This document shows, piece after piece, positions 1 through 64,000 of a DNA stretch of 64,000 nt. The translations under genes were made by a program, and so were the position numbers. The DNA comes from Carcharhinus amblyrhynchos (lineage: Eukaryota). A model generated the notes under the pieces. It was not told where the DNA came from. It did not search any database and saw only the letters and a list, made by a program, of their open reading frames with translations. The stretch is from contig OZ336875.1 of NCBI GenBank assembly GCA_965287045.1, positions 30,442,001-30,506,000 of the forward strand, written 5' to 3'. Each line of letters opens with the position of its first letter. Within the stretch, counting starts at the first letter, position 1.

Positions 1-3000
1 GAAAAGAGATTAGCTCTTTCTGACTCCTAGGTCTGGGGTGTTTCCCAAAATATTGAGTCAAAACTTTCGCCAGAAATAAAAAAAAGAGAACTCGCGCGTG
101 TTGAGCGGAGATAAGCAGCGTGTTTAACCACACCACATCTGTTTATTGTAAGGTTTTAGAAGTGATCTGTAATATAACATCTCTCCCATTTGTATAACAT
201 AACGCACACGCCGCTTTCAGAATTTAAGCTAATGTGTTTAAGAATTGCCTTCTTCGAGTCATTTTGCATAATAATCAAAACGCCTATAGTGATAGAGCTA
301 TATCTTTCTGTACATAGCGTAAATGAATGTTTTTCTCTTTGTGAAATGCGCTTATGATTCATAAATGGAAGTTATTAGATGAACATGGCGTTGAAATTAG
401 CCTAGTAAATTGTTAAACACATTGAACATGTTAGTAATTTCATCAGATATAAAAAATACATATATAAACACACACATATATATGTATCTACATGTGTCTG
501 CTGAAATGATTGAAAATTTATTCCGAATAAGTAACCCCTTGCATTATAAACCCCACAGAAAATATTTACATGGCGCATTTACTAAACAATCCTCCTGTTA
601 AAAACATCTTTAAAAAACACATTTAGTCATGATTGTTTTCACATGATTTCTTTGTTTAGCAATCAATTAAGAGAATTGATTTTATGAACCGTTTCCCTAA
701 ATTGTTGAGGCATACTTAATAACCATTCTTCGTTGTGCATAATGCAAGTAAGTCTGTAAGGCTGTTTGTAAAACAATACCCTCGCTAGTCCCAGTGTTAG
801 GGAAAAGTTGATCTGGTAATGGTATTTTGTTTTGAACAGCTGTCTGACTTGTTGCTTGCTGTTAAAGTAACTTCCCTCATAAGGTATGGTGGCACTGAAG
901 CTGAAAGGAGGTCCAAATGGCACATTTATAATTAGATTGCAAATTCAGCAGATTGTACCCATACTACAAGGCTAAACTGCAATGTCTAGGATCTCAATAG
1001 AGGCGTCTTAAAAAGAGACTCCACTCAGTCTTAGGTTATTCTCTTTTCACATTCTTCAACATCTACGGTCAAACGCTGTGAACAGCAAGGACAGTTGATT
1101 AAGACAGTATATATTTCATATAATAAACACCTACGGAGGAGCTACGGAGACTAAAGTTTGTAGCAGGAGTGTGATATTTAAGTTGTTGACTGACATAGAT
1201 TATGTCACTATGATATGGCGTTGGTTTAGTTTATGGTATTGTAATGGAGATTGCAACTTTGAATTGCAGGATCATATATTTAGAATCTACACATGCTTTG
1301 CCAAAGAAGAATGAATTTCTTCTCAATATACCATACTTCTTCTGGTGAAGTTCTATTAATTTTATTTTACAATTTGAAGTTTTATTGTGTGACAGAAGGA
1401 ATACCTGCTGGGTATTAGAATAACTAATAAAAGGAAGTGCCAGCAAAGTTAGACATTAATAGCAAAGGAACAGCTACAAAACTAAAATACACAGTGAACA
1501 ATTTAGAAATGATTTTAATTCTCCCAATGGACGCTTGAGTTGTATTGATTACTGCCTGACTACCGTCCTGTTCAATCAAGGTCTTTTTTCAGGTAATAAC
1601 CTGGGTTTCGCATATCATTCTAACCGGGGTTCCTACAGATTTTGTTACTTGAACTGTGATCATTTGCAACTCAAGCTGGATTTCAAAATCTCTTACATAG
1701 CGACCCTGGGCCAAACAGCGGAGTATAAATATTGTTTAAAAGAAAAGGAAACACAGTGCACCCATTTTGAATGAGGTGAACTGCAACAACATCATTACTG
1801 TTTTGTCCCAGGAACGTGTCTAATTTAAAGCACAAATTGAACTTAATGAGAATATGAATCAAAGGCAAAATTGGAGAGAGAGAGAGAGAGAGGGACCATC
1901 AGCAAGGCGCAGTTTAATATCTTCGTCGTATTTTACATGAAATGTTGAATAATTTAAAGGTGATGGGAATTAAAAGGACAGTAACCTTTTGAAGTTGGAA
2001 AGTTAGAAGAAAGCTGCTGAAGATATTCATTATTAACTAGCAGGACACAAACCAAAGTCCCCTTTGTTTTTTGATTTCTGTAAATATGTCGACCTAATCA
2101 TTTGCTAATGTCTATAGCTTCTGGATCAGGGCAGAGACGGTGCATTAATTGGGTTATAAAGGCGCATTTAGTTAAAAAGAACTGCGATTCACAAATGAGC
2201 ATACCGCTCCAACTATTTGTTTGATTATTTATTACGATTGAAGGTGAGTACTTTCACTAACAGCCACACGGCGAGAGCTGGATTTGGTTAAAATGTTTCA
2301 ATAACATTTTCAAATAATTAATGTCAATTGACTGGGCCTAGTAAACTTATAAATTAAAATAAGCAAATTATACTTAATTTTATAGAGGGCAGATGCGGGT
2401 GAGGGCAACTTATTCAAAATTTAAGAAAGCTTCGCCCAGGTGTGACTCTAAAATTCAATGTCACCACTGAGCTGAACAGATCATGTCCCCCTTCATGTCC
2501 ACCGGCATTCCTAGGGTTAATTGCTTTTCTGCACCGCTAGAAAATAAAGCCGGGACCCGGCATAATCCAAGCCATTGTGGGTTCATTTTACTCCAGTTAA
2601 TTCAGGTCAGACGGGTAGCTCTGCGAGTTGCTCTTTGCGGTGTTTACTTTTCAAATATTTTCATAGTTTGAAATATTTCACCCAAGCTGTACAATCGGGG
2701 TCCACAGTTCTCCTCCGGCACCTCCTCCCAAATTCCACCCATAGCCTGAATGGACACCACCACCACCACCCTCACGCCTCCCCACCCCCCACCCCCCCGC
2801 CAATTTGGAAAATATCCGAGCCTACTCATATCACAGGCTACTTTAAGAATCACAGGTATTGCGCAGCTAGTTAATAATCCCCTTTGACGGGAATAGGTGG
2901 GCCCCACCTCTGTGCATCCTGAACTATCTGCATCTGCTCGTTCCCAGACTCACTCCTCTCCCTTGCGTTATAACTGGACAGGGGTGAGGGTAACAGGCAC

Positions 3001-4300
3001 GGCGACTTTTGTAATCTCATCAGTTAAGGGATGGGAGGGAGAACGAGGGAAAAGATAAAAGGGAGAAGAAAAAGGAGTTGAAACAAAAAGGATAAAGGGA
3101 GTAGTCAGCATCTTGATGGACATCAAAAAACAGGGGGGAAAAGACAACCCGAGGACACGAAAATAATAATAAAAAAGATTAATTTAATTAAAATAGAAAA
3201 TAGATAAAATCATTAAATGTACCACGGAGAAAGAAGATGATTCCCTTTCTGGGAAATGTTGTTCAATTGTAATGGAAATATGTTCAGATCAAAGGGGAAT
3301 TGACAGCAAGAGTGGGTTGTGGGGCTGGGGGAGGTTAGGGCTGGGGGTGGCTGACAGTAGCTCACACTTCCTATCACAGCGGCTACAAGTCAAAGCAGCG
3401 GAGAGAGTGGGTCTGAAAGGAGAGTGTGGTGCCGGGGCTGCTCAATTTCAAACCTCGTGCCGTTCACTGCAATTTAGCCTCGCTTCGTCTGAGACCCAAA
3501 CACAAAGCTGGGCCAACTCAAGTTCCATCACTGTACATGCAAAAATACTGTTGGAATACAAAGTTGCATTTGCCCCCCGCCCCCTTAGAAAAAATACACG
3601 AATACACTATTATTTGAAACCCTTTTTTCAAAAAAAAAGAACACAAAATAAGCATTCTTATCTAATGCTTGTGCGATCTTAAGGGAGAGTTGGTGAATCT
3701 TCGGCGATTTCCCACTCCTTCTGGACTTGCCGAATGCTCAGGAGAAGGGTGTGATTTTTGTTGTGCCAAGATTCAGTTTTACTCCACGCCACCGATCCGT
3801 TCATTCTGCGAAGCATCAGAAGCTGCAAGTCTGGGAGTAGTAGCAGGCAGCAGAGCTGTTGAAAACACTCCCCTGTGTGTGTTAGGGAAATAGTCAAGGC
3901 GACTCTCCCCTGTTACCTTCTCCAGAACCAGGTCATAAGTTTGGAAAAGTGCACCTAGACCGAATTCAAACCGACCCCGTCAAAGGTGCAAATATTTTAG
4001 GAGTTGATAACAAATAATTTGATTCCCTTTTGCCAGAAGATTCGGCTAAAAGCATACACATTTTGTCACTCGTGTTTAAAGACATATAAAAGTTCATAAT
4101 ACAATATTAATATTGTATTTTAGGAACAGCACCAGTTACTTGCCTTTTTTTTGTAAAGATTTTTTCTCTTAATGTGAAAACGCTCTGACGCCTAACGATA
4201 CGATCAAACCTACAAGACTTATTGCTAGACTGTAATCAAAAGCAATCATCAGTTATATGTAACTCAAGTTGCTTCTATTCTACTTAATGGTTTGACATTT
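1..4300. promoter_or_regulatory. Repeat-free, CpG-retaining promoter/5'-regulatory-like region
   Basis: No recognisable TE in the first ~5 kb. CpGs are visibly more frequent than elsewhere (e.g. ctcgcgcgtg at 91). C-runs at 2769-2798, G-runs at 3314-3347, TCF-like ATCAAAGG near 1858 and 3288. The gene is not identified. Confidence 0.45.
1874..1893. repeat. (GA)n microsatellite
   Basis: About 10 GA units seen directly. Confidence 0.9.
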
Positions 4301-5563
4301 TTGTTAAACAGTTGAAATACAGTTAGAGCAACCTTGACTTCATTAGCATGTGGAAGTAATTATTTGCTGACAAATCATATTTCTTATTAAACATGCAATG
4401 CTCAAGTTTGTAACAGAAGACTAATCATAAGCAAAAACATTAGGTGCACAAACGGAATAATGTTTAATTATTTGCACTCTAGGGAGAGAGTGCCCATTTC
4501 TGAAGATGATTTTCTATATGTGTGTGTATTCTTGACATGATGCAAATATGCTTCCATAATCCTCAGAGAGTTCAATAGTAATTAACAGACAGATCCCAAG
4601 GCTGCACCTTGTGCACACAGTCATACAGCTGCACTTAAAAAAAAACCTGCCGTGTTTAGGTAGCATTTAACACTTATGCCTTATTTAATCTGTAATCCAA
4701 TAGAATATATTGAGTTCATCGAGGGGCACGATATATATCACCCAGCTATTGACTACATTTGAGGGCTCTCACTGCCAACTATTGAGGCAGTGGTTGCAGA
4801 ATGATTCGGAGTGTGTTGTATTATACCTTGATTTGCAGGCTGGTGGGTGGGTATTATTGCACACCTGAGGTCAATTCCATAACATAGGGGCCAAAGATAC
4901 AGCTTAAAGACAGAAAGTTGTGGTCACTATTAACTGGACTGAATGTTTGTTTTGAGTTGGGGATTTTTTAAACTGGTAAAGACTCCAACCAGTGATTTAT
5001 AGCAATGAGTAGCCTCTGGTTTCTTTTTGCTCATAGAATTCATCCCCTGCCAAATATTATCTGTTGATGTTAAGAGACAGTGGTGAAAACCATTTTTTTC
5101 CTGACAGGGAATAAGTCTTTCGCTGTCCTGATTAGCTTTTTGATCCGAGAATCTAGCAGAATGAAATATAGTGATCATTGCTGTCACTGGGATTTTAGCA
5201 GAGCATAATGATAGTTGCAGAGGATTTTCCACAGGATTTTCATTTGAATTGCGAAATCCTCGGTGGTACTATAATTATAAATTTTGCTCTTCTAACCAGG
5301 TTACATTTGGAAAGAAATGGATGGGGCTCTTTAACTCCGGGGTACAACACTAATGGATATAGGTCAGTTCTTGGAGATTGGAGTAATTTCAGGTGATCAG
5401 CTAAGTATATCAGACAAAAAGCATATTGGTGCAACATTGGATTATTTTGGTTCAAACCTGATTTTTCTATTTGCATATTGGTATCAAGTAAGCAGGTGAC
5501 AACACAAGTGATCTTATAAACCAAATGCATTTCATGCCTTACAAATTCCTGGTCATTGGAAAA

Positions 5564-6217
5564 ATATTTCTAAGGAAGTCTAGTGCAATATGACATCCAA
5601 GGATGGTGAATGTATCTTGCAGATGGCTACGTCTGATAACTCATTAAGTAACAGTGAGTTATGGTGACTGCCATGAGTGTGACACAGATTGCACCCAAGA
5701 GCACATTCTCATGTTCTGGTTCGAGTAGATGGCAGTTGAGTGACAACTCCCCTCCATTTCCATAGATAACTCAAGAAGAAGTTTGTTTTTTTAGATACCA
5801 GTCAACTCAATTATCTCACTAAATACGTGAATGATGGTAGGCAGTTTGATCATGAAGAGTATCGCTGAATCTGATCTTCTTTTCATTCAGTGTCCAGATG
5901 TTCATTGTCCAGTAGGGGTCACGGGGTAGGTACCAGCAGTGATAACTCTCGAGTTATCTATGGAAGTGGAGGGGAGTTGTCACTCAACTGCCATCTACTA
6001 GAACCAGAACATGAGAATGTGCTCTTGGGTGCAATCTGTGTCACACTCACGGCAGTCAAAGAACAAACAAAAACAGTCTGGGAAACAGGCCCTTCGGCCC
6101 AACGAGTCACCATAACTCACTCATGACTGTTACTTAATGAGTTAGCAGATGTAGCCATCTGCAAGATACATTCACCATCCTTGGATGTCATATTGCACTA
6201 GACTTCCTTAGAAATAT
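5564..6217. repeat. Long inverted repeat, arms 5564-5772 and 5951-6217
   Basis: Manual reverse-complement alignment: ~209 bp with 5 substitutions, one 7-bp insertion and one 51-bp insertion in the right arm. Confidence 0.95.
6058..6108 (-). mobile_element. Extreme 3' end of a CR1-type LINE or HE1-type SINE
   Basis: Reverse complement gactcgttgggccgaagggcctgtttcccagactgtttttgtttgttcttt matches the CR1/HE1 3' stem-loop and tail; agtc is duplicated at both ends. Confidence 0.75.
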
Positions 6218-6460
6218 AACTCACTAAGATCAAGCCCAAGAGCAAGCGTAATGTAATTTCTTGTCAGCTTGGATCTTATTTGTCTCTCTTGTGTGGACCA
6301 TGAATTAGATTCAATGTGAATTTGGTTTATGGAGCAAGCAAAGAGATGGACTCGGATCTGCCTGGTCCACTCAGTCCAAAGCAGTGGGTCTGTAACTTTA
6401 AAAATGGAGTAAGAATTTTTAAAACTTAAATTAAGAATTTTAAATTAAGTGAGAAATGAG

Positions 6461-8618
6461 AGCATATGAAGGATCTGATGGGGAACACCCCAAACTATGC
6501 CTTAGTGCTTGCTTGAACATTCTGGCGATGAGGCATTCTGCCAAATGATTTTGTCAGTAGGGAACCATCCATCAGGATCTACTGTAACCTTTTCCCATGG
6601 AGCCTGATGGGCTTGTGGTCAAAGTCAACACAAACTTCTCCATGAGGGACATATGGTTTGGCAATGTTCAACCGCCTGGAGTGTTCCATGGCAACATGGC
6701 CAGACCCATCCTTCACAACACTGGGGACGGGTAGAAACTCAGCATGTGTGTGACATTTGATGGTTGTCTATTGAGGGCCTACACACAGCTTGATGCAGCT
6801 GCATACAAAAATGGCCAACAGGATAAAGATGGATACATTTCTTCCTCCTCTATCCAGAGCTTTATACATGGTGACCTTGCAGACACAATACATCATGAAC
6901 CTTCAGATAAAGTAGAAGGTGGTTTGGGCAGCTACTATGACCCAGGATCAGGATACAGGCCACACCTGCACCATGTACAGCAACACTGAGAGCAACTCAA
7001 GCCTGATGACCAGGTTCCTATCCACAACGGAGAGGGAGCGTCACCCCAACATGCCCAGTTTTTGCCTTACCTTGGCTATATGTTCCTCCCAGTTTTGGTG
7101 CATGTCCTATCCTCTCCAAATCTTATTCTCAGATCATTTAGGCAGTCTGGTCTGACAGTGTAGGGAACAAAGGATTGGTCAGTCCAGTTTCCAAAGTACA
7201 TGGCTTTGTTCTTGCCACAATTTTCCTTGGCTCCCGAGGCCAATTTGAACTGCTTACATATACGCATCAGTCTACACACCAACAGCAGATCTGAACAGAA
7301 GACTGCATGCACAGAGAAGCTTTCACCTGCATGCCTACACTGCTGGGAGATGAGGAGAGTCATTCTATCCCTCCTCGACTGATCAAAAGACTGAAAAGAA
7401 AATTGGGAAATATTTGGACAGCAAAAGAATGTTTTGCTTCTGAGCAACACAATCTCAATGCTGGACCTCTATATAACTATGGTTTACTGCAGGTCCCCCA
7501 GAAATACTTCAATTTGCCATGAGGGAACCATCATTCTTCTTATGTCTGAATCCTTCCTGATGGACCTGGATAAAGGTGCTGTGCAGCACATAAACAGGAC
7601 GGAGGGAGATGGCAGCCCTGTTCAAATTTCAAATTCAATTGGAAAGCTTTCTGATTCCTACCCATTTCTTCTAACTGCACCATTGATATTTCTGTAGAGC
7701 AGTTGGATCCAAATGTGGAGTTTTTCCCCAAAGCCCATTCTGGAGAGCACACCCAGCAAGTAAGTGTGTGATATTCTATATCAGGGACACTTTCCCCTGG
7801 TCCAGGCTGATGAGGCCAGTGCCCACCCCCCACCCACACAAAGGCAATTGTGTCCCTGAGAAGCGAGTGCAAGGCTATCAGAGATCTTCCTGCGGGTACA
7901 GAACAGGCTGCATTAGGGTGGATTACTAACCCCAGAGCAGATGGACATTGCCTGATTGGACAGAATTTTGTAGCCCACTTTCGGCAATGAAATGGTGCGC
8001 TGATTTCTAATTTCCTCCCTTACCCCCTTATGTTTGTAGAAGAGGGTAATGATGCCTTTCCTCATGGATTCTGACCTGCTACTGGCTTGATGCAGACGCT
8101 CATACACTTCCAGTAGGTCTGGGTCAATCCAGTCCAAAGAGTCAAACAGAGCTCAGCCGGTAAGCTGTCGTTTCTGGGAGTTTTACTTGATGGCCTTTGG
8201 CAACTCAACTAGAATTAAAGCTTTGTCAAGGCTCTCCTCCTCACTGTCATCTAAGACTTGTACAATAGAAGACAGGTACAGCTGGGAGATCATGCCGCCT
8301 ATGGGCTTTACAAACAATTTGGCATAAAAGGATTTGCTGATCCTCAATATGTCAGACTGTAATGACTTTACCAAGTTGTCTTCCTCCTTCAAGCTGCTGA
8401 TCACAGCTACCTCTTTGTGTACCTTTTGGAAGAAGAAATGTGAACGCATCTCATCTGGCTCCATGTAATGGACTCTGGACCAGAAGGTGACCCTGGAGAT
8501 CTCTGAGGCAAAGAGTGAGGCTTGCTGGCTCCTCGCTTCATGGAGGTCCTTCTTGACAGCAAATTCCATTAACCGCAGCAGGAGCAGATTTTGCTGAAAT
8601 TGGGACATTTCCCCCTGA
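6461..8618 (-). mobile_element. Tx1/L1-clade LINE ORF2 remnant (inverted 5' segment)
   Basis: Degraded frames FFFQKVHKE..SSLKEED..DILRISKSFY, SMRKGIITLFYKHKGVREEIRN..ISL..VGYKILS, LLRDTIAFV and IIWQNASSPE are typical of Tx1 reverse transcriptase ORF2; many stops and frameshifts. Confidence 0.9.
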
Positions 8619-9185
8619 AGTCTCTGCACCACGGCACGCTGCACTCAGTACGGCTGTGGTGGGCAAAAGACTGTCCTGTACCTCCTTCTGGAATGTGGTT
8701 TTGCAAAGAAGGTCTGGATAGAGATGCAGTGGTTTTTGCCGAGGTTCATCCGAATACCATTTCATGGTGCAGGACTCTGGGCTGTTCTCAGGGACACACA
8801 ATGAAAGAAATATGAAGTGTTGCTGGAGGATAATCAACTTAGAGTAAGAGACTCTTTGGTCTGTCCGAAACTTGTTGGTCTTCCAGTATAAGGAGTTGTC
8901 CACAGTTGTGTTTTGCAGACTGTCAAATTCCAAGATCTTGGACCACATGCTACGAAATACACTAAAGATAGGAGCAGCCATTACAGAGGCACAATTGGGA
9001 AAAGCAACTGTCTGAAGCTTTTCAGTCATGAGGAACTGGAAACTGTGAAAAGTTCCTCAGGCTGTATCTGACATTGAATGTATATTGGAAATCTCACACG
9101 TATCACAGTTATATTGAAGCACCTCCAAGTGCACATGCCCTATGCAGAATACTATTGCACTTTTCATAATGACATTTTTGAAATG
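8619..9185 (+). mobile_element. Tx1/L1-clade LINE ORF2 C-terminus and 3' UTR (direct segment)
   Basis: + strand translation SLCTTARCTQYGCGGQKTVLYLLLECGFAKKVW (Cys-rich zf-RVT-like) ... LWSVRNLLVFQYKELST...LGKATV* with stop at 9013-9015. Confidence 0.85.
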
Positions 9186-9699
9186 TTTCAGAATGTCCTA
9201 TTAGAAAGGAAAATTGAGGGATGAGAGTTTTCTTTCCCCCTTTCCCCCTCCCTACCGCAGGCCACATTGGTAATTGTAGAATTCTCTGACTGCTCCAGCT
9301 AAGGATCAGAATAGTCAGGCCTGCAACTGAACTTTGGATACCAGTCCAATGCAGCTGTAAATAGTCCATTTACCCAGAGGCATTAGGAAACTGGAAATTA
9401 CTTTTTAATAAACTTGCAATAATGATGTCAACATTATTAATCATTCAGTGCGAACATCATCATGCATTAATGCCACGAAGAGATTGATGGCTAAAAACTC
9501 TCAGATTGATTGAAAATATTATTATACATAACAGTCTATGCAAGTTGTGAAAATAACAGATATGTAGGAATGATCTGAAAGTAGCAGAATGGGTTCTAAA
9601 TATGGTTATAAGCTGCAATGCAGATTACAACATTGCTTGAGTCCTGTTGGACGCCTTGCAGTTGGTCAGAGTAACTTTGCTAATAAGCTACCTTGTGCC

Positions 9700-9895
9700 T
9701 GCACATTGTAACTCTCCTCTTAACTCTCTGAATCCTCCCACCTCCCTTGCTATATCTCTCCCACTGCCATAAAAAAAGTCTCTTTAACCACACCATTAAT
9801 CAGCTCCTCTAACGTTTCTCTCAACCTCTATTTACTTCTGAATTTCCCCCCCTTGTGAAACACTTTGGAATATTCTTCTCCATTAATAGTGCAGC
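9700..9895 (+). mobile_element. Old L2 LINE 3' end fragment
   Basis: Pyrimidine-rich segment ending in tgtgaaacactttggaatatt, resembling the L2 3' tail; highly diverged. Confidence 0.45.
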
Positions 9896-10789
9896 ACTGG
9901 GGCAAATTATAGTTACAAAGGTCGCATACACGTGAGAAATAATTGGCACCCCATTTTCCAATCTATACAGAATGAAATTATTGGATGTCTGTCAAATTTT
10001 AATTAACCAATGAACTTAATGTAACCATCTCCACAGCAGTATAAATGCCTTAACATATGCCAATGTGTTCGAAAGGAATTCCCATTGATCTCCAACAGAT
10101 TGACTGGGCCTTGTAGGTAATAATCACATAAAAAGTTGTTATGACATGGCTGATAAGATTTGGTTAAGGCCTTGCCCCTGTCATGCAAGTTAGCATGTAA
10201 TAAGTGCCCTGCTAATGGGCTACTTATCATTACTTAAACATGTGTGCTAAAGGGACTGCCTGAGTGATCCCACCCATACAATGTCACATCTTGTGCATCC
10301 ACATAAATACTTGACACCTTAACATTAGAATGCATTGAACTATATCATTAAAATGAATTGGATACTGCTCTATTCTGTAAAACCGGATACCTGGACCAGT
10401 ATTAACATAAAATCAGTGCCATTTAAAAATTCTGTCACCTGTAATGATAGAAGTAATATTTATGATTAATGCCATTGTACTGACAGGATCCCATGACTTC
10501 TTGTGGGATACAAAAGTACTTCAACACACATTCAGGCTTTATGCAGTCAAGACCCTAGGTTGCTATAATATTTTGTCCCGTCAACAGCTTTAGGTTATTC
10601 TTTCAAAGAGAAATAACCTCTCTGGTTGTTGGGTCAGTTAAGTGATGTTTGCCGTCAAGTTCCTGGCTTCAGCTGTGCAGAGAGCAAAAAATATTGCGCA
10701 TAAGTGAACATTGGTTTGCACTTCTCCTAAAGACTTAATACCTCTGACCAAACTGTCTGGAAAATTGTAAAGTATTGAAATATAACTAT

Positions 10790-11082
10790 ACACCAGAAAC
10801 TTATGCTGTTAGAGGTTAGTGTGTGAACCTTTTGTATATTTATATGAAAATCACAGATGAGTTCTCTCTGGTTTCCTGGTCAATACTTAACCTCCAACTA
10901 ATTAGGAAAGTAGAGGTTATCTCATTGCTGTCTGTGGGACCTTGCTGTGCGCAAATTGGCTACTGTGATTTCTTCAGTAATGCCTACCTTTCAAAAACAT
11001 ACTAAATCATCTGCAAAGCACTTTGGGATGTGCTGAGGTCTTGAAAAGCACTTTTTAAGAAAACGGAAATTTATTTTTCTTT
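10790..11082 (+). mobile_element. Deu-domain SINE (SacSINE1/AmnSINE1-like)
   Basis: gggaccttgctgtgcgcaaattggct...aaagcactttgggatgtgctgaggtcttgaaaagcac matches the DeuSINE 3' region as recalled. Confidence 0.75.
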
Positions 11083-11173
11083 CTAATTTTATTCATTTCA
11101 GTGTCAGTAGGGCAGAGTCTCCAACTGACTTTTCTTTAATGTTAAAATATTATGGGTTTTTGGGTGCAGGCTT

Positions 11174-11390
11174 GGTTTGATTTGGTTTACTTTTGTCTCA
11201 TGTGTTAGGATACAGTGAAAGGTATTGTTTCTTGCGTGCTATACAGACAAAGCATACTGTTCATAGAGAACATAGGGGAAAAGGAAAGAAGGTGCAAAAT
11301 ATAGTGTTGCAGTTACAGATAGGGTGAAGAGAAAGATCAGCTTACTGTATGATCGATCCATTCAAAAGTTTGCTGGCAGCAGGGAAGAAT
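11174..11390 (-). mobile_element. Rex1/Babar LINE 3' end
   Basis: Reverse complement aligns by eye with the 3' end of the copy at 58670-59154. Confidence 0.8.
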
Positions 11391-14300
11391 GAGTGAACCT
11401 CTGTGCACACTCAGACACGCAAAGAGCTGTTTTCATTTTTTGTTCTGATTAGAGAACAAAATGAAACTGGCGGTATAACCCACATCTATTGATCTCTCAT
11501 TATTCAGTTCAGGTTTCAAACTGGTACCCACAAAGGAAGAAATAATTTTGTACATAAAATCAAACAGAAAATTAAGTCTTCAAGTGTGCAAAACTGGAAC
11601 AAGAAAAAAAAGTCCTATTTGTGTGCTAGTTTGACAATCTGACATGTGTACTGAATTGGAGTAGAGAATTGTGTAAACATTCGGAGAGTGTTTTCAGTTC
11701 AGATCTCAGTATGGTGTCGCCTGGACAATTTGCCACTGGCAGCATCCAGGTTGTACTCTTGTCACTGTCGACAATGTAAAGAATGTAAACTGCATGCCTC
11801 TTGCAGGGTCTGGGAACCAAATACCCGTGCGTCACCAGAACTGCCATTAGAGACAGGATAAAATTCAACGTTATCTCCATATTGAACCTCCAAGTAAGCC
11901 GCGCAGTGAAAGCCCAAGCAGGGAACACAGCGCTCATTGGTCTTGTCTTTCGTTTTGAGTGCAATTTTCATGTCAACTTTAACCACACCATAAAAAAAAA
12001 CAGCAATACTAAACTGTCCTAGAGTGCAACCACAAGTGTAAACAGAGGGCGAAGGCTCACAGACATTGTTCTAAGTACCAACTGAATCTGTCAGTGATTT
12101 ATTTCACAGGAACATATTCTGAAACTAACACTGTTTCATGGGGGCAGACCATGCCTCTTTGGCATTAGGGGAGCTCAATTTATCTATAACAATTCAGCTA
12201 TTAAATAAAGTTTAAATGTTTCCCTTTACCACAGTAAAGGCCTAGCTTTCAGTCTACAGTTCCAACGAACAGAAACACCGTTTGTGCTTTTATTATTTTC
12301 ACTGTTTCTTCTTTTACTTTTTGTGAATCCACGGAAGGCATTAGGTAATCGTTATTACAGCCGAGTTCTGACAAATATACAGCTAACATGCAAAGGCATT
12401 GTTAGCTGCATTTTAGTGTTGAGAGTGAAGCCTGGTGTTCTTTACTCGCATCAGGTATGTGTTTATCTGTGGCTGACTGTGCTATGTATCAGTTTGCATA
12501 GTTTTAAAAATTTAATGTTTAGGTCTGGAATGTTAAAAACTGTGCAGACCAATACTTCACACCTTAAAAAGGCAAAGCCTTGCTATGGTATTTTATCCTG
12601 TTGCTGCCTTTTGAAAGCAGTAGAATTCAATGTTTTGCAGGCATTGGAATGCCATTTGCTTTATTAAATTTACCGTAAGAGCTAGCTCTAATGCTAAAAT
12701 AATAAAAACAGACCCATTTTCCTCATAAATCCTATCTAAAAATATAATTGTGCCTGTTGGAGCTTTGCACCACGTGATGAAATGATATACTGTATCTAAT
12801 CTACATATCTTTGTATGTCTCTAGAAGCTAATAAATTCCTTCAGCAATAAGATTTTTTTAATCGTGTAAAATGCACTCTCCTTCTTCATGGGTATTCTAC
12901 CCACCATAATGTTAAATAATTCTATTAGCAGATAGTTCATTACAATAACAGGGGTGGCTGTGCTGGCAGCCCTGTATCAAGAGTCCTACATTCTAAAAGC
13001 TCAACTACAGTTAGTACTCTTGATCCATTCTCAGCCCCCCTAACATCACATAGAGTCTGATATTCCTTTCAAGTAAAAATGCAACATGTCATGGCAAGAG
13101 TTTAATTTTGTTCAACTGAATATTTATTGATTTTTCAAAAAGTAATCTTCGAAGCTAATTTTAAAGCGATGTATTCAAGTTGTCCTTTTTTTTCCTTAAA
13201 TATTTCAGTTGTGTTTTCGTTCATAAATTTAAAAAGAAACTTTGACATATTTCTCGTGCATGTGAGCCATATCATCTATTAAATGTTGTGGTTTAAAAAA
13301 TAGTTTTGTTAAAAAAAAAGTCCACAGGGTCAGCACTTGTGTAAACTTCTGTGAAGAGGCAGTTGTCTCTGACCATTATAATGAGGATAATGGAGGAAAT
13401 ATATTATAGCAGTTAACATTTCAGAACATCAAATCAGGCAGAGACAGACGCAAGTGATGATATTGCACAGATACAGTATTGGGAGATTATTCCTGCTGCG
13501 GTGGTTTAAAGCTGAGAGGAATAATGTGGCTAAAACATCCTGATCTATTTAAACATGACACTCTGGAAAAGAAAATTATGCCTTTTTCATGTGCACAGTT
13601 GAGTGGTTGAGATGGGGCTGTTACCTGGATTTCATTTCAGTGTTACCAGGTTTTGATGCCAGCCTATCACGGGTTCAAATAATTTACTTTCCAACTGCTG
13701 TTTAAATGCACCAAAATAATCCAAAAATGCTTTCCCCTCAAAAAAAAATGGATAAATCAAATTCTATAGTTTCATGTCTTCAGCTGAATGCTAGAATCTT
13801 TAAAATGTTACAATAATTTGCAATGATATTTATTGCTTCATATTTAGCTAGTATACGTACATATATATATATCTTCATAATTTCAAAACATAGATTTTGT
13901 TTTAAGCTCATCGTAATATGTATATTAAGCACCAACAGTGTAAAATCTATTTTAAATTCAGTCTATTTAGGCTGGAACTAAAGCTGGGCGTAGTTTTGAC
14001 CTTCGATTTATAGTAATGTTGGTTGCAATGCAAAAAAGAGCAGAAGATCTCACTGGGAAGCAAAGTTCTATTTTTGCTCTCGGTGTTAGCCACGGTTTAT
14101 AATTATTTTGTGCAGGAGGAGAGTTCTTGATATATTTTATTTTCCATTTAACAGTGCGTATGAATGAGTTGAGAGTCTTTCTTTTCCCCTATGCCATCCC
14201 AAACCACTTTTCTATTTTTTTTGGCCTTAATCTATTTAATCCAAGGCAAGACGTCAATAATTATCTTATTTCTCTCATTTTAATTATTTTACCTTTTATC

Positions 14301-15249
14301 AACGATAAGTGGACAGACATCATCTGATAATACGCACAAAGCTGGAAAAAGAAAGTTGGGGTAAAAGAAAAAAAAATCAGGTGACCAAAAGTGAAGCCAA
14401 GTATCCCACACCAGCTTGACATTCTCCCACCCACACATAATTGCAACATTAATTTCCGAGTCTGGACAGGAAGGGTTGAAAATACCTCTGCTACAGCTGC
14501 TGGTGCAGAATCTGCACTTGTGTCAGCAAACGGGTCAAACTGCGTTGGCGCAAACAGTGTTGGCGTTGTTGTGCCAAGCCAAATATTTTGTCCAGTGGGT
14601 CTTCAAGTGAAATGGGAAATTTTAATTGAAAAGGAAAATTTCTCTTTTTTTTAGCCAAAATGTATGGTGGTTTAGTGACTAGTAGGTAATTAAGAGCATA
14701 TATTTTTGGTTAACTCCTCCAAGACGAGTGCAGCTGACTTCCCTGAGAACCTAAACACAAACAAAGACCTTTTGTTGTAGCCACACTGAATGGAAATCAA
14801 AACTGCTTCACCCAAATTTTCCGTTTTCTCTCATCATTTATCGACAGCAGTAACTCACATTTGGGTACAGATCCAAACCTTCTGGTTTCTTGTCCACATC
14901 TGATGCCAGAGAGTGGGCTTATTTTAACTTTCCGTGGGGATGAGGAACAAGTAATTGTCAACTGGTCGCTCATTGTATAGCCTGTTGATTCGACTTAAAT
15001 GGAAATTAAAATTGGGTGAGGATTATAACAGGCAACTATTTCACAGTTGTCCATCCCTGCTCTCCACACACACCCCTCCAACACAAACTTAAAATGACCT
15101 CCCAGTGAATGTTAGCAGGTTATTTGACAATAACACTTACATATTTGAATTCCATGCCATCACTTGCTGAAATTCATGGACCCCATTGTCCAACAGGAGT
15201 CACTAGATAGCTATCAAGAGTGAAAATCCCTCCAGGTTTATCTTTACCT

Positions 15250-15540
15250 TGGAGATGGGTATGGCATCCTATTATTGCACTGGCTTTAATATCATTCATT
15301 CTTATTCCACCATGGCAATTTATGAAATTGATTTCAGTAAATCTGCTAATTTATGTATCAGCGCCAGAACAATGAATGCTGCTGAGGCAGCAAATGTCTT
15401 CAGGGAAGGGAAGCTCCACACCTTGCCTGGTTTTGTCTATACATGACTCCAGTCCCACACTACACAGCTGACTTTTGAATCCCCTCGGGGTAACTTAGTG
15501 ACGGACAATCAATGTTTCCCAGCAACAAATTAAAAATAGT
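15250..15540 (+). mobile_element. Old tRNA-derived SINE, same family as 53078-53447
   Basis: cttcagggaagggaagctccacaccttgcctgg...catgactccag..ccacac aligns to the reverse complement of 53150-53240. Confidence 0.6.
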
Positions 15541-16308
15541 TCTGGAGACCAATTGTGAGTAGCAGGGATCAAAGCTGGGGTATTTCTCATTGTTACCATA
15601 GCAAATGGCGTACCAACATTTGGAGCTTTCAAGATAGACTCAGACCAAACAATCTAAGCTTTTGCAATTTTTCCACTGCCTAGGGTTAGATGCAGAACAT
15701 GATCTCCTTAAATGGCCTTGAAGGAAAGCCCAATAACTTTATGGCTGACATGATGACCTCATTGTTTTGCTACTTCTACCTATTGTAAATTAATTGCTTT
15801 AAATCACTGCTTTAAGTTGTAAACATGACTGCATGCGGGGCAGAGTGTAAGAAGTTTCCCATTGCATATGCCTGTGTTACACCTGACCTGGGAGATTCTG
15901 ACGCTGACACAGGATGATTGAAACCTTTAAAGTGCAAAATGTTCCACTCAGCATGGGACATAATCTGAGCGATGCATTGGAAATACTTGTGCTGCGATTA
16001 GTTTAATGGCTTGCTGCAAGTCCGATTTTCCCTGCTGACTGCATAGGTTTCAGACTGAGCTTCAAGGTTAGAGGCTGCAAGGAACTTCTTGAGTGCTTAA
16101 TTCACCAACATGGCTCCTTCACCTTTCAAAAGCGTGTCTTTGTATTTGTATGACAAAATCACAACCCAGACACCTTGTTGGCAAATCTGCCCATTTGGAT
16201 TGCAAGGTGGATTTGATGCTTCTGGATACTATTGTGCACATAGAATCTACAAGTAGACAGCTGGTACAAAAATGCATTTGTTTGGATATTCTAGTTAGTG
16301 CCTTGCTT

Positions 16309-16632
16309 GGGTGGCATGGTGGCGCAGTGGTTAGCACTGCTGCATCACAGTGTATGGGACTCATGTTCAATTCCTGCCTTGGGTGATTGTCTGTTGGGAG
16401 CTTGCATGTTTTCCCCATGTCTGCGTAGGTTTCCTCCAAGTGTTGCAGTTTCCTCCCACACTCCAGGGATATGCAATTAGGTTGATTGGCCATGCTAAAT
16501 TGCCCCTTAGAGTTAGGGGGTCTAGCACGGTGAATATGTTACAGGGAAAGGTCTTGGGATGGATTGTTGTCATTGCAGGCTTGATGGGCTGAATGGCTTC
16601 CTTCTACCCTATAGGCATTCTATTATTGTATG
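16309..16632 (+). mobile_element. HE1-like SINE with CR1-derived tail
   Basis: A-box head ggtggcgcagtggttagcactgc, V-like core, tail gatgggctgaatggcttccttct. Confidence 0.9.
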
Positions 16633-18694
16633 CTTGACGTTAGTAATTCTTTTTCAATATGGGTTTATTGCAAGGCTGCCAATTTCAGTCTTAAATGATG
16701 TGGCTACTGCTAATGCCCAGCCATTGAATGGGATGCTTCATTTGAGATAGCTATGATGACAGTTGATTGCTTTATTTATTAGCACTGAAGGTGACCATGC
16801 AAAATAGATGGTTTGCCAAACAGAGTTTGAGCATGATTGGCTCCCAAACCTGGTTAAAATTGATCTCTGTCTGCAGCACCAGTTGTACATTCATTGATGC
16901 AGACATTGGCCCCTGTGGTAGTACAGAAACTGAACAAAGGGACTCTATAGAGGCATGTCAAAATAAAAAAAAGACCTTCATCAAAGACCACCCAAAACAA
17001 AAGTAATTGTTGGAGGAAAGAGAGAAAGCAGCGAAACCACCTGGTTTATTGAAAGAGAATACAGAAAGCGTACTTGTGTATTCCTGTTCAAGTCATGGAC
17101 ATCAAAAAGTCAACAGGTTTGGATATGAGTTGGCAGCATCAACAAGTAAGAACGCTTTCCACATTTCAGTAAGGTTCCATATTTTGTGACCAGGTGTCAG
17201 GACACAATTCTGATTTATCTTTCATGAAGCAGATAAGGATCACTGTACCTACAGCTGTGTGAGTGGACTGTTTGGGATGGAACGCATTTGCATATCAAAC
17301 AGCCACATGTGCACAGCAGTACAGTAATTAAAATGCAGTGGTTTGGGCTGTCTGTACTGGCAGTGAGGCCGAGTGTTGTTGAAAGTGAGTGCAGTGTGCA
17401 GGCGGTTATGCTGCTGCATTTCTCTCCAAATACACTTATAATTTTCTACAAACATTAATGCCAATCCACGCTCTTCTGTGGCTGACTTGCTTACAATCCA
17501 AAACCATTCCGAGTTGAAAGTATTTTTCTCTATCAACCCTCTCATTGTGGGTTTGTGCATTGACTATTTTTATTCTGCTTGTTTGTATTTCCTTTCGCTA
17601 AAATGAAAATGAGACCCTTTTCTGTTTGTGTTGAAAGAGTTGTTTCTTTTGCACTTGATTTATTCCCCTTGAATTTCCCCCTCCCCATTTAGAAAGTACC
17701 CGTTGTGTTATCCAATTACTGTTACTGGTGTATGGTCTGATATCATTGCTATTATAAACAGTCTGTGTCAGACCTACTGGATGAAGGAAATCACTTCTTG
17801 GTTACTTCTTGAAGAAAGGATTTAAATGTTATATTTAGTGACATGAATTACATCTATTTGAAGGGCACTAACTGTGCAAGATTTAAAAATAAACAAATAA
17901 AAACACCACATACATAATATATAAATATGGTTTTCTGTTTTTATCCAGATGCTTTATTTTTATTAAGTTTTCTTTAAAAGTCAGTTCATGTCTCATATTA
18001 CTAAAAATGAATTCACTGTGGTGCACCCATCAAATTGTACTTAAAACTTGCAAAGTGATTGTTTTCGAAGTGCTTAACAAAAATTCATTGCGCAATGTCT
18101 CTTGTTTCAACAAAGTGATTCCCAACTGAATCACTGTTATAATTAGCAGAGGAGTTTAATCTGTGGCAAGAACTGCTCTGTGTAGTTCCCTTAGTGCGTG
18201 GTCATGACTGCCGGCTGTATGTTCCATGTGTTAGCAAATTAGTTTCAGGATTTTTGCCTTCATCTTTTGATCTACTCTCCCTCAATGCTTTCTCCACCCT
18301 TAGGTAAAGTTTACTTCTTGCTCCTCACTCCATTTGCTCCACCCATGGTACTCATTCTTTCAGGGAATTCCCCCTTCCATACGTCTTCCTTTAATTTCTT
18401 CCTTGCCACTTACCTCCAAGCTTTTGAAACCACCTGGATCCTCTTCCTTTGGTTTGAGTTGTTATCCAACTCCCCCAGTTCCATGTTCCTTCTTTTTTTT
18501 CCTCTTGCTTGGTGTCTGTCATTTTCCTGACATATTTTAATAGGAGGAGCTCGAAGAAATGTGAGTTGTTGCTATTAAGACTTGCCCTAACTCTAATAAC
18601 TAATGTTGTAAACAAATAGTAAATATTTTTTGCTGACTAGAATGATTTAAAGGATGTGTGCAGAGGAATACAACATAGTGCAGTGGCTTATTCT

Positions 18695-18981
18695 GGGGGC
18701 ACGGTGGCACAGTGGTTAGCACTGTGCTAAAGACCCAGATTTGATTTCCAGCTTGGGTCATTGTCTGTGTGGAGTCTGCACTTCTCCCTGTGCCTGCGTT
18801 GGTTTTCTCCGAGTGCTCTGGTTTCCTCCCACAGTCCAAAAGATGTGTTGGTTAGGTGCATTGGCCATGCTAAATTCTCCCTCAGGGTACCCAAAAAGAT
18901 ACCGGAATCTAGTGACTAGGGGATTTTCATAGAAAGTTCATTGAAATGTTAATGTAAGCATACTTAATAAATAAACTTTAA
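18695..18981 (+). mobile_element. HE1-like SINE, alternative tail (aataaataaacttt)
   Basis: tRNA-like head; 8-bp TSD cttattct at 18687-18694 and 18982-18989. Confidence 0.9.
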
Positions 18982-19200
18982 CTTATTCTTTATCTGTATC
19001 TGAACTAGGAGTGCTTGATGCCTCAAAATGTCCTACTTCCCAATATTGCTATCCTTGTATGTGTAAAATTCAGAGAAAATAACCAACTAACTCTTCTGTG
19101 CAGACCTTCTCACAGAAAATGGGGACACTTTGATTCTGGCTGGGTTTGAAGTGTGTAGTGATAATTGCATTGTAATGCTACCTGTAGGAGATAATTCCTT

Positions 19201-19508
19201 GGTGGTGCGGTGGCACAGTGATTAACACTGTCGCCTCACAAAGCCAGGGACCCAGGTTCCATTCCTGGTTTGGGTTTGTCCGTGCAGAGTCTGCCCATTC
19301 TCCCTGAGTCTGTGTGGGTTTCCTCCAGGTGCTCCGGTTTCCTTGTACAGATTAAAAGACGTGCTGGTTAGGTGCATTGGCCATACTAAATTCTCCCTCA
19401 ATGTACTGGAACAGGTGCCAGAGTGTGGCGACTAGGGGATTTTCACAGTAACTTCATTGCAGTGCTAAGGTAAGCCTATCTGCAACACTAATAAATAAAC
19501 TTTAAAAA
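19201..19508 (+). mobile_element. HE1-like SINE, alternative tail
   Basis: Near full-length copy highly similar to 18695-18981. Confidence 0.9.
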
Positions 19509-19799
19509 ATCATCCTTTGAAAGGATGTTTTATAAATATAATTTTTTGAAATAATACCAAATCTCTTACATGGAATGATTCAAGTAACATTTTTACGACA
19601 CTGTGCCTAATACTGGAACTAGCAATGATAAATACTGTCAGATCCTCAGCACCATTATGCATCTGTAGCTGAACTGCTTTCTTGTCTGCCCAAATGCAAG
19701 AGGAATTCAGATTTCCTGAACTAAATTTAATAAGTGTTTTGCTTCTCTTAAAGGGAATTTGTTGATGCCTATTGTTGTTCCAATTCAATTTTCTTGAGC

Positions 19800-20312
19800 A
19801 ACGGCAGTGCTGGTGACAGGGGGGGTCAGAAGAAGTTTGTTAACCTGTTCTCATATCCTCATGGTTGCGAAGAGGCGGCGTGACAATAAAACCTTACCTT
19901 CAAAAATTGCTTTTCATGTGGAACCTTCACACACCTTACTGAGGAGACTAGAAGAGTCTGCAGAAGAGACTCTTTAGAGTTCTAGGCACTGCCCCTGGCA
20001 TTGCCAGGGAACTGTCTCCAAAGGCAACACTTGGGCAGTGCCAGGGCAGTTCCTAGGTAGTGCCAGGTGCACAGGGAAAGGGATGTTCTATTTCTGCTTT
20101 TGTACACCGGGCTGGCCTTTATAAATGGCACCCCAGTCTTTACAAAGATGGTTGCTGGCCCTGCCCCCTCAGCATGACACTACGGGCTTGCCCCTTGGAC
20201 CTCTTTTTTCAGAGCTCCTAACGCTATGGTAGAGAAAGCTGCCATTGGGGCCCACAGCCTCAATGTCACCCTTGCCACACTCTGCAAAACAAAAGGGAAA
20301 ATTCCACCCACT
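19800..20312. mobile_element. GC-rich non-autonomous DNA element remnant (PIF/Harbinger-like)
   Basis: ggcactgccc/gggcagtgcc motifs shared with 27766-28960; ends in gggaaaattccaccc. Confidence 0.45.
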
Positions 20313-21799
20313 GTACACATTTCATCGAAATCAATTTTGCCGAAGTTTTGCCTGAATGCTTGAATGTTGAGTTTCTGGGAGCAGAAGGAGATCTCTCCAA
20401 GTCAAATCAGGTAAAGCTGGACTAAAGAATGGATGGTCCATGAGGATCAAGAGAACATGGTGGATGTCGTAAACCACTCACCTTTGTTGTTTGTGGAAGT
20501 GAATAGTCTCATCACACAATTAAAAGTATTTATTGAGTGAAAGTGCCCTGGTGCAACTAATCAATTGCTCCATTGCTAAATACAATGGCCGAGTGAAGCC
20601 AAGCCCTGCAGGCCAACAAGACCCCACTTTCAATACTGCCTGTGGAATTTTGCCCAGCTTAAGTCAGTGCCTTCGAGAAAGGAAGAGAGAAAAGTGAAGA
20701 AAAGAAGTGACGTAGGCATCTTGCCCAACAAGTGCCTGAACTGGCTGAATACTGAAAGGATCTTATCAACATCCTTTCTGGTGAAGAATGACACCTCACT
20801 GCTAAGCTTTGAAGCTTATAGAATCATATATAGAATTTGATTCTGTGAGTTATATGCAGGTATTTAAGCCGCTACAGCCACACTTTTTTCAAGCTCTTTC
20901 ACTCTGCATTGCAGTCCGGCGGCAATCACTGGTTTTAGTAACTTTGATATTATTATCACATTTTGAAATTATCGTGATTGGATCCTTTGAAGAAGAACGA
21001 ACAGGCGTTGTCAGCCTCAATAGGATGTCCTCTAAGTGGAAAAGTTTTAAAATACTGGGTTTAAAACCAGAATTGCCCAGGCTTAACAGTAATGTACTTA
21101 CATTATGTGGTATAATCCTTCCCACAAATATCCATACTCTGAGGGGCCATTTAGCAGTTACTGTGCAGCTGTTACACAACGTTTTAATTAACTCTTGCCC
21201 CTTTCCCTTAATATTGTGGTAAAACAGCCTGAAAGGATCTGCATGTTACTTATTGCAGACATTGCTGAATGATGTGGAGCTGCCCTTCACTAACAGCAAT
21301 GCAAATTCATGGGGGAAACATTATTAATGGCATACTCAATAACAGGGGCTAGGAATAATAATAAAAGAAAAAAAATCATTTAAACACTTGTGTTCATGCC
21401 TCCTGAGAGTGTTTAAAATAATTAGCTTCTTTCCCCTCTTAAATAAGCATTTTTTTTTGCTAACATGTTCTGCTGGCACTCTGTCTCAATCCAGCTGTAT
21501 CTGCCTCCGGGTCAGATTTGACAAGGCACCTATCTTATTTGTCACTGCGCATTGTACTGTCTTGCAAGAAGGGTTAGTTGTAAGGTAGGTGGCAATTCAC
21601 AGCTCTTGTTAACATTAATAAAGCCACATTAGGAATCAAACTCAAGTTGCGTCAACTGCCAATTCCTTCTTCAAAAGGCACATTAACCCATTAAACGCCA
21701 GTGCTACAAAATTCGTCTTTGCAATTTTTGATGTACAAAAGCTTCCTTGTCAGCTAGTAGAATAAAAATGTTAACTTGGTTAAAATGTACAGCATGGGG

Positions 21800-21938
21800 N
21801 NNNNNNNNNNNNNNNNNNNNNNNNNNNNNNNNNNNNNNNNNNNNNNNNNNNNNNNNNNNNNNNNNNNNNNNNNNNNNNNNNNNNNNNNNNNNNNNNNNNN
21901 NNNNNNNNNNNNNNNNNNNNNNNNNNNNNNNNNNNNNG
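21800..21938. other. Assembly gap (139 N)
   Basis: Run of N. Confidence 1.
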
Positions 21939-21946
21939 AGTAACAG

Positions 21947-22052
21947 TGTAAGAAATCTCCACTTGGAGCCAGCAGTTTGTGATGTCAATGGTAGTCATGA
22001 TGTGGAGATGCCGGCGTTGGACTAGTCCAACGCTGGCATCTCCACATCATGA
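21947..22052. mobile_element. Penelope-like pLTR fragment ending in a 58-bp palindrome
   Basis: Shares atgatgtggagatgccggNgttggact with 33370, 44847 and 60711; agtaacag direct repeat at 21939-21946 and 22053-22060. Confidence 0.8.
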
Positions 22053-22214
22053 AGTAACAGCACAGCAGTCACTATTGAAGAAGAGCTCAATCTGTGGTTT
22101 AATGTTAACTCTTTTTTGTTGTAATTTTAGCATTTTATATACCTTATATTTAAATATTGGTTAATTGATTAGTTGGCTGGCGCTCAGGAATTTGTCCATA
22201 TGATCCCCCACTAA

Positions 22215-22341
22215 GGGCAGAATTTTACCGGTACATCCACCCAAGTTTCACACGATCCCGCTCGATGCCAATGGAGAATGCTGTTCTCTGAGCTGAGTCC
22301 GCCGCTGGAATCGGGGCTGGCATGTCGGTAAAATTCCGGCC
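22215..22341. mobile_element. PIF/Harbinger-like MITE
   Basis: TIRs gggcagaattttaccg / cggtaaaattccggcc flanked by TAA on both sides. Confidence 0.8.
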
Positions 22342-22479
22342 TAAGTGTATTGCTGCAATTCTATAGTGCTTTGATGAGGCCTGCATACATGAGCTGTTGG
22401 CCAAAGGACAGTGGCTCTATTGAATGCCAGTTGCACCAGAGTAGGTGTTACACCATCGTTAGTCACTTCCTCTCTGGTG

Positions 22480-22910
22480 GCACAGGCATTAAATAGAGCT
22501 GGAGGGTTGGGCGGGGTGGGGAGGGGAGACCCACTGTTCATCCATCAAGAGTGCCTGAGTGGAAAAAGGTACCCACAGCCTTCCGTGGCGAGCTGATGCA
22601 GGGCTCTCGAGCTGGCAGCTGAAATCCCTGTCATGTCTCCAAGATTCCACTCATGGTTTGCTTGTCATTCCGCCCATCTCTTTATTAATACCTGTGGTGG
22701 CAGAATGAGCCCTTTGTGGACATAAATTGGCCACCAATGGGCCTCAATTGGTCATCATGTAGGAAGGCCATCCACAGGCCTTCTTGCCATGGATTTACTC
22801 AGGATTGAAGTTGGAAGGTGGTGGGGTCAGCATTCATCACCTTCCTGCCTGATTAAATGCTGGCCTTGTCAACAGACTCATCACAGAGAAGGGCAGAAGA
22901 TTCCACCCCA
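22480..22910. mobile_element. GC-rich non-autonomous DNA element remnant
   Basis: GC-rich diverged repeat ending gaagattccaccc, like other Harbinger-like ends in the window. Confidence 0.4.
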
Positions 22911-22959
22911 TGATAATTTGAGCAACTTGGGTTGATACTGTCTGGAGTTTAGAAGAATG

Positions 22960-23330
22960 AGAGGTCATTGTGTAGACCAGACAATATTTTAAGGGACAAT
23001 ACAAGGTAGATGCTGAGAAGTTGTTACCTCTGGAATCTAACACACAGGGGCACAGCCTTAGGAGAATTGGTCTAAGATGAGAAATTTCTTCACTTGCGGG
23101 GGTTGTGAACCTTTGGAATTGTCAACCCCAGAGGGTTATGCTGCTTTATTGTTGAATATATTTAAGAACAATAGAGACAGATTTTTAATATCTTGGGATT
23201 TCAAAAGCTATGGAGAGTGAGCAGGAGAGTGGAGTTAGGGCAGAATATCAGCCAAAGTTGTATTGAATGGTGGAACAGACTCAAGGGGCCATATGTCTAT
23301 TCCTGCTCCTATTCCTTATATTCTTATGAG
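22960..23330 (+). mobile_element. CR1 LINE 3' end, diverged
   Basis: gggcacagccttagg...ttcttcact...ctttggaattg...tcctgctcctattccttatattcttatg. Confidence 0.85.
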
Positions 23331-24766
23331 CTTGTCCTTAGATCGGTGAAATTAGAAATATACTTTCATTTTACTGGAAATATTGCCCACAGGAAATGTT
23401 CATGAATGATTTTAAGTTATCTTTATGCAAAATGAGTGGAGCCATTCTTGCCTTGTTTATGGCAATACTGGATGTCATTTTAAAATTAAAAAATAAAAAT
23501 TATCAAAAGGTTACTTGTTCAGTCCCAGGCAACATCAGACACACCCAGTGTGGAGATATGCTGGGCCACTTTAAATAAGCACCACACTCTGGTCAAATAG
23601 ATGGAACCCTTTTCCTTTCACGCAATCCTTGCATCTCATGGAAAAAGTTTTAATAAGCAAAGAATATTGCTACTAAATTAGGATATTAAAACAGCAAGAT
23701 TTATGTCTAGAATCTGCTCAAAGCCAGAATTATCCAGGCTTAATACAATTGGATTTATATTATGTGGCAGATTTAGTGAAGTTCTTTTTTTGGCTTTATG
23801 TTAAATATTGCTTTTTCAGTCTGTACACATCCAATGGGCAAAATCCCAGGTCATTCCTTAACATCCCACCCCCACTCAGAAAATAGTGTTTGACAGGAAA
23901 TCATTAGAACTGCAGCTTGTCCCTGTACAGTGCCCTAGCCCAATGTTCAGTCTGAAGGTACACAATGAACAGATCGCCCTGTTTGGATATATTGCATTTT
24001 TCTCCGTGCTATCTTAATCTTCTGCTATTTCAATGTTTAAAAATATTGGCTATGAAATTATGCGTGGGACACCACAGTAGGAACGCTTAACTCGATTGTA
24101 TGTAAGTCCCTCTCTGCTATCTTAATAGAAGCGCTAAACCATTTATAATAAATGAATGAATGCCTCTGCTCAAATGGTGGGGGTAGGAATTTTGCAAGAA
24201 TGGACGAAGCACTCATGCAGGACTATCCCATATGGCATTTCAAGGCCTGTGGCCATGCTAATCGAGTTTTTCCATTTGGCCACAAGCAGCATTTTAATAG
24301 CAATTGCTATTTTGGAAGTTATGAGGAAAGTTTGGCTGACATCATGGCATCACTCAGATTGGAAATCGGTCAGTAGGAAAGTATTGTCCTTTTGCACACA
24401 TCTTGCTGCTCTGTCAGTCTCTTTTGCCAATCTGTTGCAAAGGGCAGTGTCCCCTTTTGTAACAGTTGGCACATTGTGAGTTTAGTCCAGCACCCACAAA
24501 AACAAATCACCCAAGTATATGACTGATTGGATTAATCCAAGACCTGATTGCATTTCCTCTGGGTGTGCTTAAAATTAAGGTTCATTGACTTGCCAAGTCA
24601 GAAGCTGGACAGGATGCAGAAGAAGGGAGAAAGGGTGTGATCACTGAGTTTTGCTCGTCTGCGTAAAATTCATTTAGAATCAAAGATGTCTTAATAACTT
24701 TCACAGCTGAATGGCAAGACAAAAAATGGGGGAGAGGTAGGATAGAACCAGTTTTTATTTTAATAA

Positions 24767-24943
24767 TCCAAAGATGTGCAGGTTAGGTAGATTGACCACA
24801 CTGAAATGCCCCTTAGTGTCTATCTAGACAAATGCATGAGGTTATGGGAATAGGGCCTGGATAGGATTGTTGTCAGTGCAGATTCGGTGGGCCGAATGGC
24901 CTCCTCCTGCACTGTAGGATTCTATGATCCAGAATCTATGATC
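24767..24943 (+). mobile_element. 5'-truncated HE1-like SINE (CR1 tail)
   Basis: tccaaagatgtgcaggttagg...gggccgaatggcctcctcctgcactgtaggattctatga. Confidence 0.85.
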
Positions 24944-26403
24944 AAGATTTTGGTGCCTGGTTTCCATTTTAGTATTTCTGGATTTTGGACTGGGCTGTCC
25001 GGCCCAAAGCCCAGATGGGAATATGTTCACCAGACACAGGAGAGTGATTGTGCTCAAATCATTTAGTGTCACGTATAATTCAGTGAGCTGCAGTTTGTTG
25101 TTCTGTGAATTTGAATTCTCATTGATGTTTTCAATTACATCCAGAGCGGGATATATTCCAGTAATCAACAAGGCGCCACATTGTCATTGTGGTGAACAAT
25201 TACAAGTGAAAGCAATTACAGGCACAGTGGAATCCTCTTATGCGCAATAGATCAGGACTGAAAAGGGGGAAGGGCGGGGGGGGAAGTTGCATGAAACTAG
25301 ATTTGAATATTATAGGTCTCCTTAGATCAGTGTTGACTCTGTGTTCAATAAAACTGGAATTTGGTTCCATTTTTATCAGTCGAGTTACTGCCAAAAATTT
25401 CCTTTGGTTGGAGTGCGTGTGCATGCGTGTGCTTCCATCTGCACTTACAGAAGCTTGAAGGCTTGCTGTAATCTCTCAATGCAATATTAGGTAATAAACT
25501 AGGATTTGGGGGTAGGGTACGGGGTTTGCTGGGTGTTGCATGATATGTTTTTGGTAGCCCCACTTTTGGGAATTGGCCAGTGGTGAAACAAGGGCTCTCA
25601 CCCATTCATCTCAAAGAAAGTTGCCCACAAAGATCTCGTGATCTCTACTGATGTATTTTCACCCTTGGGCAGCTGTTTAAATCTGGTGCCCCGGTCAGGG
25701 GGATGTCTGATTGTGCAGCAGCAGTGACGTCAGCAAACATGTAAGGAACCAACCATATTAAAGTGTTCACTCACACGGCAAACCAGGAAGTTAAAAATGC
25801 CTTCACTTTTAATGTGAAATTTCAGGTAGGTCTGATGATAATAAAATCATGGCTACTTAATCATTGTGCAGAAATATAATAGTCCACAAGTAGAAAGTTA
25901 ACTTTTCATGGACAGTGAGTGTGTAGTGGTAATTCAGGTGTTATTACAAGGTCAAAAACCTAGGTATGCCTCATTCAACAAGGTGTAATTTCTTGAAGAA
26001 ATTACTTCTACAGCCAGACTACCAGCATCAAAGTTTTTATCAAATCTTGATGTTAGTGGAGATTACAGTTTGTGGGACCTGAACAGCACATACTATGAGG
26101 GAGCATTGATTCACTGACAATCATTTCTGTATTTCCTGGTGGTTCTCCACATCTGTGGACTCATAAAGTTTCAGGGGAGTAGTGACTTAAATTGCTGCAA
26201 GTTTTACTATCATTACCACAGCAACGAATGAGTGTTGGCTAAAATTTGTGTTATAAGGAAATTTGTCTTCTCAGTGTAAATTCTGATTCACATTTATGTA
26301 CTGTGATTATTGCTGATGACATTGTACACTTTTCAAAGCCAATAGCATTTATTGTGAGAAAGTTACCCTCAAATCATTTATTTGTTGTTTTTTTTTAACA
26401 AAA

Positions 26404-26532
26404 TGTGTCAGGGGATTAGCAGGGTAAATAGTGTGGAGTTATGGGAGTAGGGCCTGGGTGAGATTGTGGTGGGTACAGGCTAGATAGGCTGAATGGCCTT
26501 CTTCTGCACTGTAGATATTCTATGATTCTATG
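26404..26532 (+). mobile_element. HE1-like SINE 3' part (CR1 tail)
   Basis: ggggattagcagggtaaata...ttctgcactgtagatattctatgattctatga. Confidence 0.85.
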
Positions 26533-27279
26533 AAGCCATTCAAAGCCCTCCCTAATATTGATTTTAAATTAGTCCTGAAGGCGCAATTTCCTATTTTAGA
26601 GGACCCTCAAGCCCTGCAAATCCCCGCTGTAAAACACATGAGGAATTGATAAAAGAATTCCAGACTGTTCAGCTTCATTCAGGGCTCCCACAGAAGTGAA
26701 ACGATGTGAAGAGTTTCACTGTTGGAGGAGTACTCTAATTGTGAGCCAACCATCCTGATGGAAGCCAATTCATTGTTTGAAGACTTAATGTAGATAAAAG
26801 CGATTCAGACAGAGCAATGAATTATTGGGATGCCACATCAGAAACCAGCCCAATCAGTATAAAAGTTCAGATTTCAATCCAAAATTATGATTTGGTACAG
26901 AATGCCTATTAAAGAACACTCTCTTTGGGCTTTTTCCAATTGTTCTTTTCACAATTCCCATTAAAATAATATTCTGTTAAGCTGCCCTGTAAGGGCCATC
27001 AAGATCACAAGTGAGAAGAAACTGCTATCTGAGATTTTCTAGTGCATTTAAAGGTACATGGAGCATCTTCATTATAACAGGATCCATGAAGCAAGGTATG
27101 CACTATAGTCAGTGTCACATAAGACAGCAGTATAGGCAATGCATAAACGTTAGGAATAAAGGGGCAGTTGTTTCAGAACAGAAAGAGCCTTTTAACTGAA
27201 GGTGACTTTTGATGAGAATCTGGTTTGTTACCAAAAGGTATGGGAATCCTCAGAGTGAAGTAATGCAGTCCCATTTGTC

Positions 27280-27625
27280 TCTCCAATTTTCTCCTCACAC
27301 CCAGCTCTCTTAAAGGGGTGACTCTGATAAGATGAAATACCTCACCATCCTTCACATGTGCTTCCCTGTAGTGACTGTCAGCAAGTTATCTGGCAATGCA
27401 GAGCGTTAGCCCTGTCCCCAATCTTGCTCTCTCCAGATGGCCACACCTATGTGATGGTAGTTACCGGATAGTAATTAGCAGCAGGAACCTTGGCTCATTT
27501 TTCTGCCCCACTTAATCTGTGCTGAGGCCAATTGTAACACTCTTACTGTCACCCCAGTGCACTGGGCACAAATCAGATATTAAACTTGGCACCTCCAGCA
27601 GCTCAGTAGCACACTGCGCAGTGCT
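27280..27625 (-). mobile_element. Ancient SINE, unnamed family (other copies near 5780-5940, 36890-37125, 49290-49945, 51350-51500, 60420-61080)
   Basis: Shared diverged motifs gcaggaaccttggctcatttt and tgaggccaattgta. Confidence 0.55.
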
Positions 27626-27765
27626 TTTCCAACTGGTCTGCAACTACTTTGCTGAGGTGGAGACTCTGCATAATACAGAATTATTGCATCAATGTTCTGT
27701 TTATGAAGTGAGTGAGAGCTCCTATTGATTGCTGAATATGGTCTGGAACTGGATTTTTGAATTAT

Positions 27766-28960
27766 TGGGCGGAGTCTTCCCATAGTTTGTCAGTTTCAGC
27801 GAGAAAACTGTGTGTAGCTTTTCAGCTGCAGTTTTCTCTGCACATTCTCTGGCACTCAGTGCACAGAAAATCTGGGGCATGTTTTGTGGCATCACTCTAG
27901 TGGGGTAGTGCCTGACAGAGTGGGCAAGGTGCCATCCCTAAAGGGCACCCTTGATTTGCTTTAAAAGATAACTCCCCCTCCCCGCCACAGACATAGAGGA
28001 GCCACCCATGAGACGACCCTCCCCTCCCACCCCACCATAGGCATCAGAGCATCCCAGAAGGGGACAGTGCCAGGGGCAGTGCTAGGGCACTGCCCAGGAA
28101 TAAGAACATAAGAACATAAGAAATAGGAGCAGGAGTAGGCCATCTGGCCCTTCGAGCCTGCCCCGCCATTCAATAAGATCATGGCTGATCTGTCGTGGCT
28201 CAGTTCCACTTTCCCGCCCTCTCCCCATAACCCTTAATCCCCTCTCTTATCAATAACCCATCAACCCGCTTCTTAAAAATATTTAGCGAGGCAGCCTCCA
28301 CCACTTCAACGGGCAGAGAATTCCAGAGATTCACCACCCTTTGAGTGAAGAAGTTCCTCCTCAACTCCGTTCTAAACCGCCTCCCCCTTATCTTGAGGCT
28401 GTGCCCCCTAGTCCTATTATCCTTTCTGAGCGGGAAGAGTCTCTCCACCTCTATCCTATCCATCCCATTCATCATCTTATACGTCTCAATGAGATCTCCC
28501 CTCATTCTTCTAAACTCTAACGAGTGCAAGCCTAGTTTATTCAGCCTCTCCTCATAGCTCAACCCCCTCAACTCCGGTATCAGCCTAGTAAACCTCCTCT
28601 GCACTCCCCTTGGGGGCTAGGCTTAACTTAGTGTCCCCAGCAAGTTTTCCTTGACAGCTTTAAGCTTTGCAGATGTTGTCAACTTCGGTGACGTGCCATC
28701 ACTTCAGCGAGGGGGGAGTTTCCTACTCTGGCGGGGGTGGGAGAGGAAGGTCATATGACAGGGGAGCCCTTTAAATACGTTTAAATTTATTTAAATGTAT
28801 TTAAGGGAGGTTATCATTCAGAATGGAATCAGCGAGGGGCGGGGGAAAATCTAGGAAAGAGATCTCCCCAGTGGGATTCTCATTCCCGCGGTGTCACGGG
28901 ATTTGCCGCTGGCGTAGCCACTTTACCTCACAGTGAGCTCCGTTTGAAAATCCCCCCATA
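27766..28960. mobile_element. GC-rich Harbinger-like element interrupted by CR1
   Basis: Ends gggcggagtcttcc ... gaaaatcccccc; GC-rich interior split by the CR1 at 28100-28608. Confidence 0.55.
28100..28608 (-). mobile_element. Young 5'-truncated CR1 (HER1-like) LINE
   Basis: Uninterrupted 134-aa ORF2 C-terminus (QRRFTRLIPEL...RGDLIETYK...TRGHSLK...FFTQRVVNLWNSLP) and (TTCTTATG)n tail. Confidence 0.95.
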
Positions 28961-30318
28961 GGGTGAGAAATTCCTGCTGCTAGTCAACGGGCATTTTGCC
29001 AGGCTGCCAAATTTCCCTTCCCATCTGTGGGTTACCTGTTGTGGGTGGGGGATCAGATAACCCTGATCATAATTTACCAAAGTGGATCAGCTCTTTAAAG
29101 CTTATTGTAGCGAACGACCACCATCGCAGACAGTGAAATGATCCTTTACACACAGAAGATATGCACAGTCAATGACAGAATGAACAGAAAGTAGAATCAA
29201 ATGATAGAATTATCCCACAGTTGAGGATTGCTGATGAAATAATAACAACAGAAGCACAAAACATAGATCATTAATTGATGGCAGCAGAGACCCGCCCTCT
29301 CCACTTAATTCACTCCCAGGTAGTTTTATATGTATAAAAGTTGGGCCCTTGTCAATAGGGTTCTGGTGTAATTGACTTGAGAGTCATGTATTATGACTAA
29401 CTGTGATATTAGACCTGAAAGTTTACAGTAAAACTGACAGCTAATATAGTGCTGTGAATTCTTGCACAATGTAATGGTTCACACATTGTTCTATCTCTAC
29501 TTTACGAGACGGTTAAAATATGCTAAAAATGCAAGGCAATTTTTTTAATAGTCCTCAGTGTCACGTAAAAACACAGTTTTTACGTTCAACAAGAAGCACT
29601 GCTCCGGCATTACAATACTGTTTTATAAAAAAACAAAATCTCTTTCTAAGTCGTAAAACAGTGTGGGAAAATTAAGCACAGGAATTGTTAGGTGCATGAA
29701 CAGAAAATGTAATGAAGCCCAAACAGTAAAAACGCAAAAGTTGTAAATCGACGCGTACATATTAAATTTTTCAAAATTGGTAAAGGCATAACTCAGAGAG
29801 TTCGAGGTACACTCAAGAGGGTCAGGTAATGGGATAAACAGCAGCAGTTTCCCAATTGCACTTTTGCCACCTCGCACCATGATTGTGTTGACAGCTGTAA
29901 CACACTCCCAGCCATCTGTTATTCTCTATGGCCTGCAAATGACACAGTGTGATATTAGGATGTGCGTTTGTATGAAATTACTTTGTCTGCTACTTTGACG
30001 GAGCCATTAACCTGGTTATCTTAAATGGTTTAAGACCTTTATTAATCTAAGTCTTTCCATTAACCAAATTCATCAGCTGTTTATCATGCAGTACAATTTT
30101 TGCACTTATGTGTTATGTGTGAAAAAAAAAAGTGATGTGGTTAAAAGAAAAGGGACGAGGCTAGTGTCTGGTTGACATATCTGTGCAGTGCCAAGAGCTG
30201 GGCCCAGATGTAGGCATGTGAGTCAAGGTTGGATATTTTCAGAACATGCTGCAGGTGATGGGTGTTGGCTAGGAGAGCTGAGAAGGAGTGGCCCATGTGC
30301 ACTAACTCAATGTATAAT

Positions 30319-32875
30319 GAACATAGAACATAGAACAGTACAGCACAGTGCAGGCCCTTTGGCTCTTGATGTTGTGCCGAGCTTTGTCTGAAACCAAGAT
30401 CAAGCTATCCCACTCCTTATCATTCTGGTGTGCTCCATGTGCCTATCCAATAACCGCTTGAAAGTTCCTAAAGTGTCCGGCTCCATTATCACAGCAGGCA
30501 GTCCATTCCACACCCCAACCACTCTCTGAGTAAAGAACCTACCTTGGGCATCCCTTCTATGTCTCCCACCATGAACCTTATAGTTATGCCGCCTAGTAAC
30601 TACTATATCCACCCAAGGAAATAGTCTCTGAACATCCACTCTATCTATCCCCCTCATCTTCTTATAAACCTCTATTAAGTCACCTCTCATCCTTCTCTGC
30701 TCTAAAAAGAAAAGCCGTAGCTCCCTCAACCTTTCCTCATAAGACCTCCCTTCCAAACCAGGCAGCATCCTTGTAAATTTCCTCTGCACTCTCTCCAATG
30801 CTTCCACATTCTTTTTATAGTGAGGTGACCAGAACTACACACAATATTCCAAATGTGGTCTTACCAAGATCCTGTACAATTGCAGCATAACCCCACAGCT
30901 CTTCAACTCAAACCCTCTGTTAATAAATGCTAACACACTATAGGCTTTCTTCATGGCTCTACCCACTCGAGTGGCAATCGTCAGAGATCTGTGGGTATGA
31001 ACCCCAGATCGCTCTGTTCCTCCACATTCACCAGAACTCTGTGGTTGACCCTGTAATCTGCATTCAAATTTGTCCTACCCAAATGAATCATCGTGCACTT
31101 ATTAGGGTTAAATGCCATCTGCCTCTTTTCTGCCCAGCTCTGCATCCTATCAATGTCTCATTGCAGCCTACAGCAGCCCTCCACCTAATCCACTACTCCA
31201 CCAATCTTGGTGTCATCAGCAAATTTACTGACCCACCTTTCAGCCCCCTCCTCCAAGTCATTGATAAAAATTACAAATAGCAGAGGACCCAGCACTGATC
31301 CCTGTGGTACACTGCTGATAACTGGTCTCCAGTCTGAAAAATTTCCATCCACCACCACCCTCGGTCTTCTATGAGATAGCCAGTTACTTATCCAATCGGC
31401 CAAATTTCCCTCTATCCCACACCTCCTTACTTTCTTCATGAGCCTACCATGGGGAACCTTATCAAACACCTTACTAAAATCCATGTACACAACATAACTG
31501 CTCTACCTTCATCTACACACTTACTTATCTCCTCAAAGAATTCAATCAAATTTGTGACGCAAGACTTATCCTTCACAAATCCATGCTGACTATCCCGGAT
31601 TAAGATGTATCTTTCCAAATGCTCATAAATCCTGTCCCTCGGGACCTTTTCCATTAACTTACTGACCACTGAAGTAAGACCAACGGGCCTATAATTCCCA
31701 GGGTCATTCCTATTTCCTTTCGAACAAAGGAACAACGTTCCTTATAAGATGATAAAAGGGATGGATAGGGTAGAGGTGGAGAGGTTCTTCCCGCTCAGAA
31801 AGGACAGTAGGACTAGAGGGCACAGCCTCAAGATAAGTGGGGGGCAGTTTAGAACGGAGTTGAGGAGGAACTTCTTCACTCAAAGGGTGGTGAATCTCTG
31901 GAATTCTCTGCCCGTTGAAGTGGTGGAGGCTACCTCGCTAAATATATTTAAGACGCGGGTAGATAGGTTTTTGGTAGGCAAGGGGATTAAGGGTTATGGG
32001 GAGAAAGCGGGAAAGTGGAACTGATCCACTTCAGATCAGCCATGATCTTATTGAATGGTGGGGCAGGCTCGAAGGGCTAGATGGCCTACTCCTGCTCCTT
32101 TTTCTTATGTTTCTTATGTTTCTTATTCACCACTCTCCAGTCCTCTGGCACTATCCCTGTGGACAGTGAGGACTGAAAGATCAAAGCCAAAGGCTCTACA
32201 ATCTCATCCCTTGCCTCCCAAAGAATCCTAGGATATATCCCATCTGGCCCAGGGACTTATCGACCCTCAGGTTTTTCAAAATTGCTAATACATCTTCCTT
32301 CAGAACATCTACCTCCTCCAGCCTATCGGCCTGTATCACACTTTCATCCTCAGAAATATGGCCCTCTCCTTGGTAAACACTGGAGAAAAGTATTCATTCA
32401 TTACCTCTCCGATCTCTTCTGACTGCATGCACAAGTTTCCACTACTATCCTTGATAGGCCCTAACCTCACTCTGGTCATTCTTTTATTTCTCACATAAGA
32501 GTAAAAAGCCTTGGGGTTTTCCTTGATCTGACCCACCAAGGGTTTCTCATGCCTCCTCCTAGCTCTCCTAAGCCCTTTTTTTAGTTCATTCCTTGCTACT
32601 TTGTAACACTCAAGCGACCCAACTGAACCTTGTTTTCTCATCCTTACATGTGATTCCTTTTTCCGCTTGACAGGACATTCAACCTCTTTTGTGAACCATG
32701 GTTCCCTCACTCAGCCATTTCCTCCCTGCCTTACAGGAACATACCTATCAAGGACACACAGTATTTGTTCCTTGAACAAGCTCCACCTTTCATTTGTCCC
32801 TTTCCCTGACAGTGTCTGTTCCCATCTTACGCTCCCTAATTCTTGCCTAATTGCATCTTAATTACCCCTCCCCCA
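30319..32875 (-). mobile_element. CR1 LINE ORF2 remnant (second family), interrupted by a nested CR1
   Basis: [47 protein letters not shown]; (TTCTATG)n tail at 30319. Confidence 0.95.
31741..32126 (+). mobile_element. Young CR1 3' end nested in the opposite orientation
   Basis: 91-aa ORF very similar to the 28200-28604 ORF; (TTTCTTATG)n tail; host CR1 resumes at about 32127. Confidence 0.95.
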
Positions 32876-33121
32876 AAGGTAATGAAGAGGTTGTAACAAG
32901 CATAACATGTGTATTATGATTGAGAATGGGTTCTCATGGGAAAAATCTTACTTTCTGAAGGAATAAGTGTCAAATAATGTGGAATTAATACGGGCTAAAA
33001 TTATTTTGAGTAAATTCACAATAAAACATATTTTAACAGGAGTCAGAACCAGCTTGCAAAACAACATAGTTAACTCCCTTCACAACAATGTGAATTTACT
33101 GATAAGAAGTACACATACCTA

Positions 33122-33335
33122 GGCTGGAAGTTTCTCATTGCTCATGCCAGCGGGATCTTCTGGTCCAGTTTCGTCTGGCTTACTGCACCCCTGCTGTGGC
33201 TTTCCTGGCAATGTGGGGTGGAGGCAATAGGAAATCCCATTAACAATGATGAGACCAGAAGATCCCATTGCTGGCCAACAGCAGGCCAACTCCCACCACG
33301 GAATTACAGCATGGGGAGGCCAGAGAATCCAGCCC
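33122..33335. mobile_element. PIF/Harbinger-like MITE
   Basis: TIR-like ends ggctggaagtttctc / gagaatccagccc. Confidence 0.65.
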
Positions 33336-33369
33336 ATAGAAAATGATAATCTATGGTACTTGCCATTAC

Positions 33370-33588
33370 GTGGAGATGCCGGTGTTGGACTGGGGTAAAC
33401 ACAGTAAGAAGTCTGACAACACCAGGTTTAAGTCCAACCGATTTATTTGATAGTAAACTCACAAGCTTTCAGGTCTGAGGCCAGAACTCTCCATTCACCT
33501 GACGAAGGGACAAACCCCGAAAGCTTGTGAGTTTACTATCAAATAAATCAGTTGGACTTAAACCTGGTGTTGTCAGACTTCATACTAC
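33370..33588. mobile_element. Penelope-like fold-back remnant
   Basis: 68-bp inverted arms (33403-33470 and 33519-33586, 2 mismatches); 12-bp TSD acttgccattac at 33358-33369 and 33589-33600. Confidence 0.85.
33495..33530 (+). ncRNA. Minimal type-I hammerhead ribozyme motif (intact core)
   Basis: TCAC-CTGACGA-A-GGG(ACAAAC)CCC-GAAA-GC-TT-GTGA: stem I TCAC/GTGA, CUGANGA box, stem II, GAAA, palindromic AGCU stem III and UH. Confidence 0.8.
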
Positions 33589-36500
33589 ACTTGCCATTAC
33601 ACCAGCATATTAGCATATAATGCTACCCCTGATAATAAAAACAACAACGTTATAGAATAATACTTGGCCTAAGGTCCTAATACCTTGCTGGAACCTGCAC
33701 CTTGACTAAGTAAATTGACTAACATGACTGTTACCTAAGGTCGAGTTTTCAAGAATAAATTCCAAATAAAATTTCTTACTAATTGAACGGGCCTTCTCAC
33801 TAAAATAGGCGGTCCTTTCACCAAATATGTGACATTAATTAGAGATGGTCTATTATTGATCAAATGAACATCTTCTGTGCAACCATTAATTAAAGAACCC
33901 TAAAATTCATTATAAATATCTCAACCTAAACTCAAATAATTTCAAATTTGTTAGACTTTTTAGATTGGCTTCAGATCCATTCAGAACCTAATGAGTGTCA
34001 CACCCTTAGGGATTAAGGTTATCTTACTTTAATATTTGATGGATATCCCTACTTCTTATTAAAAATCTTATATCCGTAACAAATAAAGGCTAAAGATTGA
34101 TTTCTCTCACTGAAATTAGAATTAGTTATCGTTTCATTTCTTTTTGGTTTTTCTCTAGTGTTGCGATTTATGCTTTTCGCGTAACGACCAAGTTGCATGT
34201 TTTCTTATGTAAGAAATTTGTATGTACCTAAAGTTTAAATTGTCGCATTTAATCTTCTGCATCAACGACTCTTGAACCCGAGTCCTGTCCCCTTATGGTG
34301 GGGGAGTATTTATGGAGGGGTTTCACAAGGACCCTTTTAATATCCTGCAAAACCATAGACTATCTAAGCACCTACTTAAAAATAAGGTTATCAGGATAAT
34401 CTAGGCTGATTCCCTTCCTGTGGGTGGAGGCTGTTTAGACTCAGTGGACCCAGTTACATGTTCTTGAGTCTGAGTTGGGGGGAGTTAATCAGGAGGGATG
34501 CCTGATCTTGAATAGCTCTAAAAAATGAGACAAGTATTGTAGGACACTGCAGAGTGGAGGTCCAGTTCTAAACTAAGGTTGTAGGAGCAGACTATAATAA
34601 AGCCTGTTTGGAAGCATGATAATGGACAAGCGAGTGCGGGTAGCTGACAGAGGAGAGAGCACAGCAGCATCTGGATCAACCTATCACCAACCCAAATACG
34701 GTGGAAACAATAGTCATTATCATTCATCTTACACTTAATATGAATTTTCTGACAATACCACATAAAGAATCATACAAGTGCTGGCACTTTGATAGAGATG
34801 TCCTATTAAACTCCAGCCCTTGCTCTGTCATAGCCCTGCAAATTATCCACGTGTCCTCATGGTAGGGTTGCTTTGAGATATATGGATTTTATTTCCTTGG
34901 ATGGATAACATTTGATTAAGAGGAGCTGACTGTCCCAACTACGTAGTGACCAGGGCTATCAGTCAGTGAGGCTGAACATTTCTGCACTTTTATGACATTG
35001 ATGGGGGAAAAAAAAACACCATTTGCACTCATCACAGTGCTGGCTGCTGGAGTAGTGACAGCGCTGCTGCCCTGCCAGCCCTTGCACTTGTCAGCTCCAG
35101 AGAGCAGCAGAGAAGCAGTTTGTTCTTGACATCAGACAGCCCCTCTGCTGGGCCCTGGTTTCATGTTACATTAAGTATTAGTGCTGTTCTTTCAGGAGCC
35201 ATTATGCTGTGACATCAAAGATCAACTTGCGGGGCAGTCCTGGGTTAGTCCCTGATTTCAGCTAGAACTTTCCAGGCATGAAATGAAATGTACATGATTA
35301 ACCTAAGGTTGGGAGTGCGATGGAGTTCTGATCTGGATTTTTTCTTCAGAGAGAGAGAAGATGATTTCCATTTAATTATATACATTTGAGCGAAATCCTA
35401 AGGAATCAGCGTGTTTACTGAATTATTGAGCTTTGTGGTGCTTTTTAGTTGCAGTTGGTGATGACTTTGAGAATGGAGTAATTTAAGGCTGTACTTACTT
35501 AAACGGATTCTTGCTGGTGACAAGTCTACAGGTGCTGCAAAGCTCAAAATAAAAGGCATTTCTGCCAATGTGACCAACGACCCCAATGTCTCTCAACAAC
35601 AATGTAAGTGTGCAGTGAACTTGCTATTGGAGGTGCAAGTGGGCATGTTTCTTAGCTCTGGTGCACTAACCAACAAAGCATGCCTTATGCTTACCATTTT
35701 TAGGCCTGTATTTTTATGATCGTATGTCCATGCAGACCATTGGGGAAGGCATTGCAATGCAGTGAATTTAAACCAACTGGACATGCCCGCAACCTTTCAT
35801 GTAGCCATAGAATCCATAGCACAATATGACTGAGGAGGCTTCTCACAGAGAATCTGTTTCACAGGACCATTTCTGAGAACTGAAGTTCACTTGGCTTATA
35901 GTTGTTGGACCCTTTTAGGTCAGCTCAGTTTTGCTTTTTGCTGCATTTTGCAGGCTACTGCAGACTATTAGGCCTTTGGCATTATCAACTGGAACTTAAG
36001 AGGACCGCCTAAGCTGTTCTGCTTCTCTCCCTGTGAATCAATCACAAAGGAAGTCTGTGACAAGCTACCTGTGATGTTTTGTCCAGCATGCAATCAACAG
36101 AGCATTTGTGCTGCCTTATGACATTAATACAAAGATTATTAATATCTGTATTTAATAACACCACATATTATGTCCTCATTTTATCAAATTGCATGCCATA
36201 CCACAATGGTGCACTTACAAGCATCATTAAATCCACTAGCATCCAGCAAAACCAAGTGAAATGTTGCTTTCCCTTGCTGCTACCGTGACACATTCCAGCA
36301 GGTTTCTTTTTGATGCGAAATGTTCTTGTTGGTGACCCAGACTAGAGGAACTGGCACCCCAAGAGGAATGTAAAAGTTGATTATGATACTAAATTAAATA
36401 TAACATTTCATCACAATGTCTATTCAGGATCATTACGCACTTTTTTCATTAATATTATTTATAATGTCTATATCTCAGGAATAAAAATGCCGATTAGAGG

Positions 36501-36889
36501 GTGGGAGTCAGTCATAGGAACAATTGCTTTGATTACACAGCCACAGTGAATGACTGGCAAATTGGAGACTCAGGCAAGGCTTTTATTTGTGATATGTATA
36601 ATTTTGCTTTTGCGTGTCTGTGGGACATGTGACATTGTTTCACATCAGTAAATATGCAGTGCCTATCTCTTAATCTATCTCTTGAAAGCTACCAAGTGTG
36701 GTATTTAAAATAAGTTTGGGGCCAGCATTTTGTTTTCTTTCCTCATCAGATGATAAGAACCGATTGTTTTTAGGACATGCTGTAACATCCAGTAATGCCT
36801 CATGACCAATTTGGGGAATACAGTTTAAGCAGAGAGTCTACTTTTGTATTTGGATTATTAGAACACTGCCCAATGGCTCTGTGAGGCCA

Positions 36890-37125
36890 TTGGAAGCTAC
36901 AACACCAGACCATGAAAAACAGGAAGGCACCAGGATCAATGAGTTAGCTGATCTCAGCTGTAGGGATGGAAGAGTGACTATAATTGGTCTCAGTAGTTCA
37001 TGCTAGGTTGGAGAAAATCAATCTGTGTTTCAAATCACTACCTGTGTTGGGTGAGAATAGGATTGGGTTTGGCTTTGATGTCGTATCTAGTTAAACATTC
37101 TACTAGCAGTCACCATCTAAAAGAG
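36890..37125 (+). mobile_element. Ancient SINE copy (family of 27280-27625)
   Basis: gagttagctgatctcagc...taattggtctcagt...gggtgagaataggattggg. Confidence 0.55.
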
Positions 37126-37477
37126 GAGCGAAGAGCATTAAAAAAGGAAATGTGTTCAGTTGTCCTCTTCAATCCTTGGTTTGGTTTTCAGTCAAATTTC
37201 TATTGGATAGGCATTAGCTTCAGCAACAACATTTCCTATCATTATGATTTATCTTTCTATTCTGTCATGGGATGTGAACACCATTGGCAAGATCAGCACC
37301 TATTGTCTGTCCTTTTGAGAAGTTGATAATAATCTACCTTTTGGGCCACCACAATCCCTGTGGTGAAGGTGCACTCCGCAGCGAGGGAAGGAGTTCCAGG
37401 AATCTGAGGCACGAACTGTGAAGGAGCAGTAATAAAATTTCAAGTTGTGATTATGCACGACTTCTAGGGGAACTTGG

Positions 37478-37658
37478 GTGGCACTGCTGCCTCACAGCGC
37501 CAAAAACCTAGGTTCAATTCTGACCTGGGTGACTGTCTGTGGGGAGTTTGCGCAGTCTTCCTGTGTCTGCATGGATTTTTGCCGGTTCTCTGGTTTCTTC
37601 CCTCAGTCCAAAGACGTACAGGTTAGATGGATTGATCATCCTTCATTACCCCTTAGAG

Positions 37659-37741
<83 letters not shown>

Positions 37742-37889
37742 TATGCTTGATTGCTTGATGTGGTGTAATGCCCCTCAAACTATAAGCCCCTGGGGACAGA
37801 CCAGTGACCTGTTCCAGGAATAATCATCTACGGAAACGGACGAAAGCCTGACTTATGCACTATCGGGCCAGAGAAGGTTGAGAGAGAGA
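37478..37889 (+). mobile_element. Composite SINE: HE1-like head, (GT)n, distinct tail, (GA)n
   Basis: The whole unit is bounded by the 11-bp direct repeat ggggaacttgg (37467-37477 and 37890-37900). Confidence 0.75.
37662..37738. repeat. (GT)n microsatellite, about 38 units
   Basis: Seen directly. Confidence 0.98.
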
Positions 37890-39053
37890 GGGGAACTTGG
37901 AAGTGGTCATCTTCCTGTGTACCCGCTGCATTGTTCATCTAGGGAGTAGAGATTGCAGATTTGGGAAGTGCTGTCGAAGAAGACTTGGCAAGTTGCTGCA
38001 GCATATTTTATAGATGACCCACACTGTTGTCATAATGCATTGGTCTTGGAGGGAGTGGATGTTTAAAGTGTTGGTTGGGATGCTAATGAAGTGGGTTGCT
38101 TTGTCCGGATGGTATTGAGCTTCTTGAGTACTGTTGGAGATCCACTTTGTAGAAAAATGGAGATTATCCCATCAAAATCCTGACTTGTGCATGTAGACGG
38201 TGAACAGACTCTCAAGTCAGGAGTCGCTTGCCACCAAATTCCCAGCTTCTAACCTGTCCTTGTATCTACAGTATTCATTTAGCTATTCTAGTTTCTGGTC
38301 AGAGGTGAGCCAGGATATTGATGGTGGGGGATTTGGTGATGGGGTGCCATTGAATACCAAGGGGAAGCATTTAGAACTGCTGAGTTGAGATTATTCTGGT
38401 GAACATTGGAGTCTTTTCATGTGGTGGGGGTTGCGGGGGGGGATGTTGGGGATGGAGCAAAGGATTGACATCATCCAGCTTGCTCTGACAGTTGGTGGTC
38501 TTTGAGAAATCCATCACTTGTGCCTTTCTGACCCACGAAATGGGAAGCAGCCTTTGAAGAAAAGGGAGAATTCATAAAAATAAATTCCACAGCCATTGAA
38601 CCTGCTAACCCATGTACCTGCCTAATGAATAACAGCTTTAACCTAATCAATATGACCATAAAAATAGGGCTGTTCTGCGGGAGTGCTTCATAGTCTCAAT
38701 GGGAATTGGCATGGGAAATGTAGGAAGACAAGTCACAAATATTGTATTACAATGCAGCACAAACTCAGGCTCTAACATGATGCAATAATGTTGGAGGAAG
38801 TAACACACAGGACTCCATGACCCCTACTCCCACCTTCCAAAGACTGTGCCTGCTGTCCAGTTAATGAGTAGAAATAGATTAAAGTACTTGTTGTGCTAAT
38901 CATACAGAGCTCTGGTTCATTCTGCAGGGTTAGGGTCAAGCACTGCTGTAATATGTGTTAATGAGATTTGATTGGATCCCTATGTTGGCCTATAAAAGCA
39001 ATTTGAAAAATTAGTAAAAGTCAACTATGTCAAATACTTCTTTTTATTCCACC

Positions 39054-39097
39054 CTACTGACAAAATGCTGTTTTTTTTCCCTTATTACAGGTAAGTG
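39054..39097 (+). other. Candidate recursive splice site (3' splice site fused to 5' splice site)
   Basis: ctactgac (branch point) aaaatgctg ttttttttcccttattaCAG|GTAAGTg, in unique sequence. Confidence 0.65.
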
Positions 39098-40106
39098 AAA
39101 TGTCTCCTGTGTTGTCCTGACTGCTATCTAACCCTCCTCACCCCAAACCACTAGCTGAACTTGGGAGAAATATCTCCCAATGGCATAATTGTAGTGAAAA
39201 TTTGAAAACTTGTCTTTCAAGTTTTCTTTTCAAAAACAGCTGGCACCGGCTGGGGAATTAAAAAAAAAAGAAACAAGAGTGAAGTTTGTTTAATTCCTTG
39301 TCATTGGGAAAGTATTGGATCCCAGAGCTGCATTGTATTTAGTAGTTGCTGGGATGAGTGGGGTGAAAGTTGCTTTTATGGACTCATTTATCCCCCCCTC
39401 TAAACTTCTGTGGCATCGGCTTTGCCACAAATACTTTCTCAGTGAAATCAGCCCCATTACAATAAAATGCTTTATTGTGCTTTTGGAAAGCGTCATGCAC
39501 AGGAAATCACAAATATAAATTCAGAATGCACAATTCAAGGTCTGTAGAGTGTATATCACTTAGACAGTCATTAGTCAGGCCAAAAATGGAATTTGTCTGG
39601 AATAACTCTCTTTTTTGGAGCTTGTAACTGTTGGAATAATTGGTAACTGCAATTGTGTGTTGGAACATTAATTAAATTAGACTGGTGTACAGTAGCTGGT
39701 GTGTGCTTTTTTGTTTGTTGAAATCCCCAAAAGAAAGGCTCTGTTAACCCTGCATTCAAGGCATCAGCTTTTTATATAAAATTAATATTTTACTAGGACA
39801 GCCTTAAAATCATTAGTTAATCTTAGTGACCTGTTAGCGAACTTCCAAATTTGGTGTGACGATGCATAGTCTATTTGTGAAGCTATAAAATAATAAGACA
39901 TTTCTATGTGACTACACAACACAAGTTATTAAAGTTTAATTTACTTTTTCATGCCAGAGTACACAGCAATGCAACCTCTGCGTGCCATGTGTTTTATCAT
40001 AAAGACATTAAAGTAGCATCTCTAGAGCTCCACAAGGTACTGTCTCCAGCTGTTAGGTAATAATTACCCAAGATTTACCCAAAAAATAACAACTAACATG
40101 CAAATC

Positions 40107-40530
40107 CTAGATGAGAAAGAAGAGATGCCTTTGAAAAAGAAAGATAGAGGGAAAAAAATCAGAAATTAAGAGACAGAAAGAGATACAAACAGTGAGAGGG
40201 GCAGTAAGATATGGCCAGAATAAAACAGAATAAAACATGCTGAGTATAAAAATGTTACAGTGAATAGGGCAAATAGTGAGGTAGATAACATAAGACACAG
40301 AAAGATGGAAGGAGACATTGAAAGTAAGACAAAGATATAGAAACAGACAGAAACAGAGAGTAATACAGGCAGCAGGGTATAGAGTGCAAGACAGAAAAAG
40401 ATACTGGAAAATAGATAATGAGGCAGACGGAGAGTAAGACTCAAACAGGCAGAAAACAGACTGAGACAGTGAGATAGTGGAATAGAAATTAGAAACAGAA
40501 AGGGACCGGAGTGATGAGTTAGAATAGAGT
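40107..40530. repeat. Purine-rich (AG/ACAG) decayed low-complexity tract
   Basis: Strong A/G bias with agacag and agaaa units; explains the spurious minus-strand ORFs. Confidence 0.8.
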
Positions 40531-42532
40531 ACATCTTGAAGCGTTGGCTCCACCTTGATCTTCTTTTTCCATTATCAGCCCACTCCTGAGCTCAGTATTA
40601 ATGTTGTTATCAGCACAATCCTCAGAATGCAGGCTCAAAACAAATGTGTTGAGAATAAGCACTTAGTTTGCGGAAGGGTCATATCGCGGTTCTAACCAAC
40701 ATTATAATATTAAGCTTACAAAACCTTAAAGTGAGGCAACAATGGCTGTTCCATGGATGACCACTATTAGGAGGTGCTCAGGTATGATCGACCATTAGAA
40801 AACTTAGACTCCACGACATTCCTTCATTTACTTCAAATCTTACATCTCAGAATCAACGTCAAGATGTCCTATACATTTTTAAGTCATGGAACAAACCTCG
40901 CAAGACATATGTGGCTGACCACACCCCGGGGCCAATCCAATATGTATTAGACCATTTCAGTGAAAGTTTATTTTCCGCACTGACGGTAAATATTCTTTTT
41001 GAAAGATATGGACAGTCTTAACCAAGTTTCCAATGGACATGGAACTAATGTACAGAATCATCTGCACTTAGGTTCAGGCTGTTTTTGGAAATCACACTCA
41101 TGCAATCATGATCACTTTCCTGAGGTTATGGTGAAGGTATGTTGCTGGAATTAAGGTATATAACTTGGATAAAGTAAACTTTGTGTCTAATATGTGAGCG
41201 CTCAATGGCTGCATTGAGTACTAAAAACAGAAATGTATTGCAATAGTAGCACCGAGACCCTAATCTTGATAAGCACAAATTCTACCCTGCAGTATTTTAT
41301 TTTGACTTTCCCTTCATTAGTAATAGTCTTATCACTCACAGCACCATTGCTCATGGTAGTTACACTCATTTGTTTGCTTCGAGCAGTAAATTCCTTCCAT
41401 AGAAAACAAATATACAGAGCATAGCAATGCACTCAGTTGTGCTTGTTGTGAAGTTTATGTTTATATTTCCTCGTCAATGCCAGACAAAACTATTAGATCA
41501 ACGGGTGCAATTCAGACGTCTTTACAAGGGCATCTTTGAAGTAACTGGGCACTGATACAAAAGAGAGGAGGGGGAGAGGATGTGTTTGAACCAGGAAATG
41601 ATTGGGACCCCAAGAGATGGCTGCTCCAGGCAAACCATATATAGCCTCAAAACGTGAAGTTAGCAAGCTGGTTTACTTATTCCGCACCCTTCCATACGTG
41701 GCGGTATCCCATAAAAATTAACATATCCAGCTTTTATAATACATTTCTAAAATATTTCATACATATACGACATCATTTTCTTTGAGCTCAAGGTTACATT
41801 GCAGGAGTGCAGGTGGTCGGGAAGAGTTGCACTGCATAGACTTACATACGAGCATAGGAACATGTGAGTTAGGAGAAGAATTGGGCCACTTGTATCACTA
41901 AATATTTCCATGGCAGCGAATTACTAGTGATCATTTTGAAGAGAGCTTGAGGGTTTCAATACGTTTCTGCAGAATATCATTATTCTGATGCATTCATAGA
42001 ATGGATTCCCCTTGCCCTTCTTGCAGCAGCACCACATTTTTTTGGGTTCCATAGTTGAGTATAATTGGGGTTTAGTAAACTCTGTTAAAGACTTTCACTT
42101 GGATCAATCTTAACCTCACATTTATTGATGCTGGAGTGATTGACTTACATATGCCTTTCCATATCTTAGAACACAAATCAATAGCAAGGTCTTTAGCCTA
42201 TACCTGACAAAGTGTCTTCACACAAGTGTCAAATCTTTCCCCAATGAAAAATTTATAGAGCAGTGAAACAAAGTGCTTACCCTTCTGATTAGTGATGGAT
42301 AGTTTTTATAATTCTTTCAAAATAGGTGGGCAATTTAAATAACCTCTTCCATGCTTTTTTTTTATAGCAGCACTCAACTCAAGATCTATGATCATATAAT
42401 TTAATTTTTGCCTGATATGTTTCAAGAGTGCAAGTAAATTCTCAATTAACCCTATTTCTGCCCACTCTTTTCAAATTACAGCCTTGCTCTGTGGCAAAAT
42501 GAAGATTATGAATATTGTGCCTTATAAACAAT

Positions 42533-42668
42533 GGCTGGAATTCTCTGGTTTTGCTCACCCTGCTACTGCTGCCAGCGAAAATGGAGAATTTGGCACGCAG
42601 TCAAATCTCCACTCACAGCAGCGGGAGCGGAGAATCCCAGCTGCAGGTGGGATTGGAGAATTCTGACT
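42533..42668. mobile_element. PIF/Harbinger-like MITE (family of 59953-60088)
   Basis: ggctggaattctc ... gagaattctgact flanked by AAT; interior matches the reverse complement of 59953-60088. Confidence 0.75.
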
Positions 42669-42669
42669 A

Positions 42670-43062
42670 ATATGTCCAGGGCTTCAGCATATAATCTAGG
42701 CAGACATTCTAATGCTGTAGTGAGGGAGTACTGTATTATTGAAAATGTCATCCTTTGGGTGGTATTTTTGGCCAATTCTTTCCAGTGATCCAAGATTCTA
42801 TGGTACTATTCAAAGTTTTCAAAGATGCCCCAGTGCCCTGAACAACATTCTTTCCTTGATCGATGCTTCCAAAAATAATTAACCATGCGGTTAATCATTC
42901 ATTGTTATAAATAGAATGTTAGTACATTCACAATGGCTGTCACATATGCCTCCTTGACAACAGCCAATAGATTGCAAAGTGATTAATTAATTGCATGAGA
43001 AATACATTGAGATACTTATGAGAGATGTAATAAGATGCTATGTAAATATTGTTCATTTTTCT
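42670..43062 (+). mobile_element. Diverged Deu-domain SINE
   Basis: taatctaggcagacattc...gtgagggagtactg...gatgctatgtaaat. Confidence 0.55.
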
Positions 43063-43332
43063 TTGAAAAATGCTCATGGCTATAACCAGTGATGCAAAAT
43101 GCTGCACTGTACAGCCAATTAATGCTTGGCAAAAGATGAATGATGCCATAGCATTAAGAGACAAAGCTTGGAATAAACACCAGTTTCCCAGCAAAAGGGC
43201 CAACTATGTTGTTCCTCCTACTACTGGGTGGGTGAAGTCTTCACAGAAAAGTGATTATTGCTAACATAATACTTGATGTTTATATGAGCAGAGCAATGCC
43301 CTAAACTGGAGTTTTTGCATGCAAAAGATTGA

Positions 43333-43588
43333 AAACTTATTTATTACTGTCACAAGCAGGCTTACAATAACACTGCAATGAAGTTACTGTGAAAATCCCC
43401 TACTCGCTACACTCCTGTGCCTGTTTGGAAATATTGAGGGAGAGTTTAACATGGTCAATGCACCTAACTAGCACATCTTTCTGACTGTTGGAGGAAATGA
43501 GAGCACCTGGAGGAAACCCAGGCAGACATAAGGAGAACGTGCAGACTCCACACAGACAGTGACCCAAACTGGGAATCAAATCCGGATC
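43333..43588 (-). mobile_element. HE1-like SINE, alternative tail
   Basis: Reverse complement of the 19201 family. Confidence 0.9.
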
Positions 43589-44846
43589 AAGGGCCATTTT
43601 GCAATTGCAGTGCAGGCAACATGGTACGCCAGAATAGGTGCTCAGAGTGTGCATGGCCATTATCATCACAGCATCATTAAATATTGTTGCTGGCATGAGA
43701 AAGGAGAAGAAGGAAACTTGGATTTTACACCTTGTTTTCAAGCAGTTAACATTTGCACAGAAGACATCAGTAAGGCCATTTAAGGGAAGGAACATGTCTC
43801 TGGTTGGAAGCCCAGTGTTCTAGCACTGTTGTTACTGACAGCAACCTTGAAACTTGCATGTTTACATGGAAAGAATCACTCAAATTCAAATTTGGCTATA
43901 CATCTTAAACAGTGACAATACATTGACTTATGAGTTAACTAAGTTAGCAGATTGTCAGATGTGGAATGAAAAACCCTCAAAATGTTAGCCAAACAAAGCT
44001 GTGAGGTAGCAGCTGGCTCTTTGTCTAATATCTAACAGCAAAGTACTGTAGTACATTTCCTTTGCAGGTTTCAAAATATGTACATTTCCTATCAAATAAC
44101 CTCTGCAAAAATAACACTTTGCAAACTGCTTTCCGTGAATGCTATGAAGAGGAGTTGTAATTTTTAAGTGCACAGAATATCTCTTTATTGGCAGTATTCT
44201 GTGGAATAAACCAAAATGCCTTCCCTCTGGTCTGAGGTAGATTTTATTCCCCTCTCCTCAGGATTATTTTTCAAAGTCAAGTCTCATTGAGATTCAGCTT
44301 CATATTTTGTTAGTTTTGTACGTTCAAAATAGTCGAAGCTAATGGTATAAACTCTAGCTCGGGACATACAAGAAACCCTCTCCAATTCAGATTCTGGTTT
44401 AGTCCGGAATAAATTTCATTAAAAGCCAGATTGAAAATGTGTCATCACAGATAAAGTTACAGCCTAATCCCCAGTCTCCTTACTCAGACCTTGCCACAAG
44501 AAAAATCATCAGATACCATGCAATGAAAATAAGCAGGTGATTAACAACCTCAGTGGAAATAAAAATCAGTCGAGATGTAAAACAGACAGACTTCCCTATC
44601 TACCCATCTTCCAGTGCTGCATAAAGTCAGAATTAACTTTCCACATTTGGAATGTGTGGGATCAAGCTAACACTGAGACATCAAGAGGTTTATCATCCAT
44701 TCTGCTGGTACCCTCCATTAATGACAATGGAGTCAGTTTAATAATTTTACGGCACTGTTGGTAGCAATACTCAACTGGTGCAGAGGGAGGTGAGAGGAGG
44801 ACAACTTCCTTCTGAACCTGTTCCTGAGCCTGGCCACATGTGTAAT

Positions 44847-44934
44847 ATGATGTGGAGATGCAGGCTTTGGACAGGGGTAAACACAGTAAGAAGTCTCACA
44901 ACACCAGGTTAAAGTCCAACAGGTTTATTTGGTA
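44847..44934. mobile_element. Truncated Penelope-like pLTR fragment
   Basis: atgatgtggagatg...cagtaagaagtctcacaacaccaggttaaagtccaacaggtttatttggta; stops before the ribozyme. Confidence 0.85.
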
Positions 44935-45164
44935 CCATAATACAAACGTGTAATGAACAGCGGGTGACTGAGGAGGTTCTGTATCAATAGGCCAGGGATA
45001 ATACCGCTACACCATTGCCTCCCCTAGTTTGACTTGCAGTAATGTTCTGCATTTATCTTTCCTGTATTGTCTATTATCTCTATTTCTTAATTCATCTCAC
45101 CCCTCTAACTCTTATCAATCTTGGTGATTTCTCGCACTATGGTATTTGGCCTCTCGCTTAGTTT

Positions 45165-45312
45165 AGAAACATAAAAACATAGAAGATAGGAGTGGAAGGT
45201 CCTTCGAGCCTGCTCCGTCATTCATCACGTTCATGACTGAGCGTCTAACTCAAAAGCCTAATCCTACTTTCTCCCTATAACTTTTGATCCCATTCGCCAC
45301 AAATGCTATATC
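45165..45312 (-). mobile_element. CR1 3' tail fragment
   Basis: agaaacataaaaacatagaagataggag...ccttcgagcctgctccg. Confidence 0.75.
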
Positions 45313-45509
45313 AATAAACTATGACCAGCTTCATTAGCCCAGCTTGGAAGGTCAAGGAATTTGGCTTTGTCAAAAGAAGCAAGTAGTTTGTGGAGGTCTA
45401 GCTGCCTGCTTTAATGCAACACAACTGTTTTGCATATGGTCACATCCCTGAGAGCAGAAAAAAGCTGGAAACCAGCTTCCAAAAGATAATACAGAGCTGG
45501 GAAACATTA

Positions 45510-45666
45510 AACAGTATATTTTTGACCAATAAGGGAATTAAGGGTTATGGGGAGCAGGTGGGTAAGTGGAACTGAACTGCTATCAGATCAGCCGTGATCT
45601 TATTGAATGATGGGGCAGGCTCGAGGGGCTGGATGGCCTACTCTTGCTCCTATTTCGTATGTTCTT
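45510..45666 (+). mobile_element. CR1 3' end fragment
   Basis: aagggaattaagggttatgggga...gatggcctactcttgctcctatttcgtatgttctta. Confidence 0.9.
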
Positions 45667-46305
45667 AAATTGAAACTGGAATCGCTACGATCATTCTAAT
45701 AAAAGACAGAAAGTAAACAAATAAGTCATTAAAGTAACCCAGCATGCTTTGGTATAATGCTTCTCCTGGTTTTAACTCTTGATTTTGATACAAGGGGACA
45801 GTTTTATCTTCTACCTTGCTATAAAGAAGGCCAGTGCTTCCTGCAATGGCAAGTCTGGGAGTGCACTGCATGGGAAGATTATAGGTGTCCTACAAGCCCA
45901 AGGTATGGCACTTCAGAGCATCAGATATTTGTGCCACAATATGACGAGGACAATATATTAATGGGTTAACAATTTGACTGGATAGTTTGCCATCTAAATC
46001 CTGACCTGTCAGGAAGTTCAAACCCATACCAGGTGGAAACGATGGAGACACAGTGGGTGTATAGTATCTGTGCTATTCGTTTTGATTCCAGATAAATATC
46101 CCCTAGTCATACGATAAACAAGCTGGTGACTAGCAATTGTGAAAATTCTTACTTTGGATTTTCAGGAGTTATTTTTGGATAGAAAGTGAAGTATTGTAGA
46201 ACAGAATCATCATATTACGTCAGGTGCAGGAAACTAGTCAAAGGGAGCAAAATGGAACATCGTAGTAGGAGGATGGCCACTGTTCCCTGTAGCCAAGAGC
46301 ACAAA

Positions 46306-46592
46306 AAGTTTAATGTTTGTTTGTTAGTCACAAGTAGGCTTACATTAACAGTGCAATGAAATTACAGTGAAAATCACCTAGTTGCCACCTGTTCAGGTAC
46401 TCTGAGGGAGAGCCTGGCCAATGCAGCTAACCATGTTTTTCAGACTGTGGGAGGAAATCGGAGCACCTGAGGAAACCCAGGCAGACACAGGGAGAATGTG
46501 CAGATTCCACACAGACAGTAATTCAAGCCAGGAATTGAACCTGGGTCCCTGGCACTGTGAGGCAACAGTGCTGATCACTATGGCATCGTGCC
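46306..46592 (-). mobile_element. HE1-like SINE, alternative tail
   Basis: Reverse complement of the 19201 family. Confidence 0.9.
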
Positions 46593-47356
46593 AGACATCA
46601 CCAGAGGAGTGGAGAGGATCCAACAACATAGATAAGACTAAGAAAGAGGTTCTACTGAGGGAGTATGAACAACGAGGTACTAAATTAAACAGCAGAATGA
46701 CAGAGGTAATAATCTCTCGTTATTACCAGAGCCACGAGCAAACTGGCAAAGGGTAATTTAAGATCAGAGAGTTAATACGTGGCTCAAAGATTGGTTTAGA
46801 AGAAATGGGTTTGAATTCATGGTCACCAATATGGACTAAATTGGATCTGTACCAATGGGACGGTCTTCACTTGAACTATGTTGGAACAAGAGTACTGGTG
46901 AATCATATAATTAGTGTTATAGAGAGGGTTTCAAACTATATAGTGGGGAGGATGTTTAGATGAAGGGAGATTTGGAAAGTTAACTAGAGAGGGCAAGACA
47001 TAGTGTACGGTAAAGACGCAGGTAATGAAAACCAGAGTGCGGCAGGAAAGCACAGCACAAACACAAGAGTGCACCAGCAAATAAGGTCAGGATAAGGAAA
47101 AATGCTAGATGCACAGAATTAAAGGCACTTTATCTGAATGTCTACCCCACATTCATATCAAGGTGGATGAATTCAAAGCACAAATAGAAATAAATGAGCA
47201 AAATGTAATAATCATTATAGGAACATGGCTGCAAAGCTACCACAATATTCCAGCGTATTTCAGAAGGAAAAGAAGAAAGTAAAAGGAAGTGGGGTAGAAG
47301 GAAATGTTAGGAAAGGAAAAGAAAATGAGATTTAAGATAAAGATGAAGAATTTCTT

Positions 47357-47482
47357 AGCCAGAATTTTACCGGCATGCTCATCCCAGAATCAGGGTGTGT
47401 GAGGCTCACAGAACGGAATTCTCTGCTGGCCTCGGGCAGGATTTTACAAGCCTCTCCCGTGTGAGGTCATAAAATACCGGCT
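47357..47482. mobile_element. PIF/Harbinger-like MITE (family of 22215)
   Basis: agccagaattttaccgg ... ataaaataccggct. Confidence 0.7.
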
Positions 47483-49489
47483 GATCTGTGAAAGGCTTGT
47501 TAGTCTTTAGAATTCCCTTCCACAGAGAACAGTTCAGGCTGGATCTTTGAATATATTTCAAGGCCGAGTTTGGAAGATTTTTGATTGACAAAGGCTTATG
47601 AGGAGCAGGCGGAAAAGTGGAGTTAAAGCCACAATTAGGTCTTACTGAATGAAAGAGCAGGCTCGAGGGTCTGAATGGCCGATCCCTGCTCCTATTTCTT
47701 ATGATCTGATTAGAAAAATGTGATGTGAGTTGCACTGGGTAGTTTGTGCATTTGAGGTGGTTTAAAGACATATCTGCAGGACATGTTTTCTATGAATGCA
47801 CAGCGTGAGTGCATTTCCCATGTTAGAAAGTGAAAGCTTTTTGTTATCCCACCTGTTGTGCCCAATTGGAACTGAACCCTGAATGCACACTCTGTGCAGC
47901 CTTCATAAATGACTGGTTACCTCAAGCTGATGGCTCTTGAAGAAGCACATGCCTGATCTTATTAGGAGTGGCACTTTTAAGGTTGCATTTCCAACTATTG
48001 ATAGAGAAAATGCTCTGAATTTGCGTAAAATTGCTCCAGATCATTGTGTGCTAAGGAGCTCCTGAGACTCTGCTGCTGGAACACATGGAGCTACTTCATT
48101 AGGAGAATCATTAATGGATATGTGTGCCACAGCACAGCCTTTTTAAGCAGCTGCTTTATGCTCCGAAACTGGCTAAATAAATACATTGAAGTCCCAAATG
48201 TGCCCTTGTCAATGGGAGATCTAAATGAATAAGCTAGAATGCTACTGAGTCGATCATTACATCTCACAAATAGGTAGAAAAAGGAATGCAAATATTTACC
48301 TCAGACTGCCCGCAGCCTGGCAGTGCACCTTATTAGCAGCATGAGCAACAAAAAGTACAGCAAAAAAAATACAATTTGCAAGTAACAGTTCAATGCAGTT
48401 AGAGCATTTAAGAAAATGAAATCCTTTGTAAAAATCTACACTTAGCAGTGAGACAATGTGAATAATCACAGTCACAAGACAAACTTTTTCCTGAGTCATC
48501 CTACTGGCCACCTTCACCTCACAGATCTCTAAAGAACTGAATAAGGCTTATTCTCTGCCAATGCTTTGTTGCCAGTTATTTTGTTTAAACTGTTATTCCA
48601 AGCACTCCACCTGTACTTCTAATTGAGGGTGCTGATGCAAAGATCATTAGTTTGGCCAATTTTTAATGAGGGAAGTTGACATGAAACAGTCCAGCAGCTT
48701 GTAAGTTGGATTTTATGTTAAAACGAAATTAATTCAAGCTAGAGACTCCTGGCAATTGCCAAATTTATTTTAAGACTTTTGGGGTTTTTTTTGCACTATT
48801 CCTCTTATCTGTCACCTTCTGCTGTCCCCTTCTCCCACTCGTCTCGTTTTGCCTCTTCGCTTCACTCCCCTTTGTTTCTTTTCATCTTTCATTTTCTCCT
48901 TTTCGAGTCGTCTCTCTGTATTGAATTATGTAGGACGTCAAAAACATTGAATGACAGCGACTTCAGAAAGCCCTCTCATCTTGTACCAGGTTGAAGCAAT
49001 TATACAAGTAAATCTCAGCCCACAAATGTCACAAATTGTAAAATGTTGATCTTTAGCCAAAACGTTGCTAATGAAGAATGGGAGAGTTATGTTTTAAAGT
49101 GATGCCAGAAAGTCATAAAAACATCAGAACCTGATCAGGTTAAAATAAGGACTAGAAATCAGCAGATGTTTTAATGGGTTTGAGAGTTTTACCACGTAGA
49201 GCATCCCTGCTACAGGTGATGTCATAAAGAAGTAAAAACATTTCAAGGTCCCCCAAACTGTCTAATTACTTTAAGAAAATCATGCTTAGTGTAGTAGCAG
49301 GTTGTACAGACCAGAAAATTCTTGATTCAATCTCCAGCTTATCTCAATTGGGGCAACAGTTGGGGTGCAACATTTGGCTTCAGTACAAATTAAAGAAACA
49401 AACAAAAGAGGAGTGAAGTGAAGAGGTAAAAACAGATCATCAGGACAAGGAGGCAGAAGATGCAATAAAAAAACTAACTCCTTTTTTTA

Positions 49490-49790
49490 CAAAGTTTGTT
49501 TATTAGTCACAAAGTAGGCTTATATTAATACTGCAATAAAGTAACCGTGAAACCATCACCACCCCCCCTCCCCCCTCCCAGGCACCTGTTCGGGTACACT
49601 GAGGGAGAATTTAGCATGAACAAAGCATGTCTTTCAAACTGTTGGAGGAAACCAGAGTACCTGGAGGAAATGCACATAGACAGAAGGAGAACGTGCAGAC
49701 TCTGCACAGACAGCGACCCAAGCCGGGAATCGAACCTGGGTTACTGGCGCTGTGAGGCAGCAGTGCTAACAACTGTGTGACCGTGTTGCC
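49490..49790 (-). mobile_element. HE1-like SINE inserted into an ancient SINE
   Basis: Reverse complement of the 19201 family; ancient SINE sequence on both flanks. Confidence 0.9.
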
Positions 49791-50659
49791 TTTGTTCCTG
49801 ACCATTGTTGAGCAATTTTTGCTGGAGGGCCTTAGGTGAGGAGAATAGAATTGAGCTTAGCACAAAGCCCAATATGGTCCAACAGCTTGCTGAGCACTGA
49901 CTGCTCATTGTTTACAGGTAAGCACCTGGCAGGTGTACCTTCTTCAGTAGAGTTCCAATGTGCTGAAGTTGGTTATAAACCCAAACTTCCAATGCAATAT
50001 GTGCTTCTGAACTTGCGGGGAGACAAATGTAACATTAATCTTGGGACTAATTAGCTGGATGTTTGTTAACGATGAATGCTATAGCAGTTAATGATATTGC
50101 CTCGTAGCAGTCTCCCTCTTCATTCCGAGTAAAGGAGAGTTGGCTTCATGCATGGGATTGAAATATTTGGTGAAAGTACTGATTTCCCCAAAGGATTTCA
50201 TAAATATTTAATATTGTTCTTTTAAGGATATATTATTTATACTCATGATAAATGCATATTCATGAAAATTTGCAAACTAATTTCTAATGTGCTCTCCAAA
50301 ATTACTTTTAAGTAAAAATGGATGTTGAGAGATACTTACATATGTTATATGAAATAGACTGCTTCTTTGTACTACATTATAATAACTTTGTGCCAAATGT
50401 GGAGTTTGGAATCATGTAGCAGGGTAAAAATTAAATGAATAGTGTAACGTTATTATCATGGTATAGAAGAAACTGAATGGTCAATTGATTCAGTTGAATC
50501 AAGAAGATTCTAAGTCTGATACCTGATCTATATTGAACTAATTGATTCCAATTTGGTTGTTGTAATAGCATCTTCATAATTTGCTTCCAAATTCCTCACA
50601 GGAAAATTACCATTAGCCAGAAGTCCCGATCAAGCTTTATATATATTGAACCCTGATGA

Positions 50660-51130
50660 AAATGCTTGGCGCTTCCCCTGAGGGCGGGTTGGCAAATGGG
50701 AGGTGGAGGATATAAAATTGAGGGCACCTACCTGCCACCCCGCTACAATTTTATGAGTGGTGAAGGAGATGTCGGGGGTTCTGCCTGCCAGGGAATCCAC
50801 AGCCATGATTGTTCCCATGGTGAGTAGAAGGAGGTCTGTGCCAATTGTGAGGGCTGGCAGTTTTCATTACTTCAGCTGATGGCAGCCAAGTGGAGGGTAT
50901 TATTCCTAACCAGGATACCCCCTTGAAAGGTGTTCCCCCACCTCTGCATTTCCCCTCCTTCCCAATAGCCTGCCCACCTTGACTCCCGCTCAACCTCCCT
51001 TGCCAGGGCATACCAGCTTGGCCCTGTCAAGATGCTTCTAACACTTATCTTCACTGCACCAATCACTATTGGGGACTGTTGCAGTTCTAGCAGTAGCCAC
51101 CACTGCCACTATTTCATTGGCAAAATTCCC
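50660..51130. mobile_element. GC-rich non-autonomous DNA element remnant
   Basis: GC-rich, ends ggcaaaattccc. Confidence 0.4.
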
Positions 51131-51529
51131 ATCTCAGGTCACTTAATGGCTCACCAACCATTAAAATGCTGTGGGTGAGCCGGCAAGGCAGAGGTGAGCT
51201 CATCTTGACATAAGCACCAGGTTGTTGGAGGATCCCAGCTGAGTATAAATTCCAGCTCACCAGTGTGAATACACCTTCAGGAAGATAACTTGTCCCACTA
51301 TTATTCATATTTGAATATAAATTGTTGGTAGGCTATTTGGCCATTTGAAGCATCGAGGTTAAAGCCAGTTTCGCCTTCACTCAATGTTTACCAATGTGCA
51401 CTCAATGTCAATGAATATTGATAGGAAGTGAAATCCTAGATAATTCGTCTGATTCTTCATGCTGCAAAGGCACTCAGGTCAATTTTAGAAACAAGTGCCT
51501 GTATTTCACCAAGTCTCATTCAACATCTC

Positions 51530-51810
51530 CTTCTAAACCAGCAACGTCTATCTTCTAGAAGGAGAAGGGCAGCAATTACACCACCACCAGCAAGTTCCCC
51601 TCCAAGCCACACACCATCCTGATTCAGAATTATACCTCTATTCATTCACTGTCACTGGATCAAAATCCTGTAACTCCCTACCTAAAAGCACCCTGGGTAT
51701 ACCTACACCATACGGACTGCAGCAGTTCACGCAGGCAACTCACCACGACCTTCTCAAAGGCAATAAGAGATGGGCAATAAATGCTGGCCCGCACCCTGTG
51801 AAAGAATATG
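51530..51810 (+). mobile_element. Old LINE 3' end (family of 37258-38390)
   Basis: caagttcccctccaagccacacaccatcctga...gatgggcaataaatgctggcc. Confidence 0.8.
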
Positions 51811-53077
51811 CTTTTTAAAAAGTTGGCTCAGATTATTAAAGCAAAGTTTATTTTTCTAACGTATTGTCCATTTGTGCCTCAGAAGTCTTCAACAATGATA
51901 CCTTATTTTAAAGACAAATAGATTTTATTCCATTCATCCTATAAAAAAAACTAATACTCTGTTATACACAGACGAAGGGAAGTGTCTGCGACAGACACAG
52001 AAATTGAACAGAATCACCACAAAGTGTTAGAAACAAGAGTCAGGTACGTACCTTTAAACCATTTTACTGCCCCCGCAGAATTTGTTTAAACATACTTCCA
52101 TGAAATAATAGCTGGGATTTGAGTGAGTTATTTAGCTATCTGCTTATCTAGAATTCCACTGCCAGTGTTGAGACTGGAGTTAAAACAGCTCAGTGCTAGA
52201 GCCAGATTTCACTTTTACCTTTTTGTATTTGTCTTTGGTTACATGCAGGAGTCCTGTATCCTTCACTCTGCAATGTCCTGCACACCCATCATTTCACCTA
52301 TTGGGGTTCCTGTCCCCCAGACATTTGTCTTCACTGGTAAACGTTTCCATGCTGTTCTTCCAATCATCCACCCTGCAGTCCTCACACTGGATTCCTGTTT
52401 CCTGTTTCCATTCCCTTCATTCAACTGATGGACTTGCTTCCAGTCATTTTGCACCTTCCCTCCAAACTCTGTTTCAACTCTACTTTCCTTCTCCATCTCC
52501 TTGCCTATCTTCAAAAGTGTTCTGGAGTTCTCCTCACTGTACCTTCAGCCTCAATTATTTGTCCATTATTGTTTGCTTTGAATCATAGAATTGCAGAGTG
52601 GCTACAGCACAGAAGGTGGCCATTCAGTCCATCAAATCTATGCTGGCTCTCTGCAGGATGTTTGCCCACATCCTTCTATCTTGTATAGTTCTTTGAGATG
52701 GGGCTTTTTGAGAAGAGTGTAGTGTAAAGTACTAATTGTCAACTTGTGGTGGTGCTCACTTCATTGGAGTTTTCTTTTGCAGCTAGTTGTTTGCCTATTT
52801 CACTGGTTAAACATACTTGAAGTTTTAACAGATCAATCAAAGTTTATGCTCAAAGTTAAAATAACTTTTCTAATAGTGTGTCTGTTAGTGTGTTCAATAA
52901 CCAATTACCAGAACAAATCAAAGTTTTTAAGACAGGACATTCCAATGGCCCCAAGACTACCATCCCTTTTTTTTTAACTGATATAGCTCAACCCTTTATC
53001 TGTCATCTTACCATACCCCTCAATCCTTTTTCTCTCTCCAGAAACACATTTAGTTGCCATTTCAAACCTATTTATTT

Positions 53078-53447
53078 ATTTATTATTCATTCGTGGGACA
53101 TGGGAGTCACTGGCTGGCTAGTATTTATTGCCCATTTCCAGTTGCCCATGTTTAGAGGGCAGTTAACTACACTACTGTGGCTCTGGAGTCACATGTAGGC
53201 CAAGCCAGGTAAGGACAGCAGAGTTCCTTCTCTAAAGAGCATCAGTAAACATTACATTCGGGAACATTACATTTCCAACAATCGATAATAGTTTCGTGGT
53301 CATCAGTAGATTCTTAATTCCAGATATATTTTATTGAATTCAAATTTCACCATCTGCCATGGCAGGATTCGAACCCAGGTCCCCAGAACAACAGCTGATT
53401 TCTGGATTAATACTCTAGCAATAATACCACTAGGCTTTTGCCTCCTC
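53078..53447 (-). mobile_element. tRNA-derived SINE sharing the gggcaataaat LINE tail
   Basis: B-box ggttcgaatcc on the minus strand; 3' tail matches 51770-51790. Confidence 0.8.
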
Positions 53448-54145
53448 ACATGCTATCCAATTCAATGCCCCTTAAATATACACACCCTTTCGTATTTAAT
53501 TTTCCCTGCTGGTGCACTGCCTAACATGTGTGTGTATAAAATGAAGGGTTTTTTTAAACACAATTCTCAACACAATTATAAATAAGTAGGTTGATGACTG
53601 TCTTAAAATAGTGCACTGGGTGTTGATGTGAACAACTTAACCAGTCTGCTATCAGAGAAAACAAAATTCCTTTGTGATTTAAAGTTTTGTTGACATCTCT
53701 TTAATTTGCTAGAGAAACTGACAATAACTTAACAGCACTTCAGCCTTCCAGTCCACTGACCCCTCGCCATGCAATTCCAATTTTTTCTCATTTGATCATA
53801 TGTCTCAAAAAAGGGCAGGACCGGGTATTAAGTATTCCTGGATACACGAAAGAAGGGGAGGGGGAGGAATATGGATTAAGCAAAATATAACAGAGCCAAG
53901 GAGAGGGGATGTCCTGGAAGGGTCAAGGACGGAATCTATCTGGTTAAAGTTAGAAACTGTAGTGTCATACACCACCCAATTTATTCTATAGACGCCAAAT
54001 ATATGGAAAAATATAGAAGAGCAAATTTGCATTGAAATGGCAGAGAGGAACAGAACCTGGAGAATAGTGATAATGGGGACTTTAATTACCCTAATCTAGA
54101 CATGTACAGTAATAGTGTAAAGGGCACGAAAGAAGGATTGATTTA

Positions 54146-54392
54146 AAACAGTTTATTTATTAGTTTCACAGGTAGGCTTACATTAACATTGCAATGAAGT
54201 TACTATGAAAATCCCCGAGTCACCGCACTCTAGCACCTGTTCAAGTACATTGAGGGAGAATTTAGCATGGCCAATGCACCTAACTAGAGGGTCTTTTGGA
54301 TTGTGGGAGTAAACCAGACCAGCCAGAGGAAAGCCACACCTGGGTCCATGGCATTGAGAAGCAGCAGTGCTAACCACTGTGCTACCATGCCA
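54146..54392 (-). mobile_element. HE1-like SINE, internally deleted
   Basis: Head and alternative tail of the 19201 family. Confidence 0.85.
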
Positions 54393-55785
54393 TCTTTTAG
54401 AATTATATTTGGAGAAATTTCTTGATCAATATCTTTCTAGGCCAATAAGAAAGGATGTATTACTAGTTCTGGTTTTGCCAAATGATGGGTCAAATAAATC
54501 AAATCTTAATGGGGGAACATTAACAGAACAATGATCATAGCATTATAGGATTTAGATTAGCTATGGAAAAGAGCACAGAGTAGAGCAAAAGCATAGTATT
54601 GGAGGAAAGTCAATTTCAATGGGGTGAGAATGGACCTATTATGGTAAATTGAAATTAAAGCTTGGCAGGCAAAAGTTTATCAGAACGAGGTGTTTCAGAC
54701 ATTAGAGACTAGGGTGATAAGATATATAGGGAGCAAGATGAACCAAAAATAAAGGATGCGGGTGGCAGTTGTCAAATTGATAATGTAAGCGAGAACCAGG
54801 CTGAATGTAGAAAGTTCAGAGGGCAAGTGTAAGACAATATAAGTGTGGCAAAGAGAGTGTATGGGAACATGAAAGGCAATTTAAAAGTCTTCTAGAAATG
54901 GTAAAAGGATGGTAAGAGGTGGGGCTGATAACAGTGACCAGAAAGGAGATCTAAGTATGGAGGCAAAGGGCAGTGCTGAAGTACTAAATAAGTACTTTTG
55001 TGTCTGTCTTTACCAAGGGAGAAGATACGGCCAAACCCAGAGTGAAAGAGATGGTAGTCAAAATAATAAATGGTCAAAAAACTGATAGAGGAGGAACTGG
55101 AATGGCTGACTATTTTAAAGTTAATAAGTCACCAGGAACTGATAGGATGGGCCTGAGGATGCTGAGAGAAGTAAAGCTGGAAATGACGGAAGTACTAGAC
55201 AATCCTCCTTAGATACAGGGCTGATACCAGAAAACTGGAGGATTGCAAATGTCACGCCCTTGTTCAAAAATGGTTCTGAGGATAAACCCAGCTACTACAG
55301 GCAGTCATTTGAATCTAGGTGGTGGAGAATCCAAAACAAAGTGAACAGTCCCTTGGAAAAGTGCAGGTCAATTAAGGAAATCTGGCACAGAGTTTGTTTA
55401 AAAAGGGAATCATGTTTAACTGCCTTGTTTGAGCTTTTTAAAATAGTATCAGGGAGGTTAAAGAGAATAATGCAGTTGGTGTAATGCACAAGGGGACTTA
55501 ATAGCATTTGATAAACTGACACACAATTGAGTTGCCAGCTAAAATAAACGCCATGGAATAAGGGAGATAATAGTGACATGGAAACAAAATTGGTTGAGTG
55601 AAAATAGAAAGAGAGCAGTGGAGTGGTTGCTTTTGGGATTGGATGAAGGTTTCAAGCGGTTGATACAAAGACAACTTTGACTTGATATATATTAACGACC
55701 TAGACTTGGGTGTGCAGGGACAATTTAAAAATTTGCAGATGACCCAACTTGGAGGTATTGCAAACTATGAGAAGGATGGTGATAA

Positions 55786-56080
55786 GGGACAGCATGGTGG
55801 CACAATGGTGAGCACTGCTGCCTCACAGGGACGCACATTCGATTCACAGCTTGGGTCACTGTCTGTGCAGAGACTGCATGTTCTCCCCATAGCTGCGTGG
55901 GTTTCCTCTGGGTGCTCTGGTTTCTTCCCACAGTTCAAAGATGTGCAGATTAGGTTGATTGGCCATGCTGAAATTCTCCCTCAGTGTTCCCGATCTGGTG
56001 CTGGAATGTGACGACTGGGGATTTGCACAGTATCTTCATTGAAGTTTTGGTGTAGGCCTACTTGTGACGCTAAAACTTAA
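55786..56080 (+). mobile_element. HE1-like SINE, alternative tail
   Basis: gggacagcatggtggcacaatggtgagcactgctgcctcacag...cctacttgtgac. Confidence 0.9.
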
Positions 56081-57029
56081 AAAGAGGACATAGACAGATA
56101 GTTGAAATATGAAGTGATACATTTTGGAGGGAAGAATGAGGAATTAGGAAGGTCTCAGCCAGTATTGTGTGTCCAATTCAGAGCATTTCACTTTGGGAAG
56201 AATGTGGTGAGGGTTCAGAAAACATTTACAAGAATATTTCTGGTGATAAGGGCCTCCAGTTATATGGATGGATTGGAGAAACTGGGGTTATTCTCCTTAG
56301 AAGCGAGAAGGTTGAGAGATTTTTAAAATCATGCAGCATCTGGACAGATTCAAGGGAAAATGTTCTTATAGGAAGAAGGAATTGAGAACCAGAGCGCACC
56401 GATTTAAGGCGATTGGGAAGTTAGCTGGGTGACATGAGGAACATCTTTTTTACCCAGCAAATGGCTAGAATCTGGAATGTATTGCCTGAGAGTGTGGAGG
56501 CAGATTCAATCAGGATGCTTAAAAAAAAATTGGATTATTACCTGAGGAGGAAACATTTGCAGGGCTACAGGGTAAAAGCAGGGAAATGAGTCTTGGTGAA
56601 TTGCTCTTGCAAGGAACTATCGCAGACATGATGAACTGAATGGGCTCTTTCTGTGCTTTATCTGGTCTATATTGGGTTTTAAACTCTGGTACTGAGATTG
56701 CTTTTTGATGTTAAACAGGTTAATTTCTTCACTATTGGATAATTTACACTCAAACATAAGCAAAGGCCCATTAATATTTATTTCACCTGTCCCATTTTGG
56801 TTCATTTAAAGCTCTGAATTTTTTTCAACCTAGTTGCAATAGACAGCAGAAATAATTAAATAAAACCCACCTCGAGTACGAAATGGCTGTTTGTAGAATA
56901 ACTGGGCTTATCTGATCAGAATGGTAGTAAAGAGGCTTCTTCTCACATTCAAATTGTAGTGGAAGGAAGCAGATTTATAGCAAATGGTGGAATCTTCTGT
57001 TCTCATCCGTGGTGAGCTTGGAGGTGGGA

Positions 57030-57680
57030 AGAGCATATAATTAGGTGGGATGGTCTTGTACTGGAACCCTGCCTTTAGCAGAATTAAACTCTGGGTGGGA
57101 AGGCCCATGGTCAACCTTCTCAGTGCTGACTCTAACCCTTAAGTGGCTGTTGAAAGGGTCTAGACCCACAAAAGTTGGTATTGAGCCGCCAGTGGGCCAT
57201 GTGAAGTGCATGGCAGCTAAAACCGAGTGACCTCTAGGAAAGATCACTCGATCAAAGGCACAAGTACCTGATCGAGGAATTTGACATTGGGAAAAAGGGG
57301 AGTTCACTGAGAGCTAACACCTTGTCTTCGCTGCCAAACTCCCACTACTCCCCACTCCCCCATTGTCCACATTATTTACCTTTGGCCTAGGTCACTCCAT
57401 GATCCTAGGACCTTGAAACCTGTCCCTTTTGGCATCAGCCATGGCCTCCTCTGTGGCACTGTGGAGTACAAGAGTGGCCAGCCTCTGATTAGCTGAGAGC
57501 TCTTGTTAGGTGAGACTTCTGATCCTGGGGCCTTGGTTGCAGGAGTATGCCCGCCAAGGCCTCACCACTGCCTTATTGGTATGTGGTTCAGCAGGCCTTC
57601 CAGAAAAGAAGCAGCAAGTGTCCCTTGCCAGCTCCCCAACTGGCAGGCAAGATTCCCAAGGCCTTCATAAAATTCTGCCA
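57030..57680. mobile_element. GC-rich non-autonomous DNA element remnant
   Basis: GC-rich diverged repeat ending taaaattctgcc. Confidence 0.4.
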
Positions 57681-58669
57681 TCCATGTGTACAAGTGCAAT
57701 ATGGGGGCTCTTGACTAAATTGTGAGCAAATGGAGAACAGCAAAGGGAATGGCCCTGATGCTCCTTAGTCAATTACCCAAGGACATCTGTACATGTTTGT
57801 TTCCAAGAAGCCATCATTACACACTCACGGAATTGGTGTGTGTCTGGCTACATGGTGTGAATTGTGCACGCTATAGAAAGGAGTGAGTCATGGCAGCAGC
57901 CAGGGAAACCAGCCAATAAAAGTAAAATAACATTCAACGCACTTCCTCTGTCTGAGTCTTTTTCATTAATTGACTGAACAACCAACTATTTCGGTCTGAG
58001 CTGAAGTTGAGCATTATCGACAGCAGCAGATCACCTGTGAAAGGTCTTTCAGATGATGGTTAATCTCTTGTGGAGAATTGATTGTTCAGAATGTTAGAAT
58101 GTTCCTGGCAGCGATCTCAGATTGACGGATAAAATCCTCCCTGAGAGCCTCAGAGGAGATAAGATTGGGCAATCTCGGCCAAGTGGTGCAGACCCCACAG
58201 CGCAACATGTGAGATCCAACTTGCCAATCTCATTGTTACAAGAGTCTGAAAGGAAATTGTTCGGTGGTGCTTCTGAATTAAGAGCTGAGGTACATTGTTG
58301 AGGGCAGGTACACAGATCTGGCTGCGCTGTACCCGGTTTAAAAGAGAATCCTGTTTACAGTGCATGCACAAAGCTTTTGTACCAGTGTTCCATCAGTCAA
58401 ATGAAAAGCTCTCCAGAGCCCTGCAGTTTCAAACATAGGATGGAGCAATACAGTACAGACAGCCTTGGGAAATGTGTTCGTTTATAGTATTGATGCATGT
58501 ATCCATTAAAATCGCACAAATAATGCCTTGTTTGGGTGAATTTTATTAGAATGCTAAAGTCCTTATTTTCCTTTCAGCTTTAACTACCTTCTCTTCAGTA
58601 CCTTCACTGCTAAACCACTATTAATAAAGTTATTTTCATTTGAAAGGAAAATAGTAGTGTGAAACTACG

Positions 58670-59154
58670 ACTCACCAATGACTCATCAACTTTTACAGAT
58701 GCACCATAGAAAGCATTCTTCTGCTTGTATCACAGCTTGGTATGGCTCGTGCTCTGCCCAAGACCACAAGGAACTACAAAATATTGTGAATGTAGTCCAA
58801 TCCATCATGCAAACCAGCCTCCCATCCACTAACTCTGTCTACACTTCCCACTGCCTCGGCAAAGCAGCCAGCATAATTAAGGACCCCACGCACCTCGGAC
58901 ATTCTTTCACCTTCTTCCTTCGGGAAAAAGATACAAAAGTCCAACTCACTCAAGAACAGCTTCTTCCCTGCTGCTGTCAGACTTTTGAATGGATTTACCT
59001 TGCATTAAGCTGATCTTTCTCTACACCCTAGCTATGACTGTAACACTACATTCTGCACTCTCTCATTTCCTTCTCCATGAACTTGTCTGTCTAGGCGCAA
59101 GAAACAATACTTTGCACTGTATGTTAATACATATGACATTAATAAATCAAATCA
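58670..59154 (+). mobile_element. Rex1/Babar LINE 3' end
   Basis: NFYRCTIESIL / CITAWYGSCSAQDHKELQNIVNVVQSI / KAASIIKDPTH; tail aataaatcaaatcaa. Confidence 0.9.
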
Positions 59155-59952
59155 ACTACATTTAATCAGTACAACAAAGCTGGGAGTGATTGGCAAACGA
59201 ATGGTGCCTTACATGTTGACAAGCTGAATGAGATATCTTGAGAAAATAGCATCATCCCACTTAAGTTTGCAATAGATTGTAGTAAAGCCTTTTTTAAAAA
59301 TAAATTTTTAAAAAACTTTGAAAGCAAAGCTGATTTTTTAAATGTTTTTATTAAGTTAAGCTAATAATGCATGGAAGGAAGCCTTCATAGAATTGTATTT
59401 GTCTCATTGGTGAACAGTGTGGAGCTGGCCGCATAGTCATGGATTATTGGTTATATATCACCGAAGAGGTACCAGTCTCAAACTGTTGCTTATGATAAAA
59501 CAGCATCAGTGGACAATACTGTGTGATTTTGGAGCAGACCGGGATATTGTAGTCAGGGCAGTGACATAGGCTGACAGTCCAGTCATCTGTTAAGTATTCA
59601 GTGCTGGTTTGAGCTATGTGTTTGCCTCAAAGGCTTTGATGCACAATTTGGTGACTGTGTGGGTGTATACCTCAGTTCTTAGTGTGTGGCACCTCTATTC
59701 ACTTTGATCATTCCTAAATGTCTATTCTGTGAAATTCTTAACAATGACAGATTTGAAGCATATCTGCAAGGGGGTTGGCACCCAAATGAAAATATGCGCC
59801 TAACATATAGATTTTCGTAGTAGTTCTTTGGCAATTATATCCTCCCTTTAACACTGCCTGTAAACAAAAATATATGAGGCAGCATTGATAGTATTTCCTT
59901 ACAGGCTGCTGCAAATTAGAATTGGTGAGCTAAACATGAGTTTACAGAACAT

Positions 59953-60088
59953 GGCCAAAACTCACCGACCTTGCTCACGGCTGGGATTCTCCAGTCTTGC
60001 TGCAGTGAATGGAGTTTTGGCTGAGTGCCAAATTCCCTGTTCTTGCTGGCTGTGGTGGTGGAGTGTATGAGGTCGGAGAATCCTGGCC
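59953..60088. mobile_element. PIF/Harbinger-like MITE
   Basis: ggcc...ccgacc / ggtcgg...ggcc TIRs with CAT on both sides. Confidence 0.75.
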
Positions 60089-60798
60089 CATATCTATACA
60101 GTCAAGACCGCCACTTAAAATAGGTACTACATGCACATGCTGAGGCCTTTAGGATAATGTATTATTTGGAAAGTTGCTGGCAGCAGATTTAAGCAGGCGA
60201 TCAATGTAAAAGCAAAGTGAAACTAAGAAACTATTTCCTGACACAAAATGCAAGTTTTAATTCCTCATTTAGTCAGGGAGATTAAGTGTGACTCTCAAAA
60301 TTTCACCCAGAGTTTCCGACTTGGTTTTTTGCTCACTCATATGTCTTCTGTGTTAATCTCCTTCATTATATTTCTTTCTCAGACATTTCCTTCCTGCCTT
60401 TCTAAATTCTTTTGTTTAAAATTTTCCCTCCTCTCCAGAAGGTGGTGACTCGTGCTGAGGTACAGCTTCACCAGTTGTACCAGCCTTTCAAGTACTGTGG
60501 CTGACTTGCTTTATTCATTTGTTTGGACAGTACTGGTGGACTATTTATCCATGGATCCCAAGCTGGAGGGGATGGCAGCATCACTGCCAAGCCTGATCCT
60601 GTCCGCATCTGTCATTCTATTACAAGTAGGAGTGATTGAGTAACAATCAATAATGGGAAACCCGGCTGAATTATCCCATTTTCCTTTTGGTGGTGTTCCA
60701 ACTATTATACATGATGTGGAGATGCCGGTGTTGGACTGGGGTAGGCACTGTAAGAAGTCTCACAACACCAGGTTAAAGTCCAACAGGTTTATTTGGAA

Positions 60799-60835
60799 TC
60801 ACGAGCTTTTGGACTGCTGCTCCTTCATCAGGTGA
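60799..60835 (-). ncRNA. Minimal hammerhead motif, degenerate (GAAA changed to AAAA)
   Basis: Reverse complement TCAC-CTGATGA-A-GGAGCAGCAGTCC-AAAA-GC-TC-GTGA. Confidence 0.65.
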
Positions 60836-60920
60836 CACTTCATCTCCACACCCCCCTAGTCCAGCATCTACATCTCCACATCATGGCTACCGCAAACCAC
60901 CGGCTCAAAGTGGAGAGGAT

Positions 60921-60957
60921 TCACTTGATGAAGGAGCAGTGCTCCGAAAGCTCATGA
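60921..60957 (+). ncRNA. Minimal hammerhead motif, degenerate (C3 changed to U)
   Basis: TCAC-TTGATGA-A-GGAGC-AGT-GCTCC-GAAA-GC-TC-ATGA. Confidence 0.7.
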
Positions 60958-61679
60958 TTCCACATAAACCTGTTGGACTATAACCTGGTGTTGTGAGATT
61001 TCTTACTGTAACTGCGACACAACTGAGCTCAGCTTACTCTTGACTGGATATAGAACCCTTCCATGTATTTATGTCTCAATATCAGATAAGGCATTAAAAC
61101 ATCAGGAGAACTTTTTAACTACGCTTTACATTTAGGACCTGCAAAGCTTTCTCAGCTGAGTGTCTGAAATATTCTGTTGAAGAGAGCCCCAATTTATATT
61201 CTCACTGGTAGCTATTACTGAGTAATGTTATTTTCTGAAAACACTGCTCTTGTTTGACTTGAAAATAATGAAAACCTTGTGTCTAGTTCTGTGAGCCAAA
61301 TTGTGGTGACCTTTCATGTGACCCACCTGTCGAGCTCTCACAAATGATAATGGTTACCTCATGCTACCATGATCTGAAGTGCGCCATAATGCCTGTTACT
61401 TAGAACAGATTATTCTTTCCCATTCCTGTAGCAATCTGCATGAAAAGATAGGCCAATGTGATGACTACTGTATATACAGCGTAAACCCTGCTTTTATATG
61501 AAGTGTAAAACCTTTGTGGTCACCTTGTTAGCGACTTGTGTTCACCCAGTCTTGCTACAATGCTCTAGGGTTTAACAATAAAACAGTACATTTATCTTGA
61601 GCTCCTGGTGTAAATTAATGACTTGGAATGCTTTATAAGCGGAGATTGGAACAGGAAGAGGAAGGATTTAAATAGGGGA

Positions 61680-62340
61680 AACTGCAGGCATGGTTGAAGA
61701 AATGCATTTTTGGATAGTTTTTTGAAGACCAGCAGAGGTGTGGCAAACAAAATGGTATTTGGAGCAAATCCCCAGAGGTCAGGGTTGTAGTCACTGAAAG
61801 GTCAGACTCTAAAATAGGAGCATAGAAAAAGGAGTATATCCCAGGTTTGAACAATATAAGGCAGTGTTTTATAGGATAGACTGAGGCCATAGGAGAATTT
61901 GAAAATGAGTACAATCAATTTGCTGGGGCACAGTGAGCCAGTCAAACTAGGCAAGGATGCATTATGGGTGTACAGGGTGAGCGTGCAGGGAGGAATTAAA
62001 CTTCTAGATTCGCTGAGGTTTCTGAATGGAGATAGTGGGCTGACTGCAGAAATAATATTGGAAAATTCAGTGTGTGAGGTGGTGAGAGCATGAGTAAGGA
62101 TTTTAGCACCAGCTGGGGAGAGGTAAGAGCAGAACTGCACATGTCCTGGTGGCAGAAGATGCAGTCTAGGCGATAAACTAAATTGGGGGTAAAACGTTCA
62201 TGTTAGCATTAAATAGAACACTTAATTATTCACCCTGGATGCAGCCTGAGAGACAGTTGAGGAAATAAATAGAGCCATTGCCAGAGATGCTGAATCAGCC
62301 AAAACAAGGTAGATTGGCTTTGTTAATATTTAGCTGTAAA
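61680..62340 (-). mobile_element. Old L2 LINE fragment
   Basis: LSPAGAKILTHALTTSHTEFSN resembles the L2 motif AETLIHAFVTSRLDYSN. Confidence 0.7.
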
Positions 62341-62399
62341 CTCATTCTGACCCATTCAGGAAGTGCAACTCTAGCCTAGATCATCGAATCAACATTATT

Positions 62400-62555
62400 T
62401 TAATGGAAACATTAACCCATTTTTAAATGAAGGGAGAAAATTGCAGGGCTATGGGAAAAGAGCAGAGTAATGGGAATAGTTGGATGGTTCTTTCAAATAA
62501 CCTACACAGGTACGATGGCTGAATGACCTCCTTCAGTCCTGTTAGATTCTGTGAC
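62400..62555 (+). mobile_element. CR1 3' end fragment
   Basis: ttgcagggctatgggaaaagagcag...gatggctgaatgacctccttc. Confidence 0.7.
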
Positions 62556-62794
62556 ACCAGGAGTTATTCTCAATTTTAATAACAATTACAAAATTTATGT
62601 CTCTCTCCCTCTTACACAACCCGCCTTTATTATAAAGCTTTTTATTGTATCTCATCCTATAAAAATGCTGCTAGTTCTTCTTATATTCAGCCAAGGCCCA
62701 TGCTAGTCTCACTGGCTCTTCTCCCATGTAACTAGTGCAGCGACTGCAGGAAGGAATCTTAAGAGTCTTAAGGAATCTAATCTTTTGTTTTACA

Positions 62795-63050
62795 AAACAA
62801 AAAGAAGCCCTTTGGCCCATCGTGTCAGACCAGCCATCAAGCACCTATCTATTCTAATCCCATTTTCCAGCACTTGGTCTGCAGTTTTGTACACTATGGC
62901 ATTTCAAGTGCTCACCTTAATGCTTCTTAAAATGTTGTGAGGGTTCCCACCACCAAGATCCTTTCAGGCAATGAGTTATAGATTCCCACCACCCTCTGGG
63001 TGAGAAAAGCTTTCCTCCAGTCCCCTCTATTTCACCTGCCCCTTACCTTA
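62795..63050 (-). mobile_element. CR1 3' end fragment
   Basis: aagccctttggcccatcg...cccaccaccctctgggtgagaaaa...ccccttacctta. Confidence 0.8.
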
Positions 63051-64000
63051 CATGTATAAACTTTGCTCAGATTCACCACTGCAAGCAGTTGGAAAGATCC
63101 ATTTTCATTTTGTCGTCCTGGATATCAATTTAACGACTCACAGCAAGTTTACTTCTGGGTCACAGCCAGTTGCGTAAGATTGCACGTTGGGGGATTGACA
63201 CTGCAAGCAGGGATCTTGTGCAATCCGTAACCAGCAACAGTTACACAAAACATCTTTATGCCATCTGGACATAGTTGTTGGGACCCAGTTGTTGGTACGT
63301 GCCTTTGGAAAGGTTATAGGGAGGGGAGTCTTTTTTAGGAGGAGTTTAAGTATCGTAGAAGATTTGAAGCTACCATAGGAAAAAATACTTATCAGTTAAA
63401 GGGATTAAAGATTAACAAACAGAATTGGTCAGATTGTTCTTAAAAAGGAGCTAAAGGAAATTTATGGGTCTGATGTCCTTGGTCAGAACCTACGCCGATA
63501 AGTGTACATTCTTGTTGTAAACTAGGACGTTGCCATTGCCAACTGACTTTTCTTATGGTCCCTATGCATATAAATTTACTGTCTTTAAATTCTGATCAAA
63601 AGCACTACAGAGAACTGGTTGAATTTGTGGTAGAGCCAATTTTAAACTCTTTTTGTTTTTCAATTCTATATGAAGTGCAAATTTACCTTGTAGGGGATGT
63701 CAACCTGGTCTGATCTACTGCTTTTTGTGCTTTTGAGGTGTGAAGTATTACTTTGCAGGAACAATTTTTGTCCATGAATCAAAAATCTGTTAGAAAGTGT
63801 CTTTTAAATTGGCTCAGTGGAATTAATTTTGTAAGTACTGGCAGCCTTAGGCGACACCAAATATTTATTTTGCTAATATTTTTCACTTAGACTACCATTA
63901 ATACAAATCATATACAGATATTGCACCCATTAGGCTAATATCAATGACAGGTAGAGGAATAGGAACTATTCCAAGGAATAGGGTGAAGTCGTACCATATG

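What the first reader, a model, noticed from the sequence alone, without database searches (positions are those of the whole stretch)
39054..39097. Textbook recursive (ratchet) splice site
Seen: branch-point CTGAC (39057-39061), a T8C3 pyrimidine tract, CAG at 39088-39090 followed directly by the consensus donor GTAAGT, in unique sequence with no recognisable coding exon for tens of kb. Established: such sites occur in very long introns of a few vertebrate neuronal genes (e.g. CADM1, CADM2, ANK3, HS6ST3, ROBO2, PDE4D). Inference: the window lies in a long + strand intron removed stepwise; a shark example would indicate deep conservation. I found no strong downstream RS-exon donor and cannot name the gene.
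Basis: partly seen in the sequence, partly recalled or inferred. Interest (0 to 1): 0.7.

Follow-up and report, generated by a model that had tools for sequence, protein, structure and literature searches.

The report
Cryptic splice motif in SOX6 intron
A textbook-looking fused "end-of-intron/start-of-intron" signal sits in the very long first intron of the shark SOX6 gene, but a relative lacks its key letters and no spliced read was seen, so it is likely a chance look-alike rather than a conserved stepping stone for cutting the intron out in pieces.

Summary
The motif is exactly as described. It lies on the sense strand of a 129-199 kb 5' intron of SOX6, which I identified as the host. It is the strongest fused acceptor/donor site in 464 kb, and 2 of 150 simulated windows match it. 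Its letters fall within the range of 20 validated mouse recursive sites.

Conservation argues against function. Four of 4 close relatives keep CAG|GTAAG but carry C at +6, and keeping that core is expected by chance (P about 0.67). A more distant relative reads CAA|GTAAGA, losing the acceptor (one contig, depth 4.7). The motif is not depleted of changes. No joint appeared in 4 RNA-guessed runs, and SOX6 is absent from the human and mouse validated lists I could read.

Best reading: an unconstrained cryptic site, at most occasionally used (0.62). Rivals: a true recursive site (0.18), or the ordinary donor of a 163-nt non-coding exon (0.15). One cDNA contig has 72 unseen letters that could hold a junction. 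The scan has flagged similar motifs in other genomes before. Interest is low.

The parts
1..64000 (+). Interior of the long 5' (first) intron of SOX6. Upstream first-exon donor at C6:30435089 (about 7 kb left of the window); next exons at about C6:30563920 and C6:30633810; first main coding exon at C6:30691404
   Evidence: exon structure transferred from annotated isoforms of other sharks
39057..39061 (+). Branch-point-like CTGAC; branch A 30 nt before the acceptor
   Evidence: no change listed in 4 of 4 close relatives
39071..39083 (+). Pyrimidine run T8C3T2, variable in length between species
   Evidence: indels at 39071 (E, F) and 39078 (D), substitutions at 39079 and 39082; extra T's in G
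39088..39090 (+). CAG, candidate acceptor; equally the last three bases of a consensus donor
   Evidence: kept in 4 of 4 runs; CAA in organism G
39091..39096 (+). GTAAGT donor hexamer; GTAAG kept in 5 of 5 relatives, +6 is C in four and A in one
   Evidence: best donor score of 10,968 GT in the intron
38928..39090 (+). Possible 163-nt non-coding exon or pseudo-exon that would use the site as an ordinary donor (rival reading)
   Evidence: acceptor score 5.3; no spliced contig seen
39091..39539 (+). Putative RS-exon stretch; best downstream donor within 500 nt is weak (AAG|GTCTGT at 39540)
   Evidence: its first ~45 nt fail to align in G and H while the flanks align

Best explanation
A fused acceptor/donor motif lies on the sense strand of the long 5' intron of SOX6 and is likely an evolutionarily unconstrained cryptic site, not a conserved recursive splice site. 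Shown: the motif, the host gene and strand, and the differences in relatives. Inferred: a slipping T-tract happens to stand before CAG|GTAAG, and a recent change at +6 made it look perfect in this lineage. The 129-199 kb intron would normally be removed from first-exon donor to next-exon acceptor without needing this site. If the spliceosome uses it now and then, the rebuilt donor would let splicing finish with no trace in the mRNA (CTT|GTAAGT with the mapped first exon, identical to that exon's own donor). Such use would be harmless, so the site could be neither purged nor kept by selection.
For: Acceptor lost in organism G: the orthologous place reads CAA|GTAAGA (table 7). +6 is C in 4 of 4 runs from 4 studies. 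The 44-nt motif holds 4 of 19 substituted places (2.45 expected) and 2 of 7 indel places, so no depletion. In G the alignment breaks at 39078, and in H a contig's 102 letters before 39134 do not align, while flanks align at roughly 82-97% (tables 7-8; percentages my arithmetic). Keeping the 7 core letters in four close relatives has P about 0.67 without selection. The full pattern is not enriched over its reversed control, 11 vs 30. Vertebrate long introns show no or little sense-strand excess of such sites, ratios 0.9-1.5 (PMC2773006, passages). In human, 36,870 strong conserved AGGT sites gave 342 candidates and 16 saw-tooth sites (PMC6110456, passages); SOX6 has 124 rows in the putative table and none in the candidate or saw-tooth tables. 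Sox6 is not among 20 mouse sites or 22 RS-like exons (PMC8797253, S3 and S4 Figs).
Against: The site is the best in 464 kb by 3.8 bits and is on the sense strand; only 2 of 150 simulated windows match it. It meets the mouse criteria for motif, pyrimidine share (17 of 20), first-intron position, intron length and gene length. CTGAC and AG|GTAAG show no change in 4 of 4 close relatives, and AGGTAAGC occurs at one mouse site. The loss of AG rests on one contig of depth 4.7, which the tool warns may be an error. In run X20 one contig stops just before the acceptor and the next has 72 letters I could not see. The reversed control may itself be inflated by common words. The Markov and score figures use splice matrices recalled from memory, not MaxEntScan. 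Human and mouse lists come from few cell types.
Confidence: 0.62

Rival explanations
1. A working recursive splice site splits the SOX6 5' intron into about 46 kb and 83-153 kb. The first-exon donor is spliced to the AG at 39090, the joined exon end plus GTAAGT rebuilds a donor, and this is spliced on to the next exon. It would be either confined to one shark lineage or old and lost in organism G.
For: Sense strand, first intron, top score in 464 kb; matches the mouse site profile; a weak downstream donor is normal for half of the mouse sites; rebuilt donor AAG|GTAAGT scores 8.2 if the candidate first exon ending C6:30440109 is used; core unchanged in 4 of 4 close relatives; unexplained 72 letters of X20 record 7.
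Against: AG absent in G; local divergence at and just after the site in G and H; no joints in 4 runs; no depletion of changes; SOX6 absent from validated lists read; validated sites are described as highly conserved. The mapped first exon rebuilds only a modest donor (2.6), whereas mouse rebuilt donors all score 8.3-11.8 on a different scale.
Confidence: 0.18
2. The site is the ordinary 5' splice donor of a rarely included 163-nt non-coding 5'-UTR exon (38928-39090); the upstream pyrimidines are simply exon sequence.
For: GTAAG is kept in 5 of 5 relatives, including G, where only the acceptor role is lost. It is the best donor of the intron. An acceptor scoring 5.3 lies 163 nt upstream, against 4.3 for the real coding-exon acceptor. 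38960-39053 has 2 substituted places against 5.2 expected, P=0.07. Human SOX6 has an annotated exon of about 52 nt at a roughly similar relative place.
Against: Contigs of X19, X20 and X22 run across 38928 unspliced, and X19 also across 39090; no joint or exon-like loose end was listed there. The constraint signal is not significant. No isoform N-terminus among 69 proteins mapped inside the window, though a non-coding exon would not show there.
Confidence: 0.15

Closest known systems
Vertebrate recursive splice sites with RS-exons (mouse set of 20: Lsamp, Cadm1, Cadm2, Pde4d, Opcml, Ank3, Ntm, Robo2, Cdh4, Kcnip1, Hs6st3, Hs6st2, Ncam1; PMC8797253, part 2 of 5 plus S3 and S4 Figs read; Sibley 2015 seen only as cited)
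   Same: AG|GTAAGT (15 of 20 mouse sites), pyrimidine share 0.85 (mouse 0.60-1.00), first intron over 51 kb, gene over 294 kb, weak downstream donor (10 of 20).
   Different: Not conserved at the acceptor in one of five informative relatives; no junction or saw-tooth shown; the host is not on the lists read, and SOX6 is not brain-specific (own knowledge).
Background RP-like motifs of vertebrate large introns (PMC2773006, passages; putative-site table of PMC6110456)
   Same: Strong fused motifs occur at about 0.1 per 100 kb on both strands of vertebrate long introns; under 1% of human putative sites had junction support.
   Different: This site scores near the top of that background, so its prior is higher than for an average AGGT.
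Low-level, non-constitutive recursive splicing in human introns (PMC13622621, part 1 of 5 and passages; PMC6110456)
   Same: A strong AG|GT in a transcribed intron could be used occasionally with no effect on the mRNA.
   Different: Those sites rest on junction reads; none is shown here.

Membership tests
Vertebrate recursive splice site | Strong acceptor directly followed by a donor, AG|GTRAG | tested here: met
   compared with 20 mouse sites
Vertebrate recursive splice site | Sense strand of a long first or second intron of a long gene | tested here: met
   SOX6, + strand, 129-199 kb intron, gene at least 608 kb; exon use transferred from other sharks' annotations
Vertebrate recursive splice site | High evolutionary conservation of the site | tested here: not met
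   AG absent in G (one contig, depth 4.7); +6 differs in 5 of 5; 4 substituted places vs 2.45 expected; bony vertebrates could not be compared
Vertebrate recursive splice site | Reads joining the upstream exon to the site | tested here: inconclusive
   no joints in 4 RNA-guessed contig sets of distant relatives; 72 letters of X20 record 7 unseen
Vertebrate recursive splice site | Saw-tooth coverage in total RNA | not testable with these tools
   only contigs, with one depth figure each
Vertebrate recursive splice site | RS-exon closed by a downstream donor | tested here: inconclusive
   best donor within 500 nt scores 1.5, and 25% of random intron stretches are as poor; half of the mouse sites also have weak ones
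Vertebrate recursive splice site | Strong rebuilt donor after the first step | tested here: inconclusive
   2.6 with the mapped first exon, 8.2 with an unconfirmed candidate first exon
Non-coding cassette exon (5' UTR) | Acceptor and donor 50-300 nt apart | tested here: met
   38928-39090, scores 5.3 and 8.8
Non-coding cassette exon (5' UTR) | Inclusion in spliced RNA | tested here: inconclusive
   only unspliced low-depth contigs seen

The most novel reading that the evidence does not exclude
A working recursive splice site in a cartilaginous fish, in SOX6, a gene on none of the validated lists I could read, present in one shark lineage and absent in another: a stepping stone caught being gained or lost.
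Probability: 0.18. Interest if true: 0.45.

Novelty: not a real feature. Interest (0 to 1): 0.2.

Why it matters
If the best reading holds, it matters little: it is an example of the background of perfect-looking fused splice motifs in vertebrate long introns, and shows that motif quality alone does not identify recursive sites. If the site works, it would extend recursive splicing from bony vertebrates (zebrafish cadm2a, as cited in PMC5126111) to sharks and to a developmental transcription factor. It would also give a case of site turnover between related species. A search for 'recursive splicing' with 'shark' returned one unrelated review, and with 'SOX6' four papers on other subjects; I saw listings only. 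The by-products may be worth more: the SOX6 5' architecture matches the human one in spacing, and two other loci are stronger candidates.

Tried and rejected
No RNA holder listed for this stretch; not used as evidence.

Contig depth in X20 rises across the site (3.1, 7.3, 15.9), which looks like a saw-tooth. Rejected: contigs carry one depth figure each and cannot rank parts of a gene, and priming in the A-rich stretch beyond 40080 could give the same trend.

The first genome-wide pattern (483 matches, control 1,260) does not match this site because of the A at -7, and is dominated by one repeat; it was replaced. Forward counts include overlapping duplicates.

HS6ST-type host: no PF03567 match near C6:30-31 Mb. 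Rfam: 0 matches in 114 kb. A coding first exon ending at 39090: the nearby ATG is lost in 4 of 4 relatives (A39065G) and no N-terminus of 69 proteins mapped there.

Missing downstream donor as evidence against: dropped. The TA insertion in E and F as damage to the pyrimidine tract: dropped, as the last 20 nt stay 17 of 20 pyrimidine (my count).

Orthology with the human ~52-nt exon or the human putative site at chr11:16,581,242: only a rough positional match within about 4 kb, likely by chance with about 10 listed features in 136 kb; not testable.

Supplements of PMC10156609 gave no hit for SOX6 nor for control terms, so they are uninformative. The 84 mouse candidates are listed without gene names (control term Etl4 not found), so Sox6 is not excluded from them. 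Sibley 2015 and Duff 2015 are not held. Files 13-15 of PMC6110456, 34 of its 124 SOX6 rows, part 2 of its saw-tooth table (searched, not read) and the site list of PMC13622621 were not seen; the last could include SOX6.

The host of the C3:105609785 site was not found in 610 kb (only the first 210 kb had candidates scanned with Pfam).

Full report
OBSERVATION. The letters are as described: CTGAC 39057-39061, T8C3 39071-39081, CAG 39088-39090, GTAAGT 39091-39096. The stretch is single-copy in a genome search and carries no local repeat. With splice matrices recalled from memory, it is the best fused acceptor/donor in 464 kb on either strand: 13.7 bits, next 9.9 on the minus strand. Two of 150 simulated 64-kb windows hold one as good. 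Genome-wide, the full pattern with branch point has 11 matches against 30 for the reversed pattern. The motif is rare per window but not over-represented in the genome.

HOST GENE. The window is G000:C6:30442001-30506000. An exon scan of 200 kb on each side found a + strand exon at C6:30691405, whose 81 residues are 100% identical to annotated shark SOX-6 (P0001; 69 hits, 67 named SOX6 or SRY-box 6, 2 hypothetical). An HMG-box exon lies at C6:31043152 on +. A SMAP-family exon lies upstream on the minus strand, matching human synteny as I recall it. The N-termini of 5 of the 69 proteins map with 100% identity to an exon at C6:30435033-30435088 and continue in a 33-nt exon at C6:30633810; the junction gives the expected Leu codon. 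Other isoforms use exons near C6:30563920 and 30653540. The window therefore lies in a 5' intron of about 129 kb or 198.7 kb, with the site 46.0 kb from the mapped donor. A CpG-rich, repeat-free stretch at C6:30430500-30446000 marks the promoter region. A second candidate first-exon donor at C6:30440110 is read from sequence only. Human SOX6 introns starting at chr11:16,633,627 and 16,628,087 and ending at 16,497,935 have similar spacing (PMC6110456 S1 table).

FIT TO KNOWN SITES. Against 20 validated mouse sites (PMC8797253; part 2 of 5, passages, S3 and S4 Figs) the site fits on motif (AGGTAAGT in 15 of 20), pyrimidine share (17 of 20 nt; mouse 0.60-1.00), first-intron position and lengths. 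The best downstream donor within 500 nt is weak, 1.5 at 39540, but 10 of 20 mouse sites also have weak ones, so this is neutral. The rebuilt donor would be CTT|GTAAGT (2.6, identical to the mapped exon's own donor) or AAG|GTAAGT (8.2) with the candidate exon.

CONSERVATION. I laid 4 of the 18 DNA-type runs, one each for organisms C, D, E and F, on 38960-39300; the contigs of C and D have depth under 5. All four keep CTGAC and CAG|GTAAG, and all four have C at 39096, so the textbook sixth letter is private to the window's lineage. The T-tract varies in length. Of 19 substituted places in 341 nt, 4 fall in the 44-nt motif (2.45 expected), plus 2 of 7 indel places. At this distance the 7 core letters would stay unchanged with P about 0.67 anyway. 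Four runs guessed to be RNA, from more distant organisms G and H, were laid on 38300-40100. In G a contig aligns to 39078 and continues unspliced with CAA|GTAAGA (aligned by eye from the loose end): the acceptor is gone, GTAAG remains. This is one contig of depth 4.7 and could be an error, though its next letters agree with H's. In H the 102 letters before 39134 do not align; the 30 visible ones resemble 39099-39133. The stretch at and just after the site is thus the least alignable part of its neighbourhood, whereas validated sites are described as highly conserved.

RNA. No joint was listed in any of the four runs. One X20 contig begins at 39440 with a loose end that resembles a cDNA template-switch primer (resemblance recalled), which suggests + strand transcription of this intron in H. 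An open point cuts the other way. X20 record 6 stops near 39079, and record 7 has 72 unseen letters. Because such contigs normally share at most 30 letters, H either has an insertion of about 23 nt here, or record 6 is a variant branch, or record 7 begins with non-genomic sequence such as an upstream exon (my inference). I could not view these letters.

BASE RATES. Vertebrate large introns show sense-to-antisense ratios of 0.9-1.5 for such sites, against 21.7 in the fly (PMC2773006, passages). In human, 36,870 putative sites gave 342 with junction reads and 16 with saw-tooth (PMC6110456, passages). SOX6 appears only in the putative table (files 1-12 searched, file 10 cut when stored). In mouse cortex under 0.06% of long introns show recursion, and Sox6 is not among the 20 sites or 22 RS-like exons. 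A 2026 preprint reports 3,022 human sites; SOX6 is not in its main text and its list was not seen. Of the 10 other full-pattern matches in this genome, one lies in a repeat, one looks like an ordinary exon end, one is sense-strand about 106 kb before the first exon I found of an UNC5-family gene, one has no recognisable exon in 610 kb, and six were examined only within 5 kb.

MECHANISM AND VERDICT. Shown: motif, host, strand, and variation in relatives. Inferred: the motif is an unconstrained cryptic site. A slipping T-tract in front of CAG|GTAAG, polished by a recent change at +6, sits in an intron that is normally removed without it; occasional use would rebuild a donor and leave no trace (0.62). 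A working recursive site, lineage-limited or lost in G, remains possible (0.18). So does an ordinary donor of a 163-nt non-coding exon, which fits G better because GTAAG survives in 5 of 5 relatives (0.15). These odds are my judgement. It looks like a vertebrate recursive site but fails the conservation test and lacks junction evidence, so I do not file it as a member. The scan has noted similar motifs in other genomes (unchecked notes) and nothing near this place.

Noticed in passing
G000:C31:5045909 (L050:5000, +): Full-pattern fused site (score 13.4) on the sense strand about 106 kb before the first exon found of an UNC5-family gene (C31:5152354; Pfam Unc5_NetrinR_N), with downstream donors at +226 and +289. 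A candidate at least as good as the SOX6 site; the upstream first exon and conservation were not checked.
   Followed up: partly
G000:C3:105609785 (L043, - strand): Strongest score among the 11 full-pattern matches (17.6), no repeat hit, long pure pyrimidine tract; no recognisable exon in 610 kb around it, so a giant intron or a gene desert. Host unnamed.
   Followed up: partly
G000:C6:30430500-30446000 (L040, L041, window 1-4000): Repeat-free CpG-rich SOX6 upstream promoter region; a first exon whose 19 encoded residues are identical in two other sharks, and a second candidate first exon ending at C6:30440109. Spacing of the 5' exons is about 0.95 of the human spacing.
   Followed up: partly
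window 39440 (run X20, record 8): A loose end resembling a cDNA template-switch primer (recalled) marks a + strand cDNA start inside the intron, probably primed at the A-rich stretch beyond 40080.
   Followed up: no
window 38924-38933 in organism G: An insertion and a deletion would give G an AG|GTTAG arrangement at the upstream acceptor 38927, 163 nt before the lost site (table 4; one contig, depth 4.7).
   Followed up: no
genome-wide (C6 region): A common repeat family carries a fused acceptor/donor-like motif (CCTTCRTCAG|GTRAGT) and accounts for many of the 483 pattern matches.
   Followed up: no
human chr11:16,588,873-16,588,925 and 16,581,242 (PMC6110456 S1 table): An annotated exon of about 52 nt and a putative site with PhastCons 1 lie within about 4 kb of the scaled position of the shark site; orthology untested.
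   Followed up: no
G000:C5:88931718 (L045): Full-pattern match that looks like the normal end of a 156-nt open exon with a strong acceptor (9.5); no Pfam hit.
   Followed up: partly
window 7079-9056, 28071-28616, 30403-32710: Fragments of LINE-like ORFs and many copies of a ~300-nt short repeat; family names not tested.
   Followed up: no
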